Part shown: positions 1 through 64,000 of the stretch, one piece after another
How the letters are laid out: each line of letters opens with the position of its first letter
How positions within the stretch are numbered: position 1 is the stretch's first letter
IMG/VR virus record: IMGVR_UViG_3300029984_000001
Location: 199,572 to 263,571 of that record
Reading direction: 5' to 3' (one strand)
Length of the DNA: 64,000 bases
Notes under the pieces: generated by a model
What the model saw: the letters and a program-made list of their open reading frames with translations, nothing else
Told to the model about the DNA's origin: nothing
Database searches by the model: none
Program-made: the position numbers and the translations under genes

Positions 1-1
1 A

Positions 2-400
2 ATTAAATCAACTATAGCTACACAAATACCAGTTTTATTAGAAGAATTATTAGCTGATATAGTTGATGAAGATAAGAAGATAGAAATATATCTAATACTT
101 TCAGGTATATTTGAAAGTGATTTGTTTGCTAAAGATAATATCTTAAAATTGATATCAGAAGATGTTCAAAAATCTTCAGATAATCCAGAAGCAGATTTAC
201 AAATACTTAAACAAATAACAGAAGAAAAAGAAGTAGCTCAATCTATTGATGTTTCTAATAGTATTGTAAATCAACAAATAGAATTACCTTTAACATTCCA
301 AACACTCACAGAATCGAGTGTTGATAATGATACTGAGGGTGAGAGTGGTTATGTTGTAGGTGGAAATATTCCTATTATAATACAAGAAGAAACTAAATAA
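2..400 (+). CDS. 3' end of a hypothetical acidic protein (5'-truncated by the window)
   Basis: Frame is open from nt 2 through the 122..400 ORF; followed by a hairpin terminator. Confidence 0.7.
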   Translation: MKSTIATQIPVLLEELLADIVDEDKKIEIYLILSGIFESDLFAKDNILKLISEDVQKSSDNPEADLQILKQITEEKEVAQSIDVSNSIVNQQIELPLTFQTLTESSVDNDTEGESGYVVGGNIPIIIQEETK

Positions 401-404
401 AATA

Positions 405-440
405 AAGGGAACAATTGTTCCCTTTTCTTTTTTATTTTTT
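405..440 (+). terminator. Rho-independent terminator
   Basis: aaagggaaca-at-tgttcccttt followed by a long T tract. Confidence 0.8.
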
Positions 441-451
441 ATATAGAGTTT

Positions 452-463
452 AACCTTTAAGTA
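452..463 (+). promoter_or_regulatory. Late-type promoter variant AACC-N6-TA
   Basis: aacc tttaag ta about 20 nt upstream of the start at 486. Confidence 0.5.
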
Positions 464-485
464 TATAAGAGAGGTGTTAATATAG

Positions 486-1223
486 ATGAATTATATGGAC
501 TATGAAAAAATTTCAGATAGAGTAATGGATTTGGGATATAATACTGTTTTAAAAATGAATGTTACTTTAGCAAAGAAAAATAAGGGTGGATATAGAAATC
601 ATTACTATAAAGAATATTCTTATAAAACTAATAAGTATATAGATAAAAGTACATTATGTAATATAAGTAGAAACTTCGATTATTTTTTATCTATTGAAAG
701 ATATAGCGAAGAAAAAGATTTCTTAATGATAAGAGATGAAAATATGTTGGGATTAAGATTTGCATTAAAATCTTTGATGGATAATTGGTTTATAGAAAAA
801 CAAATATTTGCATCAAAGGATAATAGATTAATCATTATGCAAGGGTGGGAACCAATAGTAGCTATTATTTCAATGAATAAAAATTTAGTATTCACTCCAA
901 TAATAATACATAATGTAGATGATACATACAGTCCAGCTGTTAGAATGTCTTATGGTTCAGATTATAGTTATACAGATATATCTTATACAAGACTTAATGC
1001 CTTTGTATATAATATAAATTCAATGTATTTATTCCAATTAGCACAAAATATGCTGAACTTTTTTCAACGTCCAGAATTAGGAACAAATTTAACATCTTAT
1101 AATTATAATTCAGAGAGAGAAAATATGGAAGATGTTTCAGATGGAGGAGTTTCAGTTAAGGGAGGAAGTGATTTAGTATTGAAAAGAAAAAGAGATATAT
1201 TTGATACTATAGACCAAATGTAA
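486..1223 (+). CDS. Hypothetical protein
   Basis: 245-aa ORF with SD gagagg. Confidence 0.75.
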   Translation: MNYMDYEKISDRVMDLGYNTVLKMNVTLAKKNKGGYRNHYYKEYSYKTNKYIDKSTLCNISRNFDYFLSIERYSEEKDFLMIRDENMLGLRFALKSLMDNWFIEKQIFASKDNRLIIMQGWEPIVAIISMNKNLVFTPIIIHNVDDTYSPAVRMSYGSDYSYTDISYTRLNAFVYNINSMYLFQLAQNMLNFFQRPELGTNLTSYNYNSERENMEDVSDGGVSVKGGSDLVLKRKRDIFDTIDQM

Positions 1224-1254
1224 ACAAATAAATTGTGAGAGAGGGTTATTGTTT

Positions 1255-1575
1255 ATGGAAATAGTAAAATTTACACAAAAAGATTTAAGAGAATTCTTGT
1301 CGAGTTTAAAATTGGAAAAATTAACCACTGATTTTATAATAAAAGGGGTTAAATATTGTATAGATAAAAAGATATTACATATAGATATAGTTACAACACA
1401 TATTTACAATTATTTATTTGATATTACTGGAACTGAACCTAAGATTGTAAAAAGAGATATATACAAGGCAGTAAAAGGTGTAACAGCTGAAGATAAGATC
1501 ATTAAGTTTGGTTATGAAGGTAATCTTACTAATAGAAAACTATTCATAATATTATTAGAAAGATACGGATATTAA
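1255..1575 (+). CDS. Hypothetical protein
   Basis: ORF with SD gagaggg. Confidence 0.65.
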   Translation: MEIVKFTQKDLREFLSSLKLEKLTTDFIIKGVKYCIDKKILHIDIVTTHIYNYLFDITGTEPKIVKRDIYKAVKGVTAEDKIIKFGYEGNLTNRKLFIILLERYGY

Positions 1576-1586
1576 TACATAAAATA

Positions 1587-1616
1587 TACAGAGTGGTACA
1601 AGCCACTCTGTATTTT
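1587..1616. terminator. Bidirectional terminator between convergent genes
   Basis: tacagagtgg-tacaag-ccactctgta flanked by A and T tracts. Confidence 0.75.
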
Positions 1617-1619
1617 ACG

Positions 1620-2414
1620 TCAATTCATTGTATACATAATTGGTTGGTTATAGTTATCAGCTCCAACAAAAGAATCTTTAAATTCTTGAATTAAATCTGG
1701 TCTTCTTTGAGCAACAGTTTGTAAATCATCTATTCTAAGATTTGTATTCACAAATACTGTTTCTAAACCATCAAAATATTTTAAATAGTTGTATAAAAAA
1801 GTAGCTATATCAACTATAGCAAACTCTTCAAAACTTTCCATTTTAGTTGGCTCTATTGTCAATAAATTATCTGAATGTTTTATCATTAAATTAACCTTAA
1901 ATGTTTTTATATTTGTTTTATTCATATATTCTCCAGATACAGTTTGTAATTTAATCTTATTAGGTGGTTTGAAATCGATATATATTCCACTACTAAATAA
2001 AGATTGTCTATCAGCAGAACCTTGAATAGCTGCAATTTGATCAAAAGAATAATTTAAATTATTATTAAAAAATCCATAAGGAGATGATCCTACATCATAC
2101 CATCCTGGATTTTCTACACCAAATGCATAAGGATCATCCCAAGGGATATCTTGTACACCAAGTATTTCTATATTACCTGGAACTATATTCTCATCTATAA
2201 GATAAAAACCTTCTCTATCTTGGCTCATTCTAGAAGTATCAAAAGTATAAGGGATTCTATTACCAAAGAATCTTGAAAATGATCTTAACGTATAATTACT
2301 TATCCATTCCCCCCATTTATTTTTTGCTATTTCTTCTGGTAAATTCAAGGGTTCAGTTCCTAATCTTAACTCTATTAAATTAATAAGATTAGTCATATTA
2401 TTTGACATTGCCAT
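1620..2414 (-). CDS. Putative neck/head-completion protein (T4 gp13-like)
   Basis: C-terminal LKYFDGLETV...DDLQ resembles the gp13 C-terminus; cotranscribed with the prohead protease. Confidence 0.45.
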   Translation of the reverse strand: MAMSNNMTNLINLIELRLGTEPLNLPEEIAKNKWGEWISNYTLRSFSRFFGNRIPYTFDTSRMSQDREGFYLIDENIVPGNIEILGVQDIPWDDPYAFGVENPGWYDVGSSPYGFFNNNLNYSFDQIAAIQGSADRQSLFSSGIYIDFKPPNKIKLQTVSGEYMNKTNIKTFKVNLMIKHSDNLLTIEPTKMESFEEFAIVDIATFLYNYLKYFDGLETVFVNTNLRIDDLQTVAQRRPDLIQEFKDSFVGADNYNQPIMYTMN

Positions 2415-2428
2415 AAGTATCACCTCTT

Positions 2429-3298
2429 CTACCCTAAATATATTTTTTCAGAATAATTCATTAATTGATTTTGAATGTGTTGTTCAATATTTACTATGAA
2501 TGTATCTCCATCTTTACTACAAACTTGTATTTGTCTGCCACCTTCTAACATTGTATAAGAATTATTTAATAAATCAAATGATTCTTTGAAGAAATAAAGA
2601 TTAGCAGATTCTTGTTTTATATATTCTATTATTTGATTATTTGTAACTGGAATTAATATACCAGCATCATTTTCTTGTACTACAAATTTATTTCCAATAT
2701 TCTCTTTACCATGAGCCAATAAAGCATTTTCTGTTACACCAACAATAGAGGTGGTATAGGCTCTCTTATGTGAAGGGTATATAACTCTATCCCAAGTAAT
2801 AATAGTTATATTTTCTACTTCAGCCCCTCTTGAAGTTTGATTGACAGTACCTAATGCTCTTAACGAAAAAGATGGTTTATCTCCATCCATTAAATCTAAA
2901 TTAAATGCTTCACCGTAAGAATTATTCGAACCTTTTATATGAGCTTTGATATCATTACCGTCCACCCAAAACTTAACTATTTTATTACATCTTAAAGATG
3001 GTTCTATAATTTGCTGTCTAGAAATTTCTTTAGACATTGGATGACCTTCTTCTCCATATAAGTTTCCAGTTGCTACTAATTCAGTCAATCTATCAGCTTT
3101 TAAAGCTGGTTTCATTTCCTTATCTGAATAGAATCTTTTGTTTCTATTTTGTATATTCATATCTTGTAATATAACTTCAGCAGTTACTCTTCTACCATCA
3201 TTATCAACTATCTTCATTTCTGTCTCATGCATACATGTAGCAGTTTCTATAATAACATACCCTATTTTCTTATCATAATTATTATAAGTCATACCCAT
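2429..3298 (-). CDS. Prohead core protease (T4 gp21-like)
   Basis: Motifs LQDMNIQNRNKRFY, YGEEGHP (His), SFSLRALG (Ser), WDRVIYPS. Confidence 0.9.
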   Translation of the reverse strand: MGMTYNNYDKKIGYVIIETATCMHETEMKIVDNDGRRVTAEVILQDMNIQNRNKRFYSDKEMKPALKADRLTELVATGNLYGEEGHPMSKEISRQQIIEPSLRCNKIVKFWVDGNDIKAHIKGSNNSYGEAFNLDLMDGDKPSFSLRALGTVNQTSRGAEVENITIITWDRVIYPSHKRAYTTSIVGVTENALLAHGKENIGNKFVVQENDAGILIPVTNNQIIEYIKQESANLYFFKESFDLLNNSYTMLEGGRQIQVCSKDGDTFIVNIEQHIQNQLMNYSEKIYLG

Positions 3299-3371
3299 AA
3301 ATAATAATCCTCCTTTATATATTCTTATTATTATAGTTCAATATCTAAAATCGTTAGGTATCTATATAGGG

Positions 3372-3383
3372 AACTATATAATA
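3372..3383 (+). promoter_or_regulatory. Late promoter AACT-N6-TA
   Basis: aact atataa ta upstream of SD aaagggg. Confidence 0.65.
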
Positions 3384-3410
3384 ATATAAACTTTGAAAGG
3401 GGATGATTTA

Positions 3411-5429
3411 ATGGCTAAATATGATGATATACAAAGCCGAATATATAACCTAAAAACTAAATCTATTATCAATGAAGAGATGGATATGTCAATGATAAAT
3501 TATAATCTATATAATAATTCTAATCTAGGAAAGACAATATCAAAAATAACAACCGATCAAATCAATTCTAATAATTTATTAGAAAGTATATGTAATATAA
3601 TTATAAAGTCTCAAATTTCAATACAAGAACAAAAAGAGATAGGAGATTCTTTAATAAGGACATTACCTAATATACAAAAAATAAAGAAGTATAAAAATTC
3701 ATTTTACGAGGTTGCAAATAAAATTAATAATCCTTTAATAAAGGATAAAGTTAATCTTCTTATAGAATGCGATCGTATAATAAATAATCAAGAAAAATTA
3801 GTAGAATATTCTAAATTCGACTTTATATTTGAAAACTATTTTTTAAATAATGATTTGGAAACAATAGTTGTTGAATCTTGTGATGTAATCGATTCTTATA
3901 AAATGAAATATGAAACTAAACTAAGTGTTGCATTAGAAAATATAATATATAATATGGATGCTTTAAAAAAAGAATATGATAAAAAAGAATTAGTTGAATT
4001 GGTATATGAATACTTCATTTCTTCTAAAGAATATAAAAAAGAGAATGTAGATAAAGTATTAAGGGAAGCTTCTATTGAATTAGATAATATTTTAATTGAT
4101 TCTATACTAGAAGGAAAAAATATTAATAAAATAAAACAAAAATTTAAAGACATGAGACATGATGGTCCTATTACTAAAGAGGCTTTAGAAAAAACAATAC
4201 ATAAAGCTTATATAGATTCTGGTCAAAATATAATTGAAGACTTACCTAATCTTTTGGGTTGTGTAAGATTGGCTTTAGTATTAATAATAGCTTCATATAG
4301 TCTACCTTTAGGGATTATAGTAGGAATTGCTGATCATATAATAAGTTTAAAATTAAATAGAGTTGATATAGAAAAGAGTATAAAGTATTATAAAAGAGAA
4401 AAAACCAAAATAGAAAGTAAAAAATACTCTGTTAGTAATGCTGCAACTGTTAAAAAGTATGATCAATTAGATAAAGAGTATGATAATAGTATAGAAAAAC
4501 TAGAGATATATAGAGATACATTATATACAGATAAAGAAAATGAATATAGAATGATGAGTGAATCTGCTGAAAATGATCCTATTAGATTACAAGCAGAATT
4601 TATTACATTGTGCGAGACAGTAGAATCTTATTGTAAAAATTCTGATATACAAGATAAACTATATAATTATATTTATAAAATAGATGACTCTAGGGATATA
4701 AATATATTATTTAATTCATTATCTGAATCGGCTGTTGCAAGTTCTAGTCTTTTTGATTTCGATACAATCTTTAGAAATTTACAGAATCCAAATATATCTG
4801 GGTCATTAATAAATAATATATCTAAATATAAAAGAAAGCCTAAACTAGATGTAAATAAAGATGATGTTGATATCCTAGAAGAGATGATCTATTATAACAA
4901 TATTTATGATATATTATCTGAAAATACTATAACAGCAAAGGCTAAATTATTAGCTATAAATGCTAAGAATAAAGTTCAAAGTCTGACTGATAAAGAAAAA
5001 ATGATATCAAATAGAATAGATACCACTTTTGATAAAATGAAATCTGATTTAGAGAATAAGAATACTAATCAAAATAGAGAGGCTGTAATTAAGGGTACAA
5101 TACTACCTTCATTATCATCTCTACTTAAATTAGTATTGGGTTCATATTTAGTTGCAATTGCTGTTACTCCATTATTAGGAATAATAGGATTTGTAGGGGG
5201 TATAGCGTTATCTAAATCTGCTACAGATAAAGAACGTAGAAATATATTGGAAGAAATAGATGTCCAATTGGAATTGGTTGAAAAGAAAATATCATTAGCA
5301 GAAAATTCTAATGATATGAAATCTCTAGAGCAATTATTAAGAATACAAAAAAGATTAAAACAAGAAAGACAAAGAATTGTTTATCATGGTTCTGCAAAAA
5401 ATTATTATGTAGCTAAACACAAAGATTAA
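3411..5429 (+). CDS. Putative virion internal protein with two hydrophobic hairpin plus coiled-coil modules
   Basis: In the head operon; hydrophobic segments LALVLIIASYSLPLGIIVGIA and LVLGSYLVAIAVTPLLGIIGFVGGIAL; several [IL]xE sites. Confidence 0.6.
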   Translation: MAKYDDIQSRIYNLKTKSIINEEMDMSMINYNLYNNSNLGKTISKITTDQINSNNLLESICNIIIKSQISIQEQKEIGDSLIRTLPNIQKIKKYKNSFYEVANKINNPLIKDKVNLLIECDRIINNQEKLVEYSKFDFIFENYFLNNDLETIVVESCDVIDSYKMKYETKLSVALENIIYNMDALKKEYDKKELVELVYEYFISSKEYKKENVDKVLREASIELDNILIDSILEGKNINKIKQKFKDMRHDGPITKEALEKTIHKAYIDSGQNIIEDLPNLLGCVRLALVLIIASYSLPLGIIVGIADHIISLKLNRVDIEKSIKYYKREKTKIESKKYSVSNAATVKKYDQLDKEYDNSIEKLEIYRDTLYTDKENEYRMMSESAENDPIRLQAEFITLCETVESYCKNSDIQDKLYNYIYKIDDSRDINILFNSLSESAVASSSLFDFDTIFRNLQNPNISGSLINNISKYKRKPKLDVNKDDVDILEEMIYYNNIYDILSENTITAKAKLLAINAKNKVQSLTDKEKMISNRIDTTFDKMKSDLENKNTNQNREAVIKGTILPSLSSLLKLVLGSYLVAIAVTPLLGIIGFVGGIALSKSATDKERRNILEEIDVQLELVEKKISLAENSNDMKSLEQLLRIQKRLKQERQRIVYHGSAKNYYVAKHKD

Positions 5430-5448
5430 TGAAAGGAGATTAAAATAA

Positions 5449-6294
5449 ATGGGATATCTTATGAATCTATTAGAAGTAAAGAGAACAACAGGAAATGGTG
5501 AAGATGAAGATTTAAATGATGGTCAATCAAATAATGATGATGATAGTAATTATAATCTAGATGATGAAACTAATAATGATCCTGAAGGGCAACATGATAT
5601 AGCCGACGGTTCAAATAATTATAACTTAGAAGATGAAACCAATACAAATCCAGAAGATGATAATGGGGGTAATCCTCCTATTGATGATAATAATGTTCCA
5701 GCTTCAGATAATGATCCCGAACACGATACAGTAGATGGTACTAACAACTATAATTTAGAAGATGAAACTAATAAAGATCCAACTCCAGAAGATGATAACG
5801 AAATAGATGATACAAATGCTCCTGATAATAATGATACTAATAACTATAACTTAGAAGATGAAACAAATGGTGAAGACAATACATCATCTGATACAGGTAA
5901 TTTAGATGGAACAGATGGGCAACCTGTAGATCCAGATGCTAAAATAAAAGAAATTGAACAATCTATAGGAACTCTCAATCCAGAGCAATTAAAAGTACAA
6001 AATGTGAATTTGAAGAAGCAATATATAGAACTATATAATAATTGTAGTAATATAATAATGAGATTGAATGATGTTAATAAAAAGAGTGAAACTGAAGAAG
6101 GTTTAGCTTTCGCAATACAAAGTGTTCAAGATCTTAAAAGTATTATATATGATTATCTTATTCATACATATGATACAAAAACATTTGTACAAAATTCTGT
6201 TAATTACACCGAGTATTTAGTTACTCTTAATTCGGTAAATAAATTATTAAATAATCTTAATACTAACAAAAATGTAAATAATGTTAAAAAGTAA
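5449..6294 (+). CDS. Putative prohead scaffold/core protein (acidic, repetitive)
   Basis: D/N-rich N-terminal half, helical C-terminus, immediately upstream of the capsid gene. Confidence 0.5.
   Translation: MGYLMNLLEVKRTTGNGEDEDLNDGQSNNDDDSNYNLDDETNNDPEGQHDIADGSNNYNLEDETNTNPEDDNGGNPPIDDNNVPASDNDPEHDTVDGTNNYNLEDETNKDPTPEDDNEIDDTNAPDNNDTNNYNLEDETNGEDNTSSDTGNLDGTDGQPVDPDAKIKEIEQSIGTLNPEQLKVQNVNLKKQYIELYNNCSNIIMRLNDVNKKSETEEGLAFAIQSVQDLKSIIYDYLIHTYDTKTFVQNSVNYTEYLVTLNSVNKLLNNLNTNKNVNNVKK
5548..5868 (+). repeat. Four copies of NYNL[DE]DETN (aaYtataaYYtagaWgatgaaac)
   Basis: Copies start near 5548, 5617, 5746 and 5842. Confidence 0.85.
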
Positions 6295-6326
6295 GTATTT
6301 TTTAATTTTTAATTATCGAGTTATTG

Positions 6327-6338
6327 AACAATATAGTA
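6327..6338 (+). promoter_or_regulatory. Late promoter AACA-N6-TA for the capsid gene
   Basis: aaca atatag ta followed by SD taaggagg. Confidence 0.75.
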
Positions 6339-6368
6339 AATTATTAAAGAATATAAGGAGGAATTACA

Positions 6369-8129
6369 ATGGCTACAGGAGGAACAAGAAAAAAGAAAAT
6401 AGTATCTGATGGTTATAGCAATAGTCCGTTTGCAGGAATTTCAGGACAATTTAGTAAAGTTGCTAAGGAAATTCAAATACAAGAAGGTGTCGATTTATTT
6501 GGGCAACCTGCATTAGCATTAAATAATCCTAAAGTAGTAAATACTTTAGAAAGTTTCTTTATAGAAGGTACTTATGATCAAAAATTATATGATGGTACTA
6601 CTAGAGGATATAATGCAAGAGCTTTACAAGAATATAAAAATGATATGAAAGAGTTATTTAAAAATGACGTTGAAGCTATTACTGAGTATACAGCAATGAA
6701 TTCAGTGAACCCTATTGTTACAACAGGATTAGCAATGCATAAATTAATTGCATTAAGAAATATATTTAGACAAGGTGTAATTCAAACTAACGTTGCAGTT
6801 GAACCTAGATTTACAATCAAGATGCAACATAGATATTTAATAACTCCAGATGGTAAAGAATTAGATTTAGTATTAGACCAAAATAAATTATCTGATGCTT
6901 TCAATTCAATTAACCCTAAGAGAGTTGTAACTTTAGAATTTACTGGAAATACTTGTAATACTGCTACTTTTGTTCCTGGTAAAAGATTAGTGGAATTATG
7001 TGGTGGTGTATTAGGTAGAGACAATCTAAATACAGATACCGAAATTCATGCTATTTACATAGAAGTACCAGATGAAGCTGCTATTAAAGCAGGTACTCTT
7101 GGAGCTACTAAAATAGAAAAGATTAAAAAGAGAATTCAATTTACTCCTCAATATGGTCCTAATAATATTACAGGGTTTAATCAACCTTTAGATTTAACTA
7201 AATTCGTTGAAGGTGCAACCGATTTATTTTCAGGTACATTAACTAATAATGAAATGATGTTAATAAGTGGATTAGGAATTATAAAGAAAGTAGATATTAG
7301 AATTCAATTAGATCCTTCTAATGGTTTACTATCAACATGTAGAGCAGGTTGGAGACATGATGAAACATTGGTCACTATTCCAAATGCTAACCCAATGAAT
7401 ATTCCAATATCTCCTGAAGAAATTAAGGATATCCAAGCTATGTATGGAATAGATCAACTATCTATGTATATGTCTATAATTAATGATGTATTAGGAAATG
7501 TTAAGGATGATAGTATCAGAAAAGATTTATATGCTTCTTTTGATAATATGAATGCGTCTGAAAGAAAAGTTAGTTGGTTTGATTTCGAACCAAGAGAAGG
7601 ATATAATAGAGATCATGTAAGTTGGAGATATTCTTCATTCATGGATATATTTGATACATTTGTAACAGATTTATTATATATCTTGAATGATGAAGACGTT
7701 ACAGTATCTATATTTGGTAGACCAGATGTAATTAGAAAGATTACTCCTACTGATTACAGCTACCAAGCACCATCTAGTATAGGACCAGTAAGTCTTGAAT
7801 ATACTAGAACTATTGCTACATCTGACAACAGAGTATACAACTTTGTATCTTCTCAAAAGTTAGGAGCTAGTAATGACTTAACAGTTATTCTAAATCCAAA
7901 TAATACAGATAGAATTATATATAGAGTTTACGATTATCAATTCTACGTTTCAAATGAAATCAAGAATGCTGATAATCATGTATTACCAGGTGTTCATGCA
8001 TTTGAAAGATTCAAATTCTTAGAATATCAACCAGTACAAGGTAAGTTCAGAGTATTTAATCCATCTGGTAGAAATGATGATAATACAAAATATCAAGATC
8101 AACTTAAAGATTTAAGAGATATAGCATAA
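6369..8129 (+). CDS. Major capsid protein (T4 gp23-like precursor)
   Basis: AITE|YTAMNSVNPIVTTGLAMHKLIALRNIF...VIQT resembles the gp23 post-cleavage segment; own promoter, strong SD and terminator; position after protease and scaffold. Confidence 0.75.
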   Translation: MATGGTRKKKIVSDGYSNSPFAGISGQFSKVAKEIQIQEGVDLFGQPALALNNPKVVNTLESFFIEGTYDQKLYDGTTRGYNARALQEYKNDMKELFKNDVEAITEYTAMNSVNPIVTTGLAMHKLIALRNIFRQGVIQTNVAVEPRFTIKMQHRYLITPDGKELDLVLDQNKLSDAFNSINPKRVVTLEFTGNTCNTATFVPGKRLVELCGGVLGRDNLNTDTEIHAIYIEVPDEAAIKAGTLGATKIEKIKKRIQFTPQYGPNNITGFNQPLDLTKFVEGATDLFSGTLTNNEMMLISGLGIIKKVDIRIQLDPSNGLLSTCRAGWRHDETLVTIPNANPMNIPISPEEIKDIQAMYGIDQLSMYMSIINDVLGNVKDDSIRKDLYASFDNMNASERKVSWFDFEPREGYNRDHVSWRYSSFMDIFDTFVTDLLYILNDEDVTVSIFGRPDVIRKITPTDYSYQAPSSIGPVSLEYTRTIATSDNRVYNFVSSQKLGASNDLTVILNPNNTDRIIYRVYDYQFYVSNEIKNADNHVLPGVHAFERFKFLEYQPVQGKFRVFNPSGRNDDNTKYQDQLKDLRDIA

Positions 8130-8136
8130 TATATAA

Positions 8137-8168
8137 TACACAGCAACTTAATTGTTGCTGTGTTTTTT
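8137..8168 (+). terminator. Rho-independent terminator
   Basis: aacacagcaac-ttaatt-gttgctgtgtt followed by T tract. Confidence 0.8.
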
Positions 8169-8182
8169 AAGGAGGAATTATA

Positions 8183-9340
8183 ATGAATACTAAACCTAAA
8201 TATTTTACTTACGACTTTAGTAACTTTGATTCTTTAATGTTAAAATTAAAAGATGATCATTCTAATGATACTTTGAATGGAATCAGGGATGAACTAAATA
8301 GATTCTTTAACGATGCAAAATGTGTAAATATACTATACAATATTAATACAGATAAAGTGTTTTTTGGTATGTGTGTTATGCCGTCATTATTAGATAGTGA
8401 TATAGATAATATGATTAAAGGAACAGATGTAAAAGTAAGAGTACAAAAGTATTATGTTGAAATAGATTCTAAGTTACTACAATTAAATATGTCTGCCAGA
8501 GAACTTACTGCATGTTTATTGCATGAAGTAGGGCATGTTATCAATGATACTTCTGGTACAGAGAAAATAAAAGATGCTGTAGCAGCCTACGTATCTAATA
8601 AAAATGAAGTCCTAGATCAATCTAATATGAATAATGATAGAGAAATATATAGACTTGGGGTTGCTTTGGGTTTATCTAAATTAAACAGTTTATTCAATAG
8701 AGATGATGATGAATTAATAGCAGATTCATTTGTAGTTGCTTGTGGTTATGGTGATGAATTAAGTAGTGCTTATAAAAAGATAATAAACTCTACTGGTAAA
8801 CTAAATAAAGGTGTTAAGAATAAATTAATTACACTACAATGGACTCTATCTTTAATGCTTAATATGAAAGCGAGTAGAATACCTGCATTACATTCTTTAA
8901 AGGTATCTAAAAAAGTAGAACCATCTGAATTAATAAAAAACAACATTTCTCATACTATAGACGCATTATATAAATATGATATTAAATCTATTCATGAAAA
9001 TTTGGTGGATAAGATCTCCGATTACTTTGATAATGTCTCGTACTCTGATATACGAGATATTGAGGACGAATTGTATGAATATAACATAAGAGTCAAGAAT
9101 TGTGAAATAGAAGATGATGCATTAATTATTACAAGAGAACTAAATACAAGATTATCCATATTAGATGATTTAATGATGAGTAAAAAATTAAACGATTCTA
9201 ATTTTAAAAAATGTTCTGATTTAAAAAATAGATACTTATTCATAAGAAAACAACTTACCGATAAGAAATTATATGCGGGTCGAACTCTCAGCTTGTTTGT
9301 AGATACACCTTATATTAAAGGACGTCCAGATTTAATGTAA
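8183..9340 (+). CDS. Zincin metallopeptidase (M48-like), probably virion-associated
   Basis: ELTACLLHEVGH (HEXXH) and downstream ELIADSF...GYG. Confidence 0.75.
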   Translation: MNTKPKYFTYDFSNFDSLMLKLKDDHSNDTLNGIRDELNRFFNDAKCVNILYNINTDKVFFGMCVMPSLLDSDIDNMIKGTDVKVRVQKYYVEIDSKLLQLNMSARELTACLLHEVGHVINDTSGTEKIKDAVAAYVSNKNEVLDQSNMNNDREIYRLGVALGLSKLNSLFNRDDDELIADSFVVACGYGDELSSAYKKIINSTGKLNKGVKNKLITLQWTLSLMLNMKASRIPALHSLKVSKKVEPSELIKNNISHTIDALYKYDIKSIHENLVDKISDYFDNVSYSDIRDIEDELYEYNIRVKNCEIEDDALIITRELNTRLSILDDLMMSKKLNDSNFKKCSDLKNRYLFIRKQLTDKKLYAGRTLSLFVDTPYIKGRPDLM

Positions 9341-9355
9341 TATAACAATATTTAT

Positions 9356-9367
9356 AACTTTAAAGTA
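9356..9367 (+). promoter_or_regulatory. Late promoter AACT-N6-TA
   Basis: aact ttaaag ta. Confidence 0.6.
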
Positions 9368-9438
9368 TATACTTGTGATAGATAACAGGTAAATTCTGTT
9401 ATCTATATTTTATAAGATAAAAAAGGAGGTGAAATTTA

Positions 9439-10111
9439 ATGCAATCATTTATGTCAAGAGATCCAATTCCTATAAAAAATCACGATAAAATAGGATAAGT
9501 AAGTTACAATAATAATCAAACTTACATGGAAATAATTGATTATAAATCATATGGAAATATTGATATCATGTTGATTAACATATTATCTGATGGGACTATA
9601 TATTACACAAAAAGAGAAAATAAAAGTACTTGGGCTTTTCATAATGGAGGTATTAGTTGTATATTTGACAAAACAATATATAATGTAGGTTATATCGGAG
9701 GATATAAGTACTCATTAAACTCTAACTGTGCAACTAAATGGAGGGATATGTTGAGAAGGTCATATGATATATGGACCTAATACATGTTGTTTTTTACCAA
9801 ATGATCTAAATATATTATTTAAAAAAGAAACAAAAGAAACAGACCTACCAATAGGTGTATTTTTCATAAAAAGAGGAAAAGAAAAACCATATGGTGCAAG
9901 TATTAGTATTAATAATAAAACAAAGACTATTGGGGTGTTTTCAACTTCAACTCCAGAAGAAGCTTTCTATGCTTATAAAGAAGCTAAAGAAGATTATATA
10001 AAAGAAATAGCAAATCATTATATGTATGAAAAAGGTGGACAATATATACCACAATATAGAGATGTCGTATATCCAGCTTTATTAAATTACAAAATAGAAA
10101 TAGACGATTAA
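9439..10111 (+). pseudogene. Degenerate HNH/AP2 homing endonuclease
   Basis: SD aaggaggt plus ATG at 9439; in-frame TAA at 9496; WRDMLRRSY joined out of frame to YGPNTCCFLP with the intervening nuclease core missing; AP2-like LPIGV...TPEEAFYAYKEAKE. Confidence 0.8.
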
Positions 10112-10132
10112 GTTAAAAAATACCAATATTAT

Positions 10133-10144
10133 AACTATAAAGTA
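10133..10144 (+). promoter_or_regulatory. Late promoter AACT-N6-TA
   Basis: aact ataaag ta. Confidence 0.6.
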
Positions 10145-10181
10145 TATATAAAAATAATAAAATTTTAGGAGGATACATAAA

Positions 10182-10964
10182 ATGAGCTTTGGAGACGTAG
10201 GGAATTATAATAACAACAATAAAAAAGAGGATTACAGAGTTACGACTTATTCAATGAATACATTTAGTAATTTAAATAGTGAGGTTGAAAAGTCTAAATT
10301 ATCATTTACTTTTTGGAAAGGAATGTTAAAGATATCTATAGCACCACTTTTACCATCTAATGATGATAGTGTTAAATTTAACTATGACGATGAATCATCG
10401 ATTTATTTATCACCATCTTTAGCGTATCAATTAGATAAACAAATAGAAGTATTTATGAAAGATCCGACACAATTTGAAAGTAAAGGTATTAAGACTAGAA
10501 GTTTAGGTGTAATTAAAATAATTAGAGGAACTAAGTTTGGGATTGAAGCTCCTTTATTATTAATTGAAAAATTAGATGAAAACAGAAATGTGGTAGGCGG
10601 TCATCTATATGAATTTAATACTAAAGAATATTATGGAATTGATAACTTTGACGAAGATGAATTTACATTTGAAAAGACTTACTTCGAACAATTAGAAATT
10701 GATTTCTTAAAGATAACTCTTAAAGGATTCTATGAAAGTTCAACTGGAGCACAAGCATATTTTAATATGGATTATTCAAGATTCGATCAAAATAGAGTTA
10801 TGGGTAAATTAAACGGTATATCATCTGCTCTTGGTATTGAGAATAAGAAAGGATATAACAAGAATTATGGTGGAGGTGTAAAGAATGATCCATTTAATTC
10901 TAATTCATCTAAGTCGAATGATAATGAATTTAACTATGATGATATAGAAAATCAATTTGAATAA
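10182..10964 (+). CDS. Putative ssDNA-binding protein (PC4/Whirly-like)
   Basis: Beta-rich core KLSFTFWKGMLKISIAP...SIYLSP, G/N-rich linker, acidic-aromatic tail EFNYDDIENQFE. Confidence 0.4.
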   Translation: MSFGDVGNYNNNNKKEDYRVTTYSMNTFSNLNSEVEKSKLSFTFWKGMLKISIAPLLPSNDDSVKFNYDDESSIYLSPSLAYQLDKQIEVFMKDPTQFESKGIKTRSLGVIKIIRGTKFGIEAPLLLIEKLDENRNVVGGHLYEFNTKEYYGIDNFDEDEFTFEKTYFEQLEIDFLKITLKGFYESSTGAQAYFNMDYSRFDQNRVMGKLNGISSALGIENKKGYNKNYGGGVKNDPFNSNSSKSNDNEFNYDDIENQFE

Positions 10965-11016
10965 AAATATTTTAAATGGGACTAATAATCCCATTTATTT
11001 TTATCGAGGTGAAATA

Positions 11017-11595
11017 ATGCAAGATTTATTATTTTCTTTTAATTCAATATTTGATATTGAATTTGGTTTATATAAATTAATAATGAAAGAATATGATGAA
11101 GATTACTTTAAATTTATATTACAAGATGATGAATATTTAAAGACTATAATTGTATTTAGAGATAATCCTAACCCATTATCGAAAATTGTAACTTCTAATA
11201 CTAAAGATAAGATGAATGAATTGTTTGAAGAATTTATGAAAACTCAATATGATAAAATATTGGATAATGTCTGTACAACAGATTTGTTTATACTTTTGAA
11301 TTCGTTAAAGAATACCAATAGATTTAATCCTATAATACTATGTAAAAATAAAAAAGAAGAACAATTATGTATAGAGAAAAACCTAAATCCTGTATTATAT
11401 GAAAATACAATAAATTGGACTGAACTATCAGAAAGATATGATACGATGTATTTTAGATATTTTGAGGAATTAGATTTATTACAAATACAAGGAAAAAATA
11501 TATACTTCTCTAATACAATATTTAATATAATTAACAAGGACAAGCTATTATCTATAAATAACACGATAAGGTTTATAGATTTGTATAGGTTATAA
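11017..11595 (+). CDS. Hypothetical protein (possibly a degenerate HAD fold)
   Basis: SD gaggtg; N-terminal LLFSFNSIFD strand lacks canonical DxD. Confidence 0.55.
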   Translation: MQDLLFSFNSIFDIEFGLYKLIMKEYDEDYFKFILQDDEYLKTIIVFRDNPNPLSKIVTSNTKDKMNELFEEFMKTQYDKILDNVCTTDLFILLNSLKNTNRFNPIILCKNKKEEQLCIEKNLNPVLYENTINWTELSERYDTMYFRYFEELDLLQIQGKNIYFSNTIFNIINKDKLLSINNTIRFIDLYRL

Positions 11596-11616
11596 AATTT
11601 TAGGAGGAATAATAAT

Positions 11617-13536
11617 ATGAAAATCGTAAAGAATAATGTAATTAATAAGGAAGCAACGAGATTATTTCAATCAGAGACATTAAAAGGATTAGCAGAATCA
11701 ATAATAACTTCAGCAGGACCACAAGGATCAGGTACTAAAATAATATTACATTTAGCAAACGATCCAGAGAGTCCTAATAGAAATGTACCTATAGTTAAAT
11801 ATAGTAAAGATGGTCATAGTATCTTAAGTTATATATCTCATTGTGATAATGGAATGCTTTGCAACTCTGTATGTAACGATGTTTATGAAATGACTACTTA
11901 TGTAAAGAAGAAAATTGGAGATAATTCAACCGCTACTGTATGTATGGCTTCACGAATATTTGATAATCTTGTTAAAGTAGAAACCGATACAAAACTTCCT
12001 CCAAGAGAAATAATCAAACAATTTAAAAAAGCTGTTGAAATGATTACAGTTAGAGTAAAAGAAAAAACACAAGAATTTACTCCTGAAGAAGCTTATAATA
12101 TTGCATACATATCTTCTAATGGTGATGAAGAAGTTGCAAATAACATAAAACAAATTTACGAAGAATTTGGTAAAGAAGTATATATAGATATTGGAATTTC
12201 GAATGATGAACAACATAAAATGAAAATAATGGATGGTATGAGTATTAGTACTGGATACAATAGTCCTGCTTATCGAAATGATTTGCAAAAGAATATTGCA
12301 TCTATTCCAAAACCAAGAATATACTATTTCCAAAATATGATTGATACTCCTGCTCAAATTGCATTATTAGCAGCAATTGTTGTAAAAAATATAACAGATC
12401 CTTACAGAACTAATAAATTAGAAAATGTAATTCCTACAGTAATATTAGCACCACAATTAGCTAATGATGCTATCGTTGAATTAAATGAAGTTATTAGACT
12501 TATGCAAATGTATGATAAACCTGAACATATTAAGAACAAACCACCGTTATTAATTGTTACTGGGATATTTGAAGATGAGGCCACAGATGATATTGCTAGA
12601 TTGTGTGGATGTCCTCCTATTAGAAAATATCAAAGTTTAGAACAACTAGAAAAAGATAAAGAATCAGGTAAAGCTCCTACTACTGAAACTATTGTAGATA
12701 ATTGGTATGGAAGTGCTGATGTAGTTGTAGCTGATGCTGTTAGTACTAAATTTATTAATCCATTATTAAAATATACAACTAAAGGTGAAGAGAGAAAAAG
12801 AGTATGTGAACAAAATAAAGAGAAATTTGTTCCTGCTGAAGATGATAATGAAGAAATCTTCAGTGCTCATTATAATTCATTAGTTACTGCATTAGAAGCT
12901 CAATTGGAATTAGAAATAAATAATAATGCTACTATGGATATTACAGGTTCATTAACTAGAAGAATCAATTCATTAAAAGCTAAAGTCGTAGAATATCAAG
13001 TTGGTGGTATTGCAATAGCTGATAGAGATTCTTTAAAAGATTCAGTTTGGGATGCTATAAGAAATTGTAGATCAGCGGCTAAATCTGGTGTTGGATTAGC
13101 ATGTAATATGGAAGGTTATTTTGCTTGTCTAGAAATATTGAACAATACAAAAGCAGATGATGATTCTACAGTTATCAAATTTGTAGAAATGATTCATGAT
13201 TCTTATGTAGAATATATATCTTCATTATATGAATTTACATTTGGTATTGATAAAGATGAATGTTTAAGATTATTAGAAACTAATTCTAGAACAAATGGAA
13301 TAGTAGATTTATCTCAAGGATATGATAAAGAAACTGTAGATAAGGTGATATACAATACAAAAATTAAATCATCTATAAATGCAGATATAGTTACATTAGA
13401 AGCTTTATCTAAAATATTATCTTTAATGATGACATGTGCTCAAACTCTTATACCAGAACCATTATTAGATTCATATACAGCATTTGTAGATAATAGAAAA
13501 ATTCAAGATAAATTAGTTAAAACATGTAGACTATAA
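11617..13536 (+). CDS. groEL: Phage chaperonin (GroEL-like, divergent)
   Basis: SAGPQG, SKDGHSIL, IGDNSTAT (GDGTTT equivalent), AYISSNGD, DAIRNCRSAAKSGV. Confidence 0.9.
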   Translation: MKIVKNNVINKEATRLFQSETLKGLAESIITSAGPQGSGTKIILHLANDPESPNRNVPIVKYSKDGHSILSYISHCDNGMLCNSVCNDVYEMTTYVKKKIGDNSTATVCMASRIFDNLVKVETDTKLPPREIIKQFKKAVEMITVRVKEKTQEFTPEEAYNIAYISSNGDEEVANNIKQIYEEFGKEVYIDIGISNDEQHKMKIMDGMSISTGYNSPAYRNDLQKNIASIPKPRIYYFQNMIDTPAQIALLAAIVVKNITDPYRTNKLENVIPTVILAPQLANDAIVELNEVIRLMQMYDKPEHIKNKPPLLIVTGIFEDEATDDIARLCGCPPIRKYQSLEQLEKDKESGKAPTTETIVDNWYGSADVVVADAVSTKFINPLLKYTTKGEERKRVCEQNKEKFVPAEDDNEEIFSAHYNSLVTALEAQLELEINNNATMDITGSLTRRINSLKAKVVEYQVGGIAIADRDSLKDSVWDAIRNCRSAAKSGVGLACNMEGYFACLEILNNTKADDDSTVIKFVEMIHDSYVEYISSLYEFTFGIDKDECLRLLETNSRTNGIVDLSQGYDKETVDKVIYNTKIKSSINADIVTLEALSKILSLMMTCAQTLIPEPLLDSYTAFVDNRKIQDKLVKTCRL

Positions 13537-13548
13537 TAATTAAAGTAT

Positions 13549-13580
13549 TACCGATGGATTAGTTTCCATCGGTTATTTTT
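13549..13580 (+). terminator. Rho-independent terminator
   Basis: accgatgga-ttagtt-tccatcggt followed by tattttt. Confidence 0.75.
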
Positions 13581-13591
13581 ACGGAGGTGTT

Positions 13592-14389
13592 GTGTTAATG
13601 GAAATGTCGTTCCCCGATTATATTGATAATCCTTCAGGAAGTAAAAATGGTGTATGGACTCATAGAACAATGTATAAAGATATGTATAATCAAAAACTTA
13701 CTAAGATATTAGTAAGAGAAACTGGTAAGATTAAATATCAACAATATGTATATAAAGACAATTACATTGTTCATTTTAAAATACCATCAGAAGTGATACC
13801 TGATTTCTATTATGATACTGTAATAGAGTTTTCTCCTGTAGATCAAATGATGATCAATAGTAACAATCTTAAAAGATATAATGTTAAATTTTATTCTAAC
13901 GATCCTGCTTTTGTATTCACATTCGCTTATTCGTTTTTACAGAATGATATGTTTATAAGAGACCTAGTTCCAAGAATGAGTAAAGAGGCTGTTAAAAAAG
14001 CTGCTGTACAAACTAACCCTAAGAATGAAGTTGGTTATGTAAAGTCTATTTATTTTACTTATATACTAATGGATAAATATAATCTATGGAATGCACAGGA
14101 TTATAAACAATATGGTAAAATATATTCAAAATCATCATTCTTAAAAGAAATTACTCATGCAGATGAAAAAGTAAAAGATAGAACTGATCAACAAGAAAAA
14201 ATTAATAAAGAGAAAAAAATAGACAAAGAGAAATTAAAGAATAGATCTAAATCAAATCCTAAAAATGTAACGAGTAGTAATAATGTTACAACTTCAAATA
14301 ATATAAAGAATAATTCTAAATCTAAAAATGTTAGTACAATTAAAAACATAGGAAAAAGTAAAGGTAATGTCAATTTTAATAAGTTTTAG
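13592..14389 (+). CDS. Conserved-looking hypothetical protein with basic low-complexity tail
   Basis: 265-aa ORF with SD ggaggt. Confidence 0.7.
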   Translation: MLMEMSFPDYIDNPSGSKNGVWTHRTMYKDMYNQKLTKILVRETGKIKYQQYVYKDNYIVHFKIPSEVIPDFYYDTVIEFSPVDQMMINSNNLKRYNVKFYSNDPAFVFTFAYSFLQNDMFIRDLVPRMSKEAVKKAAVQTNPKNEVGYVKSIYFTYILMDKYNLWNAQDYKQYGKIYSKSSFLKEITHADEKVKDRTDQQEKINKEKKIDKEKLKNRSKSNPKNVTSSNNVTTSNNIKNNSKSKNVSTIKNIGKSKGNVNFNKF

Positions 14390-14391
14390 AA

Positions 14392-14410
14392 TTATATATT
14401 ATACTATTGA
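14392..14410 (+). promoter_or_regulatory. Early-type promoter TTATATATTATA-N4-TGA
   Basis: ttatatattata ctat tga; motif recurs 10 times in the window. Confidence 0.65.
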
Positions 14411-14424
14411 GGAGGGATTATATT

Positions 14425-15939
14425 ATGAAAAAATTTATGACTAGAGAACCTATTAAAAAATTCATTAATGTTTCAGATTGGGAACCTGAACCAGAAGACA
14501 TAATAATAAATCAGATAAACGATTATGTATTAATTCCTGTATCTAAATACTTTAATGCAGATCAAACAATGGATTATTTTTCAGTAAGATCAAAGAAAGT
14601 TTATAATAAAATTAAAGTAAGAGCTTTAATAGTACATAAACTTAATTATTTCGAAAAGTTCTATGATACTGATAGAGAGTTATTAACTGTTTATGCTAAT
14701 ATTAAATACCTTATTGATTGTGAACCGAATTATAGTAAAGATGCATTGTTCTATGATCTCAAAAGATACATAATAAATGGACCATCCATATCATTAAAAA
14801 TGGATTATATGAATAAGGATAATTATAGACCAGCTAAAATTAAATTTAGTGGTACAGATAGGTTATTATATTATGATAATACTCATATAGCTATAATGAT
14901 GAGGATATCATTAACAATGACATTAATTATTCCTTTATTAACACACTTCGCTAATAAAAGGAAAGTTCAAATAATAGATGAATTTCTATTAGAAATATAC
15001 AGTTACATAATAAAGGAGTATGAAGATTTTGTAGATTTATTTGAAAAATTTACAGCAACTTGTTCTACTAATATAGCTAAGAATAAAAGAAACAATGCTA
15101 TATGGAATAACCAAGACATAAGAGCTATTAATCAATCAACACATGCAATATATTCTGTCAATAATATTATACTTAATCTTATGCCTAAGTATATATATAA
15201 TGATAGTCCAGTTACGCTTAATTATGCTAGTATAGGACAGGTAATAAAATATAAGGTAACCGACGCAGGATATGATTTTGCATATACTTCTTTATCATCT
15301 TCAGATAGGGATTTAGATGAAAATTCGTCTCTAGACAAATATGAGGCAATTCTTGTAAAAAGTGACGAATCACTATTCATTCAGAATAAGGTTAATGGTG
15401 CTACTACAATGTCTAGAATAAGAATGTATTTTGGTCCTTTCGATCAAAATGAAATTGAGTTCTATAGAAAAAGACTTTTATTAGATGATAAGAGTGTTAT
15501 ACATGCTTTACAAAAAGAATTAATTTTTAATATGTTCTATAAATACTTTGGTGATACTTCCTCTAGTAATACTATAACAGAAGATGATTATATAGTATTA
15601 TTATTAACAGCTAAGAAGATTTGTTTACAATCAGACTTACTTGTTTTACCTTGTGTGTTTAGTAGTAAGATAATCAAATATACAAAGAAAACAAAGTTAA
15701 ATAAAAAAGAAAAAGATAGGATGATTGCTTCTCCTATTTATAAAATGATTATGGAGAAATATAATAATAATAAAAAGGTAGAAGCTCAAATAGAAGAATG
15801 GGCAGCCACTATATTATCATGTGAATTTGAAATTATAGATAGTAATAGAGAATCAAATAGTACTGATTATGTTGTACTACCTAAGTTTCCTGATTATGTA
15901 GTAAATGAGGTATTGAAATTTGCTTCTTGGGTATCATAA
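14425..15939 (+). CDS. Candidate promoter-specificity (sigma-like) subunit of the non-virion RNAP, AR9 gp226-like
   Basis: About 500-aa helical protein under an early-type promoter, two genes downstream of the chaperonin as with AR9 gp228/gp226; called from synteny, not alignment. Confidence 0.5.
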   Translation: MKKFMTREPIKKFINVSDWEPEPEDIIINQINDYVLIPVSKYFNADQTMDYFSVRSKKVYNKIKVRALIVHKLNYFEKFYDTDRELLTVYANIKYLIDCEPNYSKDALFYDLKRYIINGPSISLKMDYMNKDNYRPAKIKFSGTDRLLYYDNTHIAIMMRISLTMTLIIPLLTHFANKRKVQIIDEFLLEIYSYIIKEYEDFVDLFEKFTATCSTNIAKNKRNNAIWNNQDIRAINQSTHAIYSVNNIILNLMPKYIYNDSPVTLNYASIGQVIKYKVTDAGYDFAYTSLSSSDRDLDENSSLDKYEAILVKSDESLFIQNKVNGATTMSRIRMYFGPFDQNEIEFYRKRLLLDDKSVIHALQKELIFNMFYKYFGDTSSSNTITEDDYIVLLLTAKKICLQSDLLVLPCVFSSKIIKYTKKTKLNKKEKDRMIASPIYKMIMEKYNNNKKVEAQIEEWAATILSCEFEIIDSNRESNSTDYVVLPKFPDYVVNEVLKFASWVS

Positions 15940-16986
15940 ATGGATAACAATACAATTGATAGGATAAATGAACAATTATTACGTTTACCGTCTGCTGAAT
16001 ACGCTCAGGGGAATTCGTGGATAATTGCAAGATGTAAAAATTGTCAAGATTCATTAAATCCTAATCATAAACATTTCGGTATTCATATACCCCAACACGA
16101 GAATGATGTTTATTACTACAATTGTTTTAAATGTCATGATGCTGGACAACTTTCAACTGACAATCTTATAGCATGGGGAATTTATGATTTAGATGTTATA
16201 GAAGGATTATCTAAATGGAATAAAAGGGTATTATCAAGACCAGAGAATAGAATGTATAAAGATCAAACTTATATAGTTAAAAATAATCATATAACTCAAA
16301 GTAGATTGACTGATGCTAAGTTGAATTATATTAATAATAGGCTCGGTATCAATATGACATATCAAGATATATTAGATAAGAAGATTATACTTAATCTTCA
16401 TGATTTCTTAATAGAAAATCATATAACAAGATTCTCTAGAAATCCTAATGTTGTAGATCAATTAGACAAAGCATTCTTGGGATTCTTATCCCAAGATAAT
16501 GCTTTTATTAATATGAGAAGATTAATAAATGAAGATAAGCTTATGAAACCATTACATAAAAGATATGTCAATTATAATATATTTGGCAAGTTTGATAATT
16601 CTCAAAGATACTATACAATACCAACTATAATAAGATTAGATAATCCAAAGAGAATTAAATTAAAAATTGCAGAAGGACCTTTTGATTTATTATCTATATT
16701 TTATAATATGTGTGACCAAGAAATAGATAATTGTATTTACTCTGCAATTACAGGTAGTAGTTATTTAAAAGTATTAGAATACTTTATAATAAAGAAAAAG
16801 TTAATAAATATAGAAGCAGATATATATACTGATAAAGATATATCTGATGCAAAGATGTATGACATTAAACAAATACTAAACGTATTTGGTATACCTTTAA
16901 CTGTGCATCGTAATATAGCTCCAAATCAAAAAGACTTTGGTGTTAAGTCATCACAGATACAAGATAAGATAATATATTTAGGATAG
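15940..16986 (+). CDS. dnaG: DNA primase (DnaG/TOPRIM type)
   Basis: Zn-binding CKNC...H...CFKC; TOPRIM IAEGPFD, YTDKD, KDFG. Confidence 0.85.
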   Translation: MDNNTIDRINEQLLRLPSAEYAQGNSWIIARCKNCQDSLNPNHKHFGIHIPQHENDVYYYNCFKCHDAGQLSTDNLIAWGIYDLDVIEGLSKWNKRVLSRPENRMYKDQTYIVKNNHITQSRLTDAKLNYINNRLGINMTYQDILDKKIILNLHDFLIENHITRFSRNPNVVDQLDKAFLGFLSQDNAFINMRRLINEDKLMKPLHKRYVNYNIFGKFDNSQRYYTIPTIIRLDNPKRIKLKIAEGPFDLLSIFYNMCDQEIDNCIYSAITGSSYLKVLEYFIIKKKLINIEADIYTDKDISDAKMYDIKQILNVFGIPLTVHRNIAPNQKDFGVKSSQIQDKIIYLG

Positions 16987-17022
16987 GGTTCGTCTCTATC
17001 CTTATTTTAAGGAGGAAAAATA

Positions 17023-17344
17023 ATGGTATACATAATTAATGATAATAATGTGAAAGAATTATTAGAAAGCAATGATATTAAATTTAAATCTTTTGAAACG
17101 GTAATTAGATGCATTTTGTGATGAAGAAGCTACATATAGAATTGATCAATTTGAAGATGATTTTAAAGAAAAATTTACAGAAGAAGCCAAAGATAAATTA
17201 CAGTGTAATTTATCTAATATATATAATGATAATAATGAAAGTTTTATAAATTCAGATGAATTATATAATCTATCATGTAATGAGATAGATGATTTTATAG
17301 AAAGTCATAGAGGCAAAATGCAAATATTTATGACTAGAGAATAA
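17023..17344 (+). pseudogene. Frameshifted acidic hypothetical gene
   Basis: SD aaggagg plus ATG at 17023; frame stops at 17121 but the +1 frame continues DAFCDEEATYRI...MQIFMTRE* to 17344. Confidence 0.6.
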
Positions 17345-17369
17345 GTATTTATTATAGGGGGATTATAAA

Positions 17370-17849
17370 ATGATAGAGAATGCAAATATGAAATGTTTTG
17401 GAAAATGGTCTTTTGAAGATATGGGATGTATGCAATGTACTCACGAATCTGATTGTTCTGCTAATAAAAGAGAAAATGAATTAGCTTATAAAAGAACTAT
17501 AAAAGATTTTAGATGTTGGAATTGTTCTGATATAATAAAATGTAACCAAACAATTAAAAATTGTTTTGGTTTTATTAATAGAACATGTGATAATAGATGT
17601 AAATGTTGGTATGAATGTCAACGTAACCAATATTTAATATCAATAAAGGTTGAATGTATAAAACCAATCATAATGAAGACTGAGCATTATGAACCTTATA
17701 ATTTTATTGAAGGGAATACTTATATATTTAGTATTACAAAAGATGGTATGTTATTATCAGGTGGAACTTATTATGATATAATATTAGGTAGAAAGAAACC
17801 TTATAATAAATTAAACATCTTTGATAAATATTTTAAAATAATTGAATAA
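17370..17849 (+). CDS. Cys-rich hypothetical protein
   Basis: Repeated CFG-x-C-x2-C-x5-C type clusters. Confidence 0.7.
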   Translation: MIENANMKCFGKWSFEDMGCMQCTHESDCSANKRENELAYKRTIKDFRCWNCSDIIKCNQTIKNCFGFINRTCDNRCKCWYECQRNQYLISIKVECIKPIIMKTEHYEPYNFIEGNTYIFSITKDGMLLSGGTYYDIILGRKKPYNKLNIFDKYFKIIE

Positions 17850-17851
17850 TT

Positions 17852-17882
17852 AATAAGAGGGATTTATCCCTCTTATATTTTA
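17852..17882 (+). terminator. Rho-independent terminator
   Basis: ataagaggga-ttta-tccctcttat followed by T tract. Confidence 0.75.
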
Positions 17883-17916
17883 TGTCAAAATAATTTGTAA
17901 GAGTTCGATCCTATAG

Positions 17917-17935
17917 TTGTATATTATACTAATGA
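17917..17935 (+). promoter_or_regulatory. Early-type promoter
   Basis: ttgtatattata ctaa tga. Confidence 0.65.
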
Positions 17936-17998
17936 ATAATAAAAGAAATTATCAAAAATTAATATAGAATTATATAATCGAAAGGAAAGAATGTAAAA

Positions 17999-18250
17999 AT
18001 GCACAAATATTATAGTGTAGAACAATTTTTAGAAATGCAAGATAAATGTAAAGAAAAGGTAAAGAAAATAGTAGAGGAAATACTAATAGAGAAAAAAGGT
18101 TTAGTTAATATAGACTTTGAAAAAGATGTATACAGAAGAATTGGTGTGATTTATAGATCGTCAACTGAAGATGAAAAAATACTTATTGATGATGTAATTA
18201 AAGAAGTAAGATGTATGATAGTTAAATTAAGAGAAGGTAGGGTGTTTTAA
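17999..18250 (+). CDS. Hypothetical protein
   Basis: First ORF after the early-type promoter. Confidence 0.65.
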   Translation: MHKYYSVEQFLEMQDKCKEKVKKIVEEILIEKKGLVNIDFEKDVYRRIGVIYRSSTEDEKILIDDVIKEVRCMIVKLREGRVF

Positions 18251-18251
18251 T

Positions 18252-18620
18252 ATGAATAAAGAAATAGTAATAATTAAATTGGTAGAAAAATATAGTAAGG
18301 ATGATTGCTTATTAAGTACTATAGCAGATACATTAAAATCTTGTAGTAGGTATGTTGATTTAATAACACAACAAGAAGTATTAGTTACAGTAGAAAAATA
18401 CAATATGTCTAAAGATGATTTATTAGAAAAAATTACATCTTTAGATAAACAAAGAAGAACTACACATAATGTTATTATAAGTGGGATTAAATTGATTAAT
18501 AGATTATGTGTACTAAATAAGTTGGATAAATTCTATCAAGGAGACGAAAGTGATAGATATGAAATAGCAGATTTTGCAATGGAATTGGTAACGTCTAATT
18601 TTACAAATAGAAAAAAATAA
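18252..18620 (+). CDS. DUF3232-like protein
   Basis: LDKQRRTTHNVII...INRL...GDESDRYEIADFA pattern. Confidence 0.6.
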   Translation: MNKEIVIIKLVEKYSKDDCLLSTIADTLKSCSRYVDLITQQEVLVTVEKYNMSKDDLLEKITSLDKQRRTTHNVIISGIKLINRLCVLNKLDKFYQGDESDRYEIADFAMELVTSNFTNRKK

Positions 18621-18641
18621 TAAGAAGGAGTACAAAATAAT

Positions 18642-18920
18642 ATGAAAAAAGAAATAGTAATAATGATAGAGAATATAGAAGAGGAATATAAAATAAGAAT
18701 GGTAGATCTTTTTCTAGAGATTGAAGATATGGGATTTGAATGTAAAAAGATTATTTTATCACGTATTGATATTAATATATGGATAGGTAAAAAAGATTCT
18801 ATATCTATATTATGTAATTATTTAAAAGATCATGGATGTAATATTATTCAGATCAAAAATATATTAAACGAATGGGGATTAGACGTATTAGAAAAAATAC
18901 TAAAATCTAAGGAGAATTAA
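18642..18920 (+). CDS. Small helical paralog 1
   Basis: LCNYLKDHGCNIIQIKNILNEW motif. Confidence 0.7.
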   Translation: MKKEIVIMIENIEEEYKIRMVDLFLEIEDMGFECKKIILSRIDINIWIGKKDSISILCNYLKDHGCNIIQIKNILNEWGLDVLEKILKSKEN

Positions 18921-18921
18921 C

Positions 18922-19185
18922 ATGGGAGGAAAACGAATAGATGAAAAAAAGAATGATATCGAATTAGAGTTTTCTGATAGATTAGATTCTTTATATTTAA
19001 ATTTAGGACAGGTAGCTAGAATGTGTAGGTTAGCTGCATTAAATAATAACAAAGAAAATATATTTATAGGAGAAGGTAATTTTACTAACTTCTGTAAACA
19101 ATTAAGAGAAGCAGGATATAATTATATAGAGATTAATAAATATTTAGTTAAATGGAAAAATCAACTTTTTACAAAAATAAAATAA
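18922..19185 (+). CDS. Small helical paralog 2
   Basis: FCKQLREAGYNYIEINKYLVKWKN motif. Confidence 0.7.
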   Translation: MGGKRIDEKKNDIELEFSDRLDSLYLNLGQVARMCRLAALNNNKENIFIGEGNFTNFCKQLREAGYNYIEINKYLVKWKNQLFTKIK

Positions 19186-19198
19186 AGGAAAGGATAAT

Positions 19199-19534
19199 AT
19201 GAAATATAATAAGTATGAGGATAAGGATATTGATGCTAAGATATTAACGAAAAAGACTATGATATTGTTTGAGTATTTGTCAAATGGAAATGATTTAAAG
19301 GAGGTATTACCAGTCGTTAATAATTTTATATCTTTATGTAATGTAGTCTCTACATCTCAACGTTTTGATGAATTTTGTAGAAATGTAGATGAATCTGTGA
19401 TATCAGATGATTCTATATTAAATCTTTGTTTATACTTGAGAAGAAATTGTTATACTCATGATACAATAAAAATAATATTAGAACAATGGAAAAATGAAAT
19501 TAATGAAATAAAATATAGGAGTGAATTATTATGA
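19199..19534 (+). CDS. Small helical paralog 3
   Basis: LCLYLRRNCYTHDTIKIILEQWKN motif. Confidence 0.7.
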   Translation: MKYNKYEDKDIDAKILTKKTMILFEYLSNGNDLKEVLPVVNNFISLCNVVSTSQRFDEFCRNVDESVISDDSILNLCLYLRRNCYTHDTIKIILEQWKNEINEIKYRSELL

Positions 19535-20460
19535 AAAAAGAATTAACAATCGAGGATAAAAAAATATTAAAGAAAGAAGTTGAAATAGAGGTTAAATATA
19601 AATATGTTTTTGATTCTTTTAAAAATATTATATATAATCTTATAAACTCGCCATATTTAAACGATAAAGATTTTTCAATAAATACTTTTACAAATGATAT
19701 AAGAAATAGAAATCATAGAGACAAAGAATTAATAGAATTTATTAAATTTTTAAGCAGTATAAATAAAAAACAAAAAGAAATAAAAGAAATTTTAATAGAT
19801 TGGAAAGATAGAGTAGATAGTTATGAAAATGAATATACATGTGATCATCTTCCTTCTGATAGTTTAATCGAAATAAAAGATAATATATTTTTCTGTGAAA
19901 GATGTGGTAAAGTATTTGATATAATTCCACAATTACCTAATGAAGATATTAATAATTTCGTTGACAAGTTTAGTTCATTAATAAATGATATGAAGGGACA
20001 AGGTTATTATGATCCAGAAATAGGATTAATTTCAAATAGATATGGTGGTAAAGGAGTTATTTCTAGTATAACAGAAGATTCTATATTATCTCCTCATACA
20101 AATGATGGTACTCCAGTTGAAATAAACATGTCACTAAAACAAATTATGAACAGAATGACAGATGAAGAGTTTATAAAATTTACTGAAAATCTTTTCTTAA
20201 AAAATATAGAGGTTCGTAAATCTAGAATATTAAAAGAAAATTTACCAAGTTTTGAAATTGGTGAGAATAAAAATACAGAATATATACATGATCCTAATTC
20301 TCTAATAGCAAAATGTCTTCATGTTGAATTTCATAAAGATGGAAATAAAATGAATATGACCAAAATAAATGAAGATACATATAAATGTAATATATGTACA
20401 GAAGAGATATCTAGAGATATGTATAAATTATTAAAACTACGTTTTGAAACTAAAAGATAA
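19531..20460 (+). CDS. Mosaic protein: paralog domain, two CxH...CxxC Zn ribbons, and an embedded RNAP beta fragment
   Basis: FIKFLSS...IKEILIDWKD; CDH..CERC and CLH..CNIC; SNRYGGKGVIS...PHTNDGTPVEI...NRM. Confidence 0.75.
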   Translation: MKKELTIEDKKILKKEVEIEVKYKYVFDSFKNIIYNLINSPYLNDKDFSINTFTNDIRNRNHRDKELIEFIKFLSSINKKQKEIKEILIDWKDRVDSYENEYTCDHLPSDSLIEIKDNIFFCERCGKVFDIIPQLPNEDINNFVDKFSSLINDMKGQGYYDPEIGLISNRYGGKGVISSITEDSILSPHTNDGTPVEINMSLKQIMNRMTDEEFIKFTENLFLKNIEVRKSRILKENLPSFEIGENKNTEYIHDPNSLIAKCLHVEFHKDGNKMNMTKINEDTYKCNICTEEISRDMYKLLKLRFETKR

Positions 20461-20511
20461 ATGATTGGGTGTATAAACACCCTTTTATTTTTTTATCTTT
20501 TTCTTCAGTTG

Positions 20512-20523
20512 AACATTTAGATA
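20512..20523 (+). promoter_or_regulatory. Late promoter AACA-N6-TA
   Basis: aaca tttaga ta followed by SD aaggagg. Confidence 0.7.
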
Positions 20524-20546
20524 ATTATGGGAAAGGAGGTTTTATA

Positions 20547-21746
20547 ATGGGTAGTAAATTTATTAATAAAAAATATAATGATACAGTTACTAATTTAGTA
20601 GAAGGTATAAATAATAGATTAAAAAATCCCTATTATATATTTAATGATAGACAACCTACTATTACAGATTATTATAATCAATCAGAATTAGAAACATCAT
20701 TAGATGAACATCTACAACAAGAGTTTGAAGATTTAGGGGATGAATCTCCTATAAGATTCAATAAAATAGAAGACTTAGTATTATATGGAATGCCAAAGTT
20801 AGAAGCTAATTATAATATAACAGAGAATGGTTTTGAATCAGATCAACTTCAAGGAGAAGCTATATTCCTACCTAATACTATAATACCAAAAAAAGGAGAT
20901 TTCTTTAGAATAAAATATTTAAACCAACCTTTATTATTTAAAGTAATCAGTTCTACAATAGATACAATAGATAATCTTAGTAATATATATAAAATTCAAT
21001 GGGTATATGAAAGACCAGATTGTGACGAAATAGAAAAACAAGTTGTTGACAACTTTACTTCTATAACAGAAAACTCGGGTACAGAATATAAATCTGTTAT
21101 AAAGAATTCAGAATATAAATTTATAGAAAAGATAGATGAAGTATTAACAACTTTAAAAGAGTACTATAAAGTATTATTTTATTCTGATAGAGTACAGGCT
21201 TTTATTTTTTCATTTAAACATGATTTTTTCTATGATCCTTATGCAGTAGAATTCATAATTAAACATGATTTAATTAGTACATTAGACGATTATTTATACA
21301 TTACACAACAATGTAGTTTGCATGAAACTTTTGTATTTGAATATGTAAAATCTATATTTACAGCTTTAGAAAAGAAAGATAAGAACCTTGGTAAATATAA
21401 AACGTTTTCTCAGGCTGAATTTATCCAAGATGTATTCGGAGTATTCTCTTTTAGATCAGAACCTTATTATAAAATTCTATATAGAGATTATATGTTTCCA
21501 AATAAGGAGATAATAAATTTCTTAGATGAAGATTTGATCGGTAGAATATCATCAAATACTTTATATAGCGAAGATGAATTAAATTATAGAAATATTATAA
21601 TAAAACATTTTAATAATACTGATATAAAGTTAAATGATGTAGAATGTATCTCAAGTATGCAATATAATACAAGTGTTAATCTATTTTATGAGATAATATT
21701 TGTGATATATATATTAGAAAAGAATGTCAAAATATTATTAAAATAA
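20547..21746 (+). CDS. Virion structural protein (possible neck/head-closure, gp14-like N-terminus)
   Basis: Late promoter; PKKGDFFRI...LFKV motif. Confidence 0.5.
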   Translation: MGSKFINKKYNDTVTNLVEGINNRLKNPYYIFNDRQPTITDYYNQSELETSLDEHLQQEFEDLGDESPIRFNKIEDLVLYGMPKLEANYNITENGFESDQLQGEAIFLPNTIIPKKGDFFRIKYLNQPLLFKVISSTIDTIDNLSNIYKIQWVYERPDCDEIEKQVVDNFTSITENSGTEYKSVIKNSEYKFIEKIDEVLTTLKEYYKVLFYSDRVQAFIFSFKHDFFYDPYAVEFIIKHDLISTLDDYLYITQQCSLHETFVFEYVKSIFTALEKKDKNLGKYKTFSQAEFIQDVFGVFSFRSEPYYKILYRDYMFPNKEIINFLDEDLIGRISSNTLYSEDELNYRNIIIKHFNNTDIKLNDVECISSMQYNTSVNLFYEIIFVIYILEKNVKILLK

Positions 21747-21756
21747 CATTGAAATA
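21745..21756 (+). promoter_or_regulatory. Late promoter AACA-N6-TA
   Basis: aaca ttgaaa ta. Confidence 0.65.
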
Positions 21757-21785
21757 ATACTATAAAATATAAGGAGGAATATTGT

Positions 21786-21923
21786 ATGGATTTAGAAAGT
21801 ATACTATGTTTAGAAGTAGCTGCTGATATATGTACAGAATCTATTGAGATGGATTTTAGTGTCTACGATTTTCAAATGCAAGAAAGAATGGATGATTTAG
21901 AAAGAAAAGGAGTGACATATTAA
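21786..21923 (+). CDS. 45-aa acidic protein (below the ORF-track cutoff)
   Basis: SD aaggagg; MDLESILCLE...KGVTY*; stop overlaps the next ATG. Confidence 0.65.
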   Translation: MDLESILCLEVAADICTESIEMDFSVYDFQMQERMDDLERKGVTY

Positions 21924-22429
21924 TGAGTAATTCAGTAACAATAAAAAATGTAAATATATATCCGATAAAAGGACAAAAGGTTTATGAAATTAGCCCACCG
22001 TTAATTGGTATTTGTACAGACGTAGATTTAAATACTTTAATTATAAGAAGAATAATTAAATCTGGTCATAAGGTTGAGGAAAATTTACCAGATGGTAGAA
22101 AAATTGTTCTAAATCTTGAAAACTTTGAATGTGATAATACCGTAGAAAGACCAATTATGACTACTATCGTGTCATCTAATACAAATTCAGAATTAGTTGA
22201 TAAATTGGTTAAATCTGAATCAACAATAAAAGAACTTAATGAAAAGATTGATAATCAAGAAGGTAATTATAGAGAGGCTGTAGCTTCTTATACATCATTA
22301 CTAAATGCAGCTAAAAGTGAAAGTTTAGAAAAAGATAAAAAAATAAAAGAGTTAACAGAAGAGAATGTAAAATTAAAAGAAGAAGTTAACACTTATGAAG
22401 AATTATCAAAAGAAGAACCAATTAAATAA
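21923..22429 (+). CDS. Hypothetical protein with C-terminal coiled coil
   Basis: Translationally coupled ORF. Confidence 0.7.
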   Translation: MSNSVTIKNVNIYPIKGQKVYEISPPLIGICTDVDLNTLIIRRIIKSGHKVEENLPDGRKIVLNLENFECDNTVERPIMTTIVSSNTNSELVDKLVKSESTIKELNEKIDNQEGNYREAVASYTSLLNAAKSESLEKDKKIKELTEENVKLKEEVNTYEELSKEEPIK

Positions 22430-22433
22430 AAAA

Positions 22434-22463
22434 TATAGAGCACATTAGTGCTCTATTATTTTA
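22434..22463. terminator. Bidirectional terminator
   Basis: atagagcac-atta-gtgctctat. Confidence 0.7.
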
Positions 22464-22611
22464 TCTTATAAATGTGTATTGTCATCGTACATTAATAGTT
22501 ATCCCCCTTTCGTTTATTTGGATAACATTAATGTTTAGTGTTTACCATATACTTCAACTCCTTTATAATATAATCATTTAGTGTTAAATTAAGATGATTA
22601 TTATTGTTTAT

Positions 22612-22630
22612 TCATAATTATAATATATAA
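22612..22630 (-). promoter_or_regulatory. Early-type promoter
   Basis: Minus strand ttatatattata atta tga. Confidence 0.55.
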
Positions 22631-22656
22631 TTATAAATCGGGAGTTTTACAAAATC

Positions 22657-22863
22657 TTAATAAAATTCTATAGGAGTTAATTTCTTTTGTGTTTGTGGGA
22701 GTATTAAAGTAAAATTATATAATGCTTGTACTGTTTCATTACTAGATACATGAACATTCTTTCCACCTAAATCTATATAGTATCTTTTAGAATTTATATA
22801 TTCATCTAATTCTTTATTAGATTCAATTGTATAAGCTACTTTAGCGGTTAACTGATCACCATC
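22657..22863 (-). CDS. rpoC: RNA polymerase beta' N-terminal subunit, exon 2
   Basis: Begins DGDQ, completing GDY|DGD. Confidence 0.9.
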   Translation of the reverse strand, partial: DGDQLTAKVAYTIESNKELDEYINSKRYYIDLGGKNVHVSSNETVQALYNFTLILPQTQKKLTPIEFY

Positions 22864-22977
22864 CACACATTAACCTATTGTGAACGCAACTTCACCAGAA
22901 GATTTTCATCTTCCCAGACTATATCATCCCTTATGGGCTACCTCTTTCGAATCTATCATAAGCTTATAGATCCTACT

Positions 22978-23850
22978 CTACTCAATATTAAAGTTATATT
23001 TATTTGATATTTCGGTATGAGATTCTTTTCTTTTTATCCTACCAATTATACTTCTTTGTTGTTGAAATTCCCCTGGTAGTTTCAATTCATCTATAATTGC
23101 TCTAGTTGAATATCCTTTAGATAATAATTTACAAATGTTTTCTACATATGGAAAGAAATCTATTTGAGGTTTCTTCTCTTTAAATTTATATAATGTGGAT
23201 ATATGTTTCCATCTTTTACCTTTAATAATATGACTTACATTAAATCTATTATTTTCAGTATTTTCCATATTAGATTTTATTAAAGCATTTCCATATGAAT
23301 CTCCATCTTGAACATATTTGCAAATACTATGTACTTGTTCTTCTGTCCATTTACTCATACCATTATTTTCTCCATAAGTATTTTCTCCAGTACCCCAACC
23401 TCCATCTTCCTTGACAAATCTTGATTCAACATGTTTAGAAAATTCTCTATCTGTATCTTTATTTTGAAACTCATGTTCAAGATTTTCTAGTTGAGTACAC
23501 CATTCTAAATTACCATAGAATGCATCTGATCTACATAAATTTTTATGGTTTACTTGAGTTTTATTTATTGGGTCTGGATTAAATACATACATGGTAGCAA
23601 CCAAAATATGTACAAAGAAAGATTTTCTAGTAGAATCATTTAATTGTAAAGATACTGATAAATATCCATTAGATAGTGCTACCGATAATAAATTACCTTC
23701 TATATTTAAAAATCTACCATAATTACTTATCTTATAACCTGTTCTGATATTATAACATTGTAAATCTACCCATTGTTCTATAGGATTAGGATATTCTATT
23801 AATGGGTTTATACCTTGTGAGAAATCGTCTCTTATCATAAAACTTTTCAT
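22978..23850 (-). CDS. Intron-encoded HNH homing endonuclease (NUMOD4-like N-terminus)
   Basis: YKISNYGR, VHILVA, QVNHKN...NLEWCTQLENLEH; located between intron elements R and S. Confidence 0.92.
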   Translation of the reverse strand: MKSFMIRDDFSQGINPLIEYPNPIEQWVDLQCYNIRTGYKISNYGRFLNIEGNLLSVALSNGYLSVSLQLNDSTRKSFFVHILVATMYVFNPDPINKTQVNHKNLCRSDAFYGNLEWCTQLENLEHEFQNKDTDREFSKHVESRFVKEDGGWGTGENTYGENNGMSKWTEEQVHSICKYVQDGDSYGNALIKSNMENTENNRFNVSHIIKGKRWKHISTLYKFKEKKPQIDFFPYVENICKLLSKGYSTRAIIDELKLPGEFQQQRSIIGRIKRKESHTEISNKYNFNIE

Positions 23851-23866
23851 TTATTCTCATCTCCTT

Positions 23867-23885
23867 TCGTGTATATAATATATAA
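23867..23885 (-). promoter_or_regulatory. Early-type promoter inside the intron, driving the HNH gene
   Basis: Minus strand ttatatattata taca cga followed by SD aaggag. Confidence 0.65.
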
Positions 23886-24094
23886 CTTTAATATCTTTTG
23901 ATAGTCGTTGAACGTTCCCTATACATCATCATATAAGGCTTCGATGCTGATTACCCAATTATTAATCATTCTCAAGCATTCACGCTTATAGTTTCCCATT
24001 ACGTTGTAGCTGATTAACTTACAAGGGCGTTCCAGCAGTTAAGGTAGTTTTTGTTTCGACGCACATCGTCAAGAAGACTACAATGGTGAGGTTT

Positions 24095-25522
24095 ATAGTC
24101 TCCTTCTACTTTTTTGAGATGCAAATTACTGATGTTTAAAGTATCTCTAAATCTAGATGATGTATTAGTACCTATATCTTCCTCTCTTATTTTTGGATAA
24201 TAAGGATAGAATTCATTATTTATATAAATACCTTCTGTTTCTACTGTAGATGAAATTCTAATTTTATTTGGGAATTGACCGAAATAAGTATTCATAGGAT
24301 ATCTTGTTAATAATACATGTTTATCTTTAGACATTTCTACAGCAGCCATATAAAAAATATCACACCAACATAATCTTCTATGATAAATAGATGATACATC
24401 TTCTTTATCCATTTCATCTTTAGTATCTGTATGAGGAGCATTGTTACCTTTAAAGTACATATATCTCATTTCACCTGTAGTTAATTCTACTTCTATAGGA
24501 ATGAATCTATTTGAATATCCATGTATAAATCTTTTCATTTGTTTTTTAATTACATCATCTGAAAATTGCACATAAGGATTCTTTACTTGTACTACTTTAG
24601 GATTACCCTTATCATCATATAATACTTTTTCATTAGTACCACCGAATTCATTTTCAAAGAATCTTCTACACCAGAATAATATATACGGATATAGATTTGC
24701 TAAGGCTGATGCTAACGGTAAAGCACAATGTCTTAAATCAACCATTAAATCATCTACTGATTCTACATTTAATTCAGGAGCCGATATAACTAATCTAGAA
24801 GAATAATCTGAAGTCTTTGCCATAACTGTTCTTTTTATGATTCCATATTTCTTTCCTAGATTTGGTTCTTGAGTAAACCAATCATATACTCTAACTAATA
24901 ATTCCTGTATTCTTCCTATAGTAGCAGATGTCATTGAAAATCCAAAATCATCGGATTCTCTTAATGCAGCTGAGGCTATAATTAAAGAATTATATATCTT
25001 ATTAATTTCTCCTACTCCTAAAGTTTTATTTCCAGTATTTACATCTCTATAGTATGCAGGTATTACTATATACTTATCTAAAAATAATGTATTATTCTTT
25101 TTATTTCTATTTATAAAATCTATATTTATATCTCTTTTGAGAGAGTCTGTAGATTTTATTTTTATCTTATCTATATTATTTTTTAAGAAGTCTACCCCAT
25201 TTTCTCCATTCTCATCTTCTTCTAATTGTCCTTGAGAATTAATCTTAAAATTCTTAGTCCCATGAACACATTCTTTTATTTTTCTATCCATTCTACACCA
25301 TATTTTATATGATAATGGATCTATGAAATTTTTGTGTAGGTCAATATAGGCAAATATATTGGCTCTTTGATCTTTAGATAAACCAAAAACTTCATTAGAT
25401 AATAAACCGTCTGATGTAGGTACTCCATTACTAAAAAAATATATAGGATTGGTAATCTGTTTTAAATTATTCTCTTTAATTAATCGACTAGGACTTAATG
25501 TCTCTAACTCTAAATGTTTCAT
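24095..25522 (-). CDS. rpoC: RNA polymerase beta' N-terminal subunit, exon 1 (probably virion RNAP); spliced product 544 aa
   Basis: DGLLSNEVFG, VIPAYYRD, KTSDYSSRLVIS, VLLTRYP, GDY; in a late structural operon. Confidence 0.9.
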
Positions 25523-25564
25523 ATTAAAACTCCTTTCTCATTTTGATATAAAAAAGGGATCAGG

Positions 25565-25858
25565 TTATACACCTGATACCTCTTTCATTGTTATTCCTAT
25601 AGTATCATTATTAATGTTAAATTCTACCTGATATTTTTTATCATATACAGATGATGCATTGATTACAGGTATTGATTTGGTCTTCTTTTTTAATTCAAAA
25701 TATATAGAATCATCAACTATATTTATGTTTTTCATATTAAAGTCATTAAATAAAGAACAGACTCCATATGATGTCATAATAGCTTCATAATTATTAGCGA
25801 AATATTCACAATCGTTAATATTATTAGATTCTATGAATTTCATTCTATCCATTACCAT
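25565..25858 (-). CDS. Hypothetical protein
   Basis: SD aaggag; in operon. Confidence 0.65.
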   Translation of the reverse strand: MVMDRMKFIESNNINDCEYFANNYEAIMTSYGVCSLFNDFNMKNINIVDDSIYFELKKKTKSIPVINASSVYDKKYQVEFNINNDTIGITMKEVSGV

Positions 25859-25866
25859 GTCTCAGA

Positions 25867-26097
25867 TCATCTCCTTTTATTTTTAGATTGCTTTCCCTTA
25901 GGGGTAGAGGTATTACCAGCAGCAGATCCCATAGCTGCTAATAATGATGCTGTACATCCCATAGCTTCAGCTTCTAATTGTTTTTGTCCTTCACCAGTTA
26001 GCATCTTTTCATAAATATCCATATAGATTTTATGAAATAACTTATTTCTCATGTTTTCTAGTTCTGTAAAAGAAATCTTCTTATAATGATTGATCAT
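25867..26097 (-). CDS. Hypothetical protein
   Basis: In operon after the baseplate genes. Confidence 0.65.
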   Translation of the reverse strand: MINHYKKISFTELENMRNKLFHKIYMDIYEKMLTGEGQKQLEAEAMGCTASLLAAMGSAAGNTSTPKGKQSKNKRR

Positions 26098-26108
26098 TAT
26101 AATCTTAT

Positions 26109-27824
26109 CTATATACTTCCTAGTTGAGCCACCTGATGTTGCGTAAAAAGGAGATCTTCTGCCGACATTTGATGTTCTGGTTCTATATAATTACATTTAG
26201 GACATTTACTTTCAGGTATTTTATATGTAATACCTTGTTCTTCTTCACTTGCTTCTTTATATATGTAAGATAATAAAGTTTGAAATTGTGCAGTATTTAA
26301 TTCTTTAGTTATAATCAAACCGTATTTTCTTATCTTGTTTTTAAGAACTTTTCTTGCTTTTTCCCTATCATCTTTTTCAACGTCAATTGTCAAATCTATA
26401 GGTCTGAATTGTTCATTTTGTCTATCTATAAGATATATAGTATCTACATAAGTTAATATATTTATTATACTACTATATTTCTTTCTAAATTCAGGTTCTA
26501 GTAAATAAGGCTCAATATTATTTTTCCAAATAGAAGGTTTCTTTAATTTAAATAAATAATCATCTGATATTTGATAACCTTTACCCTCTATTTTGTATGG
26601 AGAATCATCTGGATTATTTAATATATCATAATATTTAGCTTCTGCTTCTGGAGAATCAAATTTCATCATATTCTTAATAGGAATATATTTATTTAAATAA
26701 GGTGCTTTACAATGATCACATTGAGCTGCTAATATATTACTATCTTTAAATGAACTTATAAATCCACCCATATAAATATGATTCAAATCCACAGATAAAG
26801 TATTCTTTAACCATGTAAATACATCAACAGGTTTAGTTCCTCTTAAATGATCATATAATATTTTAAATTTCTTAATCAATTGTCCATACTCTCCACCAGT
26901 CTCTAATTCAGCTACTAGCTCATTTACTTCGAAACCTTCTAATTCTTCCATAGCAAATATTCTTTTTGAGTTCCATAAAACATGTTCCTCAATATCTTTA
27001 TGTCTTGTAGAAGAAGCATTGTTAATATTAACAGGTTTTCCAAATCCAAATTTACTTATATCTATCGGATTCTTAATAGGTTTCAATGATGCTTTTATAT
27101 CAGCTCTCATTGCTTCAAACATTTTATCTAATTCTTCTGTAGTAAATTTTAGATCTTTTTCTATTTGAGCTTCTTCATCTTCATCATCTATTTTAATATA
27201 ATCAATATCTTTTGGAATTTCTTTTTCATCGAAATCGTTTTTATCAAACATTTCAGAATTTATTTTAGAAGCATCTTCTAACGATAAATTGGCACCACTT
27301 TTCATAACTGTATTACTATTAGATTCAATCATTTTTATAGGACTTACAAACTCTTTTTCATTAGGGTCTGGTATAACACCATGTTCATTATATATAACTA
27401 ATTTTTCTTCTACTACATCATCTATAACTATAGATGATTTTATTTCAACTGATTCTTTTTCTTGATGTATTATTAGTTTTTCTTCCATATCATCATCTCC
27501 ATATTCCATTGATAATTCGGGTATATCTAAATCGTTATCATTATAAGTATTTTTTAATACACCACTTTCTTCCATTTGTCTTCTTTCTATTTCTTCTTGT
27601 TTCAATTTATTGAATACAATCTTTTCTTCTTTAAGTGCATTTATTCTATTATCTATCAAACTCATAATATTATTTTCAGATTCTATATTTTTCTCTTTTG
27701 CTTCTTTGGATTGCTCTTCCCTTTTGCTCCCCTCTACTATTTTTTTGATTTTTGTCATATCCACTTCTTCATATTTAGTATCTTTTTTTCTCATTTGATT
27801 AAGTGTACTTGGTTTTTCATTCAT
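26109..27824 (-). CDS. Baseplate hub assembly protein (T4 gp26-like C-terminus) with long acidic N-terminal extension
   Basis: CDHC and terminal CPKC...EDLLF; follows the gp25-like gene. Confidence 0.5.
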   Translation of the reverse strand: MNEKPSTLNQMRKKDTKYEEVDMTKIKKIVEGSKREEQSKEAKEKNIESENNIMSLIDNRINALKEEKIVFNKLKQEEIERRQMEESGVLKNTYNDNDLDIPELSMEYGDDDMEEKLIIHQEKESVEIKSSIVIDDVVEEKLVIYNEHGVIPDPNEKEFVSPIKMIESNSNTVMKSGANLSLEDASKINSEMFDKNDFDEKEIPKDIDYIKIDDEDEEAQIEKDLKFTTEELDKMFEAMRADIKASLKPIKNPIDISKFGFGKPVNINNASSTRHKDIEEHVLWNSKRIFAMEELEGFEVNELVAELETGGEYGQLIKKFKILYDHLRGTKPVDVFTWLKNTLSVDLNHIYMGGFISSFKDSNILAAQCDHCKAPYLNKYIPIKNMMKFDSPEAEAKYYDILNNPDDSPYKIEGKGYQISDDYLFKLKKPSIWKNNIEPYLLEPEFRKKYSSIINILTYVDTIYLIDRQNEQFRPIDLTIDVEKDDREKARKVLKNKIRKYGLIITKELNTAQFQTLLSYIYKEASEEEQGITYKIPESKCPKCNYIEPEHQMSAEDLLFTQHQVAQLGSI

Positions 27825-27836
27825 TTATATTACCTC

Positions 27837-28217
27837 CTATTTAATCATTTCATCTAATGATAATGTTTTGCTTGTATTATCTGATATTAAAGAATAGATA
27901 GTATTTTCTACTTGTATATCTATAAGTATTATTTTTGATTTCTTTTCTTTCTGGGTTATATTTATACTTACATTTTGTAACATAGGTAAATATTGTGCTA
28001 TTTGTTTTTCAGCATTTAATTGTAACGCAGGTATATCATCCATCCACATATTTCTGTAGTTTTTGTATAATCCTATACCCATATTAGGGTGAGTTTCTAT
28101 ATCTCCAGGGTTCATTAAAAATAATCTAATTAATAATATAGCAATAGCATTTTCACCTTCAAATACTTTAGGGTTTTTGTAATCATCTAATGATAAGACA
28201 TATTCTCTTATAGCCAC
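27837..28217 (-). CDS. Baseplate wedge/sheath initiator (gp25-like)
   Basis: LFLMNPGDIETHPNMGIGL...IAQYLP pattern. Confidence 0.7.
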   Translation of the reverse strand: MAIREYVLSLDDYKNPKVFEGENAIAILLIRLFLMNPGDIETHPNMGIGLYKNYRNMWMDDIPALQLNAEKQIAQYLPMLQNVSINITQKEKKSKIILIDIQVENTIYSLISDNTSKTLSLDEMIK

Positions 28218-28244
28218 ATATAATCACCTCTGATATATTAAATT

Positions 28245-28256
28245 TAATTATAAGTT
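28245..28256 (-). promoter_or_regulatory. Late promoter AACT-N6-TA
   Basis: Minus strand aact tataat ta. Confidence 0.65.
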
Positions 28257-28299
28257 TAACTTATAAAAAGATACATAATGTAAATATAAAGATTTATAA

Positions 28300-28318
28300 T
28301 TATATATTATACTTATGA
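28300..28318 (+). promoter_or_regulatory. Early-type promoter
   Basis: ttatatattata ctta tga. Confidence 0.65.
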
Positions 28319-28362
28319 ATACATAATAAAATATTTTAATTAAGAGGAGAGATTTAAAATGA

Positions 28363-28803
28363 TTGCATGATGAAATTCAAAAAGTGATAGCTAATTCATA
28401 TTCAAATTATTTAGGAGGAAATTTATATTTATTTGGTTTATTTACAAAAATAGATAATCTATATGTAGAAATGTTTGAATTATTCTATGATACTAACATA
28501 ACAAACCATATTGATAATTGTTTGGATAATAATTTATCTCAAAAACAATCAATAGAATCTATGGTAGATGGTGTCATTAATAATGAATTATTTGAGAATA
28601 AACTGAAAGGCTTTAAATTAGATCATATTAAAATAAATAATATAATAAATGTGTATAATGATGTGCTTATTAATTTACCAGAAGAAAAGTGTTTAATAGA
28701 AAGGAAAGATATTAAATTATTAAACGACTATTATTATGTCAAAACAGTCTATTCAAAATTGATAGAATCTTTGAATAAAATAAAAGGAGGAGAAAAACAA
28801 TGA
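28363..28803 (+). CDS. Hypothetical protein (start uncertain; the SD-aligned ATG at 28359 is out of frame)
   Basis: 146-aa ORF. Confidence 0.6.
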   Translation: MHDEIQKVIANSYSNYLGGNLYLFGLFTKIDNLYVEMFELFYDTNITNHIDNCLDNNLSQKQSIESMVDGVINNELFENKLKGFKLDHIKINNIINVYNDVLINLPEEKCLIERKDIKLLNDYYYVKTVYSKLIESLNKIKGGEKQ

Positions 28804-29144
28804 GTCAAACAATAGTCATTGTTAAAGGTGGAGAAAAAGTCAATGATCTTTATTGTGAAAATAGAAGAGAATTTGTAGATGAAATTTATTTTACTACATC
28901 TGTTACAGATATTATTTGGTATCAAATAAAAGGGGTCGTAATAAATATTGATACATATGATAATGATGAAGATTTAACTGATTCTTGTTTACAAATAATA
29001 GATCTAGATAAGAAAGATGAATTATTACAATTGATAAAAGATTATGATAAATCTAAATTAACAGAAGCAGATTTATTTTGGTTATTGGAATTAGAAACAG
29101 TATTAAAATCTAATGACTATGATTATTTACAAATAAGTATTTAG
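28800..29144 (+). CDS. Hypothetical protein
   Basis: ATGA-coupled ORF, SD aaggagg. Confidence 0.7.
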   Translation: MSQTIVIVKGGEKVNDLYCENRREFVDEIYFTTSVTDIIWYQIKGVVINIDTYDNDEDLTDSCLQIIDLDKKDELLQLIKDYDKSKLTEADLFWLLELETVLKSNDYDYLQISI

Positions 29145-29156
29145 GAGAGGATTAAA

Positions 29157-30890
29157 ATGAAATTAAAAGATATGAAATTTGGTATTAAGGTAGATAATGA
29201 TTGGATTGAATGTGTAATTGGAAATAGTATTTATTATTCAAATAAATTAAGTATAAAATTTGATATTGAGGAAATTCTTGATATTCTTAATATTATAAGT
29301 AATTATTATAAATATACTAAAATAAGTTTTCATGTAGATGAAAACTGCCTTGGATATAAAATAACACATGATACTATTAGTTTATTGGCTGTAGAAATAA
29401 AGCCAGATGAAGAAATGATAAGTTGGATAATTAAAAATAAATCTAATGAATCTTATAATATAGAGATTCTATATAGAGAGCCAACTGTAATGGGGTTTCC
29501 CAATTTTATAAAAGAAAAGAAGAATACAGATAAGATTAAAGAGGAGACGATTAAAATGAAATTAAAAGAAATAATGTTTGGTATTAGATTTAGATCTATA
29601 AAGAGTGAATGTAACTGGCTTAAACGTTTTGATAAAGATGAAGTACTTCCATTGATGTTTGATATTCATATGACATTATACTCTTATAATGAAATAAAAG
29701 TATTTTTATCATTATATAATGAAGATGATATTGATATATGTTATGATGAAGATTGTGTTGGATACAAAATGACCCATAAAGATAGTAATTCAATAACACA
29801 ATTAAGTACTAGAGAATTAAAAGATCTATTTGATTTAGAATATGAAAATAATATACTTGAACCCATATACAATAATGAAGAGATGAAAAGTGATAATAAA
29901 ATGAAATTAAAAGACATGAAATTCTGTATTAAAAATATAAAAATAGATAAATGGGTTGGGAAGATAAAATATCACGAAACCATAGATCATGTAATAGAAT
30001 CAATAACATATGTCGATGATTATGAACATGAATATAATATTGATGAAATATTTGAAATATTTGATACTCAATCAGATATATCAGATTTTGAATTATATTG
30101 TGGTGAAAAATGTATTGGATATAGAATTACCTACGATAATAGTACACATAAATTTACACCTAGCAATTTAGTAGAGTTAGTCAGAATAAGTAAAGAACAA
30201 ATATTAAATTCAACCTATAAAGTTGAAATTGAAGTATTATATAAATGTGATATTATTTATGAAAATAAAGAAATAGAAGGAGATAATATTATAGACGAAA
30301 TTAAATATATTATTATGATAAAAACATGTTGCGATGATTGGGAATTTATTGGATATGAAGGGCAATATTCTTATTATCCAAGGAAAAAAGATATTATTAA
30401 TGCTAGAAAATTTAATAAAGATGATATTGATGTTCATCTAGGGAGAATATTATCATATTGTATGAATTTAGAACCTATAGAAATAAAAATACTAAAATAT
30501 GAAAATAATGGTAATTTAATAGCAAAACAATATAAAGAATTTAAAATTGATGAAGAAGAATTTGTATATAAGAATGATCCTATTATAAAACATATTGTAG
30601 ATTATTATCAAATAGTGCATAAAATAAAAGATTATTCGAAAATAGGTATGTTCCTAGATAGTATATATAATATAGCAATTGATGATAAAAACTATTTTTC
30701 AACATTTATAATAGCTTTATTTGAAGGTTTTCATCCTAAAATAACTCAATATCAAACAGATAAAGATTGTGTTTATAGAAAAATAAAAAATATGGATTTT
30801 GATATAGATGATATAAATAAATTATTTGAACAATCTCCATTAGAATTAAAATTACTAACAGAAATGTACAATTATCAAAATCAAGAATAA
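29157..30890 (+). CDS. Protein with three tandem MKLK[DE]xxF domains
   Basis: Repeat starts at 29157, 29556 and 29901, each with C[LVI]GY[KR]xT. Confidence 0.75.
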   Translation: MKLKDMKFGIKVDNDWIECVIGNSIYYSNKLSIKFDIEEILDILNIISNYYKYTKISFHVDENCLGYKITHDTISLLAVEIKPDEEMISWIIKNKSNESYNIEILYREPTVMGFPNFIKEKKNTDKIKEETIKMKLKEIMFGIRFRSIKSECNWLKRFDKDEVLPLMFDIHMTLYSYNEIKVFLSLYNEDDIDICYDEDCVGYKMTHKDSNSITQLSTRELKDLFDLEYENNILEPIYNNEEMKSDNKMKLKDMKFCIKNIKIDKWVGKIKYHETIDHVIESITYVDDYEHEYNIDEIFEIFDTQSDISDFELYCGEKCIGYRITYDNSTHKFTPSNLVELVRISKEQILNSTYKVEIEVLYKCDIIYENKEIEGDNIIDEIKYIIMIKTCCDDWEFIGYEGQYSYYPRKKDIINARKFNKDDIDVHLGRILSYCMNLEPIEIKILKYENNGNLIAKQYKEFKIDEEEFVYKNDPIIKHIVDYYQIVHKIKDYSKIGMFLDSIYNIAIDDKNYFSTFIIALFEGFHPKITQYQTDKDCVYRKIKNMDFDIDDINKLFEQSPLELKLLTEMYNYQNQE

Positions 30891-30930
30891 TAAAATTAAA
30901 GAGGGTGTTTTGCATCCTCTTTCTTTTTTG

Positions 30931-30942
30931 AACTTTAGAATA
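30931..30942 (+). promoter_or_regulatory. Late promoter AACT-N6-TA
   Basis: aact ttagaa ta. Confidence 0.65.
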
Positions 30943-30955
30943 AGAGGTGATTAAT

Positions 30956-33574
30956 ATGCCAAGATATAACGCTAATGAAATTGTAAATGAATCAAGTAAA
31001 TCAAATGAAAAACATTTATATTTTCTATCTAAAGATAATATGGATAATAAAACATTATATCCTAGAGTACCTGAGAATTATTTCACTAAGAATGGTCATG
31101 AAGATAATGAAACTAAAAGAGTTTGTTTTGCTACTTCTATACATAAAGCATTGATGGCTATTTCTATGAGAATGAAAGATATGATATTATATGTACATGT
31201 CCCTAAAACTATGAATATAGAGACATATAAACCTACAACAAAACAAGTTCCTGATTGTAAGATAACTGGAGAAACATGGGTTACTCATCCTATAGGACTA
31301 AAATGTATAGGGAAAATAAAAGTAATAGATGATTCTGGAAAAGATGGTCATAAATTTAAATACGGGGATAAAGAAGCTGAATTGTATGATTGGGACTGGG
31401 AATGGATTGAGAAGGATAAAGATATTATAAAGGAAAGATCTATAGTGAAAGAAAATCTATTAATTTCCGATAAAGATTTTTCAAATAATTTAGAGAAATG
31501 GGAGGATAGTAATTATCCAGTTTTATTAATCACAGGTCTATCGGGCGGTGGAAAGTCTACATTAGCTAATCAATTAGCTAAAGAATATAAAGCTGATGTA
31601 GTAGAATTAGATCAATTAGAATATAATCATAATAATTCAAAAAATAACTTTCTTAAAAAATTTATGGAAAGCGACTCAAAATATAATCAATATAATCATA
31701 TAAGTGAATATTGGAAAGACAAGAATGATAATACAGATAAAGATAAATTAATAAAAACAGTAAAAGAATATATTCATTTCTGTGTATCTTATGCTTTAAA
31801 GAACAATATTAAAACTATAATAGAAGGTATACAAATATATCAATTAATGTATACTAAAGAGGATTTGATTTATATGACTGATAAACCTATAATAATTATG
31901 GGGTCATCTCCTCTAATATCAAAATTAAGACAATTTAAAAGAATAATAAGTGGAGGTAACGGTGGACAAACATTAAAAACACTTATTCAAGATAATAATT
32001 ATTTAAGTGATTTTAGAAATGACATAAAATCTACAATAAAAGAAACAAAGGAGGATGATGAAATGGGTATTAGATTTAATTTAAATGAAAATAAAGAAAT
32101 TATAGTAAGACCACAATATGAATTATGTTTATTAGAATCAGGAGTATCTTATCAAAAGAAATATAAATGTCCTTATTGTGAAACTAGATTAGATAGACAA
32201 AAACTTATAACTCATATTTTAGATGAGCATGAAGATTTCATACCAGAAAATTATACTGCTACTAGAATTGTATTTAATATAATAAATAAAAAAGAAAAAG
32301 GTAGTTGTGTTATATGTGGTAAAGAAACTTTATGGGATGAGAATAAAGCTAAGTATGATAGATTCTGTTGTGAGAAATGTGTACAAGATTATAGAAAACA
32401 AAGAGATGAAGCTATGATACGAACAAAAGGTAAATTATATGTAACAGATGATCCAGAATTTCAAAAGAAGATGTTAGCTAATAGAGGAATATCTGGAGAA
32501 TATATATGGTCAGATGGAATAAAGAGAACTTATACTGGTAGTTATGAAAAGAAATTATTAGAGTTCTTGGATGAAGTAATGGGATTTAAATCATTGGATG
32601 TTATTACACCAGGTGATACAGTTTTATACGAAGATAATGAAGGTAAAGAACGTGCTTGGATATTGGATGTAACGATTATTCCTTATAATTTACAAATAGA
32701 TGCTAAAGATGGAGGGGATAATCCTAATAATAGAGAGATGCCTGAATATAGGGCTAAACAAACATCAAAAGAGAAAGCCATATTTGAACAAGGTAAATAT
32801 AATTATCTAAGACTTACTAATAATAACTTTGGGCAATTAATAAATACTCTGGCTCAAATTAAATTAAATCTATTAGATAATAAACAAGATAAAATATGGC
32901 ACGTAAATGAATATATGGCTATGAGTGGAGTTAATCCTGTGGTTACTAAAACAGCAGATTCTAAACCAGTATCTTACATAGTTCCTTGTATGATTCAAAA
33001 TTCATTTGTAGAGCCATTATATTCTAGAGATCAATATTTAGAAAAATTATATAGAATTGTAGATGGTAAATTAATATTAACTAATAGATCTGAAGTTAAG
33101 AAACAATTCGATGTATCTACTAAACTATTAAAATCTAGTGTAGCTGATAAAGTAAAAATCGGTATAGATGAATTAATTACTAAAGAACAATATGTAGATC
33201 ATAACATGATGTTTGAAATGTTAACAGGTCATCAATTATTAGATAAGAATCAATATTTCTTTGACGAGAATTTAGAGGTGGAATTGGAGGGTTTTTATAA
33301 ATCTAAAATAAGAAGGGATATTATAGAAGCTACTTTTTCAAATCTTCTAAATCAATATAAAGTATCTATTTGTGAGAATGCTCATAATATTAAATATAAA
33401 AATTTGACAATATTAAGAGATAATAAAGGATTCTATGCTTATAATGAAGAAACGAATAAAAGAACTGGAAGTTATGAATTAATAAACGAGATACCAGATG
33501 AAGTATTGGATTTATTGAATGATGATGATTTCTTAGATACAGATGATGATTTTAACTTTGAAGAAATCAGTTAG
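30956..33574 (+). CDS. Multidomain protein: ART-like domain, P-loop kinase, Zn fingers, PD-(D/E)xK-like nuclease
   Basis: LYPRVP...RVCFATS...DCKITGETW; ITGLSGGGKST; CPYC..H..H and CVIC..FCCEKC; YE...ILD...QIDAKD. Confidence 0.7.
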   Translation: MPRYNANEIVNESSKSNEKHLYFLSKDNMDNKTLYPRVPENYFTKNGHEDNETKRVCFATSIHKALMAISMRMKDMILYVHVPKTMNIETYKPTTKQVPDCKITGETWVTHPIGLKCIGKIKVIDDSGKDGHKFKYGDKEAELYDWDWEWIEKDKDIIKERSIVKENLLISDKDFSNNLEKWEDSNYPVLLITGLSGGGKSTLANQLAKEYKADVVELDQLEYNHNNSKNNFLKKFMESDSKYNQYNHISEYWKDKNDNTDKDKLIKTVKEYIHFCVSYALKNNIKTIIEGIQIYQLMYTKEDLIYMTDKPIIIMGSSPLISKLRQFKRIISGGNGGQTLKTLIQDNNYLSDFRNDIKSTIKETKEDDEMGIRFNLNENKEIIVRPQYELCLLESGVSYQKKYKCPYCETRLDRQKLITHILDEHEDFIPENYTATRIVFNIINKKEKGSCVICGKETLWDENKAKYDRFCCEKCVQDYRKQRDEAMIRTKGKLYVTDDPEFQKKMLANRGISGEYIWSDGIKRTYTGSYEKKLLEFLDEVMGFKSLDVITPGDTVLYEDNEGKERAWILDVTIIPYNLQIDAKDGGDNPNNREMPEYRAKQTSKEKAIFEQGKYNYLRLTNNNFGQLINTLAQIKLNLLDNKQDKIWHVNEYMAMSGVNPVVTKTADSKPVSYIVPCMIQNSFVEPLYSRDQYLEKLYRIVDGKLILTNRSEVKKQFDVSTKLLKSSVADKVKIGIDELITKEQYVDHNMMFEMLTGHQLLDKNQYFFDENLEVELEGFYKSKIRRDIIEATFSNLLNQYKVSICENAHNIKYKNLTILRDNKGFYAYNEETNKRTGSYELINEIPDEVLDLLNDDDFLDTDDDFNFEEIS

Positions 33575-33603
33575 AATATATTTGTAAATAATTGGATTTA
33601 TAA

Positions 33604-33622
33604 CCATATATTATATACTTGA
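33604..33622 (+). promoter_or_regulatory. Early-type promoter variant
   Basis: ccatatattata tact tga. Confidence 0.55.
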
Positions 33623-33640
33623 GAGAGAAGGGGATATAAT

Positions 33641-33808
33641 ATGGATATTTATATTGGTCAAAGGGTTATAAATCCAGTATACAAACCATCAGATATTATA
33701 CATAATAGAAAACGAATTTTAACAAAACATAAAAAGAAAGAGGAAGAGATACAAACAAATTTTCAAAGTATTTTAGATGAATATAAAAAACGGGGGAGTG
33801 TAAAATGA
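33641..33808 (+). CDS. 55-aa basic protein (below the ORF-track cutoff)
   Basis: SD aagggg; MDIYIGQRV...RGSVK*; ATGA overlap with the next gene. Confidence 0.6.
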   Translation: MDIYIGQRVINPVYKPSDIIHNRKRILTKHKKKEEEIQTNFQSILDEYKKRGSVK

Positions 33809-35031
33809 AAGAAAAGAAAGATAAGTATTTCGATTTAAAGATTCATTTAAACAATTTTAAAGGAAATAGTGGAATAGATATCGTAAATAAGATTCAACAA
33901 ATTTTAAAAGATAATGGTATAAATCCAAATTCTATATTAATACAAGATACAGAAAATTATAAACATCAAAAGTTAACATTATCAAATATGTGTAAATTCT
34001 TTGGTTTATCTAAATCGGAAATTTTAGAATCTAGAAAAATAAATTGGTTTAAGATATCTGAACATGCTCAATTATCTGAAGGATTTATTAGATTTGCAGA
34101 TGATAAATTAGATTGGGATTGGATTTGTTATAGGGTTAATAAAGATGAATTAAAAGTAGGGAAAGAATTTAAAGACATATATCAATATAATTTTGAAGAA
34201 TATGAATATTCTTATGACGACGAAATTCCAGATAGTGGTGAGACTAGATTAAGTGGTGATATAAATAAAATGAATAAGAAAAAAGATGATTGTAAACCTG
34301 ATATATCTAATCATCACAATAGAGGAATGAGATCACCTTATGATAGTGGTCTTCCTTTTATACCACCCGATAAACCATATTTTAAAGATGTACCAGAATT
34401 TAAATTGCCACCATTAACATTCTTTGAAAATAAACCAGAATTTCAAGGTTCTTATATAGGAGATCCAATGGGAATACCATCCTTTATTCATCCTATGGAT
34501 GGTAATGTACCTTTGGATATAGAAAATATGTCGGAAGATGAATTAAATGATCTTAAAGAAGATCTAGCAAAACAATATGGAATTCCTCCAGAAGCAGTTG
34601 TAATAAATTATATTGATCCTAATACAGGAATAAATCATGAGAATATAACTAATAATCCCTATTACAATAATCCAGAACTAGCTAAAGAAGAAAATAAAAA
34701 ACAATTAATGAAAACTTATATAACCATGGATAATTATAAAAAAGAATTATTAGATATGAATCATTATGATTCTAATATGTGGTCAATGATATCTAGAAAA
34801 CTTTGGTTATCTCCAGAATTTGTAGATCATTTTAAAGATAAAATATACTTTGCAGGATTAGTAAATGAAAATCCTCATTTTGTAGAGCTAATGAAGTGTG
34901 ACTGGTTCTTCGATAAATATATAGATACTTTTAAAGAATTAAAAGTTGTACAAAATGTTATGACAAGACATTTAAAACCTGAATTTACTGTAATAGAAGG
35001 TGGATTAAAGTTACCAAAAAGTGAAATGTAA
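33805..35031 (+). CDS. Trp-repeat protein with central Pro-rich insert
   Basis: INWFKISEHAQLSEGFIRFADDKLDW and WSMISRKLWLSPEFVDHFKDKI. Confidence 0.7.
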   Translation: MKEKKDKYFDLKIHLNNFKGNSGIDIVNKIQQILKDNGINPNSILIQDTENYKHQKLTLSNMCKFFGLSKSEILESRKINWFKISEHAQLSEGFIRFADDKLDWDWICYRVNKDELKVGKEFKDIYQYNFEEYEYSYDDEIPDSGETRLSGDINKMNKKKDDCKPDISNHHNRGMRSPYDSGLPFIPPDKPYFKDVPEFKLPPLTFFENKPEFQGSYIGDPMGIPSFIHPMDGNVPLDIENMSEDELNDLKEDLAKQYGIPPEAVVINYIDPNTGINHENITNNPYYNNPELAKEENKKQLMKTYITMDNYKKELLDMNHYDSNMWSMISRKLWLSPEFVDHFKDKIYFAGLVNENPHFVELMKCDWFFDKYIDTFKELKVVQNVMTRHLKPEFTVIEGGLKLPKSEM

Positions 35032-35045
35032 AGGGGGTGTCGTAA

Positions 35046-35282
35046 ATGAAGAAGATTGTAAAAAGTAAAGATGATGTTATAGAAGGATTGGGTTATATAA
35101 TTAAAAGATACAATCAATTAAAAATCAAAATTAATAAAAGTTCTGCTTACACAAAAGAAGAGACAGAAGAAAGACTTAAATTGTTACATGAAAGAGATAT
35201 CTTAAGTAATATATTATATGAACATTTTGATTTACAAGATCATGAATTAGATGATGAAGATAATGAAATAATTATAGAATGA
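35046..35282 (+). CDS. Hypothetical protein
   Basis: SD aaggggg; followed by a terminator at about 35291-35322. Confidence 0.65.
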   Translation: MKKIVKSKDDVIEGLGYIIKRYNQLKIKINKSSAYTKEETEERLKLLHERDILSNILYEHFDLQDHELDDEDNEIIIE

Positions 35283-35329
35283 TTATTATAAATAAAAGGG
35301 ATTTAGTTCCCTTTTATTTTTTATCGAAA

Positions 35330-35341
35330 AACATTAGACTA
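35330..35341 (+). promoter_or_regulatory. Late promoter AACA-N6-TA
   Basis: aaca ttagac ta. Confidence 0.7.
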
Positions 35342-35359
35342 ATAAAAGGAGGGGTTTAG

Positions 35360-36925
35360 ATGATGATACCTGAAATATTAACATTAGAAATTTTAGAAGA
35401 AGCTATAAATAATCCATCAGAAGATAATATAAGTGATAATGGAACTATTGATGTATTCTCTACAATAGAAGATCTACCGTATTATGATGCAAGTGCTCTT
35501 ATAGATATGGGAGTGTACAATATTACAAGTTCTAGTAATTATTTTGATTGTCCACCAGATAATTATATTATAGGAGAAGATATAAGGACAAGCCAATGGT
35601 TCGAACAATATAAAATGTTATGCAATGGAATTATAACTCAAGAGTATTTAGATTTGTCTATAGATAGATTAAGAAAATTACAAGAGTTGTATTTAGATTA
35701 TGACAGTATAATCAAAGAGGGTTCTATATCTCGAATTAATGCTAGAAAACAATCAATATTAGAATTAGGACATAATCCTGAAATATCATTTAATTTGAAG
35801 ATTAGAACTAGAATCAATGAAATGAGAAGAGTAGAGTTATCTTCTAAATTAGAATCATTTGAAGAAGTAATTGCTGAAGATATAAATTGTAGAGATTATT
35901 TAACAGAATCAGTACATAAAATAAAAGATAGTGTTGTATATGTTGTCTTAACATATACTGGAACTACATTTGGTAAGATAATATCTAAAGTTACAAACTG
36001 TAAGTACTCTCACGCTGGTATATCTTTTAACAGTGATTTATCAGAGGTTTATTCATTTAATGGTTCAACTAATGGGTTTAGTCATGAATCTATCAAAAAA
36101 TATATGAGTGAGAGTAAAGAAGCTAGAATAGTTGTTTATGGGATTGTATTACCTAAATTTAAATTAGACACAATGAAGACCACTGTTGAGACTATTAAAA
36201 AAAGTGATTATAGTTATAGTTTCTTAACTGGTTTAACTGCTGTATTAAATAAACCAATGAAACGAAATAATGCTATGATTTGTTCTCAATTTGTAGATTC
36301 AATACTTAAGTCTGGTAAAATAAATATATTAAAAAGAGATAGTTCTGTAGTTTTACCATCACATTTCTATGGTACTAAGAGTAAAAGAATGATTAAATTA
36401 TTTGAAGGTCCAATGATTGATTATAATAGTATAAAGGCTGCTTCTTTAATAGGTAATTATATAGAAAAAAATCCTGTAGAAGAATCTGTAGTATTAGAAG
36501 TAAAAGAGTTTCCTGCTGGATTTGATGAAGATGGTAATCTGTTAATAAAGAATATGAAGAAACTAGATTATAATTTAGAATATTCCAAATCCCATAAACT
36601 ATTAAAGAGTTATGAAAAATCTGAGAACTATTATCCTATGGCATATGAATTAAGCAAGTTGTGGTTTATGAATAGTTTATTAGAGGAGAAGATTTATAAT
36701 GGTAAGATTAAACCAGAAGAAAAGAAAGATTTATTCACTATACGATCTAAAATACTTAATGATTTTAATAGATATTTACCTATATTATGTGAGCATGAGA
36801 AAGGGTTTAATTTTACTCATTATTATAATGATACTCCTTTCTCGGATTCGGTATATAAAATAAATCATAGCACTATAAAATATAGTATAGATTTGTTAAA
36901 GAATATAAAACTATTAATGTTGTAA
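35360..36925 (+). CDS. Virion-type protein with a permuted papain-like NlpC/P60 (YiiX/LRAT-like) domain
   Basis: YSHAGISF (His) preceding MICSQFV (Cys); domain bounded by LTE and VLE. Confidence 0.75.
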   Translation: MMIPEILTLEILEEAINNPSEDNISDNGTIDVFSTIEDLPYYDASALIDMGVYNITSSSNYFDCPPDNYIIGEDIRTSQWFEQYKMLCNGIITQEYLDLSIDRLRKLQELYLDYDSIIKEGSISRINARKQSILELGHNPEISFNLKIRTRINEMRRVELSSKLESFEEVIAEDINCRDYLTESVHKIKDSVVYVVLTYTGTTFGKIISKVTNCKYSHAGISFNSDLSEVYSFNGSTNGFSHESIKKYMSESKEARIVVYGIVLPKFKLDTMKTTVETIKKSDYSYSFLTGLTAVLNKPMKRNNAMICSQFVDSILKSGKINILKRDSSVVLPSHFYGTKSKRMIKLFEGPMIDYNSIKAASLIGNYIEKNPVEESVVLEVKEFPAGFDEDGNLLIKNMKKLDYNLEYSKSHKLLKSYEKSENYYPMAYELSKLWFMNSLLEEKIYNGKIKPEEKKDLFTIRSKILNDFNRYLPILCEHEKGFNFTHYYNDTPFSDSVYKINHSTIKYSIDLLKNIKLLML

Positions 36926-36941
36926 AAGTTCAATTATTTGA

Positions 36942-36960
36942 TTATATATTATAAGTATGA
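36942..36960 (+). promoter_or_regulatory. Early-type promoter
   Basis: ttatatattata agta tga. Confidence 0.65.
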
Positions 36961-37029
36961 ATAACATATTGAAGTTGATTAATTTCAACTTCATATTTTA
37001 TATTAAATTACATAGAGGAGAGAAATAAA

Positions 37030-37185
37030 ATGGATAATAAAATTGAACAAGAGGTAATTTTAATGGAAAATGAAATGGAAAACAATAGAGTCTTAAATGA
37101 AAACCTAATAGAAATAGACAGAGCATTTCAACAACAACAAATAATGGATATGCAAATTAATTTAGGATTTGGAATGGTATTTTAA
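37030..37185 (+). CDS. 51-aa protein (below the ORF-track cutoff)
   Basis: SD gaggag; MDNKIEQEV...LGFGMVF*. Confidence 0.6.
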   Translation: MDNKIEQEVILMENEMENNRVLNENLIEIDRAFQQQQIMDMQINLGFGMVF

Positions 37186-37210
37186 TAATAATAAAGAGGA
37201 GCGAAATAAT

Positions 37211-37690
37211 ATGAAATTAAGTATAGAAGCACAACAAAAAATAATGAATATCATGAGTATAAAATATAGTATATGTAGTTTAGAAGACTATAGAATCGTT
37301 AATATAGAAATATTTACAGAAGATGATAAATCTATGGTAGACTTAAATTTTGATACTTCTTTGATTACAAAAGATAATATTGAATTTATTAAACTTATAT
37401 TAAATAATATAGAAAATAATATGGATACTTGGGAAAAATTATATGATACTAAGAAAATTAAAAACTATTCTATAAATTTTGAAAAAAGATGTTTCGGAGT
37501 TGTATCTAATAATGAAGAAAATTTATCCATCAATGATAATGATAAAATTTTAGAAAGATACATAACTGATAATGAAAATGAAATTATATTAGAAGAGACT
37601 TTATCGTTAAATTATCTTAGAGAAGGTATGAAAGAATATATCAATGGAATACTATTAGAAATAGTTGCGGTTGTAGAATCAGAATTATAA
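37211..37690 (+). CDS. Hypothetical protein, paralog A1
   Basis: FIKLIL...KLYDTKKIKNYSINF is similar to the next gene. Confidence 0.7.
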   Translation: MKLSIEAQQKIMNIMSIKYSICSLEDYRIVNIEIFTEDDKSMVDLNFDTSLITKDNIEFIKLILNNIENNMDTWEKLYDTKKIKNYSINFEKRCFGVVSNNEENLSINDNDKILERYITDNENEIILEETLSLNYLREGMKEYINGILLEIVAVVESEL

Positions 37691-37756
37691 AATGAGTAGA
37701 ACTGGATTTTTCCAGTTCTATATTTTACGATAAATAATATAAAGGTGGTAATACTA

Positions 37757-38221
37757 ATGAATACAAATATTGTAAAAGTAACAAATAATATATTAACAAC
37801 AATGGGGTTAATGAATAAGAGTAAATACTCTTTATTTAAAGAAGAAAATGACATGGTATTAGAATTAGAACCAATTATAGATTGTCATATAGGAATTAAC
37901 TTAGAAAGTATTAATAATGAAGCTAAAGCTTTTATTAAACTTCTTACAGATTCTATATCATTTGATGATGATAATTCATTATTTGAATTATATATAGATA
38001 ATAAAATTAAGAATTTCTTCGTTGATTATAATATAGGATTAATATATATAATTAATAAAGAGAACACAATTCATTGTGCATATGAATACGGTATTGAAGG
38101 TAAAGATTATATTACATTTGTAGATGAATCAAATGATTCAATATTATATTTTGAAATAGCTAGTCATTTAAGTAAAGATATAATAATACAATCAGCAAGA
38201 CAAATAATAAATTTAATTTAA
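37757..38221 (+). CDS. Hypothetical protein, paralog A2
   Basis: FIKLLT...ELYIDNKIKNFFVDY. Confidence 0.7.
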   Translation: MNTNIVKVTNNILTTMGLMNKSKYSLFKEENDMVLELEPIIDCHIGINLESINNEAKAFIKLLTDSISFDDDNSLFELYIDNKIKNFFVDYNIGLIYIINKENTIHCAYEYGIEGKDYITFVDESNDSILYFEIASHLSKDIIIQSARQIINLI

Positions 38222-38235
38222 AGGAGAGAATAATA

Positions 38236-38670
38236 ATGGTAAATATATTTACACTAAACTATGCTAATGATTGGATAATTGAAGAGGAACATGATATGAT
38301 TAAAATTAAACCTAAGGATTTTAATCCTATAAAAGCTGACTTTATAATTTCTAAAGAATATAAATTAATACCAATTCATATGAGAGAGATTGTAGAGATT
38401 CTGTATAATTTTTGTAATATACAAAGATTAAATAAAATGATGACTAAGGATTATCTTAAAAATATAAAATTAGTATCAGACACATTAATATTCTCATCAG
38501 AAAATATTATATTTACAATTATAAATAAAGAAAAAGGAGTTGAGATTCTTGTATTAGATAAAGATGAAAATTTGATACTAAATATATTATGTCATGAGTC
38601 TTATATAACGGAAGAAGATTATGATGTTATATATGAAACTTGTAAAGAGATATTAAAGAAATTATTATAG
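38236..38670 (+). CDS. Hypothetical protein, possible paralog A3
   Basis: SD aaggag; similar size and weak similarity. Confidence 0.65.
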   Translation: MVNIFTLNYANDWIIEEEHDMIKIKPKDFNPIKADFIISKEYKLIPIHMREIVEILYNFCNIQRLNKMMTKDYLKNIKLVSDTLIFSSENIIFTIINKEKGVEILVLDKDENLILNILCHESYITEEDYDVIYETCKEILKKLL

Positions 38671-38719
38671 ATGGGTTGTATAAAACAACCTTTTCTTTTT
38701 TATATAAAAAATATTATAA

Positions 38720-38738
38720 TTATATATTATAGTATTGG
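38720..38738 (+). promoter_or_regulatory. Early-type promoter
   Basis: ttatatattata gtat tgg. Confidence 0.6.
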
Positions 38739-38772
38739 TAAACAGAATAAATATATTAAGGAGATTGATAAA

Positions 38773-39575
38773 ATGAAACAATTTATGAAAAGAGATAAAG
38801 AATTAAATAATGAAGTAATGGATGAAATACATAATAATTTTATAGCATATGATTTTACAAGACCACAAATAATTCAACCACAAAATATTAGTAATGGATA
38901 TGAAATGTGTCTGAATAATAGTTTCATTAATCTAGAAGTTACAGAAGAAGATATATTAGACAATAAAGAGATAAGAAAGAATATGTTAGATAGAACTTCT
39001 GTTCTCGATAAAATTAAAGGTTTAGTTTTAATATCTAAATTAAATTATTGTACACTAAGAATGGTGTCAGAGTATTTTGAGATAGACTATCACACATTAG
39101 ATAAATGTATTCAAAGAAATGAGGATGAATTTGATAATGGTTTGATTAAAAAGACTGGTAGAGAGATTATAGAATTGATAAATAATTCTGTTTCATCGGA
39201 CATTAAGTCCGTTCAAAAATCTAATAATGATATAAATACACATAGAGGTGTTTTACTTACGATAATGAAAATTTTAATAACAAATCCAACACCTTATTAA
39301 ATAAAAGAGTTATATTAAATATTGCTATGTTATTAAGAGATTCTGGAGTAGCTAAATATATAAGAAAAATGTTATTAGATAATACAGAAAATTGTCAATA
39401 TAATAATTTATTACCTCAGGAATATTCTAATGAATTGATAGAAAGTATACAAATAATTAAAGCTGGATTAAGAATGAATAGAACTTTATCTGATATTGAA
39501 ATTGCTTATAAAAATGGTATAATAGATCAAAAAGAATATGTTTTATTAAAACAAGATCAAAATACTATTATTTAA
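38773..39575 (+). pseudogene. Frameshifted antirepressor-like DNA-binding protein
   Basis: VLDKIKGL...TLRMVSEYFEI...IQRNEDEF; the -1 frame after about 39247 continues KRVILNIAMLLRDSGVAKYIR. Confidence 0.7.
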
Positions 39576-39676
39576 ATAAAAATAATAAGAGAGATTAATT
39601 TATCTTTCTTTTAATATATTACTTTTAAATTAACTTAAATATTGTATATAAAATAAAAGAACGGGGGATATTAAAA

Positions 39677-41068
39677 ATGGGAATTTTATGTGATCAAGAA
39701 ATAATAAAAGCTGTGGAAAAAGGATATATATATATTGAAGGGTTCAATCCAAACAGAGAATATGATGGTAAAGGAGGATATAACGGTAGACTTGGACCTA
39801 ATAGCTATGATTTAAGTTTAAATGAAAAAATATTAATATATACAGATATTCCATTAGATATGAAAAAGAAAAATGAAACTAAAGAATTATTTATTCCAAA
39901 GGAAGGTCTAATATTATATCCAGGTAAATTATATTTAGCTATGACAAATGAATATACAAAGACTGATAATTATGTACCTATAATAGAGGGTAGGTCATCT
40001 GGTGCAAGACTAGGTATTCAAGTACATTCAGCTGGATTTGGAGATAATGGCTTCAGTGGCAGATGGACATTAGAGATAACTGTGGCTCACCCAGTAAGAA
40101 TATATGCAGGTGTCAATATATGTCAAATATATTTTCAAACACTTAAAGGAAAATCTAACAATAAGTATAATGGAAAGTATAATGACTCTAAAGATGTATT
40201 GGCTACTAAAATGTATGATGATGAGATATTTCAAACTGTTAAAGATCTAAATAGAGTATCAGTATCAGATAAAAGCATTTCATCTATGTTACGAAAAGAT
40301 GATTGTCCTAAAAAATTTGATACAACAGATAATGATAATTTTTCTATAGACTTTAGTATAAAAGGTGAGGGTGCAATATCCAAATTCATGGAACAATATA
40401 AATCCGAAATGATACAAGGATTTATAGATAATGAAAAACATAATAAATTATTAAAAGACCAAAAGAAAAAAGAACCTATTAAGTCAAATCCTTTAGGTTT
40501 CGAAACATTCTTTTATGGTGTAACACAAAAACCTAAATGGTTTAAAGCTGTTACAAATGTTAAAACTACAAAAGAAATAGAAGATGAATGGGTTGATAAA
40601 AGTGATAAACCTTTTGCAAATATTAGTAAAAGACTTAGTGATATAATTTCAAATCTAGAGACATCGATTAATGAATCTAATGCTCCTGTATCTTATAGAT
40701 TACAAGATCATGATACATCTATAATGGAATTTGTAGAACCAACAGGTGATATATTACCATTCATACTTGAAGCTGCTGGAGTGAATCGATTATTTATACA
40801 AGAGTTAGCCCAACAAGATGATAAAAAACAAATAAAAGAAATCAAAGATATGATACATGAAAATATAGAAAGATATAAAGCTTATGGTACAACTAAATTT
40901 GATGTAAAAGATTTGTTAACAGGGAAAGACATAGTTCTTGATATTTCCAATATTACATATAAAGATATAACTATATTATTGACAAACAATCAAACATTTG
41001 TAATTCAATTTACTGATGATAATATAACTGTAAGTCTAAAAGATTTTCTATTATCAATAGTTGGTTGA
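39677..41068 (+). CDS. dcd: dCTP deaminase with long C-terminal extension
   Basis: GPNSYDL, EGRSSGARLG, GFGDNGFSGRWTLE, ICQIYF, YNGKY. Confidence 0.9.
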   Translation: MGILCDQEIIKAVEKGYIYIEGFNPNREYDGKGGYNGRLGPNSYDLSLNEKILIYTDIPLDMKKKNETKELFIPKEGLILYPGKLYLAMTNEYTKTDNYVPIIEGRSSGARLGIQVHSAGFGDNGFSGRWTLEITVAHPVRIYAGVNICQIYFQTLKGKSNNKYNGKYNDSKDVLATKMYDDEIFQTVKDLNRVSVSDKSISSMLRKDDCPKKFDTTDNDNFSIDFSIKGEGAISKFMEQYKSEMIQGFIDNEKHNKLLKDQKKKEPIKSNPLGFETFFYGVTQKPKWFKAVTNVKTTKEIEDEWVDKSDKPFANISKRLSDIISNLETSINESNAPVSYRLQDHDTSIMEFVEPTGDILPFILEAAGVNRLFIQELAQQDDKKQIKEIKDMIHENIERYKAYGTTKFDVKDLLTGKDIVLDISNITYKDITILLTNNQTFVIQFTDDNITVSLKDFLLSIVG

Positions 41069-41090
41069 ATTAAAAGGGGGATAAACATAA

Positions 41091-42038
41091 ATGCAAATTT
41101 ATAATGGAGATAAATTCTATTACAAGCATTCTAATAAAGATGAATTAAATTTTAGAGTAGTTAGAATTAAAAATGAAAATACTTTTAATTGTCTAAGAAA
41201 TGATGGTAATTTAATAAAGATAAGTAGACAAGATTTAGAAGATAATTATATCAGAATAACACCACATGGTACTTTATTTATATCTATTGTAGATATGGGA
41301 GATAGACTACAAGATGTTATTCTATCTTTATTTAGAATGCAAGACTTTAAAGAAAAAGCAAATACAGAACCTTGGTGTGTGTGTAGACAACATATATCTG
41401 ACATATTCTCTGAGACTATGAATAACAATCCTTATCTTAAATATTCAGGAGTTTCTTTATCTCATAATACAATACCAGAAGGTCAAGAATTTCAAGAAGT
41501 ATTAGCATGTAATGGTATTTTGGATACTAAAAAATATAGTGTATACTTAGATGATACTATGGAAGATATCTTATATCTAGTGGATAAAAAATATAGAGTA
41601 AGATTAGATGATGTATTAGGAAATCTATATTCTAAAATGAATGATGATTTTCATACTGGGTATAATGAAACTTTAGTAGACTTGATTGATAATAATGATT
41701 TTGTGTTTGATTATCTAGAAGCATGGGGAATTCAAAGAGTTTCATTTAAGGTTACTGAATTTCCAACTGAAGAATTATTACCTAATCATAGATTTGAGGT
41801 TGAAGGTATTACTTCTTGTGAAATGTTAAAAACATATGTAGTACCTTTTGATTATAAAATAAATATAAGTCAAATAAAAAGAAGTCACCAATTTATATGT
41901 GATGTAGAAAATAAGATATATATAATTGCATATGATAAAGGAGAACATCTAACAGAGTCCTTTAAATCTGCTATAAAAAGAAACAATGATATTTATAGTG
42001 TATTAAAGAAGGTTAAAGAAAATAATAAAAAACAATAG
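41091..42038 (+). CDS. Hypothetical protein
   Basis: 315-aa ORF, SD aaggggg. Confidence 0.75.
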   Translation: MQIYNGDKFYYKHSNKDELNFRVVRIKNENTFNCLRNDGNLIKISRQDLEDNYIRITPHGTLFISIVDMGDRLQDVILSLFRMQDFKEKANTEPWCVCRQHISDIFSETMNNNPYLKYSGVSLSHNTIPEGQEFQEVLACNGILDTKKYSVYLDDTMEDILYLVDKKYRVRLDDVLGNLYSKMNDDFHTGYNETLVDLIDNNDFVFDYLEAWGIQRVSFKVTEFPTEELLPNHRFEVEGITSCEMLKTYVVPFDYKINISQIKRSHQFICDVENKIYIIAYDKGEHLTESFKSAIKRNNDIYSVLKKVKENNKKQ

Positions 42039-42055
42039 ACCAAACTATAATATAA

Positions 42056-42074
42056 TTGTATATTATATACATGA
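42056..42074 (+). promoter_or_regulatory. Early-type promoter
   Basis: ttgtatattata taca tga. Confidence 0.65.
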
Positions 42075-42143
42075 AACAAAATAAAAATATATGTGATTAT
42101 TTTATATTAGTTGATAATATAAAATAAGGAAGGAGTTATTAAA

Positions 42144-43010
42144 ATGGATGGATTTACAGGTGTACAAGGAATGCAATCAGCAAAGTCAATGATCGAAAAT
42201 TATGAAAACACAAAGTTGGGGTTTGCTCCTAAAGGTGGAACTCAAGCAGGTCAAGGACAACAATCAAGTAGAGATAAATTTAGCTTTACTTTTGAAAAGG
42301 AAGAATTTATCGGTACTCAAGAAACTTCTATTACAACTACAATTGCTTTAGGTCAAAAGATTAGTAACTATTTAGGAAAAGTATTTTCAGATTTAGCAGG
42401 TGCTATAATTGTTCCAGATCAACATGGTTTACCAGAATTAGTATTATACTTTAGAGATGTTCCTGCAAGAGAAGGTAGAAAGAAAGGTATTATACTATTA
42501 AAAGATAAATTAAATGAAGGAGCTAATAACAATTATTCAGCAGGTGCTCAACAATTAATGACAATGAGTACACTTTATAAAACTAATAGAGTTTACGATC
42601 TAACAGAAGATGCTAGAGATGGATTAACTAGATTCATGTTTAAAGATGGAAATAACAACATCAACTGGAATCAAAGAATCACTGAACAATATGCAAATGG
42701 TGTTAATGGTGAAATATTAGTTAAACTAAGAGGTTTAAACTTGGTAGAGTTTGCTAAAGCGATATTCGGATATAAATACCAAACAGAACTTAATGGTGAA
42801 AAAATTATGAATTACTATGATTATGCAATCAATCTTATTTCACCAATATCAACACCTTATACAATGAATGTCTATAATAATGGAAGTAGCTTAACTGATT
42901 ATGCTATATCTATTGCAAGGATAGATAAAACTGAATTAGATAAGGTAGCTAAGATATTTGGACAACCAACAACATATGGTACTACACCAATGTGTGCACC
43001 ACAAGACTAA
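42144..43010 (+). CDS. Hypothetical early protein (monocistronic)
   Basis: Own promoter, strong SD, terminator at about 43041-43072. Confidence 0.75.
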   Translation: MDGFTGVQGMQSAKSMIENYENTKLGFAPKGGTQAGQGQQSSRDKFSFTFEKEEFIGTQETSITTTIALGQKISNYLGKVFSDLAGAIIVPDQHGLPELVLYFRDVPAREGRKKGIILLKDKLNEGANNNYSAGAQQLMTMSTLYKTNRVYDLTEDARDGLTRFMFKDGNNNINWNQRITEQYANGVNGEILVKLRGLNLVEFAKAIFGYKYQTELNGEKIMNYYDYAINLISPISTPYTMNVYNNGSSLTDYAISIARIDKTELDKVAKIFGQPTTYGTTPMCAPQD

Positions 43011-43096
43011 ATATAATAATTTAAAATAATATATAACTACATAAGGGGGATTAGGTTCTCCCTTATTTTTTATATTAAAATTAGGAGGAAATTAAT

Positions 43097-43504
43097 ATGG
43101 CTTTTAAAGGTGATTATAGTTTTAAACTAGGACAATTAAACGAGGTATTGGAAGAAAAGAATAATACATTCAAAGCATTAAGAACAATATCACATAATGG
43201 GAAAGCAGAGGTTCTTGATATTAGAACATGGTATATAAATGGAGAGGGACAAGAAATAATGGGTAAAGGTATTTCATTATCAGATGAAGGTGCTGATAAT
43301 CTTGCAGTATTCATGGTAAGAGAAAAATATGGTGATACTAAAGAAATAATAGAAGGATTAAAAACTAGAGAAGATTTTATTCCATCATTAACTGCTGTAC
43401 TTACTCATCAAGAATTAGAATCAGTAGGAGTAGATATATCTAAAGTAGATCCATCAGAGTTCTATGATCCTATAACTGATTTCGATTTAGAGGAGGCTGT
43501 ATAA
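43097..43504 (+). CDS. PC4/YdbC-family ssDNA-binding protein
   Basis: ISHNGKAEVLDIRTW...MGKGISLSDE. Confidence 0.8.
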   Translation: MAFKGDYSFKLGQLNEVLEEKNNTFKALRTISHNGKAEVLDIRTWYINGEGQEIMGKGISLSDEGADNLAVFMVREKYGDTKEIIEGLKTREDFIPSLTAVLTHQELESVGVDISKVDPSEFYDPITDFDLEEAV

Positions 43505-43506
43505 TA

Positions 43507-43875
43507 TTGATAAAATTTGAATATAATGGATCGTTCGAAGAAGATTCAATAATTGTTAGAGATATAGAATATGATGAAAATAATAATGAAATAAAAAGAA
43601 AAAAACTATATGAGATTAAAGTGGGTAGATTAGATATATATGGAATCTCAGTAACATGGATTCATCCAACTAGAGATAATACTTCTAGTGGATGTAATAT
43701 AAACTCATATAAAGGTTATATAGATTTTGTTAGAGATATAATTATGTCTAAGGGAAATGGTATGGTAAAATTTTTATCTCACGATATTCATATGGAAATT
43801 GTGCCCGATTTATTTAAATATATCCTACAAAACTTAAATATTACAAGTTCTAATATAATAAAAGGGGATTATTAA
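43507..43875 (+). CDS. Hypothetical protein, paralog B1
   Basis: FEY...LYEIKV...YIDF...IHMEIVPDLFKYIL. Confidence 0.7.
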   Translation: MIKFEYNGSFEEDSIIVRDIEYDENNNEIKRKKLYEIKVGRLDIYGISVTWIHPTRDNTSSGCNINSYKGYIDFVRDIIMSKGNGMVKFLSHDIHMEIVPDLFKYILQNLNITSSNIIKGDY

Positions 43876-43876
43876 T

Positions 43877-44335
43877 ATGGAAGAATTAGAATTGGATTTC
43901 GAATTTAAAGGAATAAATATGACACAATTTGAATATGACCTTAACAGAAAAAAGGATATTATAATTGCTAATTATATAGAATATAATAATGGATTATGTA
44001 TAAAATACTATCAGTTATATAAAATTGTTATTGAAAAAATAGATAAACGTATAGATATATCATACTATCATAAAGATAATAAAAAATGGAATATAAGTAC
44101 AGGTGTAGGATGTATGCAAAATTATATTGATTTTTCTAATAATATTTTAAATAATATAAATAAAGATAATAAAACTAAATTCTGTAATAGTTATGATACA
44201 CTTATACATATAGAACTATTACCAGAATTATTGAAATCTATCTTAGGAAAATTAAATGACTTATTATATTTTGATAAGGGTGATAAAAATGAGCAAAGTG
44301 TTAATGAACCAATTGATCAACTCGTATCTAATTAG
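43877..44335 (+). CDS. Hypothetical protein, paralog B2
   Basis: FEY...LYKIVI...YIDF...IHIELLPELLKSIL. Confidence 0.7.
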   Translation: MEELELDFEFKGINMTQFEYDLNRKKDIIIANYIEYNNGLCIKYYQLYKIVIEKIDKRIDISYYHKDNKKWNISTGVGCMQNYIDFSNNILNNINKDNKTKFCNSYDTLIHIELLPELLKSILGKLNDLLYFDKGDKNEQSVNEPIDQLVSN

Positions 44336-45350
44336 ATATGATAAATTAGTTCCGTTAGTAAGAGAAGCATTTAAATTTTGTAATAATGCAACAGAACTAA
44401 ATATATACATAGACATATATTCTATAGTAAAGTCTTTATATAAAATTGATTATGAAATGAAAGAGTACTCAACTTTGTCTTCATGTGTAATAAACATGTG
44501 TGCACATTATAGAGATTTCTTTAGAAATGCTAAAATAAAAACTAATTTCTATCTCGTATACTCTAAGAATTGTCCATACATAAATAATCAGTTCTATAAA
44601 AACTATAACTTTACTTCACAAGCAAATTTTAACGCAGATAAATCTATTGATGATATGATTCAATTCAATATAGATTTAATGGAATTATTCTGCAAATACT
44701 TAGATGATATTTATTTCATCAAAGGTACATTCGAAACAGGTGTTATAATACACGATTTAATATTAAGGAATCAAAAAGATAAAAAGAGAATTCCAAATTT
44801 AATATTAACAAAAGATATTTACAATTATCAACTAGTAACAAATAATGATACAGTAATATTCAGACCCAAGAAAACAAGTAATGGGGATGAATCATATTAC
44901 GTAGATCATTATAATCTTATGAATAGATACTTAGCAGATAGGAATACAAAGCAACAAACATTAACTCTTCTACCAGAGACATTGTCATTATTAATGACTT
45001 TATCATCTGTAAAAGAAAGAGGAATAAAAATGTTATGCAATGTAACTACTGCTATGTCTACCATACAGAGAGCTATTGATAATTATAAAATCCTGAATGG
45101 ATATAATAGTGATACAACAATCATTTGGAATGGAATTGATAATGATAAATTAAAAATATCAGAAATTGAATTCTCCAATAGATTTAAAGCTATAGATATA
45201 CCATATCAGCATCAAATATATTATAATACACCTGAATGTAAAAATATAGAACAATTCTTAGTAAATCTATCAGATCCTAAAACTATGAAAGCTATTAATG
45301 CAGAATACTTTATACATAATCAATTAGACTTTGATAGACTGTCTAATTAA
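44289..45350 (+). CDS. Putative 5'-3' exonuclease/flap endonuclease (PIN/FEN fold)
   Basis: IYIDIYS, FYLVYS, FETGVII, LILTKDIYNYQL. Confidence 0.55.
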   Translation: MSKVLMNQLINSYLIRYDKLVPLVREAFKFCNNATELNIYIDIYSIVKSLYKIDYEMKEYSTLSSCVINMCAHYRDFFRNAKIKTNFYLVYSKNCPYINNQFYKNYNFTSQANFNADKSIDDMIQFNIDLMELFCKYLDDIYFIKGTFETGVIIHDLILRNQKDKKRIPNLILTKDIYNYQLVTNNDTVIFRPKKTSNGDESYYVDHYNLMNRYLADRNTKQQTLTLLPETLSLLMTLSSVKERGIKMLCNVTTAMSTIQRAIDNYKILNGYNSDTTIIWNGIDNDKLKISEIEFSNRFKAIDIPYQHQIYYNTPECKNIEQFLVNLSDPKTMKAINAEYFIHNQLDFDRLSN

Positions 45351-45357
45351 AAATTAT

Positions 45358-45388
45358 AGGTAAGGAGAAATCCTTACCTATTTTATTT
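45358..45388 (+). repeat. 31-bp direct repeat copy 1 (terminator hairpin)
   Basis: aggtaaggagaaatccttacctattttattt. Confidence 0.9.
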
Positions 45389-45407
45389 ACAAATTTAAGG
45401 AGGGAAT

Positions 45408-46054
45408 ATGTCATTATTAGAATTATTAAAAGATAGAGATAAATTCCTAAAGAAAAATATAGTAATATTATGGCAAATTTAATTGATTATACGTTATATG
45501 ATATAATGGAATCTATAGAATATATATTTAGAATTCCTAATAATGAAGACGAATATTTATTATTTATATTTGGAAAATCTATAAATATTCATTGGAAGGT
45601 GAATAAAGAATATATTGAACCTTATGATAAAAATAGTAAGGTGTTTCAATATATAATTTCAGATTTACAAGGGTACACCCTTTTCTATATAACTTTTTAC
45701 GATAAAGCATCTATTAAATATCTTGAAGAATCTGATATAAGATTTGGATTTGATGATATAAGAATACGTAGAGGATTTCTTTTCCATAAAGTTATTCAAG
45801 ATGTGTTATTGTTATATCATGAAAATATAATGTCTACTGGAAGATTAAGTATTAAACCTTTTAATTTCGTTTTCTATTATCCAAGATTTATGATAGACAA
45901 GTTTAATTCTCTAAATCATCGTTTTGATAAAATTTTACCTAGATATGGATTTAAAAAGAAATTCTTAATAAAAGATTTACCTAATAAAAAGATGAAAGTG
46001 AGAAAATTGTCAGACAAACAACATAGAAATTTAATAAGTATATTATTAAGATAA
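45408..46054 (+). pseudogene. Frameshifted hypothetical gene
   Basis: SD aaggaggg plus ATG at 45408; one A missing near 45441 would join MSLLELLKDRDK to IPKEKYSNIMANL. Confidence 0.6.
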
Positions 46055-46068
46055 AGGGGGTTTTTATA

Positions 46069-46295
46069 ATGGCTGTTGGAAAGATAAAGAAAGAGTTATA
46101 ATAACTTTTGAAAAAGTTATAAATGAAATAATCACATTATTTGGAGAACAAGATAATAGAGGTCGTTCTAATTATGTAAACAATCTTGTTAAAAAAGATT
46201 TAAAAAATAAAGGAATTAATTTACATAAATTAAAAACAGATGAAAATTATAAAAATGAAATTATAGAGAAAATTTTAAATTGTGAGATAGAATAA
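46069..46295 (+). pseudogene. Frameshifted ribbon-helix-helix (CopG/Arc-like) regulator
   Basis: MAVG + KDKERVIITFEK...DNRGRSNYVNNLVKK, requiring one extra A near 46081. Confidence 0.65.
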
Positions 46296-46307
46296 AACAT
46301 TAAGGTA
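46296..46307 (+). promoter_or_regulatory. Late promoter AACA-N6-TA
   Basis: aaca ttaagg ta, overlapping repeat copy 2. Confidence 0.65.
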
Positions 46308-46333
46308 AGGAGAAATCCTTACCTATTTTATTT
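46303..46333 (+). repeat. 31-bp direct repeat copy 2 (terminator hairpin)
   Basis: Identical to 45358..45388. Confidence 0.9.
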
Positions 46334-46353
46334 TTTATAAAGGAGGATTTATA

Positions 46354-47532
46354 ATGGGTGTTTCTACAAATAAATATAGACACAAGATTAAATTTATTTA
46401 TAATCAAGATGGACAAATTAAGGAATTTAATAAAGATAGTATTACTAATCTTATCATAAATTATGATTATGATAAATATAATATGCCTATTATGTACATA
46501 AAGATATCATTAGAAAAATCATTGATAGATTATATGATAAAAAATAAGAATGATAAATATATAGGAATATATGTAGATAGTTTTATTTATGGAGATAATC
46601 TACAGATATCTACAGGTCATATTAAAGATCAATTCATCTATTTCATGGATGAGAATTTAAATGATGTTTCTGTATTGGATTATAATAAAGAAAATACAGA
46701 CTCTACAAATCAGAAGCTTGTGACTATCGGATTGATGAAATTAAGTAATATTGATAATAATAAGAAGGTCGTCAGTGGTATACATCACAATACGTCTTTA
46801 CTAGAAATTTTACTTTCTAATCTCACCCATATGAAGCTCTTAATGGAGCCTATGTCAAATGATACCGAGATAAATAGCTTTTTTATACCAGTTTATAATA
46901 GTATAGTTAAATTTTTAGAATATGTAAATAATCAGTACTCTATTTATAATACAGACTATAGATTCTTTATAGATTATGATAAAACTTATCTTTTAAGCAA
47001 TTCAGGAATTCCTGTTCCTTCTATAGATGAGAAATATAATAGAATAATATTTGATGTAAGTGATTTGACTTCTAATAATTCTAAGATAGAAGGAATGAGT
47101 ATAGATGATGATGCTCAATGTTATCTAATTCATATAACCAATAATGATATAAGTATGTTTCAAAATAAGAGTGTAATTAAAGCTACTAATACTATTATAG
47201 GTATTGATACAGAAGGTAATACTAGCACAGTATCATTAGATAATAATAGTACAATTGATACTAAGAATAAGGTTCAAATAATAAGAACTACTAACCTTAA
47301 TAATATTAATAAAATAAAAAATAATATAGAAACATCTTCTACTATAGTAAATATAATAAAATCTGAAATAGATAGTTCTATATTTACTATTAATAAAGAA
47401 TATATAATAAGAAATCATTCTGATACTAGAATAAATGGGAATTATTTACTTATAAGTAGAAAAGAAATTTATACTAGAAAAGATGATGCTTTTGTAATAT
47501 CATGTGTATTTTCTTTACGTAAAATATCCTAG
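46354..47532 (+). CDS. Putative baseplate hub protein (gp27-like)
   Basis: Late promoter; beta-rich; C-terminal NGNYLLISRKEIY pattern. Confidence 0.5.
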   Translation: MGVSTNKYRHKIKFIYNQDGQIKEFNKDSITNLIINYDYDKYNMPIMYIKISLEKSLIDYMIKNKNDKYIGIYVDSFIYGDNLQISTGHIKDQFIYFMDENLNDVSVLDYNKENTDSTNQKLVTIGLMKLSNIDNNKKVVSGIHHNTSLLEILLSNLTHMKLLMEPMSNDTEINSFFIPVYNSIVKFLEYVNNQYSIYNTDYRFFIDYDKTYLLSNSGIPVPSIDEKYNRIIFDVSDLTSNNSKIEGMSIDDDAQCYLIHITNNDISMFQNKSVIKATNTIIGIDTEGNTSTVSLDNNSTIDTKNKVQIIRTTNLNNINKIKNNIETSSTIVNIIKSEIDSSIFTINKEYIIRNHSDTRINGNYLLISRKEIYTRKDDAFVISCVFSLRKIS

Positions 47533-47555
47533 TGCATAATAGCACTAGGACTTTT

Positions 47556-48728
47556 TTATAATCCACTTGTATCTATTTTAGAATTATCAGTCCCTTGAAC
47601 TGTTGCTTTATCTTCAGGTTTAGTTGTAGAAGTATCACTCTTACCAACATGATCTTTTACATGTGATCTTATAATTTGCATATAAGCTTTATACATCTCT
47701 TCACATACTTGACATTTAGCAGTCATTAATTCACCGACAACTTTAATGTATATTTTAATCTTATCGACAGATTTATCACTACCACCTGCATTGTCAATTT
47801 GAGTTTGATCAACCTCTTTATTTGCAGTTCCTTGTTGATTTATAACAGCTTTATTAGGATCTGAAGTATTAGATACACCAGCTTGAGATGGTGTTTGATT
47901 AACAGTTGCTTGTTCTGGTGCTTTTATATCCACTTCATTTATTACAGTATTTTCATATAAATACGATTTATAACTCCCATAGGCAAAGAAATCAAAACTT
48001 TCTTTTGTAGCTCCTGTTGGTACTGGAGCCACTGGTTCTTGAGTTTTTGCTTCTCTGCTCATTTGTTCTATTCTTTTTTGTACATCATCAGCAGCTACTT
48101 TTATATTCTTTTTATCTGTATCAAATTTCTTAGCAATAGCTTCATAATTAACACAGAAGTTATAAGCATCTGTCATATTAAATTTAGAACTTTCTATTGC
48201 TAATTCGGAATCAGATCCTCTAAATAAAATCTTAACAGCTTCTTCAAAATTTATATCACCATTCTTCTTTTGAATAGCTTCTACTTTTTTAAAGTATTTA
48301 GTTACAAAAATTTCTTCCGATTCTAAATCTTTTTCTAAAGAACTAAAGTTAAATGCAGGAGCATATGTACCTAATAAATCGGGCTGACCAACTTGATAGT
48401 TATACATTGTGAAAGTATAATTCTGTAAGAATGTTTTCTTTAATATAATATCTTTATATTTAATAAGATAATTCTTATCTCTCTTAATCAAAGCACTCAT
48501 AGCTTCTATGAACCTTCCCCATATACGAGTTAAGGCTGCTATAATCTTAGCAATAGCTCCTTTTACCTTTTCTGCTACACCTTCTGTTACTACAAACATA
48601 TTATTCAATGTATTCTTCTCTTGTGCAGTTAGAACAGATTCTTGTATAGCAGCAATTAGATTAGTTTTATTAATTGTACTCTCTGATAAATATATAACGT
48701 AATTCCATTCATCACAATAATTATCCAT
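47556..48728 (-). CDS. Internal head protein paralog 5
   Basis: VTE|GVAEKVKGAIAKIIAALTRIWGRF...RDKNYLIKY. Confidence 0.7.
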   Translation of the reverse strand: MDNYCDEWNYVIYLSESTINKTNLIAAIQESVLTAQEKNTLNNMFVVTEGVAEKVKGAIAKIIAALTRIWGRFIEAMSALIKRDKNYLIKYKDIILKKTFLQNYTFTMYNYQVGQPDLLGTYAPAFNFSSLEKDLESEEIFVTKYFKKVEAIQKKNGDINFEEAVKILFRGSDSELAIESSKFNMTDAYNFCVNYEAIAKKFDTDKKNIKVAADDVQKRIEQMSREAKTQEPVAPVPTGATKESFDFFAYGSYKSYLYENTVINEVDIKAPEQATVNQTPSQAGVSNTSDPNKAVINQQGTANKEVDQTQIDNAGGSDKSVDKIKIYIKVVGELMTAKCQVCEEMYKAYMQIIRSHVKDHVGKSDTSTTKPEDKATVQGTDNSKIDTSGL

Positions 48729-48729
48729 A

Positions 48730-49818
48730 TTATATCTCTCCTCTCTTTATTTTTTGTACTTGAGCAATTGCTTTATAGCAAACACTTCTAGAAGATTTAT
48801 AACATTCTTTAAATGCATCTAATTTAGCACTAAAAGATATAGAATGTATAGCACTCATTTCTGATATTTGATCTGTCTTGGCTTTTACAAATAGATTTAA
48901 ATAATTTAGAGTCTCAGAATCAACACTATAAGCTGCGACATTATTAGCACCTGATACTTTATTATCAAAGTTCACACTAACTTTATTACCACCATCTTTT
49001 TTATCAACTTTTAATAAACTAGATACATAATTCTTTATATTAGTATATTGAATCTCAATTTGTTTCTTAGTATCTTCTACACTTTTCAAAGCAGTTTTAT
49101 AATCTTTTACAAATAAATAAGCAGTATTTACATTATCAGATTTAATTGTAATATCTTCTTTAGTGTCTTCATTATTTCTAAATACTTTAAATAAAGAATC
49201 TTTATAATCCTCTTTAGAAATTTTCTCTCCAGTTCTTCCAATTACTGAAGCTCTTAGAGAATCATAATAATCTCCATCTAATTTATTTTTAAATGTTTCA
49301 TAGTTATTCTTAGCAGCATCTGATTTCTCTCTATTAGTTTTATTATCATCCCAAGTACCAGAATCTAATTCTATAAAACCTTCTTGGAAATTTGCTTGAG
49401 CATCTATAATAGGAATATTATCTTTAAAAGTATAAGTATAATCATTTATATCAAACTCACAAGAATCATCAAATTTACCTAATAGATCAGCATGTTTAAT
49501 TAAATACTTATCAGATCTGATTGCACCATTTATAGCTCTAACAAATCTATCCCATAAGTTTTTAATAAATGATAAGAATTTAGATATAATACTAACTACC
49601 TTGGAAGTAAAATCAGAGAACCCTTCATTAATAGCAACAACATCTGATCCTGATTCTAATAGAGATCTATATAATTGTTTATTTACTTCTATCATATTTC
49701 TTTCTGATTCTAATACATAATTTAATGTAGTTGCAAAGAAATTTTCTTCTATACCACTTGTAGTAGATAAATCATTAGAATTGGTTTCATTAAGACTTAA
49801 ACACTTTATATCAAACAT
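48730..49818 (-). CDS. Internal head protein paralog 4
   Basis: INE|GFSDFTSKVVSIISKFLSFIKNLWDRF...SDKYLIKH. Confidence 0.7.
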   Translation of the reverse strand: MFDIKCLSLNETNSNDLSTTSGIEENFFATTLNYVLESERNMIEVNKQLYRSLLESGSDVVAINEGFSDFTSKVVSIISKFLSFIKNLWDRFVRAINGAIRSDKYLIKHADLLGKFDDSCEFDINDYTYTFKDNIPIIDAQANFQEGFIELDSGTWDDNKTNREKSDAAKNNYETFKNKLDGDYYDSLRASVIGRTGEKISKEDYKDSLFKVFRNNEDTKEDITIKSDNVNTAYLFVKDYKTALKSVEDTKKQIEIQYTNIKNYVSSLLKVDKKDGGNKVSVNFDNKVSGANNVAAYSVDSETLNYLNLFVKAKTDQISEMSAIHSISFSAKLDAFKECYKSSRSVCYKAIAQVQKIKRGEI

Positions 49819-49886
49819 TAATTATTCCTCCTTTAAAATTTATAAAAAACGAAAGGGTAAATAATACCCTTTCATTAATTTATATA

Positions 49887-50915
49887 CTAAACAAATGATA
49901 AATCATTAGGCATTTCATAACCTTCTTTAGCAGTCTTAGTTATTAATCTAAGAGCAACACCTTTATTTTGTCTATTTCTAGCTTTAATAGCAGTCAAGTA
50001 CGCTCCATTATAAGTTTGAATAGCAGATAAACAAGTCTTTAGATCTTCTACATCATATGTGCAAGCTCTTTGAGCATCCCCATTTTCAACAGATCCTGTT
50101 TCTTTACCAAGACTTTTCTTTCTACCATCTACTATACTGATTAATTTATTAATGAATGTTTTAACAGATTTATACGCTTTCATTGCATCAGTTTTATCTT
50201 GTTTAGCTGATGTAATTTCTGATACGATATTATCTGCATTTATAGTAACATTAACTTTAGAATCTTCACCCTTTCTAAATAATTTAAATAATTCTTTAGA
50301 ATATTCAGAAGATGATAATTCACTTTGACCTAATGCAGCTCCTCTTATTTTTGCTGATATTTCTTCAGACTTAGTATCTTTATGTGAAGATAAAATTTCT
50401 GAATCACTTCTTGTAAAGTATTTAGATAACTTACTTTCAGCTTTATCTATACCATTTTCAGATATACTGAAATTGAATCCTTTGTATTCAACCCCTACTG
50501 TACTTGCTGACTTAATTTTATCTCCATATTTCTTTACGAAAGCTTTATCATTCATGACGAATCTATTAATCATCATAATAAATTTATCAAATAACACTTT
50601 TATTTTCTTTCCTATAGAAATAAAAAAGTTTTTAACCTTTTCTAAAAATCCACCATCACCGAATGCTTCATTAACAGGCATTTCTACTCTATTGATAGAA
50701 AAATATTCTAATTCTTTTAAACCACAAGATTCACATATATCAAAATATTCTTCTTCAGTGAAAGCATTAATAGCTTCAGTACCTTCCATTGTAGGTTCAT
50801 AATGAAACTCTATACCTTGTACATCTGCAAATTCTCTTTGAATTGCTTCATCTGAAATATCTATAGGACCACTATTAGCATTTTCATTAAATATCATTGA
50901 ACTGTATCTTCCCAT
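49887..50915 (-). CDS. Internal head protein paralog 3
   Basis: VNE|AFGDGGFLEKVKNFFISIGKKIKVLFDKF...NDKAFVKKY. Confidence 0.7.
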   Translation of the reverse strand: MGRYSSMIFNENANSGPIDISDEAIQREFADVQGIEFHYEPTMEGTEAINAFTEEEYFDICESCGLKELEYFSINRVEMPVNEAFGDGGFLEKVKNFFISIGKKIKVLFDKFIMMINRFVMNDKAFVKKYGDKIKSASTVGVEYKGFNFSISENGIDKAESKLSKYFTRSDSEILSSHKDTKSEEISAKIRGAALGQSELSSSEYSKELFKLFRKGEDSKVNVTINADNIVSEITSAKQDKTDAMKAYKSVKTFINKLISIVDGRKKSLGKETGSVENGDAQRACTYDVEDLKTCLSAIQTYNGAYLTAIKARNRQNKGVALRLITKTAKEGYEMPNDLSFV

Positions 50916-50940
50916 ATTAATTTTCCTCCTTAAATTTGAT

Positions 50941-50952
50941 TATTTTAAAGTT
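50941..50952 (-). promoter_or_regulatory. Late promoter AACT-N6-TA
   Basis: Minus strand aact ttaaaa ta, overlapping the 13-bp hairpin at 50947..50985. Confidence 0.65.
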
Positions 50953-50997
50953 AAACTCTCAAAAAATAAATAAGAGTTTAACTTTTTATATTTTTTA

Positions 50998-52140
50998 TTA
51001 AGCTACTACTACTTCTAATGTATCTAGAGTTTCTAAAGTTTCATCATAAGCAGATTCTGCTAATGCATCTAAATAAACTTGTTCATTCATTTTAGATTTG
51101 GCAACTACTTTTGTGAATAGTGCTTTACATTGAGCAATATGCATTTTTACAAGACCAATATAAGCTCCATTTACCATATTATTAGCTGTTTGATTAACAG
51201 AAACTGTTCTACTAAATGTATTTAGTTTCTTAGTGTCACTAGAATTACCTGAAGCTGAACTAGTTCCTTTAAATGATGCAATTTCTATATTACTATTCTT
51301 TTCTGAAGATAATTTCCCTTTAGCTGAATCTATTTCAGATAACAACTTCTTGAAGAACTCTCCATTTTTCTTGTTAGAATCTTCTAATGTTTTGACTATT
51401 TTAGTAGTACCAAGTACTTCATTAACTTGTTTAGTCATTGAATCTGTTACAGATTCAAAACTATCTTTATTATCAAAGTAATCATTTTCTAAATCTTTCT
51501 TAAAGCTAGATCTAGTTGCACCAGACACTATTGAACTTAATAGAGATTCTAAGAAACTTCCATCATTTATTTCTTCATCTCTTTTCTTAAGAGCATCCCC
51601 ATTCATTCCATTTATTGAAGATAATGCACCAGCAGCTTCACCATCAAATTTACCAAATGGTATAGCTGTTAAACTTAATTCTTTCTTAAGAACTTTGAAT
51701 TTAAAGCTACCTTTATAACTCTTAGAATTACTATTAAAAGTATTTACATGTTTCTTATAGAACTTATTATAATCTCTAGTTAGGAAAGAAGAGATTTTAA
51801 CTTTAAGTGCTTCATATAAAGACTTAATCTTTTGCCATGCTTTCATAACCATAGTTTTAAGTTTTGATAAGACATCACCAAAACCTTCTGTTACTACAAC
51901 AATTTCAGCAGCTTCATTAACTAAACCCTCTTTTTCTAATTGTTCTTTTTTGAATGTAGCACCTAATTCATTGAACTCTTTTTGCATTGAGTCGTCGAAT
52001 GAGACTCTTTCATTTGTATATGATTCACCTATTAGTCTTAAGCAAGCACCTGCACTATAATCGAAACCTTCTATTACAGGTACATCTGTGTTGTCATTAA
52101 TACCATTTTCATTAAAAATATTAGAACTATATCTTCCCAT
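50998..52140 (-). CDS. Internal head protein paralog 2
   Basis: VTE|GFGDVLSKLKTMVMKAWQKIKSLYE...RDYNKFYKKH. Confidence 0.7.
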   Translation of the reverse strand: MGRYSSNIFNENGINDNTDVPVIEGFDYSAGACLRLIGESYTNERVSFDDSMQKEFNELGATFKKEQLEKEGLVNEAAEIVVVTEGFGDVLSKLKTMVMKAWQKIKSLYEALKVKISSFLTRDYNKFYKKHVNTFNSNSKSYKGSFKFKVLKKELSLTAIPFGKFDGEAAGALSSINGMNGDALKKRDEEINDGSFLESLLSSIVSGATRSSFKKDLENDYFDNKDSFESVTDSMTKQVNEVLGTTKIVKTLEDSNKKNGEFFKKLLSEIDSAKGKLSSEKNSNIEIASFKGTSSASGNSSDTKKLNTFSRTVSVNQTANNMVNGAYIGLVKMHIAQCKALFTKVVAKSKMNEQVYLDALAESAYDETLETLDTLEVVVA

Positions 52141-52171
52141 ATTAATTGTCCTCCTTTTATATTTTCTAATT

Positions 52172-52183
52172 TAATATAAAGTT
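52172..52183 (-). promoter_or_regulatory. Late promoter AACT-N6-TA
   Basis: Minus strand aact ttatat ta. Confidence 0.65.
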
Positions 52184-52201
52184 AATTGAATAACTATCAG
52201 A

Positions 52202-53347
52202 TTATGCATTTAGGAATTCTAAGGATTCATAAACAGCATTTTCTTCAATAGCATCCAATAAAGTTTGTTCTGTAAATTTAGATCTAGATACAACTTTAGT
52301 AAATACAGATTTACATTGAGCTATATGCATCTTGATTAGAGAAATATACTCTCCATTTATAATATTATTAGCAGTTTGATTAACAGAAACTATATTAGAG
52401 AATAATTCTAATCTCATTGAATCTATAGGATGAGAATCTTTTAAATAAACACTATTAGTATTATTTTTATCTTGACCAAATGTTGAGTTTTTCCATTCAT
52501 GTCTTTCATCTGTTGTATCATTAGATTTATTCAAAGTAGACTTCATTGAATCTATTTCAGATAATAGTTTTTTGTAATAATCATTATTAGATTTTTGAGC
52601 TTTATTTAAATTCACTATTATATCTTTAGTACCCAATACTGTTTGCACTTCCTTTATAATAGCATCTGATAATTGTTCATGGTCATCTTTGTCTTCAAAT
52701 AATTGACTATATACTTCTTTTTTATAATCAGATCTTGAACACCCTAAAAGTGATTCTAAATAAGAACCATCTGATATTTTTTCTTTTTCAGATTTAATTT
52801 CTTCTTCTTTTTTGTTTTCACATTTCTTTAAAGTAGTATGAGCCTTAGATTCAAAACTACCATATTTTAAAGCACTTAAATCTAAAGTAGATTTAGGCAT
52901 TTTAAAACTATATTTACCTTTAGTATTCTTTGCATAATTACTAAAAGTATTTTGATGTTTCTTATAAAACTTATTATAATCTCTAGTTAAGAAGGCTGAT
53001 ATTCTAACTTTTACAGCTTCATATAAAGACTTAATCTTTTGCCATGCTTTCATAACCATTGATTTAAGTTTTGACTTTATATCAGCAAAACCTTCTGTAA
53101 CAATTTCTATCTTAGCAGCTTCTGTAAACATTCCTTTAGCTTCTAAATCTGCTTTTGCAATTTCAGCAGCAATTTCATTCATTTCAGATTTCATAGATTC
53201 ATCAAACACAGATAGTTCTTGTTGACTAGCTTCTGCAATTATTCTTAGATAAGCTCCTGGATCACTACCATATCCTTCTATTACAGGAACTTCTTCCTCA
53301 TTATAACGTCCTATAGAAGTGGTATTACCTCTTAATAAATGTCCCAT
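52202..53347 (-). CDS. Internal head protein paralog 1
   Basis: VTE|GFADIKSKLKSMVMKAWQKIKSLYE...RDYNKFYKKH. Confidence 0.7.
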   Translation of the reverse strand: MGHLLRGNTTSIGRYNEEEVPVIEGYGSDPGAYLRIIAEASQQELSVFDESMKSEMNEIAAEIAKADLEAKGMFTEAAKIEIVTEGFADIKSKLKSMVMKAWQKIKSLYEAVKVRISAFLTRDYNKFYKKHQNTFSNYAKNTKGKYSFKMPKSTLDLSALKYGSFESKAHTTLKKCENKKEEEIKSEKEKISDGSYLESLLGCSRSDYKKEVYSQLFEDKDDHEQLSDAIIKEVQTVLGTKDIIVNLNKAQKSNNDYYKKLLSEIDSMKSTLNKSNDTTDERHEWKNSTFGQDKNNTNSVYLKDSHPIDSMRLELFSNIVSVNQTANNIINGEYISLIKMHIAQCKSVFTKVVSRSKFTEQTLLDAIEENAVYESLEFLNA

Positions 53348-53362
53348 TATATTTTACCTCCT

Positions 53363-54412
53363 TTAAAATAAACTATTACCATCATCTTCATCCGAATCTC
53401 CGTCATCATTTAATTTAGCTGGAGCTTGATCAATAATATCATCAGCTTTAAATTTAATAGATGATTCTTTTTTAGATTCAGCAGATGCTTTATTGTCGGC
53501 AGATTTCATATCTATTGCAACATGATTTGCAATCTTTGCAAATTTCTCTGCAATTGCGTGTTGTTTAGATGCAATTTCTTTTCTTTTTACAGGATCTATT
53601 GATGGGTTTGATTGAACTCTATAAGCATTTGCTTGTAGTAACTCAGCCTGTAATTCAAAGTAATCACTAATCTTGGTTCTTACATGAAAGAAGAAGAATA
53701 TCATCTCCCTCATCATAGGAATAATATTCATTAGGATTGCAATTAAAGCTGCACCACCAAGAACCCCTATAGCAGCACTAGTACCTAATAATCCTTTTTC
53801 TTTAGAATATCCTGAAATAATATAAGATAATGATTTTTGTACATCACCTTTATCGCAAGAGTTATTAAACTTTTCAAGATTCTTTAATAGTAAATGATCT
53901 TTTGTTTTATTCAAAGCAACTTTATCTAATTCTATATCAAAATTATCAGCATTAGGTGACTTTATCATTTCTACCGAGGTAGCTATTAATAATGATGTAG
54001 CAGATACAATTGAAAGTACAATCGAATTATATAATACCATAGGTAGTTCTATATTCAACATATAACCTTTCATAAAGAGATTTTTATTCTCTTCCATATT
54101 TTGAATTGCTTTGTAAATAGTATTAACAGAATCTTGACTTCCTTTGAATTCTTTTATTAATCCTGATATTATATCTAAAGAATCTAGAGTTGAACTATAT
54201 CCACTATATGATGTAATGTCTCCTTTACTCTTCTCTATATCACCAAAATCAATATTTTCAAATTTCTCACTTATAAGTTTATGATACAATCTATCACATA
54301 ATGAACTTATGGCAGAATGTTCTTCAGCTTCATTCATCGATGTAATTACATTTAACGTTTCATCATCGAAAATATCAAAGTGTTCATTTATAGCAACTTC
54401 ATATATACCCAT
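53363..54412 (-). CDS. Putative virion protein with a hydrophobic segment
   Basis: Leader MGIYEVAINE; LLGTSAAIGVLGGAALIAILMNIIPMM. Confidence 0.6.
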   Translation of the reverse strand: MGIYEVAINEHFDIFDDETLNVITSMNEAEEHSAISSLCDRLYHKLISEKFENIDFGDIEKSKGDITSYSGYSSTLDSLDIISGLIKEFKGSQDSVNTIYKAIQNMEENKNLFMKGYMLNIELPMVLYNSIVLSIVSATSLLIATSVEMIKSPNADNFDIELDKVALNKTKDHLLLKNLEKFNNSCDKGDVQKSLSYIISGYSKEKGLLGTSAAIGVLGGAALIAILMNIIPMMREMIFFFFHVRTKISDYFELQAELLQANAYRVQSNPSIDPVKRKEIASKQHAIAEKFAKIANHVAIDMKSADNKASAESKKESSIKFKADDIIDQAPAKLNDDGDSDEDDGNSLF

Positions 54413-54427
54413 ATCGAATCCCCTTTC

Positions 54428-56308
54428 TTATCTTATTTTAGACATAAGATTTATAATCTTTTTATAATCATTACCTTTATCTTCTCTCTCTAATGATCTA
54501 AATGCCATTTCTTCGTAAAGATCATCTCCAGTATCAAAGATAAATTTAGCAACTTCATTATTCTCATCTATAATACAGAAACACATTAAGTTATATGATT
54601 CCATTATAGGTCTAATTATTTTTGGATCTTCTAAATCAATATCTTCCATTTTCTTTAGATATTCTGCTTCTTCTTGAGTTATAGTTAAAGATGTAATTGC
54701 AGTAGCATCATTAATTGATCCGATAGTTCTATTGATTCTACTTTTAATTCCTCTTCTTTCTAATACTTTCCAAAGTTTAGAAGATGATCCTTTTCTTGAT
54801 TGAGAAAGAGCATCCAATTTAGCTCTATCAATAGCAAATAAGAAATCTCTACAGAATGATATTTCTCTAGTAGTAGCTTTTATCAAACCTATTAAGAAAT
54901 GTTTATCTACATGCTTAATGGTGAGCCTTTTTAATATATCATCTGAATTAACAGGATATAATTTAGCCTTAACTCCTATAACAGTTTGAGATTGTATTGG
55001 TCTACCATTATCCCCTTTAGATATGTAATTTACTATCATAGTAGTAGGAACCAATTCATTTGGTTTCTTAACATCATTATCTAAAAGTTGATTCTTTAAG
55101 TAATCAATTCTATTTCTTACTACATCAGCATCAAATCTAGACTTGTCTAAATTCATTTTATCTGCAAATTTTTCATCTTCTCTTCCATCTCTCTTTTCTT
55201 TATAATTTTGATTTAATTTATCTTGATCTTTTTGGTAATTAAATTTAGATAATTGATTATTATAATCTCTTACATCATTTTCAATATCTTTATTAAATTT
55301 ATTCACAGCTAATTGATGAGTTCTATCAGATTGAGATGTTTGATTATTCATTTTCTCTCTATCATTATCCATTCTTTCTTGATCTAATGCATTTCTGGTA
55401 TCAGATTCCATCCTTTTAAATTCGAAATCATTAGCATCTTTATTCACTTGATAATCTGACCCAGCATTTTTATAAGTCATATCAAAACCAGAATTAGTTG
55501 TTTTAATCATTATATCTTTTTCAGCTCTGTCTACAACTAAAGCGTAATCTGGGTTACTACTATAATAACCAACATCATATGATATACCATGTGCAGTTTG
55601 TCTTATATCTCCATTAGGGTCTCCAATTGCTTCAGTGACAGCTTTTTTATTTTTACCAATATTCATATATTTTGGGTCTGTATCTATGATACTGTCTAGA
55701 TAATCTAATTCTTCCATATCTGAATCTGTTAGTTTTTTATGTTTCTTTGATTTAGATTCATTTAATATATATGACTCATTTAAAGAATTTTTAGGTTTAA
55801 TGATTAAGTAGTCGGCTAGAGAAGATTCTTCTCTGATACTATTAGGTAAGTAATTGCTAAGGTTTCTTAAATCATTAGAATATTTTACATATAATTCTTC
55901 ATTATCAACCATAACAGCACCTTCTAATACTAAGTGATCCATCATGTTCATAAATTTATCTATTGTCATAGATCCATCTAATTTTAAATTAGTATGGAAA
56001 TTTTTAAGGTATGTAATTCCATCTTCAGCATTTGATATAGACAAAGCACTAAATAACATTTGAAGCATACTTACAGCTTTACGTTCCATTGCTTTTGAAA
56101 ACATAGAAGCATTGTCTATTGTCATACCTCTAGATACTACACAAGGAAATACTAAAGTTAAATTAGCTGTAGCCGCAGCTATTGATCTAAAACTTTTACC
56201 TTGGGATCTATTACTAATTGCATCTATAGCATCAGCATTTTTCAATTCTTCTAACATATCCATAGCATCTCTAATTACTGTTTCATGTATCATTTTACAA
56301 TAATTCAT
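54428..56308 (-). CDS. Putative virion structural protein with central charged insert
   Basis: Late promoter; leader MNYCKMIHE; LNE and VTE sites before a D/K/N/Q-rich coiled region. Confidence 0.6.
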   Translation of the reverse strand: MNYCKMIHETVIRDAMDMLEELKNADAIDAISNRSQGKSFRSIAAATANLTLVFPCVVSRGMTIDNASMFSKAMERKAVSMLQMLFSALSISNAEDGITYLKNFHTNLKLDGSMTIDKFMNMMDHLVLEGAVMVDNEELYVKYSNDLRNLSNYLPNSIREESSLADYLIIKPKNSLNESYILNESKSKKHKKLTDSDMEELDYLDSIIDTDPKYMNIGKNKKAVTEAIGDPNGDIRQTAHGISYDVGYYSSNPDYALVVDRAEKDIMIKTTNSGFDMTYKNAGSDYQVNKDANDFEFKRMESDTRNALDQERMDNDREKMNNQTSQSDRTHQLAVNKFNKDIENDVRDYNNQLSKFNYQKDQDKLNQNYKEKRDGREDEKFADKMNLDKSRFDADVVRNRIDYLKNQLLDNDVKKPNELVPTTMIVNYISKGDNGRPIQSQTVIGVKAKLYPVNSDDILKRLTIKHVDKHFLIGLIKATTREISFCRDFLFAIDRAKLDALSQSRKGSSSKLWKVLERRGIKSRINRTIGSINDATAITSLTITQEEAEYLKKMEDIDLEDPKIIRPIMESYNLMCFCIIDENNEVAKFIFDTGDDLYEEMAFRSLEREDKGNDYKKIINLMSKIR

Positions 56309-56333
56309 TTTTATTCCTCCTAACTGATTAAAT

Positions 56334-56345
56334 TAGTAATATGTT
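56334..56345 (-). promoter_or_regulatory. Late promoter AACA-N6-TA
   Basis: Minus strand aaca tattac ta. Confidence 0.7.
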
Positions 56346-56433
56346 AAATTCCTTAGATTCTAGAAAAAATAAAAAGGGGTATTTAAACCCCTTTTCTATG
56401 TACAATATGTAATTAATTATGTATTATGTGCGA

Positions 56434-56568
56434 TTAAACGTATACTCTCCACATCCAAATTTTAAATATAGTATGTTTACAAGCAAGTTCTTTAAGTTCT
56501 TCTAGAATACTGATATTCTCGTATTCATATTCTTTTTGTAATATTCCTGCATTTGTAATTTCTGTCAT
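56434..56568 (-). CDS. 44-aa protein (below the ORF-track cutoff)
   Basis: SD aagggga; MTEITNAG...WMWRVYV*; early-type promoter upstream and terminator at about 56371-56396. Confidence 0.55.
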   Translation of the reverse strand: MTEITNAGILQKEYEYENISILEELKELACKHTIFKIWMWRVYV

Positions 56569-56632
56569 TTTGTAATCTCCCCTTTATGTAAGTTGTGATA
56601 TCTCTCTTAAATCTAATAGACTACATCTCCTT

Positions 56633-56651
56633 TCAGTATTATAATATATAA
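56633..56651 (-). promoter_or_regulatory. Early-type promoter
   Basis: Minus strand ttatatattata atac tga. Confidence 0.6.
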
Positions 56652-56673
56652 TTTAAATATTATTTAATCTGGA

Positions 56674-56685
56674 AACATTTCAATA
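56674..56685 (+). promoter_or_regulatory. Late promoter AACA-N6-TA
   Basis: aaca tttcaa ta. Confidence 0.7.
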
Positions 56686-56707
56686 ATAAGAAAGGAGGTT
56701 ATATATT

Positions 56708-57661
56708 ATGGCTTATCATATTTCTTCCAATGATATAAAAAATATAAGATTAGCAAATGGTATATACCAAAGAGCTGATTTAGAATGGTATGATAAATTT
56801 TTTAGATTTGGATGTTTGAATCCTAGTGATCATTTATCGGGAACAAGGGAATATATATTTTGGACAAGACCAGATTTAAATATATTAAAACCAAACGGTG
56901 AATTGAATACTGCAATAGAGAATGATTCTTTCTTTAAAGATTGTAGGAAAAGGTATAGAAAAGTAATAGAACAATTACAAGGTTCTTTAACTAATAAACC
57001 ATTTGTTAATTTATTATCTGGTATGGTAAAATCATCTCTAGAAATTCCTGGATACTCTTGTAATGATATAGATGGTCCAGCAACATCATATGGAGATCAA
57101 ATAAGATATAGAGGTTCTACATTAACTTCTGAATCAGATGGATATGAGGTCTCTTTAGAATTTCAAGATACTAAATACTTAGAATTATATACATTCTTAA
57201 AAATATACGATACATATGAAAATTATAAACAGATGGGTGTCATTGGTCCTGATGAAAAATATACATTAAATAAACAACTTCACGATCAAATGTGTTTATA
57301 TAAAGTAATAGTTTCAGAAGATTTTGAAACTATCATATTTTGGGCAAAAGGTTGGGGTGTTTATCCTAAAAATGTTCCTGTAGATGTATTTTCAAATATG
57401 GATACAATGACTGATACGTTAAGATATTCTATTAATTTTCACGTAGAATGGTTTGATGATATGGACCCTGCTATATTATCAGAATTACATTGCTTAGGTA
57501 ATGATCCTTCTTATACTGGAGATGGAAATACTATACCTTTATATGATGTAGACAATAAAATGGTTAATGGAGTTATGTGCGATATACCGTATATTATATA
57601 CGAAGATAGTAAACTCAATACACCTACAGGTGGTAATTACAAATTAAAATGGAGGGGGTAA
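56708..57661 (+). CDS. Tail tube-fold protein (gp19/gp54-like)
   Basis: SLEIPG...EVSLEFQD...WGVYPKNVP...YSINFHVEW. Confidence 0.6.
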   Translation: MAYHISSNDIKNIRLANGIYQRADLEWYDKFFRFGCLNPSDHLSGTREYIFWTRPDLNILKPNGELNTAIENDSFFKDCRKRYRKVIEQLQGSLTNKPFVNLLSGMVKSSLEIPGYSCNDIDGPATSYGDQIRYRGSTLTSESDGYEVSLEFQDTKYLELYTFLKIYDTYENYKQMGVIGPDEKYTLNKQLHDQMCLYKVIVSEDFETIIFWAKGWGVYPKNVPVDVFSNMDTMTDTLRYSINFHVEWFDDMDPAILSELHCLGNDPSYTGDGNTIPLYDVDNKMVNGVMCDIPYIIYEDSKLNTPTGGNYKLKWRG

Positions 57662-57666
57662 AATAA

Positions 57667-60222
57667 ATGTCAGATATTATTTCTTCAGATATATATGCAA
57701 TATCTGAAATGGTTCTAGATCTAGAAAAAAAGTTTATAACAGATGCTACTGAAGATGTACTTATGGTAAGTACATATGGATACATGGGTTCTAATTTTGC
57801 TAAGATTATGAAGAATAGTGTTAGAATGGCTAGTGAATGGGGTAACGAATGCTTGTTACTCAAAGCCAAATTTGATAGTACTATATTATCAAAAGCGATA
57901 GAACTTGAGATAGGTTCTATAAGTGCTACACCTTCTATAATGAATATAATGATTGGATTTGTAGAAAATGAATTAATATCTGCTATGGTAAATAATCAAT
58001 TAATTATAAGTAGAAATTGTTTATTAAATATTGGAGATTTTGAATTTCATCTAGATCATGATTTATTAATTCAGATGGAAAAACTAATTACAGGAGAATA
58101 TATCTATACCGCTAGATATATAATGAACGAATTCTCTCCGAATTTTACTAAGATAGATAACCCTTATTTATCATCTCCACTTAGATTATTACAAGATAAT
58201 GATAATTTTATTTTTATAAATTGTGATATAATTCAAACTACTCTTAAATTTATAGATGCTCCTATTATATCTAATAATATATTAGAAAATAAAACAGTTG
58301 ATTTTGATTTTGATAAACAATTAGCATCCTTTGAAGTTATGGTTATGTCTAATAATGAAAAAATAAATCTTAAACCGATATATGAAGGTATGCCTATAGA
58401 AAATACATTATATTGTTTTTATAATTATCTAGATAGTGATACTATCAGAATAAAGTTTGATCCAGATTCATATAATCCATCTAATGGTGATACAATAGTG
58501 ATAAGAGTTCAATCTACTACAGGAGATAATGGTAACTTACCTTTTAGTTTAGATGTAACAGTAACTCTAGATGATGAAACTGATATTGTAGATTATAAAG
58601 GGTTATCATGTTTAATAAAAACATCGGATGCTACTAATGGATCTAATGGTAAAACCATGGATGAATTGAAATCTATATTACCAAAGGAATCTTTATCTAG
58701 AGGAATAATTGCGACAGAAGCAGATATAGATACTTTCTTTAATAATTTGAACGAGGATAATAAATTGATATTCAAAAAGAAAAGACATAATCAACAAGAA
58801 AGATTATATTATGCTTACTTCTTAGCAAAAGATTCTAATGATAATGTGATACCAACAAATACAATAGATTTAGAAATACTAGAAGAAGATTTTATTATAT
58901 CAAATAATAAAATTATTATAGATCCAAATTCAAGAATAGTTTATAATAGAAATACAAAATTAGGTACTATAAAAAATAAAGAAGAAGCTACTGATGAATT
59001 TATATATACTACACCATTTTCTACTGTTATAAATAATAAATTATTATATATGTCACATTATTTAAATATAGTAGATAATTCATATAAGTTTAATTACAGT
59101 TATATAAATAATAAATCATTTATTCAGTTTATATCTACTAAGATGACTATACAAAGAAATTTCTTAATAGATAGTAAATATAGAATTACTTTATCATTAA
59201 CCCAAAATACAAATGTAGATGTATCATTGATAGAATTAGATTCTAATAATAATATAATAAGTTGTAAAATAAAACCAGTGTTAGTTTTATCTCCAGATTC
59301 TACACATAATTATTATGTATATGGTGAAGTAATTGGATATGACTCTAATACATTCACATATCAAGTAGAATTTAATATAGATTCTGATAATAAGATGAAT
59401 GAATCTAATCAAATATTATTAAAAAATTTACATTTAGGAAATGGTACTACAACCACTTCTATATTTATGGATATTGAAACTAAAATGTCTATATATATGT
59501 ATGCAGATTTAGGATTAGATTATGGTTCTAATAATATGGTCCCAGATTTATATAATAGTAATTATACTTTATGTAATATTTATACAACTATAGATAATGT
59601 AGAATTGTTTTTTAATTTTTCTAGTATAATAAATACTGGGATTACTGTATATAAAAATAGTTCAGATAAAATAGTATATAAGATCAAAGGATTACCTGTT
59701 GTTAGAAAAAGTTATATACAAGATATAGATAGATGTAATAAACTAATTGATTCTTTATATTATAGAAAAGTATATATAGATACTGCTTTAGATTTTATAG
59801 AAAATGGTTTTGAAATAGATTTTAAGTTCTATAACACATACGGTCCTTCTCAAACATTAAATATTGGGTATGATGGATTGGAGTTATTGAATTCCACAAA
59901 TTTATCATTAAAATTCATAGTAAAATTAAAAAATGGTGTTGATATAAATATAATAAAGAATATGAAACAAGACATTAAACTATATATAGAAGACATAAAT
60001 AAAGAGAAGGTATCTGAAAATATGTCTAATATTAATACATTAATATCAAATAAATATAGTACAGATATAGAATTTTTTGATTTTATTAGTATTAATAATT
60101 ATGATGCTACTTATAAGTATATAGTCAAGAAAAATACAGATTTAATTGAACAAGTACCTGAATTCCTATGTATAAATTTATCCGATGATATTGAACCTGA
60201 TATAACTATTAAGAGTATTTAA
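57667..60222 (+). CDS. Baseplate wedge protein (gp6-like)
   Basis: STTGDNGN, ATNGSNGKTMDELK, RGIIATEADI. Confidence 0.75.
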   Translation: MSDIISSDIYAISEMVLDLEKKFITDATEDVLMVSTYGYMGSNFAKIMKNSVRMASEWGNECLLLKAKFDSTILSKAIELEIGSISATPSIMNIMIGFVENELISAMVNNQLIISRNCLLNIGDFEFHLDHDLLIQMEKLITGEYIYTARYIMNEFSPNFTKIDNPYLSSPLRLLQDNDNFIFINCDIIQTTLKFIDAPIISNNILENKTVDFDFDKQLASFEVMVMSNNEKINLKPIYEGMPIENTLYCFYNYLDSDTIRIKFDPDSYNPSNGDTIVIRVQSTTGDNGNLPFSLDVTVTLDDETDIVDYKGLSCLIKTSDATNGSNGKTMDELKSILPKESLSRGIIATEADIDTFFNNLNEDNKLIFKKKRHNQQERLYYAYFLAKDSNDNVIPTNTIDLEILEEDFIISNNKIIIDPNSRIVYNRNTKLGTIKNKEEATDEFIYTTPFSTVINNKLLYMSHYLNIVDNSYKFNYSYINNKSFIQFISTKMTIQRNFLIDSKYRITLSLTQNTNVDVSLIELDSNNNIISCKIKPVLVLSPDSTHNYYVYGEVIGYDSNTFTYQVEFNIDSDNKMNESNQILLKNLHLGNGTTTTSIFMDIETKMSIYMYADLGLDYGSNNMVPDLYNSNYTLCNIYTTIDNVELFFNFSSIINTGITVYKNSSDKIVYKIKGLPVVRKSYIQDIDRCNKLIDSLYYRKVYIDTALDFIENGFEIDFKFYNTYGPSQTLNIGYDGLELLNSTNLSLKFIVKLKNGVDINIIKNMKQDIKLYIEDINKEKVSENMSNINTLISNKYSTDIEFFDFISINNYDATYKYIVKKNTDLIEQVPEFLCINLSDDIEPDITIKSI

Positions 60223-60233
60223 ACATTACAATA
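60222..60233 (+). promoter_or_regulatory. Late promoter AACA-N6-TA
   Basis: aaca ttacaa ta. Confidence 0.7.
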
Positions 60234-60253
60234 ATTTTAAGGAGGAATGAATT

Positions 60254-61174
60254 ATGAAAAATCCTGTACTTGACATTTTAAAACTTCAAAAAGAAAATAT
60301 TGAAAAAGAACGAATATTAGAAAGTAAAAATAATTATGATCAAAGATTATCCGAGGAACAACAAGATATTGAAAGATATAATCATTATAAAGAATCATAC
60401 GGATTTATGGGTATGCAACCAAAACAATCTATATTTAAATCTAAGGTAGAAAAAGAATTATTATCTGAAGGTTTAAATAGAATATTCTCTAAATGTGTAA
60501 AGAGTTTATTGTATGAAAATGCAGCTTTATTAAAAAAACATTTAGTCAGCTCTTTTGTAAATGAATCAGGTGTTGATAATCTTATGAATAAATTTTCTGA
60601 AGAGTCATATTTATTATCAGAATTAACAAGATTAGTAGTAGAGTATTCTGAGATAATATGTGAGAAAGCTAGAAATAATAAAGATGAAATTATAGATCCT
60701 ACTGATAAAGAAGACTTCTATGAGAAAATAGACAGTATTGCAGATGTAGGAGATGTGCAAGATACAGTAAAATTAAGAGTTGCTGATGCTTTTAATCAAT
60801 TCAATATAAATAATACAGAAAAGAAAAGAGATATTGAAAATATAATGATTCAGTCAAGAGAAAATATTAATGCTAATATGACTGAGGAGATTATGGAATA
60901 TACAAAAATGCAAAATAAACAAAAAGAAAATGAGATTAGGAATTCAAAGAAAACAATTTTTGAATCTATGATGTATAATATAATAGAATCATGTTATAAG
61001 GATAATGATTTAAAAGAAAAGTTTTTTGAAGAATCAGGTCTACCTGATTTTGATAAAATATCAGATCATTGTAAAATAATGTATGGATTTATGGAGATGC
61101 TTAATACAACTGGAGCACAACATTTATCTCCTGAATATATTAAGGAACAAGTTGATAATTTAAGAATTTTATAG
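60254..61174 (+). CDS. Putative virion (head) protein
   Basis: Late promoter; helical; many [ILVF]xE sites. Confidence 0.55.
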   Translation: MKNPVLDILKLQKENIEKERILESKNNYDQRLSEEQQDIERYNHYKESYGFMGMQPKQSIFKSKVEKELLSEGLNRIFSKCVKSLLYENAALLKKHLVSSFVNESGVDNLMNKFSEESYLLSELTRLVVEYSEIICEKARNNKDEIIDPTDKEDFYEKIDSIADVGDVQDTVKLRVADAFNQFNINNTEKKRDIENIMIQSRENINANMTEEIMEYTKMQNKQKENEIRNSKKTIFESMMYNIIESCYKDNDLKEKFFEESGLPDFDKISDHCKIMYGFMEMLNTTGAQHLSPEYIKEQVDNLRIL

Positions 61175-61177
61175 TAA

Positions 61178-61210
61178 AATACCCATAGGAATTATCCTAT
61201 GGGTATATTT
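61178..61210. terminator. Bidirectional terminator
   Basis: atacccatagga-atta-tcctatgggtat. Confidence 0.8.
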
Positions 61211-61611
61211 TATCTATAAGTTACTCTGATGCAATTATTAAATATATTTAGATTAAATAAAAATTTGTTTTTATCAGTATTCATAAGAATATCTGTCAAA
61301 CCTTCTTTAGTCAAATAATTTTTCATTTCTCTATTATTAAAATCAAATTCTTCATAGGCTCTTTTGAATACGATATAATTTCTTTTTGTATAATCTACTA
61401 TAGATAATGCTATTTTATTTTCTAATATAGGTTTATCTATTAATTCTTTTTCATCTACAAATATGTCAAATGAATCTGATTGTCCAGCTGCATTTATAAT
61501 AGTTCCTTTTATATGATCTTCTAGAACACTTTTCATTGATATCATTAGATCAGCTCTATTAAAAGAACTATTAAAAATAAATCTTAAATACATTTGTTGT
61601 TTACAATCCAT
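61210..61611 (-). CDS. Hypothetical protein
   Basis: SD ggagggg; coupled to rusA. Confidence 0.65.
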   Translation of the reverse strand: MDCKQQMYLRFIFNSSFNRADLMISMKSVLEDHIKGTIINAAGQSDSFDIFVDEKELIDKPILENKIALSIVDYTKRNYIVFKRAYEEFDFNNREMKNYLTKEGLTDILMNTDKNKFLFNLNIFNNCIRVTYR

Positions 61612-62317
61612 TATTATCCCCTCCAAAATATTGTATAGTGTCTGATTCCATTCTATTTTTTACATTATTGTATTGATATTTATTATATAACATATTAAGA
61701 TATCTTACCGTAATTTCTACTCTTGGTAATATTGAATAGAATTTGCTTACTTTTCCATCTACAACTAAAGTATCATCTATCCATATATTACCATTAAACA
61801 TATCAGAATATTTTTTTCCTATATTATCCCAATCTGGTTTAGTAAGAGGTCTATGTAATCCTAATTCTGCTAAATATGTATCTTTTTGACTGTAAGCTGA
61901 TGGTGTTTTAAAATAAGCATTAAAATAAACTTCACATGGAGTATATATAAATTGATCTAATTGTATTAAATCATTTCCTAATAATCTTTGTATAAAGACT
62001 TGATCATCTTTAGCGTTTATTGAATAGACATGAACAAATTGACCATTATTCATAGCAGCTTGTCCAATATTTTTTCTATTAATTAATCTAAATCTAGGTC
62101 TTGGAGTTCCTTCTGGTTGTTCATATAATATAATTTTAAAATCTGTATAATATAAACTACCTAACATCATATCTCTTTGATTTAATATTTCATTACCTTT
62201 TTTTTCATTTATATTTAAACTGTCATAAAGATATTCTAATCTTTCTTTATAATCTAAAGGTATATTACCATATTTAGTTTCATATTCTTTAGCTTTAACT
62301 GCTCTATTTTGTTTCAT
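61601..62317 (-). CDS. rusA: RusA-family Holliday junction resolvase
   Basis: PRPRF, KPDWDNIGK, IWIDDTLVV, PRVEITV. Confidence 0.88.
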   Translation of the reverse strand: MKQNRAVKAKEYETKYGNIPLDYKERLEYLYDSLNINEKKGNEILNQRDMMLGSLYYTDFKIILYEQPEGTPRPRFRLINRKNIGQAAMNNGQFVHVYSINAKDDQVFIQRLLGNDLIQLDQFIYTPCEVYFNAYFKTPSAYSQKDTYLAELGLHRPLTKPDWDNIGKKYSDMFNGNIWIDDTLVVDGKVSKFYSILPRVEITVRYLNMLYNKYQYNNVKNRMESDTIQYFGGDNNGL

Positions 62318-62340
62318 AACATATCCCCCTTATCATGTGT

Positions 62341-62352
62341 CAATTATAAGTT
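62341..62352 (-). promoter_or_regulatory. Late promoter AACT-N6-TG
   Basis: Minus strand aact tataat tg. Confidence 0.55.
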
Positions 62353-62377
62353 TAGAGATATATAAAAGTCTAACATA

Positions 62378-64000
62378 TTATTTGCCAAATATGTTAGACA
62401 TTATATTTGAGACATATGCTTGAGTCCCTAAGAAACTATTAAATGTCACTTTGTTTTTAGTACTTTCCTTTAAATTGTAATAGTAGTATTTTATACTTCT
62501 TTGAATATCCACATTATTCACATTTATACCACATAAATTTGCAAGGTAATCCATTTCAGCTGTATTAGTTAACATATTACTTATCTGACTTTCTTGAGAT
62601 AATGAGAATACATTATATAATTCTTTTATAGTAAAAGTAACATCTATTGTTGTTGGTAATCCATTTAATGTCCATGATCCTTTGTCTCCTTTATTTATAG
62701 ACATGTTTGTGATTATACCCATATCTATATCAAACATTCCTTTATAATAAGCTCTGATTAAAAATGGTGAGGTATATCCGTTACCATTTAATTGAACTGG
62801 AGCTACTAATCCCAATAAATGACATAAGGGTACATATAAATCCATATAAATTGAAAAAGGAGTTGGATCTGGAGTTCTTAATTTAACCGTAACTTCATAA
62901 GATTTACTAAATTCAGAATCATTCCATATTTCAGGAAATATTAATTTACCACCAGTAGCAACAGTTAATGCACCTTCTGTTAATCTATCAGCAATTCCAT
63001 TCGGTAATATACTACTAAATTTATCCACAAAAGCATCTAAAGATTTTTTAGAAGTATCATAGTTTTCTTTTTTAAAAGCTTCAAATTGTGCACCAGATGT
63101 TGATCCTAATAAAAATTGAATTTCCCTAGACATATCACTTAAATTATTCATTGAACCTGCTAATGAACTTTGACCTATACTATTTGTAAATGATTCTTGT
63201 ATTTGAGTTTCTGAGTCTATATAAATAGCAATAGATTCTTTAGACGAAATAAAAGATTGAATAGGTACATCTCTAAAATTCGACCAATTATAATTACTAA
63301 GTGATGTTCCATCTATAGTTCTATCACCTAAATTCATAAGTCTTGCGATGTTTTTTAACATAGGATTTACTACGTCAAAATATATATCATATGCAAATTC
63401 TAGAGAATAAAATTTACCATTAGAATTGTTTAATAATTGATTTAAAGTACTCTCATCATTTTGGGCTAAAGACGATAATACGTTTTTCTTATCACTAGAA
63501 TTAAATTTTTTCATAAATTTAGGTTTACCTGGTGTAATTAATAATAGTGGCATATTTTGTACTAATTTTTCTGCATATTTTCTACCAAAAGCAGTTGGTT
63601 TATTATCTATAATTAATTTAGGGTCACAATTATCCATATATTGATACGGCATACCAAATATACCTCTTTTAGAATGTAATATTTGTTGTGTTGCAGTTGA
63701 TGAAGTTGAAAAGAAATCATAATTAGATGATAAATTAAATTGAGCTTTTTCATCACTCACTTGATCTGTTGTTGTCACAGTTGATATATTATTAGTTTCA
63801 ACAATATATTTATTTACAATAGAACTAGAATCGAACCATCCTTTATCTTGTACATAAAACCAATTTCCAGATTTTTTTGTTACTTTAACTTCTTCACCTT
63901 TTGTTAAGCTTCCAATAATACTAGAATTAGTATTGGCATTTTCTAATAATTGTATAACAGAAGTATTTATATATATAAGATAATCTATATATTCTAAATC
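62378..64000 (-). CDS. Baseplate tail-tube initiator (gp48-like) with N-terminal SH3b domain; 5' end outside the window
   Basis: Frame open to nt 64000 with ANTNSSIIGSLTKGEEVKV...GNWFYV..KGW; C-terminal PFLIRAY...GIITNMSI...NGLPTTIDVTFTIKEL. Confidence 0.7.
   Translation of the reverse strand, partial: DLEYIDYLIYINTSVIQLLENANTNSSIIGSLTKGEEVKVTKKSGNWFYVQDKGWFDSSSIVNKYIVETNNISTVTTTDQVSDEKAQFNLSSNYDFFSTSSTATQQILHSKRGIFGMPYQYMDNCDPKLIIDNKPTAFGRKYAEKLVQNMPLLLITPGKPKFMKKFNSSDKKNVLSSLAQNDESTLNQLLNNSNGKFYSLEFAYDIYFDVVNPMLKNIARLMNLGDRTIDGTSLSNYNWSNFRDVPIQSFISSKESIAIYIDSETQIQESFTNSIGQSSLAGSMNNLSDMSREIQFLLGSTSGAQFEAFKKENYDTSKKSLDAFVDKFSSILPNGIADRLTEGALTVATGGKLIFPEIWNDSEFSKSYEVTVKLRTPDPTPFSIYMDLYVPLCHLLGLVAPVQLNGNGYTSPFLIRAYYKGMFDIDMGIITNMSINKGDKGSWTLNGLPTTIDVTFTIKELYNVFSLSQESQISNMLTNTAEMDYLANLCGINVNNVDIQRSIKYYYYNLKESTKNKVTFNSFLGTQAYVSNIMSNIFGK

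What the first reader, a model, noticed from the sequence alone, without database searches (positions are those of the whole stretch)
20023..20157. A 45-aa piece of the RNAP beta active-site region embedded in a small early Zn-ribbon protein
Seen: GLISNRYGGKGVISSITEDSILSPHTNDGTPVEINMSLKQIMNRM lies between two CxH...CxxC modules. Established: it parallels the conserved beta segment GDKxxxRHGxKGVI...P...DGTPVDIxLNPxxVxSRM; the GDK lysine is lost here. It is far too short to be a polymerase. Inference: either (a) a protein mimic or decoy for factors that bind RNAP, or (b) a captured stretch of the phage's own beta gene acting as a DNA decoy for, or scar of, homing endonucleases that target conserved RNAP motifs.
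Basis: partly seen in the sequence, partly recalled or inferred. Interest (0 to 1): 0.75.

Follow-up and report, generated by a model that had tools for sequence, protein, structure and literature searches.

The report
RNA polymerase fragment inside zinc-ribbon protein
A small accessory protein of a giant peat-soil phage really does contain about 45 residues copied from a phage RNA polymerase active-site region, but the piece cannot polymerise and looks like a captured, slowly decaying gene fragment rather than a working mimic or decoy.

Summary
Window 20023-20157 encodes aa 165-209 of a 309-aa ORF (19531-20460, +), between two CxH...CxxC modules. A profile built from 120 homologs of the phage's own non-virion RNAP beta C-half matches aa 167-224 at 30.9 bits (E 2e-9 over the phage's 506 ORFs). 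Generic profiles are weak: Pfam Rpb2_6 gives 16.4 bits, below its cut-off.

The genome is a 263.6-kb, 26% GC jumbo phage from peat, distantly related to AR9. Both of its beta-like genes keep their own GDK...KG motif, so this ORF is not a missing subunit. The fragment lacks the GDK lysine, the first barrel half and NPGQ, so it cannot be catalytic.

Only two homologs were found. One keeps ISNRYGxKGxIS but lost the rest and its first zinc module. The other keeps PHxNDGT...RFNM but lost the first half. dN/dS is about 0.4-0.9.

Best reading: a captured beta gene fragment in a fast-evolving zinc-ribbon ORFan. Its 3' edge lies within a few codons of where intervening sequences split beta genes in two other phages, and this phage's RNAP genes are accompanied by HNH endonuclease genes. 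A break-repair origin is therefore plausible. The mimic and DNA-decoy ideas have no support.

The parts
17917..17928 (+). Promoter-like motif TTGTATATTATA at the head of the transcription unit that ends with the 309-aa ORF
   Evidence: There are 11 exact copies in the genome, all on the + strand, against about 1 expected. They share extended flanks. The motif resembles the annotated AR9 early promoter core. Function is inferred only.
19517..19521 (+). Shine-Dalgarno AGGAG, 9 nt before the ATG at 19531
   Evidence: Read directly from the sequence.
19531..20460 (+). 309-aa ORF (P0001), a lineage-restricted protein with two zinc ribbons, last gene of the unit
   Evidence: ORF list. The identical protein occurs on at least 24 contigs from peat metagenomes. 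Only one homolog (P0002) was found among 1.8 billion representative proteins; the other hit there (P0003) is a 36-aa identical fragment of this protein.
19840..19905 (+). Zinc module 1: C104, H106, C122, C125
   Evidence: Seen in the sequence. Kept in L014. Three of the four ligands are lost, with a frame break, in L003.
20023..20157 (+). Beta-like segment, aa 165-209; the profile alignment runs over aa 167-224 (20029-20202)
   Evidence: Clade beta HMM 30.9 bits, E 2.1e-9. Pfam, PHROG and NCBIfam hits cover the same residues. Extension of the homology upstream is not supported by a shuffle test.
20033..20060 (+). 28-nt stretch identical to the phage's own beta gene at genome 118502-118529
   Evidence: Exact-repeat scan and codon comparison.
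20314..20397 (+). Zinc module 2: C262, H264, C286, C289
   Evidence: All four ligands are invariant between this ORF and P0002, although the residues between them diverge at dN/dS about 0.9.
20467..20495 (+). Intrinsic-terminator hairpin with T run that closes the unit
   Evidence: Terminator scan: 4 sites found against 0.2 expected. Conserved in L003.

Best explanation
The segment is a genuine fragment of a phage-type multisubunit RNA polymerase beta subunit. It covers the C-terminal half of the beta double-psi beta-barrel, from just after GDK to N-R-M. It is fused in frame into a fast-evolving accessory protein with two zinc ribbons.

The protein is not a polymerase and is not a subunit of either phage RNAP. 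The fragment most likely arrived by illegitimate recombination or break repair that copied about 135 nt of a beta gene into an accessory-gene island. The event happened in the common ancestor of three closely related peat jumbo phages.

Since then the fragment has been diverging, with different parts eroding in different lineages. The protein is still kept as a translated ORF, and its zinc ligands are the most stable feature. If it has a function, that function is probably carried by the zinc ribbons, which bind protein or nucleic acid in a probably early, host-takeover type operon. The beta-derived stretch would then serve as a loop or linker, not as a copy of the active site.

Shown: the homology, the lack of catalytic features, the redundancy with intact beta genes, the narrow distribution, and the weak and uneven constraint. 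Inferred: the capture mechanism and the present role.
For: Homology and donor type:
- Clade-specific beta profile E 2.1e-9.
- The run ISNRYGGKGVIS equals the consensus of this clade's beta.
- Other phage betas combine that run with MPHT.DG.P.E, as this segment does.

Not catalytic and not a subunit:
- GDK is replaced by IGL.
- There is no first barrel half; the upstream test failed.
- There is no NPGQ.
- Both own beta-like genes keep GDK...KG.

Narrow and unstable family:
- Among 1.8 billion representative proteins, only P0002 was found as a homolog; the second hit (P0003) is an identical 36-aa fragment of the protein itself.
- The L003 ortholog keeps the first half of the motif only, and its zinc module 1 is destroyed.
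- The L014 homolog keeps PHLNDGT...RFNM only and stops two residues later.
- Relatives at 70% and 54% identity (of the neighbouring virion structural protein) have no homolog at that position.

Weak constraint: dN/dS is 0.37 in the central block and 0.92 in the C-terminal block. The DNA flanking the gene downstream is about 94% identical between the two phages.

Still a gene: SD, a 309-codon ORF in a 26% GC genome, and a promoter-like motif to terminator unit.

Origin context:
- Intervening sequences interrupt beta genes within a few codons of the fragment's 3' edge in Bacillus phage Internexus (Intron_gpI E 4e-6) and in IMG/VR locus L046.
- HNH genes split the own beta'-like and GyrB-like genes, and one abuts the beta gene.
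Against: - The 10-residue core is perfectly identical to the own beta and 29/30 at DNA level. That is the best match among 69 beta genes and is more than simple neutral decay predicts. It hints at selection on this loop or at a recent short conversion.
- Central-block dN/dS below 1 and the retained long ORF show that some constraint exists, so the fragment may contribute to function.
- The family has only three members, and one is a 708-bp contig, so claims about decay rest on few sequences.
- No expression data could be found.
- No confident structure was obtained.
Confidence: 0.55

Rival explanations
1. Protein mimic. The beta-derived loop is displayed between two zinc ribbons. It competes with the real beta for a partner, such as the beta' barrel during assembly, a factor that enters the catalytic channel, or a host sensor of phage RNAP.
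For: The core ISNRYGGKGVIS is identical to the own beta and is largely kept in L003. R170 and K174, counterparts of the RNA-contacting basic residues of beta, are retained. The central block has dN/dS 0.37. The gene sits in a probably early unit.
Against: The L014 homolog has lost exactly this core, and L003 has lost the other half. In real RNAP the stretch is part of a buried barrel at the active centre, not an exposed docking surface (established knowledge, PMC7598289). The segment is predicted disordered, with pLDDT 23-31. No partner has been identified.
Confidence: 0.12
2. Product of homing. The ORF descends from an ectopic homing or break-repair event that copied the 3' end of a beta exon, together with intron or endonuclease sequence, into the accessory island. 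The zinc ribbons would be remnants of an endonuclease DNA-binding domain.
For: Similarity ends at N-R-M, and the L014 homolog stops two residues later. Internexus carries a group-I-like intron with a zinc-finger ORF right after the equivalent N-R-L-N. L046 carries a roughly 390-nt insert three residues earlier. HNH elements crowd this phage's RNAP genes. An intron endonuclease that targets an RNAP gene of a competing jumbo phage is documented (PMC11620839).
Against: No nuclease domain appears in Pfam, PHROGs or NCBIfam. There is no similarity to the Internexus intron ORF. Rfam finds no intron in the window. A zinc ribbon also lies upstream of the fragment, where a beta exon would be expected. 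The boundary may simply mark the end of a conserved block.
Confidence: 0.2
3. DNA decoy or target-site mimic. The 28-nt copy of the beta motif DNA titrates, or is used against, a homing endonuclease that recognises the beta gene.
For: A 28-nt exact match to the own beta gene. The own beta is the closest of 69 beta genes at 29/30. P of at least 9 of 10 identical codons given codon usage is 0.016. An HNH gene lies next to the beta gene.
Against: Unrelated beta genes reach 28/30 through codon bias alone. The L003 ortholog differs at 5 of 30 positions. No mechanism is evident by which a single extra site would shield an essential target. Identity stops abruptly outside the conserved peptide.
Confidence: 0.03
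4. Genuine RNAP component: a further split piece of a beta subunit needed by one of the two phage polymerases.
For: Jumbo phage RNAP subunits are split into several polypeptides (PMC7598289). Homology to beta is significant.
Against: Both beta-like genes already contain this motif intact. The fragment lacks GDK and NPGQ. It is absent from relatives that have the same RNAPs and is degenerate in the two that have it.
Confidence: 0.02

Closest known systems
C-terminal beta-like subunit of AR9-type non-virion RNAP (the AR9 beta gene at 73267-75159; this phage's gene at genome 117376-119544)
   Same: Shares the loop ISNRYGGKGVIS and the following strand pattern [DN]G..V[ED]I......NR. The match to the family profile is significant.
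   Different: Only about 45-58 of roughly 720 residues are present. GDK, the first barrel half and NPGQ are missing. The fragment is flanked by zinc ribbons that beta does not have, and it falls below Pfam's cut-off.
Mobile introns and homing endonucleases in jumbo phage RNAP genes (PhiPA3 gp210 nicking the PhiKZ gp178 gene, PMC11620839; the proposal that split RNAP genes arose through intron mobility, PMC7598289)
   Same: The same gene class and the same kind of site. Conserved catalytic motifs of RNAP genes are interrupted in relatives and in this genome.
   Different: The ORF itself has no nuclease domain and no ribozyme, and it lies 100 kb from the beta gene. The link is circumstantial.
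Half-size double-psi beta-barrel peptides that fold by homodimerisation (designed, bioRxiv 10.1101/2021.02.22.432383)
   Same: A beta-beta-alpha-beta half barrel of about 43-46 residues, the size of the fragment here.
   Different: Those peptides were engineered from a VCP barrel with a symmetric sequence. Here no fold or dimer is predicted (the complex job gave no verdict).
Mosaic phage ORFans formed by illegitimate recombination in accessory-gene islands (general knowledge)
   Same: Lineage-restricted, located in a variable island between conserved genes (primase and a virion protein), evolving fast, with gene content that differs between close relatives.
   Different: The captured piece comes from the catalytic core of an essential polymerase. 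I found no prior description of that; the literature check was limited.

Membership tests
RNA polymerase beta subunit / Rpb2 domain 6 (PF00562) | Score at or above the curated gathering cut-off (23.4 bits) | tested here: not met
   16.4 bits, E 0.005, aa 167-221 on profile positions 227-280 of 373. NCBIfam rpoB gives 15.3 bits against a cut-off of 896.
RNA polymerase beta subunit / Rpb2 domain 6 (PF00562) | Local homology to the barrel's C-terminal half (R.G.KGV...DG.P.[DE]I...R) | tested here: met
   Clade profile 30.9 bits, E 2.1e-9 over 506 ORFs. PHROG 3295 E 7e-5.
RNA polymerase beta subunit / Rpb2 domain 6 (PF00562) | Catalytic-centre GDK lysine and the following NPGQ motif | tested here: not met
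   GDK aligns to I-G-L, and N-R-M is followed by TDEE instead of NPGQ.
RNA polymerase beta subunit / Rpb2 domain 6 (PF00562) | Complete double-psi barrel (first half with the ED motif) and the remaining beta domains | tested here: not met
   No other region of the ORF matches the 731-position beta profile. The upstream 40 residues score no better than shuffles; 670 of 1000 shuffles reach the score.
Homing endonuclease (HNH, GIY-YIG, LAGLIDADG, VSR-like) | Recognisable nuclease domain | tested here: not met
   No such family found in Pfam (E up to 10), PHROGs (E up to 1) or NCBIfam (E up to 1). The same libraries do find HNH ORFs elsewhere in this genome.
Group I intron | Ribozyme core detectable by the Rfam covariance model | tested here: not met
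   No Rfam hit in the window at gathering threshold. The more sensitive E-value mode, which found the Internexus intron at E 4e-6, was not run on the window.
Zinc-ribbon proteins | Two knuckles supplying four Cys/His ligands, and membership of a curated zinc-ribbon family | tested here: inconclusive
   Two CxH...CxxC sets are present, and the second is invariant in P0002. All curated zinc-finger or zinc-ribbon hits fall below their cut-offs. Metal binding was not tested.
Subunit of the phage nvRNAP or vRNAP | Conserved in all relatives that encode the enzyme, and needed to complete a subunit | tested here: not met
   Both beta-like genes are complete at this motif. There is no homolog at the syntenic position in L016 or L018. 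Only one homolog was found among 1.8 billion proteins.

The most novel reading that the evidence does not exclude
The beta-derived half barrel is functional. Held between two zinc ribbons, it pairs with a second copy, or with the beta' barrel of the phage or host polymerase. That would rebuild a barrel-like module that binds nucleic acid or blocks polymerase assembly. It would be a natural example of a free-standing half double-psi barrel recruited from a polymerase active site as a regulator or anti-polymerase weapon.
Probability: 0.08. Interest if true: 0.75.

Novelty: new variant of a known kind. Interest (0 to 1): 0.36.

Why it matters
The locus is a clean, datable case of a piece of an essential enzyme's catalytic core being copied into an accessory gene. 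Three related genomes show successive states of erosion.

It lies in a phage whose polymerase genes are accompanied by HNH endonuclease genes (one splits the beta'-like gene, one abuts the beta gene), and its boundary is close to a recurrent insertion site for intervening sequences in beta genes. It is therefore a useful natural record of how endonuclease-driven breaks may seed new genes in jumbo phages.

If the fragment proved functional, it would be a new type of polymerase-derived regulator. As the evidence stands, it is a curiosity of gene birth and decay, not a new system.

Tried and rejected
- tblastn of the ORF against 50,697 GenBank phages: no match.
- Word-index search of 5.8 billion proteins: only the protein itself.
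- ESM Atlas: nothing above noise; stored model pLDDT 0.48.
- AlphaFold2 with the 2-sequence alignment: mean pLDDT 39.9, and 23-31 over the segment, so no fold search was run.
- Homodimer test of aa 140-240 with complex prediction: no verdict, score 0.00, not evidence either way.
- Upstream extension of the beta homology (a DKFSSLI against dklfsnii look-alike): rejected by shuffle test.
- Paralogy of the N-terminal 100 aa with the three upstream small ORFs: not supported, E 2.7.
- Profile of the three family members against PDB sequences: the beta hit disappears and only sub-threshold zinc-finger hits remain.
- Population variation: all contigs carrying the gene are 100% identical in DNA, so within-population dN/dS is impossible. 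Laying four peat runs added no variants in the ORF.
- RNA runs: none was listed.
- More family members were sought in IMG/VR and JGI metagenomes: only identical copies and ordinary beta genes turned up.
- Bacterial-donor idea: the PH..DGTPV half looks bacterial. It was dropped because phage betas with NRYGGKG plus MPHT.DG.P.E exist.
- Rfam group I model on this genome's own HNH inserts: no hit at E up to 0.01.

Full report
**What is there**

The window is the last 64 kb of a 263,571-bp viral record with 25.8% GC. The finding lies in ORF 19531-20460 (+), 309 aa.
- The ORF has an AGGAG ribosome-binding site 9 nt before its ATG, which overlaps the stop of the preceding ORF.
- It is the last gene of a unit bracketed by terminator-like hairpins at 17853-17876 and 20467-20482.
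- The unit is headed by a promoter-like motif, TTGTATATTATA, at 17917. That motif occurs 11 times in the genome, always on the + strand, against about 1 expected. It resembles the annotated AR9 early promoter core.
- The quoted peptide is aa 165-209.
- Two CxH...CxxC modules flank it, at aa 104-125 and 262-289.

**Is the resemblance real?**

Generic profiles give weak hits on the same residues:
- Pfam Rpb2_6: 16.4 bits, E 0.005, below the 23.4 cut-off.
- PHROG 3295: E 7e-5.
- NCBIfam rpoB: E 0.003.
- Bacterial beta chains in the PDB: E 0.4-0.9.

I collected 120 homologs of the phage's own 722-aa beta C-half and built a profile from them. Against all 506 ORFs of the genome it hits only the beta gene and this ORF, at aa 167-224 with 30.9 bits and E 2.1e-9. 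The homology is therefore real.

It does not extend upstream. The preceding 40 residues score no better than shuffles.

In register, GDK corresponds to I-G-L, and N-R-M is followed by TDEE instead of NPGQ.

**What the genome is, and whether the piece is needed**

The beta gene and the downstream virion protein place the phage as a distant relative of Bacillus phages AR9 and PBS1, Staphylococcus phage S6 and Yersinia phage phiR1-37. All of these are jumbo phages with two multisubunit RNAPs (PMC7598289).

Both beta-like genes of this phage carry their own GDK...KG motif. The ORF is therefore not a missing piece of either enzyme.

**Which donor?**

The first half, ISNRYGGKGVIS, equals the consensus of this phage clade. 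Bacteria have RHGNKG at that position.

The second half, PHTNDGTPVEI, looks bacterial. However, other phage betas combine NRYGGKGV with MPHT.DG.P.E (L028, L040, L043). A phage-type donor therefore explains the whole stretch.

At DNA level, 28 nt are identical to the own beta gene.
- Given identical residues and this genome's codon usage, P of at least 9 of 10 identical codons is 0.016.
- Over the 30-nt core, the own beta matches at 29/30, the best of 69 beta genes. Unrelated genes reach 28/30.

This is a weak signal of shared ancestry or a short conversion. It is not evidence for selection at DNA level.

**Distribution and evolution**

An exhaustive HMMER search of 1.8 billion representative proteins found one homolog, P0002. 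P0002 lies on a 708-bp contig, L003, whose downstream flank (terminator and start of the virion protein gene) is about 94% identical to the window.
- It keeps ISNRYGSKGTISEINP but not the second half of the motif.
- Its first zinc module has lost three ligands and the reading frame.

Through the neighbouring virion protein gene I reached three more relatives.
- L014 (81% identity in the virion protein) carries a 151-aa ORF one gene upstream of the virion protein gene, with a 191-aa ORF in between. It has the same CxH...CxxCG.F module and linker, then FPHLNDGT...IITPLIGRFNM, then a stop. Here the second half of the motif is kept and the first half is lost.
- L016 (70%) and L018 (54%) have no homolog at that position.

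Nei-Gojobori estimates against L003:

| Region | dN | dS | dN/dS |
|---|---|---|---|
| aa 120-181 | 0.23 | 0.64 | about 0.37 |
| C-terminal zinc block | 0.55 | 0.59 | about 0.92 |
| Start of the neighbouring structural gene | 0.07 | 0.19 | |

All four ligands of the C-terminal zinc block are kept despite its high dN/dS.

All copies of the gene in the peat metagenomes are identical in DNA, so there is no population signal.

The picture is a young, narrow, fast-evolving family. The zinc scaffold and an open frame are maintained, while the beta-like motif erodes differently in each lineage.

**Structure**

- ESMFold (Atlas) gives pLDDT 0.48.
- AlphaFold2 gives 39.9 overall and 23-31 over the segment.
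- A homodimer test gave no verdict.

Nothing can be said about the fold.

**Endonuclease context**

- In Bacillus phage Internexus, the orthologous beta gene is interrupted right after ...NPLGVFNRLN. The insert is 1.3 kb, carries a zinc-finger ORF, and has a full-length sub-threshold match to the group I intron model (32.5 bits, E 4e-6).
- In IMG/VR locus L046, a roughly 390-nt ORF-less insert splits the gene between ...NMCG and VYGRENGGQ.
- Both sites lie within about four codons of the point where the similarity ends in this ORF, and where the L014 homolog stops.
- In this genome, the beta'-like gene (AADFDGD) is split by an HNH ORF.
- The GyrB-like gene is split by an HNH_3/NUMOD4 ORF.
- The two inserts share exact repeats of 29-58 nt.
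- A third HNH gene lies directly after the beta gene.
- An intron endonuclease that attacks a competitor's RNAP gene is documented for PhiPA3 and PhiKZ (PMC11620839, PMC12908238).

This makes an origin by endonuclease-triggered break repair plausible. It does not prove it. The ORF has no nuclease domain or ribozyme.

**Verdict**

The best-supported explanation is a captured fragment of a phage beta gene inside a rapidly evolving zinc-ribbon ORFan, non-catalytic and not part of the RNAPs (confidence about 0.55).

Rivals:
- A homing-derived origin is a plausible refinement (0.2).
- A functional active-site mimic is possible but unsupported (0.12).
- DNA decoy (0.03) and true subunit (0.02) are unlikely.

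Novelty: a new variant of a known kind, namely a mosaic ORFan with a captured fragment. Interest is moderate to low unless function is shown.

Noticed in passing
G000:C1:63085-65918 (outside the window): The phage's beta'-like gene is split. The parts are a 396-aa ORF, an HNH endonuclease ORF at 64518-65303 (phrog_59, E 2.7e-22), and a 148-aa ORF carrying the catalytic AADFDGD motif.
   Followed up: partly
G000:C1:101072-104654 (outside the window): A GyrB/topoisomerase-like gene is split by an HNH_3 + NUMOD4 ORF at 102893-103522. This insert shares exact 31-, 58- and 29-nt repeats with the insert in the beta'-like gene, so one intron-like element family occurs twice. The Rfam group I model does not detect it.
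   Followed up: partly
G000:C1:119594-120448 (outside the window): A free-standing HNH endonuclease gene (phrog_953, E 2.8e-52) lies directly downstream of the nvRNAP beta C-half gene.
   Followed up: no
window 17917-17928, plus 10 other genome sites: The promoter-like motif TTGTATATTATA has long conserved flanks (TGTAAA about 10 nt upstream, TGAAT downstream). There are 11 exact copies, all on the + strand. It resembles the AR9 early promoter core. Read depth peaks at 17822-17995 in all four peat runs laid.
   Followed up: partly
window 18642-19534: Three tandem small ORFs (92, 87 and 111 aa) are clear paralogs of one another (E 1e-14 to 1e-39). Relatives carry different numbers of such ORFs. 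Contigs in two runs skip 18655-19324, with only 21 letters on the shorter side of the joint, so this is weak evidence.
   Followed up: partly
L013 (Bacillus phage Internexus, MW749003.1, 229644-232991) and L046 (IMGVR_UViG_3300028886_000046): Beta C-half genes are interrupted by intervening sequences at nearly the same conserved codons: after NRLN in L013, and between NMCG and VYGRENGGQ in L046. The L013 insert carries a 325-aa ORF with three zinc-finger modules.
   Followed up: partly
G000:C1:9888-15116 (outside the window): A 1742-aa ORF has a very divergent beta-type barrel (EEGYEDS ... TGDK...LKGVVKG...ARM) at its extreme C-terminus. It is presumably the virion RNAP beta-like protein fused to a long N-terminal region.
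   Followed up: no
window 11617-13536: A 639-aa ORF has a borderline Cpn60/TCP-1 chaperonin match (34.2 bits against a cut-off of 34.3, E 1.6e-8).
   Followed up: no

What the first reader, a model, noticed from the sequence alone, without database searches (positions are those of the whole stretch)
22657..25522. Group I intron splits the catalytic DY|DGD motif of the RNAP beta' subunit
Seen: exon 1 ends GAC TAT at 24095 and exon 2 starts GAT GGT GAT at 22863. P1, P10 and P/Q/R/S are all identifiable, and splicing restores GDYDGD in a 544-aa protein. The preceding residues (KKVEG) depart from canonical NADFDGD. The ORF track mis-calls both exons. Its place in a late baseplate operon suggests the virion RNAP, so packaging an active enzyme depends on splicing.
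Basis: seen in the sequence. Interest (0 to 1): 0.65.

Follow-up and report, generated by a model that had tools for sequence, protein, structure and literature searches.

The report
Group I intron in phage RNAP gene
A self-splicing group I intron carrying a homing-endonuclease gene interrupts the catalytic-site codons of a jumbo phage's virion RNA polymerase beta'-N gene; the call is correct, but such introns at this motif are already annotated in related jumbo phages.

Summary
On the minus strand, exon 1 (25522-24095, 476 codons, ends GDY) and exon 2 (22863-22657, 68 codons, starts DGD) are separated by a 1231-nt insert (24094-22864).

Evidence that the insert is a group I intron:
- U at -1 in a G.U pair.
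- An 11-bp P1 and an 8-bp P10 on one internal guide.
- P2-P9.1 in canonical order, and a terminal G.
- An Rfam RF00028 hit on P4-P7 (33.6 bits, E 2e-6, below the gathering score of 50).
- A 290-aa I-HmuI-like HNH homing-endonuclease ORF.

Ten intron-less homologues are collinear across the junction to the base. A relative with 82% identity carries the same intron without the ORF at the same site, with compensatory changes in P10, P2, P5a, P7.2 and P9.1.

The protein is the orthologue of AR9 gp145, the virion RNAP beta'-N subunit and a late gene. The non-virion paralogue lies elsewhere in the genome.

The "baseplate operon" premise was not confirmed. D[YF]DGD without N-A is normal for this family.

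Introns at this motif are annotated in AR9 (DYD|GD) and Staphylococcus phage Madawaska (DFDG|D). I also found one, unannotated, in Serratia phage 2050HW (DFDG|D). This is a new member of a known kind. Splicing itself was not observed.

The parts
24095..25522 (-). Exon 1 of the virion-RNAP beta'-N gene (476 codons, ends ...KKVEGDY)
   Evidence: sequence, ORF. PHROG 2986 at 6.7e-59, profile 8-484. tblastn to AR9 g145 at 3e-61. Profile A1 hits bacterial and AR9 beta' chains in PDB.
22864..24094 (-). Group I intron, 1231 nt, with terminal G at 22864. G+C of the RNA cores is 0.36-0.39 against 0.26 for the window.
   Evidence: Homologous ORF-less intron at the same site in L007.
24073..24089 (-). 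Internal guide sequence. 24083-24073 pairs with the exon 1 end (P1, U.G at the splice site). 24089-24082 pairs with the first 8 nt of exon 2 (P10).
   Evidence: P10 has a compensatory change in L007 (UCUCCAUU / GAUGGAGA). P1 has one in L022 (GCAGACUAU / GUAGUCUGC).
24056..24072 (-). P2 hairpin (UUGACG / CGUCGA)
   Evidence: A-U changes to G-C in L007.
23901..24047 (-). Catalytic core, 5' half: P3 5' strand (24047-24041), P4 (24037-24032 / 23950-23945), P5, P5a (24018-24011 / 23968-23961), P6 (23938-23932 / 23923-23917), J6/7, and P7 5' strand (23906-23901)
   Evidence: Rfam RF00028 model positions 60-148, 33.6 bits, E 2.2e-6. Helix table. blastn hits at 70-79% identity to intron cores in 62 phage records.
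22978..23850 (-). Intron ORF: 290-aa HNH homing endonuclease (NUMOD4 + HNH), with its own AAAGGAG ribosome-binding site. Its stop codon lies inside the conserved GAGUAGAGUAG intron element.
   Evidence: PHROG 59 at 8.2e-29 and PHROG 959 at 6.6e-21. Pfam NUMOD4 and HNH_3, both below cut-off. I-HmuI 1U3E at E 0.004. The ORF is absent from the L007 intron.
22880..22973 (-). Catalytic core, 3' half: P7.2 (22973-22966 / 22956-22949), P3' (22944-22938), P8 (22937-22935 / 22930-22928), P7' (22922-22917), P9 with GAAA loop (22914-22908 / 22903-22897), and P9.1 (22895-22891 / 22884-22880)
   Evidence: helix table. Compensatory changes against L007 in P7.2 and P9.1 (two pairs). P8 is replaced by a different 6-bp hairpin in L007.
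22657..22863 (-). Exon 2 (68 codons plus stop, starts DGDQLTAKV...)
   Evidence: PHROG 2986 profile 486-535. Collinear with intact homologues.
22435..22456 (.). Terminator-like hairpin, read on both strands, downstream of exon 2
   Evidence: consensus scan only.
25559..25577 (-). Terminator-like hairpin just upstream of the gene's ribosome-binding site and start codon
   Evidence: consensus scan only.

Best explanation
The window is the last 64 kb of a 263.6-kb AR9/PBS1-like jumbo phage genome from peat. Its gene for the N-terminal part of the virion RNA polymerase beta' subunit is interrupted by a mobile group I intron. The insertion lies between the Tyr codon and the second Asp codon of the metal-binding D-Y-D-G-D motif.

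Proposed mechanism:
1. The gene is transcribed as one pre-mRNA.
2. The intron's internal guide pairs first with the end of exon 1 (P1, U.G at the cleavage site) and then with the start of exon 2 (P10).
3. The P3-P9 core catalyses the two transesterifications and joins ...GGAGACUAU to GAUGGUGAU...
4. This restores a 544-aa beta'-N with all three catalytic Asp.
5. Unspliced RNA yields a 502-aa product lacking two of the three Asp, so active virion polymerase depends on splicing.
6. The intron also carries an I-HmuI-like HNH endonuclease gene in the peripheral region between P7 and P3'. That enzyme most likely nicks the intron-less DYDGD-coding site of co-infecting relatives and drives homing.

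Shown here: sequence anatomy, collinearity with intact genes, homologous introns with compensatory changes, and orthology to AR9 gp145.

Inferred: actual self-splicing, endonuclease activity and target, late expression, and packaging into virions.
For: Junction.
- Exon 1 matches PHROG 2986 positions 8-484 and exon 2 matches 486-535.
- Intact homologues L009, L010, L011, L012, L013, L014, L015, L016, L018, L021 and Goe21 continue across the same base.

RNA.
- RF00028 hit on P4-P7, E 2.2e-6.
- All of P1-P10 are present in canonical order.
- P1 and P10 together were reached by 5e-6 of shuffles.
- Core G+C is 0.36-0.39 against 0.26 for the window.

Comparative.
- L007 (host gene 82% aa identity) has a 441-nt ORF-less version at the identical site.
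- Compensatory changes against L007 occur in P10, P2, P5a, P7.2 and P9.1. L022 changes P1 and P4 compensatorily.
- Intron core identity to L007 (82-89%) is close to exon identity (77-81%).

Endonuclease. PHROG 59 at 8e-29 and I-HmuI at 0.004.

Protein identity.
- Profile A1 hits AR9 nvRNAP beta' at 4e-12 and E. coli beta' residues 452-516, which I recall hold NADFDGD.
- Best phage hit is AR9 g145, a virion RNAP subunit and late gene.
- The nvRNAP paralogue is a separate gene.

Precedent.
- Group I introns within 6 nt of this site in AR9 (RF00028 86.7 bits), Madawaska and Serratia 2050HW.
- PhiPA3 gp210 intron in a vRNAP gene (PMC11620839).
Against: - No RNA evidence. All 24 runs that hold the locus are peat runs listed as DNA, none on record as RNA, and contigs show only the intron-containing DNA form.
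- The Rfam score is below the family's gathering threshold (33.6 against 50). It covers only the 5' half of the core, and the ORF-less L007 copy also reaches only 42.9 bits.
- The 3' half of the structure rests on my own helix assignment, compared across three lineages only.
- Pfam HNH_3 and NUMOD4 are below their cut-offs.
- Virion location is by orthology only.
Confidence: 0.9

Rival explanations
1. This is a truly split gene with no splicing. The 502-aa ORF and the 69-aa GTG ORF are translated separately and assemble, as the beta' N and C parts of jumbo phage RNAPs do.
For: Jumbo phage beta and beta' are naturally split into separate genes (PMC7598289). The ORF track gives two open frames.
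Against: - The catalytic Asp triad would be divided between two chains.
- The GTG 'start' is the last three bases of a structured intron and has no ribosome-binding site.
- The natural beta' split site lies after the DPBB domain, at the end of exon 2, not here.
- The insert has a full group I anatomy, with P1 and P10 tied to these exact exon ends.
- Ten relatives have the gene uninterrupted.
Confidence: 0.03
2. This is a decayed or splicing-incompetent intron. The gene is a pseudogene, or splicing needs a protein cofactor, so the virion RNAP subunit is not made from this copy alone.
For: Sub-threshold Rfam score. The P7.1 region next to the ORF differs from that of L007. No RNA data.
Against: - Every core helix, the U.G pair and the terminal G are intact.
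- Changes relative to L007 are compensatory rather than disruptive.
- Both exons keep their frame and the family's invariant residues.
- The record is rated complete, and no second vRNAP beta'-N copy was found in the genome.
- The same phage sequence is present in many peat samples.
Confidence: 0.05
3. It is a group I intron, but with a different splice junction, for example the AR9 site (DYD|GD) or the Madawaska site (DFDG|D).
For: Neighbouring sites 3 and 6 nt downstream are used in AR9, Madawaska, L019/L020 and Serratia 2050HW.
Against: - The window DNA has GAC TAT followed directly by AAACC, and GTG followed by GAT GGT GAT.
- Any other register gives a stop or a frameshift.
- P1 puts the U.G pair at 24095, and P10 starts at 22863.
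Confidence: 0.02

Closest known systems
Bacillus phage AR9 g145 (virion RNAP beta'-N), second intron, with homing endonuclease g146
   Same: - Orthologous host gene (33% aa identity).
- Group I intron (RF00028, 86.7 bits) inside the same DYDGD codons.
- Carries an endonuclease ORF.
- The host gene is a late vRNAP gene.
   Different: - The AR9 site is DYD|GD, 3 nt downstream.
- Its ORF is annotated 'Hef-like', not an I-HmuI-like HNH, and sits elsewhere in the intron.
- AR9 has an additional upstream intron that scores as group II.
- The window gene has one intron.
Group I introns at DFDG|D: Staphylococcus phage Madawaska gp113 / HE gp114, IMG/VR loci L019/L020, and Serratia phage 2050HW RpoBC
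   Same: - Same gene family and same catalytic motif.
- The 5' intron core is 73-74% identical to the window's intron in Madawaska and 2050HW.
   Different: - Insertion is 6 nt downstream, after GGT.
- The Madawaska ORF lies 5' of the core.
- The 2050HW and L019/L020 introns have no ORF.
IMG/VR locus L007 (IMGVR_UViG_3300030294_000015) and L022/L023 introns
   Same: - Identical insertion site DY|DGD.
- L007 is the same intron: 82-89% core identity and the same IGS.
   Different: They lack the endonuclease ORF (441 nt and 388 nt). The P8 and P9 peripheral parts differ. L022/L023 appear to end in A rather than G.
PhiPA3 gp210 intron in the vRNAP beta gene gp211/209 (Birkholz et al. 2024, PMC11620839)
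   Same: A putative group I intron with an HNH nicking endonuclease, inserted at conserved catalytic-region Asp codons of a jumbo phage virion RNAP gene. The endonuclease targets the intron-less allele of a competitor.
   Different: The host gene is the beta subunit, not beta'. The phage is a chimallivirus of Pseudomonas. Activity was shown by experiment there and not here.
SPO1 DNA polymerase intron and I-HmuI (PDB 1U3E)
   Same: The intron ORF aligns with I-HmuI over its NUMOD4-like N-terminus and HNH motif. It is a phage group I intron in an essential polymerase gene.
   Different: Weak similarity (E 0.004). The host gene is different. The window ORF is 290 aa against 174 aa.

Membership tests
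Group I intron (Rfam RF00028) | 5' splice site after a U that forms a U.G wobble in P1 with an internal guide sequence | tested here: met
   Exon GGAGACUAU plus AA pairs with UUGUAGUCUUC, 11 contiguous pairs with U.G at 24095. 1.4e-4 of shuffles reach this.
Group I intron (Rfam RF00028) | Terminal G, and P10 pairing of the guide with the 3' exon | tested here: met
   G at 22864. UCACCAUU / GAUGGUGA gives 8 pairs. There is a compensatory A/U swap in L007.
Group I intron (Rfam RF00028) | Conserved core P3-P4-P5-P6-P7-P8-P9 in order, with the P3/P7 pseudoknot and the R/S sequence elements | tested here: met
   All helices were located. P4-P6, J6/7 and the P7 5' strand were matched by the covariance model. 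The 3' half is assigned by hand, with compensatory support from L007 and L022.
Group I intron (Rfam RF00028) | Score at or above Rfam's gathering threshold (50 bits) | tested here: not met
   33.6 bits, local match to model positions 60-148 only. The 882-nt ORF block and the P7.1/P7.2 extension interrupt the model. ORF-less L007 reaches 42.9 bits. The AR9 intron at the neighbouring site reaches 86.7 bits.
Group I intron (Rfam RF00028) | Self-splicing with guanosine cofactor | not testable with these tools
   No run on record as RNA holds the locus.
HNH homing endonuclease (I-HmuI-like) | HNH motif with an N-terminal NUMOD4-type module | tested here: met
   PHROG 59 at 8.2e-29 and PHROG 959 at 6.6e-21. 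Alignment to 1U3E covers ...VNHKN...GNLEW.TQ.EN. Pfam HNH_3 (18.6 against 24.8) and NUMOD4 (20.2 against 23.4) are below their cut-offs.
HNH homing endonuclease (I-HmuI-like) | Site-specific nicking of the intron-less allele | not testable with these tools
   Inferred from I-HmuI and PhiPA3 gp210.
Multisubunit RNAP beta' (N-terminal part, DPBB with DxDGD) | Sequence homology to beta', including the metal-binding D-x-D-G-D loop | tested here: met
   Profile A1 hits 7S00_d at 4.4e-12 and E. coli beta' residues 452-516 at 4.6e-6. D475 is in exon 1 and DGD is in exon 2. No Pfam Rpb1 family hit for exon 1.
Jumbo phage virion RNAP (vRNAP), beta'-N subunit | Orthology to a subunit shown to belong to the virion enzyme, distinct from the nvRNAP paralogue | tested here: met
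   The only AR9 place hit is g145 (3e-61), annotated as vRNAP and listed as late in PMC5312081. The genome's other beta'-N (63085-65915) matches the solved nvRNAP chains, and the window gene does not at E<=1.
Jumbo phage virion RNAP (vRNAP), beta'-N subunit | Physical presence in virions and late transcription | not testable with these tools
   Metagenomic phage; there are no proteomic or transcript data.

The most novel reading that the evidence does not exclude
The 15 nt that encode D-[YF]-D-G-D of jumbo phage beta' genes may be a multi-entry hotspot. Three different insertion points within 6 nt are occupied by related group I introns with different, or no, endonuclease cargo:
- DY|DGD: this window, L007, L022/L023.
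- DYD|GD: AR9.
- DFDG|D: Madawaska, L019/L020, Serratia 2050HW.

These phages infect both Gram-positive and Gram-negative hosts. On this reading, the window's HNH enzyme would be an active inter-phage weapon that disables the virion polymerase gene of intron-less relatives, as PhiPA3 gp210 does to PhiKZ. The window/L007 pair would capture a recent gain or loss of the endonuclease in an otherwise vertically inherited intron.
Probability: 0.3. Interest if true: 0.45.

Novelty: new member of a known kind. Interest (0 to 1): 0.27.

Why it matters
For annotation, the two ORF calls should be merged into one 544-aa vRNAP beta'-N gene with an intron and a separate homing-endonuclease gene. The same correction applies to unannotated cases such as Serratia phage 2050HW RpoBC.

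Biologically, it adds an uncultivated peat phage to the list of jumbo phages whose virion polymerase can only be made after RNA self-splicing. The ORF-containing and ORF-less intron pair, together with three adjacent insertion sites in one catalytic motif, is useful material for studying the homing cycle and endonuclease-mediated competition between phages. It does not reveal a new kind of element.

Tried and rejected
- Rfam at gathering thresholds over the whole window: nothing. Only the permissive local search finds the core.
- Pfam on exon 1 and exon 2: no RNAP family. Single-sequence search of exon 1 against PDB: nothing. A family profile was needed.
- Sequencing runs: 24 peat runs, none on record as RNA. 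Four runs whose word share (~0.64) suggested an intron-less allele were laid on 3401 bases. They gave only fragmented low-depth contigs that include the intron. The single reported joint (22825 to 25101, 24-nt sides) belongs to unrelated long contigs, so there is neither a spliced nor an intron-less form.
- IMG/VR pattern scan for the guide sequence plus J2/3: this recovered only the loci already known, plus one chance match (L027).
- Looking for the nvRNAP paralogue with the vRNAP profile: only marginal hits. PHROG and PDB searches then resolved it.
- Baseplate context: PHROG, Pfam and tblastn on the neighbours found a virion structural protein (20469-21746), major head protein, GroEL and primase, but no baseplate protein.
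- AR9-type early promoter core TATATTAT, 25 nt upstream of the endonuclease ORF: the motif occurs 69 times against 49.7 expected in the window, so this single site is not evidence.
Exons were searched separately by reference. The only constructed sequence was an ORF-deleted intron RNA, used locally for folding.
- The large protein searches were not used because the family scans settled the protein's identity.
Full report
**Where the window lies**

The window is bases 199572-263571 of a 263,571-bp IMG/VR virus record rated complete. The DNA is found almost word for word in many peat metagenome runs. The window is 25.7% G+C. Its closest cultured relatives are the AR9/PBS1-like jumbo phages of Bacillus, Listeria phage LPJP1 and the Staphylococcus jumbo phages, at about 31-35% protein identity for the gene in question.

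**The observation**

On the minus strand the reading frame that starts at 25522 runs ...KKVEGDY up to the T at 24095. It then continues for 26 unrelated codons to a stop at 24014-24016.

A 290-aa ORF lies at 23850-22978. At 22863 the sequence GAT GGT GAT opens a 68-codon frame that ends at 22657.

The ORF list calls this last frame from a GTG at 22866, which is made of the last three bases of the insert. Exon lengths of 476 and 68 codons give the 544 aa stated. I did not build the joined protein; each exon was searched by reference.

**Is the junction real?**

- PHROG 2986 ("RNA polymerase beta subunit", 539 positions) matches exon 1 over positions 8-484 (6.7e-59) and exon 2 over positions 486-535 (1.1e-6). 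In that call exon 1 was submitted one residue short, without its final Tyr, so the two pieces abut in the family profile.
- A scan of IMG/VR with exon 1 gave 18 related loci.
- In ten of them (L009, L010, L011, L012, L013, L014, L015, L016, L018, L021), and in Bacillus phage Goe21, the gene is uninterrupted.
- In each of these, the base after the codon aligned to Tyr476 is the first base of the codon aligned to Asp1 of exon 2. They read GGDYDGDQV, GADYDGDSV, GMDFDGDTA and similar.
- No other register in the window gives an open frame.

**Is the insert a group I intron?**

1. Covariance model. The Rfam group I model matches 24037-23902 (minus strand) over model positions 60-148, which cover P4, P5, P6, J6/7 and the 5' strand of P7. 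The score is 33.6 bits, E 2.2e-6. This is below the gathering score of 50, and the whole-window scan at gathering thresholds finds nothing. The model is broken by an 882-nt ORF block and by a peripheral extension between P7 and P3'.
2. Canonical helices. With the ORF block removed for local folding only (intron positions 230-1111), every canonical element is present in order:
   - P1 (11 pairs, U.G at the splice site), P10 (8 pairs) and P2.
   - P3 (CUACCUU / GAGGUAG), P4, P5, P5a and P6.
   - P7 (GACUAU / AUAGUC), a P7.2 hairpin and P8.
   - P9 with a GAAA loop, P9.1 and the terminal G.
3. Chance. Shuffling the first 45 intron bases reproduces the P1 value in 1.4e-4 of trials, the P10 value in 0.033, and both in 5e-6.
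4. Composition. The RNA cores are 36-39% G+C against 26% around them.
5. Relatives in other phages. The 5' core is 70-79% identical to segments of 62 phage records. Several of these lie in genes annotated as intron-disrupted.

**Comparative support**

L007 has a host gene 82% identical in protein. It carries a 441-nt insert at exactly the same position, with the same guide sequence and core but no ORF. Differences between the two introns are compensatory:

| Helix | Window | L007 |
|---|---|---|
| P10 | UCACCAUU / GAUGGUGA | UCUCCAUU / GAUGGAGA |
| P2 | A-U | G-C |
| P5a | C-G | U-A |
| P7.2 | C-G | U-A |
| P9.1 | two pairs, G-C and A-U | A-U and G-C |

P8 is replaced by a different hairpin.

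L022/L023 carry a more distant 388-nt intron at the same site, with compensatory changes in P1 (GCAGACUAU / GUAGUCUGC) and P4.

Core identity to L007 (82-89%) is close to exon identity (77-81%). This fits inheritance of the intron along with the gene, and gain or loss of the ORF in one lineage.

The ORF block sits between ...ACACGAA and GAGUAGAGUAG. The stop codon of the ORF lies inside that conserved element.

**The intron ORF**

The 290-aa protein matches HNH endonuclease PHROGs (59 at 8.2e-29, 959 at 6.6e-21). It also matches Pfam NUMOD4 and HNH_3 just under their cut-offs, and the solved I-HmuI nicking endonuclease of phage SPO1 (1U3E, E 0.004).

It has its own AAAGGAG ribosome-binding site. 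By analogy it is a homing endonuclease. Activity and target are inferred.

**What the host gene is**

- A profile of exon 1 plus six intact IMG/VR homologues hits the beta' chain of the AR9 non-virion polymerase (7S00_d, 4.4e-12) and bacterial beta'. The hit includes E. coli residues 452-516, which from my own knowledge contain NADFDGD.
- The protein ends about 60 residues after the motif. This is the known natural split site of jumbo phage beta' (PMC7598289). It is therefore beta'-N, not a whole beta'.
- In AR9 the only place hit is g145 (3e-61). GenBank annotates g145 as the virion RNAP beta'-N subunit, and PMC5312081 lists it among the late vRNAP genes gp078, gp125, gp145, gp189 and gp264.
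- The same genome has a second beta'-N at 63085-65915 (PHROG 2987). That copy, and not the window gene, matches the solved non-virion enzymes of AR9 (1.5e-35) and phiKZ (9.4e-11).

So the virion assignment is supported by orthology.

Neighbours include a virion structural protein on the other strand, a major head protein, GroEL and a primase. The upstream minus-strand genes match nothing informative, and terminator-like hairpins bracket the gene.

**How it most likely works**

The pre-mRNA folds so that the guide sequence presents the U.G pair at 24095. Guanosine attack releases exon 1. The guide then holds exon 2 through P10, and exon ligation restores GDY-DGD. Without splicing, the product lacks two of the three metal-binding Asp.

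The endonuclease would nick intron-less DYDGD-coding alleles in co-infecting relatives and copy the intron in. These steps follow from established group I and HNH homing biology and from PhiPA3 gp210 (PMC11620839). None was observed here. No run on record as RNA holds the locus, and the four DNA runs laid on 3401 bases showed only the intron-containing form.

**Comparison with what is known**

- Jumbo phage RNAP genes are known to be frequently intron-disrupted (bioRxiv 10.1101/2020.12.14.422802).
- AR9 g145 itself has two introns. The second is a full-scoring group I intron (86.7 bits) inserted at DYD|GD, 3 nt downstream of the window's site.
- Madawaska gp113, L019/L020 and Serratia phage 2050HW RpoBC are split at DFDG|D, 6 nt downstream. 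The 2050HW gene is annotated as two CDS.
- The motif D[YF]DGD without the bacterial N-A prefix is the family norm.

The finding is therefore a correct call of a new member of a known kind. The modest added value is the exact site, the ORF-plus and ORF-less pair, and the picture of three adjacent entry points in one catalytic motif.

**Verdict**

- Observation: confirmed.
- Interpretation: supported, apart from the operon argument and the implied unusualness.
- Confidence that this is a splicing-competent group I intron with the stated junction: about 0.9.
- Interest: about 0.27.

Noticed in passing
Same genome, outside the window: G000:C1:63085-65915 (+) = L033 186-3019: The non-virion RNAP beta'-N paralogue (PHROG 2987; 7S01_d at 1.5e-35) is also interrupted. 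The break follows ...LLNRNP, and the insert is about 1.3 kb. The insert shows group I core motifs (P4 strands, TTCAACGACTATC, GAGTAGAGTAG, TATATAGTC) and a 261-aa HNH ORF 25.6% identical to the window's endonuclease. Exon 2 probably resumes at TIAYGS... upstream of AADFDGD. cmscan gave no hit at E<=0.01.
   Followed up: partly
L004 (AR9 KU878088.1 117500-123300), 2948-3032 and 4272-4445, minus strand: The first intron of AR9 g145 scores as a group II intron (RF02004 at 80.7 bits, RF00029 at 55.2 bits), although the GenBank note on its ORF g147 says 'group I intron VSR'.
   Followed up: partly
L036 (Serratia phage 2050HW MF285618.1), locus 2209-3956, minus strand: Two CDS, both annotated 'RpoBC' (00313 and 00314), are one beta'-like gene. 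It is split at NCDFDG|DMLGG by an ORF-less group I intron of about 270 nt whose guide GCCGUC pairs with GACGGU. The intron is not annotated in the record.
   Followed up: partly
L022 and L023, 5819-6206: The 388-nt intron at DY|DGD in these IMG/VR phages appears to end in A (...CTACCA|GATGGC) rather than the canonical terminal G. No alternative in-frame junction was found.
   Followed up: no
L019, L020, L022, L023 around 5250-5650; AR9 g145 near residue 413: A second recurrent insertion point lies in the same gene near the conserved T-R-Y-P (bacterial NRAP) motif, about residues 410-414 in window numbering. In L019 and L022 the insert there scores above the Rfam group I cut-off (71.1 and 77 bits).
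   Followed up: partly
window 19531-20460 (+): A 309-aa ORF has weak similarity to RNAP beta (Pfam RNA_pol_Rpb2_6 at E 0.005; PHROG 3295 at 7e-5). It is directly followed by a virion structural protein gene (20469-21746, PHROG 3013). There is no tblastn match in the phage collection. It is possibly a diverged beta-like subunit fragment.
   Followed up: partly
window 30947-33574 (+): An 875-aa protein has a P-loop NTPase region around residues 181-278, and a segment at 405-638 that matches an endonuclease PHROG (15137, 3.2e-35). It could be a fusion or an inserted nuclease module.
   Followed up: no
G000:C1:103633-103753 (+), 30382-30478 (+), 186667-186780 (-): Three further sub-threshold RF00028 matches lie elsewhere in the genome (28.1, 23.1 and 17.2 bits). 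cmscan did not reproduce them at E<=0.01, so further introns remain possible but unconfirmed.
   Followed up: partly
window 23875-23882 (-): TATATTAT, the core of the AR9-type early promoter motif, lies 25 nt upstream of the endonuclease start codon. This recalls the early promoter inside the AR9 g189 intron. However, the motif occurs 69 times in the window against 49.7 expected, so this is only a weak lead.
   Followed up: partly
window 11617-13536 (+) and 39677-41068 (+): A GroEL-like chaperonin (PHROG 5725, 8.9e-39) and a dCTP-deaminase-like domain with a C-terminal extension of about 280 aa. Both fit an AR9-like jumbo phage; AR9 also encodes a GroEL (g228) and, as its papers state, has dU-containing DNA.
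   Followed up: no

What the first reader, a model, noticed from the sequence alone, without database searches (positions are those of the whole stretch)
23850..23885. Intron endonuclease has its own early-type promoter inside a late gene
Seen: a perfect early motif and SD lie between intron element R and the HNH start. Established: T4 intron endonucleases are restricted to late expression, and an intron endonuclease in a phiPA3 RNAP gene mediates interference against co-infecting phiKZ. Inference: immediate expression lets this nuclease cut intron-less RNAP genes of competing phages before replication. It also carries the M[KQ]xFMxR[DE] tag.
Basis: partly seen in the sequence, partly recalled or inferred. 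Interest (0 to 1): 0.7.

Follow-up and report, generated by a model that had tools for sequence, protein, structure and literature searches.

The report
Intron nuclease gene with own promoter
A self-splicing intron in the virion RNA polymerase gene of an uncultured giant phage carries a DNA-cutting enzyme gene with its own near-consensus "early" promoter, an arrangement already measured in the related Bacillus phage AR9, so this is a new example rather than a new principle.

Summary
The window is the end of a 263.6-kb, 26% GC, AR9/PBS1-like jumbo phage from peat metagenomes.

- **Gene and intron.** On the minus strand, the orthologue of AR9 g145 (virion RNA polymerase beta' N-terminal part) is split by a 1231-nt group I intron (24094..22864). 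The split falls inside the catalytic DYDGD codons.
- **Nuclease and promoter.** The intron holds a 290-aa HNH/NUMOD4 endonuclease gene (23850..22978). Eighteen nt upstream of its ATG lies a match to the genome's early-promoter family, TTATATATTATA-N4-TG. That family has 40 sites against 2.3 expected, and 39 are intergenic.
- **The flaw.** This site alone has C instead of T at -1. It scores near the bottom of the family, though far above chance.
- **Comparative support.** An 82%-identical co-occurring relative has the same intron with the ORF deleted and the promoter and Shine-Dalgarno (SD) sequence decayed. A 43%-identical HNH in the same intron site of another relative has a canonical early motif. 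Two others have late-type motifs.
- **Limits.** Timing here is untested, because no RNA run was listed. Competitor exclusion is plausible but inferred.
- **Tag.** The N-terminal tag is real, lineage-specific and unexplained.

The parts
24095..25522 (-). Exon 1 (476 codons) of the virion RNA polymerase beta' N-terminal subunit gene; ends ...GGA GAC TAT (G D Y)
   Evidence: tblastn gives 30-34% identity to AR9-like phage beta' genes. The only AR9 hit is g145, annotated as a virion RNAP subunit. The spliced product aligns end to end with uninterrupted relatives.
22864..24094 (-). Group I intron, 1231 nt, IA-like, inserted between the DY and DGD codons of the catalytic motif
   Evidence: P1 pairs exon GACUAU with the internal guide GUAGUC (24081..24076), with U.G at the splice site. 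The last base is G. Splicing restores GDYDGDQ, as in intron-less alleles. A contig in run X15 skips 1277 nt and has 46 letters left unaligned between its two matching parts; 1277 minus 46 equals the 1231-nt intron.
23902..24037 (-). Intron core P4-P5-P6 and element R (P7 5' strand, GTTCAACGACTA at 23913..23902)
   Evidence: Local Rfam Intron_gpI match of 33.6 bits, E 3.2e-7, model positions 60-148. The whole intron misses the gathering score because the ORF splits it.
23868..23890 (-). Early-type (virion-RNAP) promoter motif, positions -22 to +1; core TATATATTAT at 23884..23875; predicted start G at 23868; C at -1 (23869), where the family has T
   Evidence: Genome-wide family and PWM. AR9 consensus AAATATATATTAT-N6-G. 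Identical in all HNH-bearing contigs laid.
23861..23867 (-). Shine-Dalgarno sequence AAAGGAG, 10 nt before the ATG and starting 1 nt after the predicted transcript start
   Evidence: Predicted mostly unpaired in both the short transcript and the read-through pre-mRNA.
22978..23850 (-). HNH homing endonuclease gene, 290 aa, NUMOD4 + HNH_3, I-HmuI-like; the first 8 codons (23850..23827) encode the tag MKSFMIRD
   Evidence: PHROG 59 at E 8e-29. Pfam NUMOD4 and HNH_3 score just below cut-off. PDB 1U3E I-HmuI at E 0.004, with the HNH residues aligned. Seventy-one homologues were found.
22864..22977 (-). Intron 3' part: conserved hairpin 22973..22949, P3 3' strand AGGTAG 22943..22938, P8 22937..22928, P7 3' strand ATAGTC 22922..22917, P9 hairpin, terminal G 22864
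   Evidence: Read from the sequence. Weak Rfam match to element S and P9. Colinear with the ORF-less sister intron, with compensatory changes in the hairpin, P2 and P8.
22657..22863 (-). Exon 2 (68 codons + stop), begins GAT GGT GAT CAG (D G D Q)
25559..25577 (-). Terminator-like hairpin plus T run between the upstream ORF and the beta' start; no recognisable late motif in the 42 nt that follow
22435..22456 (.). Bidirectional terminator-like hairpin; first terminator downstream of the predicted HNH transcript start

Best explanation
The intron carries a self-contained expression cassette: an early-type promoter, an SD sequence and the HNH gene.

- **Transcription (inferred).** The virion RNA polymerase injected with the DNA recognises the TTATATATTATA-N4-YG element. 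It starts at G 23868 and makes an mRNA with an 18-nt leader. That mRNA runs through the HNH gene, the 3' half of the intron and exon 2, to the terminator near 22456.
- **Timing (inferred).** The nuclease is therefore made from the first minutes of infection, independently of its host gene. The host gene is the virion-RNAP beta' subunit, which is transcribed late in AR9. Because the SD sequence is not masked in the read-through pre-mRNA, expression probably continues late.
- **Promoter strength (inferred).** The C at -1 is a transition that keeps pyrimidine-purine at -1/+1. It probably makes this a weaker member of the promoter family.
- **Nuclease action (inferred).** The enzyme resembles I-HmuI and PhiPA3 gp210. 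It would nick or cut intron-less copies of the conserved DYDGD-coding site in co-infecting relatives. That would drive homing and may handicap the competitor.

Shown here: the intron, the HNH gene, the motif family and this site's place in it, the decay of promoter and SD sequence in the ORF-less sister intron, and recurrence in a relative. Inferred: promoter activity, timing, cleavage specificity and any competitive effect.
For: - Motif family: 40 sites against 2.3 expected, 39 intergenic and correctly placed.
- This site scores 17.5 bits against 0.15 chance hits per genome.
- Leader geometry (start G followed at once by the SD sequence) is shared with other family members, for example w14409, w56634, 32507 and 120879.
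- The AR9 consensus is nearly the same, and the motif is conserved in all sampled relatives of the clade.
- The ORF-less sister intron L009/L029 (82% aa identity in exon 1) keeps the flanks at about 90%. It has the core changed at 5 positions and the SD sequence at 2, so the motif serves the ORF and not the ribozyme.
- L052 has a 43%-identical HNH in the same intron site of a 47%-identical beta' gene. It carries TTATATATTATAATAGTGA 61 nt before its ATG.
- AR9 g190/g189 is a measured precedent. Its promoter is active although it deviates at +1. Position -1 varies among verified AR9 early promoters: T about 27, A about 10, G 1.
- An orthologous promoter in relative L023 also has CG in place of TG.
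- No late-type motif, sigma-70-like site or SD-masking structure offers an alternative route.
Against: - C at -1 is unique among 40 sites in this genome and absent from 39 verified AR9 promoters.
- The AR9 authors report that one substitution in the consensus abolished a predicted promoter, g057.
- The site scores near the bottom of the family.
- No transcript data exist; no RNA run was listed.
- The same C is present in the decayed L009 copy, so it is old. It says nothing about activity.
- The host gene's late status is by orthology only.
- The other three HNH genes of this genome show no early motif within 60 nt.
Confidence: 0.65

Rival explanations
1. Crippled or relic promoter. The motif is a former early promoter inactivated by the T-to-C change at -1. 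The HNH is now translated only from the late pre-mRNA or the excised intron, as is usual for intron ORFs.
For: The C at -1 is unique among 40 sites. The score is low within the family. AR9 virion RNAP is reported to be intolerant of at least one single change. The SD sequence is accessible in read-through RNA, so no separate promoter is needed for translation.
Against: All other informative positions are intact, whereas the ORF-less sister copy decayed at 5 core positions and 2 SD positions over the same divergence. AR9 promoters vary at -1, and g190 and g044 work with deviant start points. The region is invariant in all sampled contigs.
Confidence: 0.25
2. Chance AT-rich match in a 26% GC genome, with no function.
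For: The bare 10-mer core is expected about 42 times by composition. A 12-mer search in the window alone was not significant.
Against: The full pattern is 17-fold over expectation and 39/40 intergenic. The PWM null gives 0.15 per genome, which is about 7e-5 for the 244-nt stretch concerned. The distance and orientation to the start are right, and a relative shows the same arrangement.
Confidence: 0.03
3. The sequence is part of the intron's RNA structure (P7.1/P7.2 region) and is conserved for splicing, not transcription.
For: It lies in the peripheral region between P7 and P3, where IA introns have extra helices.
Against: The sister intron in an essential gene lacks the motif. Folding shows no stable helix involving it. 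The motif is the same as at 39 non-intron sites.
Confidence: 0.03
4. The promoter is active, but its main product is regulatory. The early transcript covers the intron 3' half and exon 2 and modulates splicing or beta' expression. The HNH is incidental.
For: The transcript would read through exon 2 to the terminator at 22456 with no terminator in between.
Against: The start lies 1 nt before a good SD sequence and an intact, conserved 290-aa ORF. The motif and SD sequence decay together once the ORF is lost.
Confidence: 0.04

Closest known systems
Bacillus phage AR9 g190 (HNH-AP2 homing endonuclease) in an intron of g189 (virion RNAP beta subunit, late gene); Lavysh et al. 2017, PMC5312081
   Same: Jumbo phage of the same clade, with the same two-polymerase scheme. 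An HNH gene inside a group I intron of a virion-RNAP subunit gene is preceded by the same early consensus and a short leader (27 nt there, 18 nt here). In both, the promoter deviates at the start region (+1 A in AR9, -1 C here). Early expression was measured in AR9.
   Different: The subunit differs (beta in AR9, beta' N here). The HNH family differs (AP2-type there, NUMOD4/I-HmuI-like here). Expression is unmeasured here. The N-terminal tag is absent from AR9.
AR9 g146 and g147, endonucleases in the two introns of g145 (the orthologous gene)
   Same: Same host gene. The intron ORFs have promoters of their own.
   Different: Those promoters are late type (AACA-N6-TA) and the genes are late (0.35/43/722 and 0.54/48/469). 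The intron positions differ, and the endonucleases are VSR-like and Hef-like. Relatives L031 and L032 resemble this late pattern.
PhiPA3 gp210, HNH intron endonuclease in a virion RNAP gene; Birkholz et al. 2024, PMC11620839
   Same: An HNH in an intron at conserved catalytic aspartate codons of a virion-RNAP gene. It nicks the intron-less homologue of a co-infecting phage and gives a competitive advantage.
   Different: PhiPA3 is a nucleus-forming chimallivirus and the subunit is beta. The paper text contains no occurrence of the word 'promoter'. No activity data exist here.
T4 intron endonucleases (I-TevI etc.)
   Same: Independent expression of an intron ORF from a promoter inside the intron (own knowledge: Gott et al. 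1988).
   Different: T4 uses late promoters plus masking of the ribosome-binding site in early transcripts. Here there is no late motif and no masking.
I-HmuI (PDB 1U3E), SPO1 DNA polymerase intron
   Same: Nearest solved relative of the catalytic half. It is a nicking HNH with the same order of motifs.
   Different: Similarity is weak (E 0.004). The C-terminal half differs, and the target is unknown here.

Membership tests
Group I intron | P1 helix pairing the 5' exon end with an internal guide, with U.G at the splice site | tested here: met
   Exon GACUAU pairs with guide GUAGUC at 24081..24076. The same pairing is seen in L009 and L053.
Group I intron | Terminal G, and precise restoration of the reading frame | tested here: met
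   The intron ends in G at 22864. The spliced 544-aa product is colinear with uninterrupted relatives, with no gap at GDY|DGDQ.
Group I intron | Conserved catalytic core (P3-P9, elements P, Q, R, S) recognised by the Rfam model | tested here: inconclusive
   The 5' core gives a local hit of 33.6 bits at E 3.2e-7. The 3' part scores only 10.1 bits. The whole intron is below the gathering score of 50 because the ORF splits it. Related introns at the same site score 77 and 71 bits.
Group I intron | Self-splicing | not testable with these tools
   No RNA run was listed. Only DNA-level intron-less alleles were seen.
HNH homing endonuclease (NUMOD4/HNH_3, I-HmuI-like) | HNH catalytic motif and family profile match | tested here: met
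   PHROG 59 at 8e-29 and PHROG 959 at 7e-21. 1U3E aligns VH...NHKN...NLEW...EN. Pfam NUMOD4 (20.2 bits) and HNH_3 (18.6 bits) score just under their cut-offs of 23.4 and 24.8.
HNH homing endonuclease (NUMOD4/HNH_3, I-HmuI-like) | Cleaves or nicks the intron-less allele at or near the insertion site | not testable with these tools
   Only candidate targets were found: near-identical junctions in L013, L011 and others.
AR9-type virion-RNAP early promoter | AT-rich core ...TATATATTAT, 6-nt spacer, G at +1 | tested here: met
   Core at 23884..23875, spacer ATACAC, G at 23868. AR9 consensus.
AR9-type virion-RNAP early promoter | This genome's extended consensus, including the invariant T at -1 | tested here: not met
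   The site has C at -1, where 39/39 others have T, and A at -20, where T is usual.
AR9-type virion-RNAP early promoter | Primary 5' end at the predicted start, present early and without protein synthesis | not testable with these tools
   No RNA run was listed.
AR9 g190-type arrangement (early HEG in intron of a late virion-RNAP gene) | Host gene is a virion-RNAP subunit expressed late | tested here: inconclusive
   Orthology to g145 is clear, and g145 is late in AR9. No late motif is recognisable upstream here.
T4-type control of intron ORFs | Late promoter in the intron, and ribosome-binding site masked in longer transcripts | tested here: not met
   No late-type motif scores 6 or more between 23850 and 24094. 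The SD sequence is largely unpaired in read-through folds.

The most novel reading that the evidence does not exclude
Promoter, SD sequence and HNH gene form a mobile cassette that moves independently of the ribozyme. Homologous HNH genes (about 43-46% identical) sit in three different peripheral places of homologous introns at the same insertion site:
- the P6 loop in L052, L053 and L032;
- between P7 and P3 in this window;
- the P8 loop in L031.

They carry either early-type or late-type promoters. On this reading, each phage lineage tunes when its intron nuclease acts.

In this lineage, all four HNH genes and at least six other proteins also share an added N-terminal peptide, M[KQN]xFMxR[DE]. 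It may be a common targeting, processing or turnover signal for a set of mostly early proteins.
Probability: 0.2. Interest if true: 0.6.

Novelty: new member of a known kind. Interest (0 to 1): 0.35.

Why it matters
Intron homing endonucleases are usually treated as passengers of their host gene. In AR9-like jumbo phages they instead carry class-specific phage promoters. This locus adds an uncultured example of the early type, together with three natural comparison points:
- a sister intron that lost the gene and let the promoter decay;
- relatives with late-type promoters before a homologous nuclease;
- an intron-less allele about 88% identical, seen in one peat run (X15) that also holds parts of this phage.

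If early expression is real, the nuclease would meet an incoming competitor genome before that genome replicates. That timing question was not addressed in the PhiPA3 work. The result also shows that the AR9 early and late promoter grammar extends to distant uncultured relatives. That helps annotate expression classes in metagenomic jumbo phages.

Tried and rejected
- Rfam at gathering score on the whole window found nothing. An E-value scan of 22500-24300 also found no intron hit. Only short sub-windows gave local Intron_gpI hits.
- Megablast of the locus against sequenced phages found no match.
- The search for RNA sequencing runs listed none, so timing could not be tested.
- The 99%-identical HNH variant contig (L050) differs only by a 9-nt in-frame deletion. 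It gives no information on the promoter.
- More DNA runs showed no variation in 23851..23890.
- SD masking in read-through RNA was not found.
- A host-type sigma-70 promoter was not found; there were fewer hits than in shuffles.
- A late-type motif in the intron was not found.
- The first 12-mer search in the window alone was not significant. The longer pattern on the whole genome was needed.
- The joint 22983>23891, which looked like an ORF-less variant of this phage, is the L009-like relative, with 61 other letters in between.
- The tag as simple paralogy was rejected. Tagged proteins belong to different families, and outside homologues of this HNH lack it.
- The tag pattern is absent from AR9 and from four relatives at 44-51% identity.
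- PHROG annotation of the neighbouring minus-strand genes found nothing, so the operon's class could not be read from its content.
- tblastn of the 504-aa tagged protein against sequenced phages found no match.

Full report
**Where the window comes from**

The window is the last 64 kb of a 263,571-bp contig with 25.8% GC. Near-identical DNA is held by many peat-metagenome runs and by IMG/VR and JGI contigs. The gene under the finding gives 30-34% identity by tblastn to the beta' genes of Listeria phage LPJP1, Bacillus phages Goe21, BpSp, AR9 and PBS1, and Staphylococcus jumbo phages. The single AR9 hit is g145, annotated as the virion RNA polymerase beta' N-terminal subunit. In AR9, g145 is itself joined from three pieces around two endonuclease-bearing introns.

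**The split gene and the intron**

All features lie on the minus strand.
- Exon 1 is 25522..24095 and ends in GGA GAC TAT.
- The next 1231 nt (24094..22864) are a group I intron.
- Exon 2 (22863..22657) begins GAT GGT GAT CAG.

Four observations support the intron:
- The exon end GACUAU pairs with an internal guide GUAGUC (24081..24076), with the usual U.G at the splice site, and the insert ends in G.
- Joining the exons gives a 544-aa protein with GDYDGDQ. It aligns without a gap at the junction to uninterrupted genes of relatives of 544-553 aa.
- Rfam's Intron_gpI model matches 24037..23902 locally (33.6 bits, E 3.2e-7; P4-P6 and element R). It matches the 3' part weakly at element S and P9. 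The whole intron is missed at gathering score because the ORF splits it.
- A contig in run X15 is about 88% identical in exon 1. It skips 1277 nt and has 46 letters left unaligned between its two matching parts. The difference is exactly the 1231-nt intron.

The same few codons are a hot spot. Other introns sit at or within 6 nt of this site in L010, L021/22, L024/25, L031, L032, L036, L045/46 and L049.

**The nuclease**

ORF 23850..22978 encodes 290 aa.
- It matches PHROG 59 (HNH endonuclease, E 8e-29).
- It matches Pfam NUMOD4 and HNH_3 just under their cut-offs.
- Its catalytic half matches the nicking enzyme I-HmuI (1U3E, E 0.004), with the HNH residues aligned.
- Seventy-one homologues were found. 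The nearest outside this phage are 43-46% identical.

**The promoter motif**

AR9 early promoters, read by the injected virion polymerase, have the consensus AAATATATATTAT-N6-G(+1) (PMC5312081). In this genome the pattern T[AG]TATATTAT-N5-YG occurs 40 times against 2.3 expected from a first-order model. Thirty-nine of the 40 sites are intergenic, although only 10% of the genome is non-coding. Nearly all lie 11-130 nt upstream of a same-strand start. The extended consensus is T-A-T-A-R-T-TATATATTAT-A-N4-T-G-A-A. The same element recurs in every sampled relative of the clade.

A second, late-type motif (AACAT-N3-A-a-TAA, equivalent to AR9's AACA-N6-TA) follows many terminators.

The site under test (23890..23868) matches as follows:
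- It has the perfect 10-nt core, A at -6, G at +1 and AA at +2/+3.
- The SD sequence starts 1 nt after the predicted start. Several other family members share this geometry.
- It is the only one of the 40 sites with C instead of T at -1, and it has A instead of the usual T at -20.
- A PWM built without it scores it 17.5 bits. Training sites range from 16.0 to 32.9, with a median of 28.2. Random sequence of genome size reaches that score 0.15 times.

The motif is therefore real and not chance, but it is not perfect.

**Does the C at -1 matter?**

This cannot be settled here.

Against activity:
- The position is invariant in this genome.
- No verified AR9 early promoter has C there.
- The AR9 authors note that a single substitution silenced a predicted promoter.

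For tolerance:
- Among the verified AR9 promoters, -1 is T about 27 times, A about 10 times and G once.
- AR9 promoters g044, g190 and g265 start at A instead of G and are active.
- In relative L023, an otherwise conserved orthologous promoter has CG where five sister contigs have TG.
- T to C keeps the pyrimidine-purine step at -1/+1. This last point is my own inference.

**Comparative evidence that the motif serves the ORF**

L009 (IMG/VR) and L029 (JGI) are 82% identical in exon 1 and carry the same intron at the same site, without the ORF. L029 comes from the same metagenome, Ga0302209, as the contig identical to the window.

Aligned to the window with the ORF removed, the two introns are colinear. 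The deletion runs from just after the SD sequence to the stop codon. The flanks are about 90% identical, with compensatory changes in P2, P8 and the hairpin after the stop. However, the promoter core reads GTATAATAAAT instead of TTATATATTAT, and the SD sequence reads AAGCGAG instead of AAAGGAG. Contigs of this ORF-less form occur in runs X2 and X18, at a depth like that of the HNH-bearing phage.

The ribozyme therefore does not need the motif. Once the ORF is gone, motif and SD sequence decay.

In L052, a phage whose beta' is 47% identical, a 43%-identical HNH sits in a homologous intron at the same site. It is preceded by the canonical TTATATATTATAATAGTGA 61 nt before its ATG.

Other relatives differ:
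- L053 has no such motif.
- L031 and L032 have late-type motifs directly before the SD sequence: AAACATCATAATAAAT and AACATTTATATAA.

The ORF also sits in different peripheral places:
- the P6 loop in L052, L053 and L032;
- between P7 and P3 in this window;
- the P8 loop in L031.

The nuclease cassette has therefore moved independently of the ribozyme core. These placements are read from the sequences.

**Alternative routes of expression**

- No late-type motif scores 6 or more between the 5' splice site and the ATG.
- No sigma-70-like site lies there, and there is no terminator between 23868 and 22456.
- Folding predicts the SD sequence to be mostly unpaired, both in a transcript starting at 23868 and in read-through RNA.

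So there is no T4-like masking, and the ORF could also be translated late from pre-mRNA.

**Is the host gene late?**

In AR9 all virion-RNAP subunit genes, including g145, are late (0/38/298 reads at 5/20/40 min). AR9 g145 and the L052 orthologue each have a clear late motif after a terminator, directly upstream.

Here the same architecture exists, with a terminator at 25577..25559 followed by 42 nt. However, the motif position reads ATCA-N6-GA, which is not recognisable. The nearest candidates are inside the upstream ORF (25730) and before the operon (28257). Late status is thus inferred from orthology.

**What is known already**

[quoted passage not shown] Read counts at 5/20/40 min are 291/406/427 for g190 against 0/24/390 for g189.

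In the gene orthologous to ours, the AR9 endonucleases g146 and g147 are late, each with its own late promoter. PhiPA3 gp210 shows that such a nuclease in a virion-RNAP gene can nick a competitor's intron-less homologue and confer an advantage.

The present locus is therefore a new member of a known kind. The inference about competitors is reasonable. Intron-less relatives keep a junction sequence close to the spliced one, and one intron-less allele occurs in a peat run that also holds this phage. It is still untested.

**The tag**

M[KQN]xFMxR[DE] heads at least 11 ORFs in this genome, each behind an SD sequence.
- It heads all four HNH genes, which belong to different families. Two of them carry imperfect copies (MKTFMTRI and MNVFMQRC).
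- It also heads proteins of 98-504 aa with no family match.
- Two copies are decapitated: w9439 and w17318.
- Positions 3 and 6 vary as whole codons, which argues for a peptide-level signal rather than an RNA-level one.
- Outside homologues of this HNH lack it.
- The DNA pattern is absent from AR9 and from four relatives at 44-51% identity. It occurs once in the fragment of the 82% relative.
- In the widespread 504-aa family (w14425), the tag is present in the 80% and 60% relatives and fades beyond them.
- Five of the nine perfect copies on intact ORFs follow an early motif.

Its function is unknown. I record it as unexplained.

**Verdict**

- The mechanism, an own early promoter driving an intron HNH, is likely (0.65) but unmeasured.
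- The kind is already known from AR9.

Noticed in passing
window 23850..23827, 14425, 38773, 9439, 17318; genome (G000:C1) 25878, 39778, 59673, 98683, 102902, 119600, 139572, 170014: The N-terminal peptide M[KQN]xFMxR[DE] heads at least 11 ORFs of unrelated families, including all four HNH genes. It is lineage-specific: absent from AR9 and from relatives at 44-51% identity. Two copies are cut off by a stop after 8 and 19 codons. Its function is unknown; a targeting, processing or turnover signal is possible.
   Followed up: partly
window 22635..22420, minus strand: A top-scoring early promoter (start at 22613) lies directly after the beta' stop codon. It drives about 170 nt holding only two mini-ORFs of 6 and 8 codons, each with an SD sequence, and ends at a bidirectional terminator (22456..22435). 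The RNA folds with z = -5.2. An early promoter at this position is conserved in relatives, so this is a candidate early small RNA or micropeptide transcript.
   Followed up: partly
window 25523..25577, minus strand: The beta' gene follows a terminator-like hairpin, but the place where AR9 and L052 have a late promoter reads ATCA-N6-GA. No recognisable late promoter lies directly upstream of this presumably late, essential gene.
   Followed up: partly
genome G000:C1 101072..104654; 29371..32433; 185535..188464: Other split genes are present. A gyrase/topoisomerase-like gene has an intron holding an HNH_3 gene (102893..103522). A ribonucleotide-reductase-like gene is in three pieces with ORF-less gaps. 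A third, minus-strand gene has a partial Intron_gpI hit. None of their ORFs has an early motif nearby.
   Followed up: partly
L052 2300..3450, L053 2290..3410, L031 4440..5620, L032 4440..5670: Homologous HNH genes occupy different peripheral loops of homologous introns at the same insertion site. They carry different promoter types: early, none seen, or late-type. This suggests that the nuclease cassettes move and are re-tuned independently of the ribozyme.
   Followed up: partly
L009 5420..5860; runs X2 and X18 at window 22983/23891: A sister phage with the ORF-less version of the same intron co-occurs in the same peat samples, at contig depth similar to the HNH-bearing phage. This fits the gain-decay-loss cycle of homing endonuclease genes.
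   Followed up: yes
window 23860..23786, minus strand: An out-of-frame ATG directly abuts the SD sequence (GGAG|ATG) and opens a 24-codon ORF overlapping the HNH start. It is probably not used, because the spacing is zero, but it could affect initiation.
   Followed up: no
genome G000:C1 about 64.5-66.1 kb: A second beta'-like gene with an ADFDGD motif, also apparently in pieces, lies downstream of an early promoter (start at 63013). It is presumably the non-virion polymerase subunit, which would match the AR9 scheme.
   Followed up: no

Follow-up and report, generated by a model that had tools for sequence, protein, structure and literature searches.

The question raised by this locus is what a single gene of a jumbo phage from peat does with a chain of unrelated enzyme domains, and whether the chain acts as one protein or is taken apart. 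The window analysed was a stretch of 64,000 nucleotides ending the 263,571-bp record. A first-pass annotation had read the open reading frame at 30956-33574 as a late-expressed polyprotein of enzymes punctuated by protease-type sites. The ORF was confirmed as real, with an ATG start at 30956 on the plus strand and a product of 872 aa. The protein was identical on 9 contigs, and the gene was covered without indels or joints by contigs from 4 peat metagenome runs. A nucleotide search of cultured phages returned no match, and the gene was not found in the RNA runs examined. On balance, the product appears to be a modular "polyvalent" protein, made late and built around a zinc-finger PD-(D/E)xK nuclease. 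The features of the gene are as follows.

30956..33574, plus strand: whole gene, 872 aa, with leader, D1, D2, leader-like linker, D3 and D4
30956..30991, plus strand: leader of 12 residues ending in V-N-E (site 1, Glu12), disordered in the model (pLDDT <50 for residues 1-17)
31007..31420, plus strand: D1, ADP-ribosyltransferase (ART)-superfamily-like fold by fold searches, residues ~18-155
31427..31453, plus strand: D1-D2 junction, carrying a possible or degenerate cleavage site (IKE160 and VKE166)
31463..32050, plus strand: D2, P-loop nucleoside/nucleotide-kinase-like by Walker A and profile matches
32063..32089, plus strand: in-frame ATG (Met370) and leader-like MGIRFNLNE ending in L-N-E (site 2, Glu378), disordered in the model
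32156..32890, plus strand: D3, the universal core, by phrog_15137, fold and invariant residues
32162-32233, plus strand: C2H2 finger of D3, by ZnF matches
32300-32383, plus strand: Cys4 ribbon of D3, by ZnF matches
32657-32713, plus strand: catalytic stretch of the Vsr-like PD-(D/E)xK nuclease of D3, by fold and residues
32903..32911, plus strand: site 3, V-N-E (Glu652) at the D3-D4 junction, the best-conserved site
32912..33535, plus strand: D4, a conserved C-terminal domain with no confident fold match
33536..33571, plus strand: acidic C-terminal tail, disordered

The multi-domain reading of the first pass held at the fold or profile level for all four domains. D3 matched phrog_15137 at an E value of 3.2e-35 over profile positions 3-234 of 236, and its fold matches were Vsr (Z 8.3), I-Bth0305I (Z 8.1) and TnsA (Z 7.8), followed by Bax1, VRR-NUC and Hjc. 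The catalytic residues were D571...D582-A-K584, with D571 and K584 invariant and D582 present. Cys and His residues were also invariant, and PDFY...IIE[IV]K was found in the D3-type proteins of AR9 and phiR1-37. The suggested Zn fingers and PD-(D/E)xK-like nuclease were thus borne out as a C2H2 finger, a Cys4 ribbon and a Vsr-type fold (Z ~8) with the D...(D/E)-x-K arrangement.

For D1, only the fold searches were informative: no Pfam family was obtained for any of 38 members, and the PDB gave no sequence match. The model (pLDDT 85.6) had TreX, Arr, Scabin, Tpt1, EcPltA, CARDS and pertussis S1 as its top VIA matches (Z 5-6). Of the 25 best-scoring chains among 48,161 in the fold search, nearly all belonged to the ART superfamily, with modest Z scores of 6.1-3.6, and Foldseek against PDB and Atlas gave Arr and RES. 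The ART call was therefore supported at the fold level, without a curated ART sequence-family match. Residues S25, E49, R55, D100 and E106 were invariant, and S25, R55 and E106 were the ones considered against the catalytic triad of the superfamily, H-Y-E or R-S-E. The activity of D1 is uncertain because the query carries Phe at the strand-1 position where 13 of 38 homologues carry the expected His. D1 is thus assigned, on modest scores, a predicted ART-like fold that may be catalytic.

In D2, the Walker A motif GLSGGGKST (31535-31561, residues 194-202) was invariant, and profile matches were obtained to adenylate, shikimate, uridine, dephospho-CoA and APS kinases (E 5e-9 to 1e-3). Every Pfam match to D2 fell under its gathering score, the best being nSTAND3 at 26.9 against 27.2. 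The Walker A motif and kinase profiles uphold the proposed P-loop kinase as a kinase-like domain with presumptive activity. The C-terminal domain noted in the first pass, D4, is real and conserved, with E, G and R as its only near-invariant residues; PDB and Atlas fold searches produced no convincing match for it. Its first ~45 residues resemble the cleavage site and N-arm of the capsid protein (hhalign of alignments A2 and A6: probability 72%, E 3.4e-5).

More than 1000 homologues were collected, and the family comprised 2147 clusters at 50% identity. Their cargo included GNAT, NUDIX, HAD, metallophosphatase, SNF2 helicase, extra P-loops and several DUFs, with up to four modules in the query and more than eight in relatives. 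Such variation in cargo had been proposed as a check on the reading, and the architecture was indeed not invariant. Two parts of the original proposal were not sustained. The conserved core is the zinc-finger nuclease D3, of the AR9 g233 / phiR1-37 g237 type, rather than any known head protein, and the cargo was not simply added in front of it, as domain order was shuffled and D3 was often N-terminal.

D3 was identified as the positional orthologue of AR9 g233 and phiR1-37 g237. The anchor for this synteny is the following gene:

27837..28217, minus strand: gp25-like baseplate wedge gene, divergent from the locus

The syntenic gene in relative L002 carries GPW_gp25, and the same arrangement of wedge and nuclease genes was found in AR9 (g232/g233), phiR1-37 (g236/g237) and DC4 (00082/00081). 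AR9 g233 belongs to the late genes: at 5, 20 and 40 min its expression values were 0.47, 141 and 1092.

This phage group transcribes with its own RNA polymerases. Two features immediately upstream of the gene bear on its time of expression:

30898..30929, plus strand: terminator-like hairpin and T-run, closing the upstream (early-type) transcription unit
30931..30942, plus strand: AR9-type late-promoter-like motif AACT-N6-TA, 14-25 nt 5' of the ATG

The hairpin was the only terminator-like site in 28200-35400. The consensus of the AR9 late promoter is AACA-N6-TA/G (PMC5312081). The pattern AAC[AT]N6T[AG] occurred at -50..-20 of 12 of the 46 window genes (1.7 expected), including those for the capsid protein, virion proteins and the gp25-like protein. 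Early-type motifs were found on the flanks of the gene, and the late-promoter-like motif upstream of it. A sigma-70 promoter scan gave fewer matches than in shuffles and was uninformative. The proposed late expression fits both the AR9-type motif and the measured AR9 orthologue.

The segments between the domains bear on the proposed processing. It had been suggested that domain boundaries coincide with [ILV]xE, and the tripeptides given were all present (VNE10-12, IKE158-160, VKE164-166, IKE361-363, LLE392-394 and VNE650-652). The loose motif was weakly above chance: the query has 22 sites, compared with 15.3 +/- 3.3 in shuffled sequences, and 7 of them lie in linkers, where 3.3 would be expected; it was the narrower [ILVM]-N-E that proved significant. 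VNE12 and VNE652 conform to the narrower motif, whereas LNE378, the third such site in the query, had been missed. IKE363 and LLE394 were dropped as junction sites, as neither has a conserved counterpart in any homologue. With its three strict sites the query ranks first among the ORFs of the 263-kb genome; ~0.43 would be expected from the genome-wide density. Among 149 representatives at 50% identity, [ILVM]NE occurred at 1.85/100 aa within 20 aa of domain edges and at 0.09/100 aa inside domains, a 20-fold difference, while the control motifs [ILVM]NK, ND, NQ and KE gave flat profiles.

The motif followed 129 of 147 representative D3 C-termini. At site 3 (43 sequences), the Glu was invariant, and I/V and N were each at least 90% conserved. 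The sites lay in or next to low-pLDDT linkers, with a disordered stretch (653-667) directly after Glu652. In homologues, an INES-type motif was kept upstream of D1 whatever the position of D1 in the protein, and the motif also bracketed Pfam-defined GNAT, HAD and P-loop cargo, its placement being independent of domain order. The segments between sites were domain-sized (median 253 aa). At the D1-D2 junction, relatives carry INEG155 or VNES140, and the query lacks a strict motif there, which counts against cleavage.

This motif was compared with putative cleavage sites in the phage's own head proteins. The S77 protease of T4 cuts after Glu in L/I-x-E (PMC9026906), while in SPN3US cutting occurs at A-x-E, with a preference for Ser at P1' (PMC10052503). 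Three features of the window are relevant:

2429..3298, minus strand: prohead protease (Peptidase_S77/S80; PF03420, PF20034), with a candidate auto-cleavage site V-T-E at ~residue 201
6369..8129, plus strand: major capsid protein, with the candidate maturation site I-T-E106
47556..56308, minus strand: seven paralogous virion proteins, by PHROG "virion structural protein" matches

The protease assignment was supported by 40.4 bits for PF03420 (cut-off 27) and 35.9 bits for PF20034 (cut-off 23.4), and its specificity was read from alignments. In all three, a hydrophobic-x-Glu with an invariant Glu marks the boundary between variable and conserved parts. E106 of the capsid protein was invariant in 120 of 120 homologues within [IVLM]-x-E, and the site is common to AR9, phiR1-37, Staphylococcus phage DC4 and Listeria phage LPJP1. 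In the seven virion paralogues, the Glu of [IV]-[NT]-E, where the variable N-terminal part ends, is the sole invariant column (alignment A5). In the protease, the Glu after the catalytic domain is invariant in 7 homologues, one of them from AR9. At P2 the polyprotein has Asn, whereas T, S, Q or K stands there in the capsid protein and protease, which counts against cleavage; P2 is itself variable in the other putative substrates.

Since the linker motif resembles the predicted cleavage site of the head protease that the phage encodes, the enzyme chain is probably a polyprotein that is cut apart. The precursor would be built into the prohead, where the S77 (T4 gp21-type) protease would cut after Glu12, Glu378 and Glu652, and perhaps after residue 160 or 166. 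The 12-residue leader and separate enzymes would thus be released, and the pieces would remain inside the head until they pass into the host together with the DNA. We judge this reading, a polyprotein of head-carried enzymes separated by the S77 protease, somewhat better than evenly supported, with cleavage, packaging and injection all inferred. Two further observations count against it: many homologues start directly at D3, without a leader that could target them to the prohead, and the cultured relatives consist of the nuclease domain alone and lack any [ILVM]NE site.

It is unlikely, though by no means negligibly so, that the protein instead works uncut in the cell late in infection, in DNA or nucleotide metabolism or in host DNA breakdown, with [ILVM]-N-E as a structural linker or capping motif. 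P-loop kinase, HAD, NUDIX and metallophosphatase domains, all present as cargo, are typical of nucleotide-pool enzymes, a guanylate kinase gene follows the nuclease gene in Staphylococcus phage DC4, and there is a dCTP-deaminase-like gene in the vicinity. In the AR9 tables g233 is not placed among the "virion proteins", which also counts against cleavage in the head, whereas phiR1-37 g237 is annotated "phage structural protein". A structural linker would not need an invariant Glu and a hydrophobic P3 over more than 100 diverged junctions between unrelated domains, nor does it explain why the motif lies in disordered segments and a similar signature stands at the propeptide boundary of the capsid protein, head paralogues and protease.

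Packaging of the uncut protein, or removal of the short leader alone with the inter-domain motifs unused, was deemed improbable. The N4 virion RNA polymerase is packaged unprocessed and provides a precedent; the inter-domain motifs here, however, are conserved as strongly as the N-terminal one, or more so.

Processing by some other protease, namely an embedded peptidase, the neighbouring ORF 35360-36925 or a host enzyme, is given a low probability. Release by an embedded peptidase was proposed for polyvalent proteins by Iyer et al. 2017, and the N-terminal half of D4 gave weak NlpC/P60- or YiiX-like fold matches (YiiX, DUF862, PLAAT and TseH at Z 4-5). The NlpC/P60-like peptidase call for D4 was rejected because no Cys or His is conserved. 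Furthermore, D4 is carried by only about 40% of members, and the other 60% or so still carry the motif. Cutting after Glu is, moreover, the hallmark of S77 proteases. Visual inspection of ORF 35360-36925 points to a permuted-papain-type His/Cys pair. As a protease or a relative of D4 it was discarded, as it had no Pfam or PDB match and hhalign against D4 gave a probability of 0.3%.

That the motif is merely the footprint of module shuffling, a short recombination junction in DNA with no role in the protein, would suit the extensive shuffling of domain order and content in the family but is scarcely credible: it was rejected on codon diversity (six codons at P3 and 18 at P1'), the DNA of the junctions is not conserved, the Glu persists in proteins that share only 35-40% identity, and a neutral footprint would decay. 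Selection is concluded to act on the protein because there were 30 distinct 12-mers in 35 junctions.

The proposed cleavage of head-borne cargo by the S77 protease was then set beside known systems. The protein was classified within the polyvalent-protein theme (Iyer et al. 2017, PMC5512222). Both have several unrelated enzyme domains in one polypeptide of variable architecture, the types of cargo match (ART-like, GNAT, NUDIX, nucleases and SNF2 helicase), and in both the gene is phage-encoded beside late or structural genes, with delivery together with the DNA presumed; for such delivery the "structural" annotation of phiR1-37 g237 is the only indirect evidence. Here, by contrast, Pfam revealed neither an embedded metallopeptidase nor another of the hallmark anchor domains, a Zn-finger Vsr-like nuclease forms the core, and the modules are parted by a hydrophobic-N-E motif matching the signature of the phage's trans-acting prohead protease. 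Two papers by Iyer et al. make no mention of prohead-protease processing or of the Zn-finger Vsr-like nuclease family. An embedded peptidase is frequent in polyvalent proteins and is not obligatory.

In T4, Alt and IPI-III likewise involve an S77 protease and a Glu-type site; the leader removed there is ~7-10 residues, compared with the 12-residue V-N-E leader here. Alt is an ART carried in the head, ejected, and trimmed by gp21 at both ends (PMC9026906), and here the ART-like domain stands behind the leader. The T4 proteins each carry a single cargo and undergo terminal trimming only, whereas up to four modules with internal sites are present here; no sequence similarity to Alt or the T4 capsid-targeting sequence was detected. 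Like the present phage, phiKZ, 201phi2-1 and SPN3US, whose inner-body and ejection proteins are cut by gp175 / gp245, are jumbo phages with multisubunit RNA polymerases and paralogous head proteins with N-terminal propeptides. The phiKZ-type protease cleaves itself on the C-terminal side and prefers Ser at P1' (PMC10052503), and the window has an equivalent paralogue array and protease. P3 is small (A/S/G) in those phages but I/V/L/M, and hence T4-like, here. The cleavages reported for SPN3US, except that of the protease itself, remove N-terminal propeptides, and none frees a folded enzyme domain (PMC10052503).

The closest cultured counterparts are AR9 g233, PBS1, phiR1-37 g237 and the Staphylococcus S6-like proteins (phrog_15137, "endonuclease fused to N-terminal Zn finger"), which are homologous to D3 at 30-36% identity (E down to 4e-37). 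The AR9 g233-type gene occupies the same position by a divergent baseplate-wedge gene and encodes a single-domain protein of ~235-245 aa, to which D1, D2, D4, the linkers and the internal start are additions here. The polyproteins of RNA viruses offer an analogy only: in them a single translation product is divided into separate enzymes by cuts at short conserved sites, but the protease here is separate and capsid-associated, the virus is a DNA phage, and the products are presumed to be cargo rather than replication machinery.

We tentatively suggest that this may be the first recognised tailed-phage polyprotein system, a very large family of uncultured jumbo phages in which arbitrary enzyme modules lie between prohead-protease sites and are loaded, cut apart and ejected as separate enzymes; the capsid-like segment may be the entry ticket, and in-frame internal starts may set the ratio of long to short products. 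If true, this would explain how several independent enzymes are delivered from one jumbo-phage gene, the types here being NAD-using, phosphotransfer and nuclease, to which relatives add acetyl transfer and hydrolase. It would link work on polyvalent proteins with that on prohead-protease maturation, and hydrophobic-N-E in a disordered linker would become a simple rule by which the head cargo of thousands of metagenomic phages, and the boundaries of its fragments, could be predicted. It would also provide a natural modular route for loading foreign proteins into phage heads.

The translation signals of the gene bear on the proposed short product:

30942..30949, plus strand: Shine-Dalgarno AAGAGGTG, serving the ATG at 30956
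32048..32054, plus strand: internal Shine-Dalgarno AAGGAGG, made of the rare codons AAG and GAG

AAGGAGG is the usual Shine-Dalgarno sequence of the phage, while GAG accounts for 17% of Glu codons and AAG for 22% of Lys codons. An AGGAGG with ATG at the D3-D4 junction of relatives L007, L008 and L010 was set aside as coincidental, the AGGAGG there being Gly-Gly codons and the spacer only 4 nt. The internal site precedes the ATG at 32063 with an 8-nt spacer. This internal start, already noticed in the first pass, is real: a relative of 71% identity keeps it, with the Shine-Dalgarno at the same place, and the stand-alone homologues P0045 and P0069 start exactly at query residue 370. The sequence thus suggests that the internal ribosome-binding site probably yields a shorter product from Met370 as well, consisting of leader, nuclease and D4, a layout identical to that of the stand-alone proteins of related phages.

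The protein analyzed here (the query) is the product of a single ORF:

30956-33574, plus strand: multi-domain protein of 872 aa

The start codon, an ATG at 30956, is preceded by AAGAGGTG. An identical protein is carried by nine contigs, and the DNA was present in at least 19 peat-metagenome runs. Since contigs from four peat runs spanned the gene, including the junction of its second and third domains (D2 and D3), with no indels and no joints, it was deduced that assembly did not create the fusion. None of the RNA runs contained the gene. Likely hosts of phages with multi-domain members of this kind are low-GC anaerobes of peat, wastewater, or gut.

The first-pass annotation had divided the protein into four domains. 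This reading stands at the fold or profile level for an ADP-ribosyltransferase (ART)-like D1, a P-loop D2, and a D3 with zinc fingers and a PD-(D/E)xK nuclease, with D4 a conserved domain. The boundaries were taken from alignments to the query and agree with Pfam-defined cargo and with the disorder profile of the model. D1 (residues ~18 to 155) had no Pfam match and no PDB sequence match. Its model was confident (pLDDT 85.6), and among 48,161 chains compared the best fold matches were almost exclusively from the ART superfamily: TreX (Z 6.1), Arr (5.3), Scabin (5.3), and Tpt1 (5.2), followed by EcPltA, CARDS, pertussis S1, NatT, ParT, MbcT, RES, and DarT. Foldseek and the ESM Atlas concurred, pointing to Arr and RES. 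D1 is proposed to have an ART-superfamily fold, and because the scores are modest this is an assignment of fold, not of activity. In the homologue alignment S25, E49, R55, D100, and E106 were invariant, and a strand-1 position that is Phe in the query was His in 13 of 38 homologues. The Walker A motif of D2 (~170 to 365) is invariant, and the domain matched profiles of adenylate, shikimate, uridine, and APS kinases, with all Pfam matches below threshold. D3 (~401 to 645) matched phrog_15137, "endonuclease," with an E value of 3e-35; it consists of a C2H2 finger, a Cys4 ribbon, and a nuclease with D571...D582-A-K584 whose fold resembled Vsr (Z 8.3), I-Bth0305I (8.1), and TnsA (7.8). D4 (653 to 860) is conserved among homologues, and no convincing match for it was found in the fold searches; an NlpC/P60-like enzyme was considered and rejected, as Z was only ~5 and there is no conserved Cys or His.

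More than 1000 homologues of the query were found, or 2147 clusters when grouped at 50% identity (E <= 1e-3), with lengths from ~290 to ~2000 aa. Judged by the best 119 homologues, D3 is universal in the family, while D1, D2, and D4 are present in ~55%, ~45%, and ~40%, respectively. Other cargo comprised GNAT (often duplicated), NUDIX, HAD, metallophosphatase, and SNF2 helicase domains as well as DUF5661, DUF5662, and DUF6582. Stand-alone D3-D4 proteins of 480 to 510 aa were common, and D1 was also found as a single protein in viruses. The variation in cargo that the first-pass annotation had proposed looking for was therefore found, both identity and order differing widely, but its model, a head protein that acquired cargo at its front, was too simple, since the domains occur in shuffled order, frequently with D3 at the N terminus. 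In a relative (L003/L004), a 1242-aa DUF6582-containing protein (8042-11770, plus strand) lies two genes 3' of a stand-alone D3-D4 gene and may be a separate cargo polyprotein.

The domains had also been thought to be punctuated by protease-type sites of the form [ILV]xE. This loose motif proved barely more frequent than chance (22 in the query versus 15.3 +/- 3.3 expected, and 7 versus 3.3 in linkers), whereas a narrower motif found via alignments, [ILVM]-N-E, mostly with S, Y, N, G, or A as the next residue, does flank domains. It was found just outside D1 and D4, whatever the position of these domains. Its density was determined in 149 representatives at 50% identity, with D1 to D4 assigned by HMMs.

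Table. [ILVM]NE sites per 100 aa
Flanks (20 aa next to a domain): 1.85
Domain interiors: 0.09
Elsewhere: 0.27

The result was repeated with 120 proteins, and the control motifs [ILVM]NK, ND, NQ, and KE showed no contrast between flanks and interiors. A site was located no more than 25 aa after the D3 C terminus in 129 of 147 cases, and in a 43-sequence D3-D4 alignment Glu652 was invariant and the two residues before it were at least 90% conserved. Pfam-defined cargo was bracketed in the same manner, as in INEG / HAD / LNES / D1 / LNES / GNAT / INEN, and the median segment between sites was 253 aa. The DNA of the junctions varied (30 different 12-mers in 35 junctions), from which selection on the peptide was deduced. 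The query itself has three strict sites (ending at E12, E378, and E652), the top count among the ORFs of the genome, where ~0.43 were expected (Poisson probability ~0.01 by our own arithmetic), and these are located in or beside low-confidence linkers of the model. At the D1/D2 junction, where INEG or VNES is seen in relatives, the query offers only IKE160 and VKE166. Cutting at the strict sites would leave N termini at Ser13, Asn379, and Tyr653, with Glu160 or Glu166 as a possible further site. Outside the window, a 2910-aa ORF of the source genome (G000:C1:282-9014, minus strand) has two strict [ILVM]NE[SGAYN] sites.

The window also encodes a candidate enzyme for such sites:

2429-3298, minus strand: prohead protease (Peptidase_S77/S80)

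Proteases of this family cut after Glu: T4 gp21 does so at L/I-x-E (PMC9026906), and for SPN3US gp245 cutting is at A-x-E with Ser favored at P1' (PMC10052503). In the T4 CTS, Asp in place of this Glu prevents processing. The [ILVM]-N-E motif is proposed to be a prohead-protease-type site because a similar signature was found in the capsid protein, in seven paralogous virion proteins, and in the protease, each time precisely at a position of the kind that such enzymes attack, the argument being the agreement of predicted sites across families. In the capsid protein, Glu106 was invariant in 120 of 120 homologues within [IVLM]-x-E, separating a poorly conserved N-terminal part of ~105 residues from the conserved body, and the site is common to AR9, phiR1-37, DC4, and LPJP1. 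For the seven paralogues (47556-56308, minus strand) the sole invariant column was the Glu of [IV]-[NT]-E, which ends a variable N-terminal part; these are probably propeptide-bearing proteins of the head interior or of ejection, comparable to those of phiKZ-type phages. The protease has its own invariant Glu directly after the catalytic domain (VTE here; in relatives, ISE, VSE, or IKE), and a linker rich in indels comes next. This arrangement resembles the known C-terminal self-processing of gp21, gp175, and gp245. Furthermore, the D3/D4 junction matched the capsid site and N-arm with 9 of 21 identities (pairwise BLASTP), and hhalign aligned the junction (32903-33050) to the capsid protein (6369-8129) over 57 columns with a probability of 72% and an E value of 3.4e-5. 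The capsid-like part of D4 is its first ~45 residues; possible reasons for the likeness are protease recognition that extends beyond the site, imitation that allows entry into the prohead, or common ancestry.

The internal Shine-Dalgarno (SD) sequence and in-frame ATG claimed for this gene are all present, with AAGGAGG at 32048-32054, an 8-nt spacer, and ATG at 32063 (Met370). AAGGAGG is the standard SD of the phage, nearly all plus-strand copies being located before a gene start, and in the internal copy Lys and Glu are encoded by the rare codons AAG and GAG, which account for 22% and 17%, respectively, of the codons for these residues. In a 71%-identical relative, the SD and ATG were kept at the same boundary despite different flanking residues, and stand-alone homologues start exactly at query residue 370. 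Strong in-frame pairs of this kind were observed at module boundaries in other relatives, for example, just before D4 in one of them (L034). A strict site closes the peptide that begins at Met370 (MGIRFNLNE), as it does the N-terminal leader. Use of the Met370 start is considered somewhat more likely than not and would give a 503-aa leader-D3-D4 product; alternatively, the pair could be a well-kept relic of gene fusion.

In function, the query resembles the "polyvalent protein" concept (PMC5512222). Release by embedded peptidases was proposed for those proteins (PMC5512222), and no embedded peptidase was found in the query from Pfam or D4 conservation. In mechanism, it would come closest to T4 Alt and the IP proteins, leader-bearing proteins that gp21 trims (PMC9026906), and to those head proteins of phiKZ-type phages that undergo multiple cleavages (PMC10052503). 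What appears to be new, judged from sequence, is a very large family in which the folded enzyme modules differ in identity and order from member to member and are separated by conserved sites of putative prohead-protease type. Such a family is not described in the papers of Iyer et al. consulted here (PMC5512222 among them), and a library search listed no paper on a polyprotein with prohead-protease sites.

The window is the final 64 kb of the 263,571-bp virus record (25% G+C). The phage is a jumbo phage, with multisubunit RNA-polymerase beta-like, GroEL-like, primase, and dCTP-deaminase-like genes, a major capsid protein gene, and numerous genes labeled "virion structural." Its capsid protein and protease have distant homologues in AR9, phiR1-37, Staphylococcus phage DC4, and Listeria phage LPJP1, which makes it a remote member of their kin. 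The dCTP-deaminase-like domain (residues 1 to 155 of the ORF at 39677-41068, plus strand) is fused to ~300 residues without assigned function and, together with the distant AR9/phiR1-37 kinship, prompts one to ask whether dU is present in the phage DNA. The RNA-polymerase beta-like gene (24014-25522, minus strand) adjoins an HNH endonuclease gene (22978-23850, minus strand) with an early-type motif upstream, which may encode a homing endonuclease.

The query gene adjoins a divergent gp25-like baseplate gene, and the same position is held by the positional orthologues AR9 g233, phiR1-37 g237, and DC4 00081, which consist of D3 alone without an [ILVM]NE site. AR9 g233 is a late gene: it has a late promoter, and its expression values are 0.47 at 5 min, 141 at 20 min, and 1092 at 40 min (PMC5312081 supplement). 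phiR1-37 g237 is annotated as "phage structural protein." The AR9-type late motif AAC[AT]N6T[AG] was found at -50 to -20 of 12 of 46 window genes versus 1.7 expected. These were mostly structural (capsid protein, virion proteins, and the gp25-like gene) and included the query gene. Examples are as follows:

6327: late motif, capsid gene
30931: late motif, query gene (30931-30942)
56674: late motif
60222: late motif

The late expression originally suggested can reasonably be inferred from the timing of the AR9 orthologue, the late motif upstream, the terminator before it, and the early-type motif TATATTATATAC after the gene, at 33607. This early-type motif occurs exactly five times in the window (1005, 23871, 33607, 42059, and 57590), mostly directly 5' of genes, and is similar to the consensus of AR9 early promoters; when one mismatch was tolerated, the excess was marginal (13 versus 7.5 in shuffles). 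Downstream, a 521-aa neighbor (35360-36925, plus strand) had no Pfam or PDB match and a weak, oddly named PHROG match; by eye, it has a His...Cys pair (SHAGI ... ICSQFV) with a permuted papain-like (YiiX-type) look. Directly upstream of the query gene, at 29157-30890 (plus strand), is a 577-aa protein with no Pfam or PHROG match, in a unit with a promoter motif of the early type and, at its end, the terminator at 30898. It contains three internal repeats (at residues 1, ~134, and ~250), each opening with a Met-containing MKLKDMKFGIK-like peptide.
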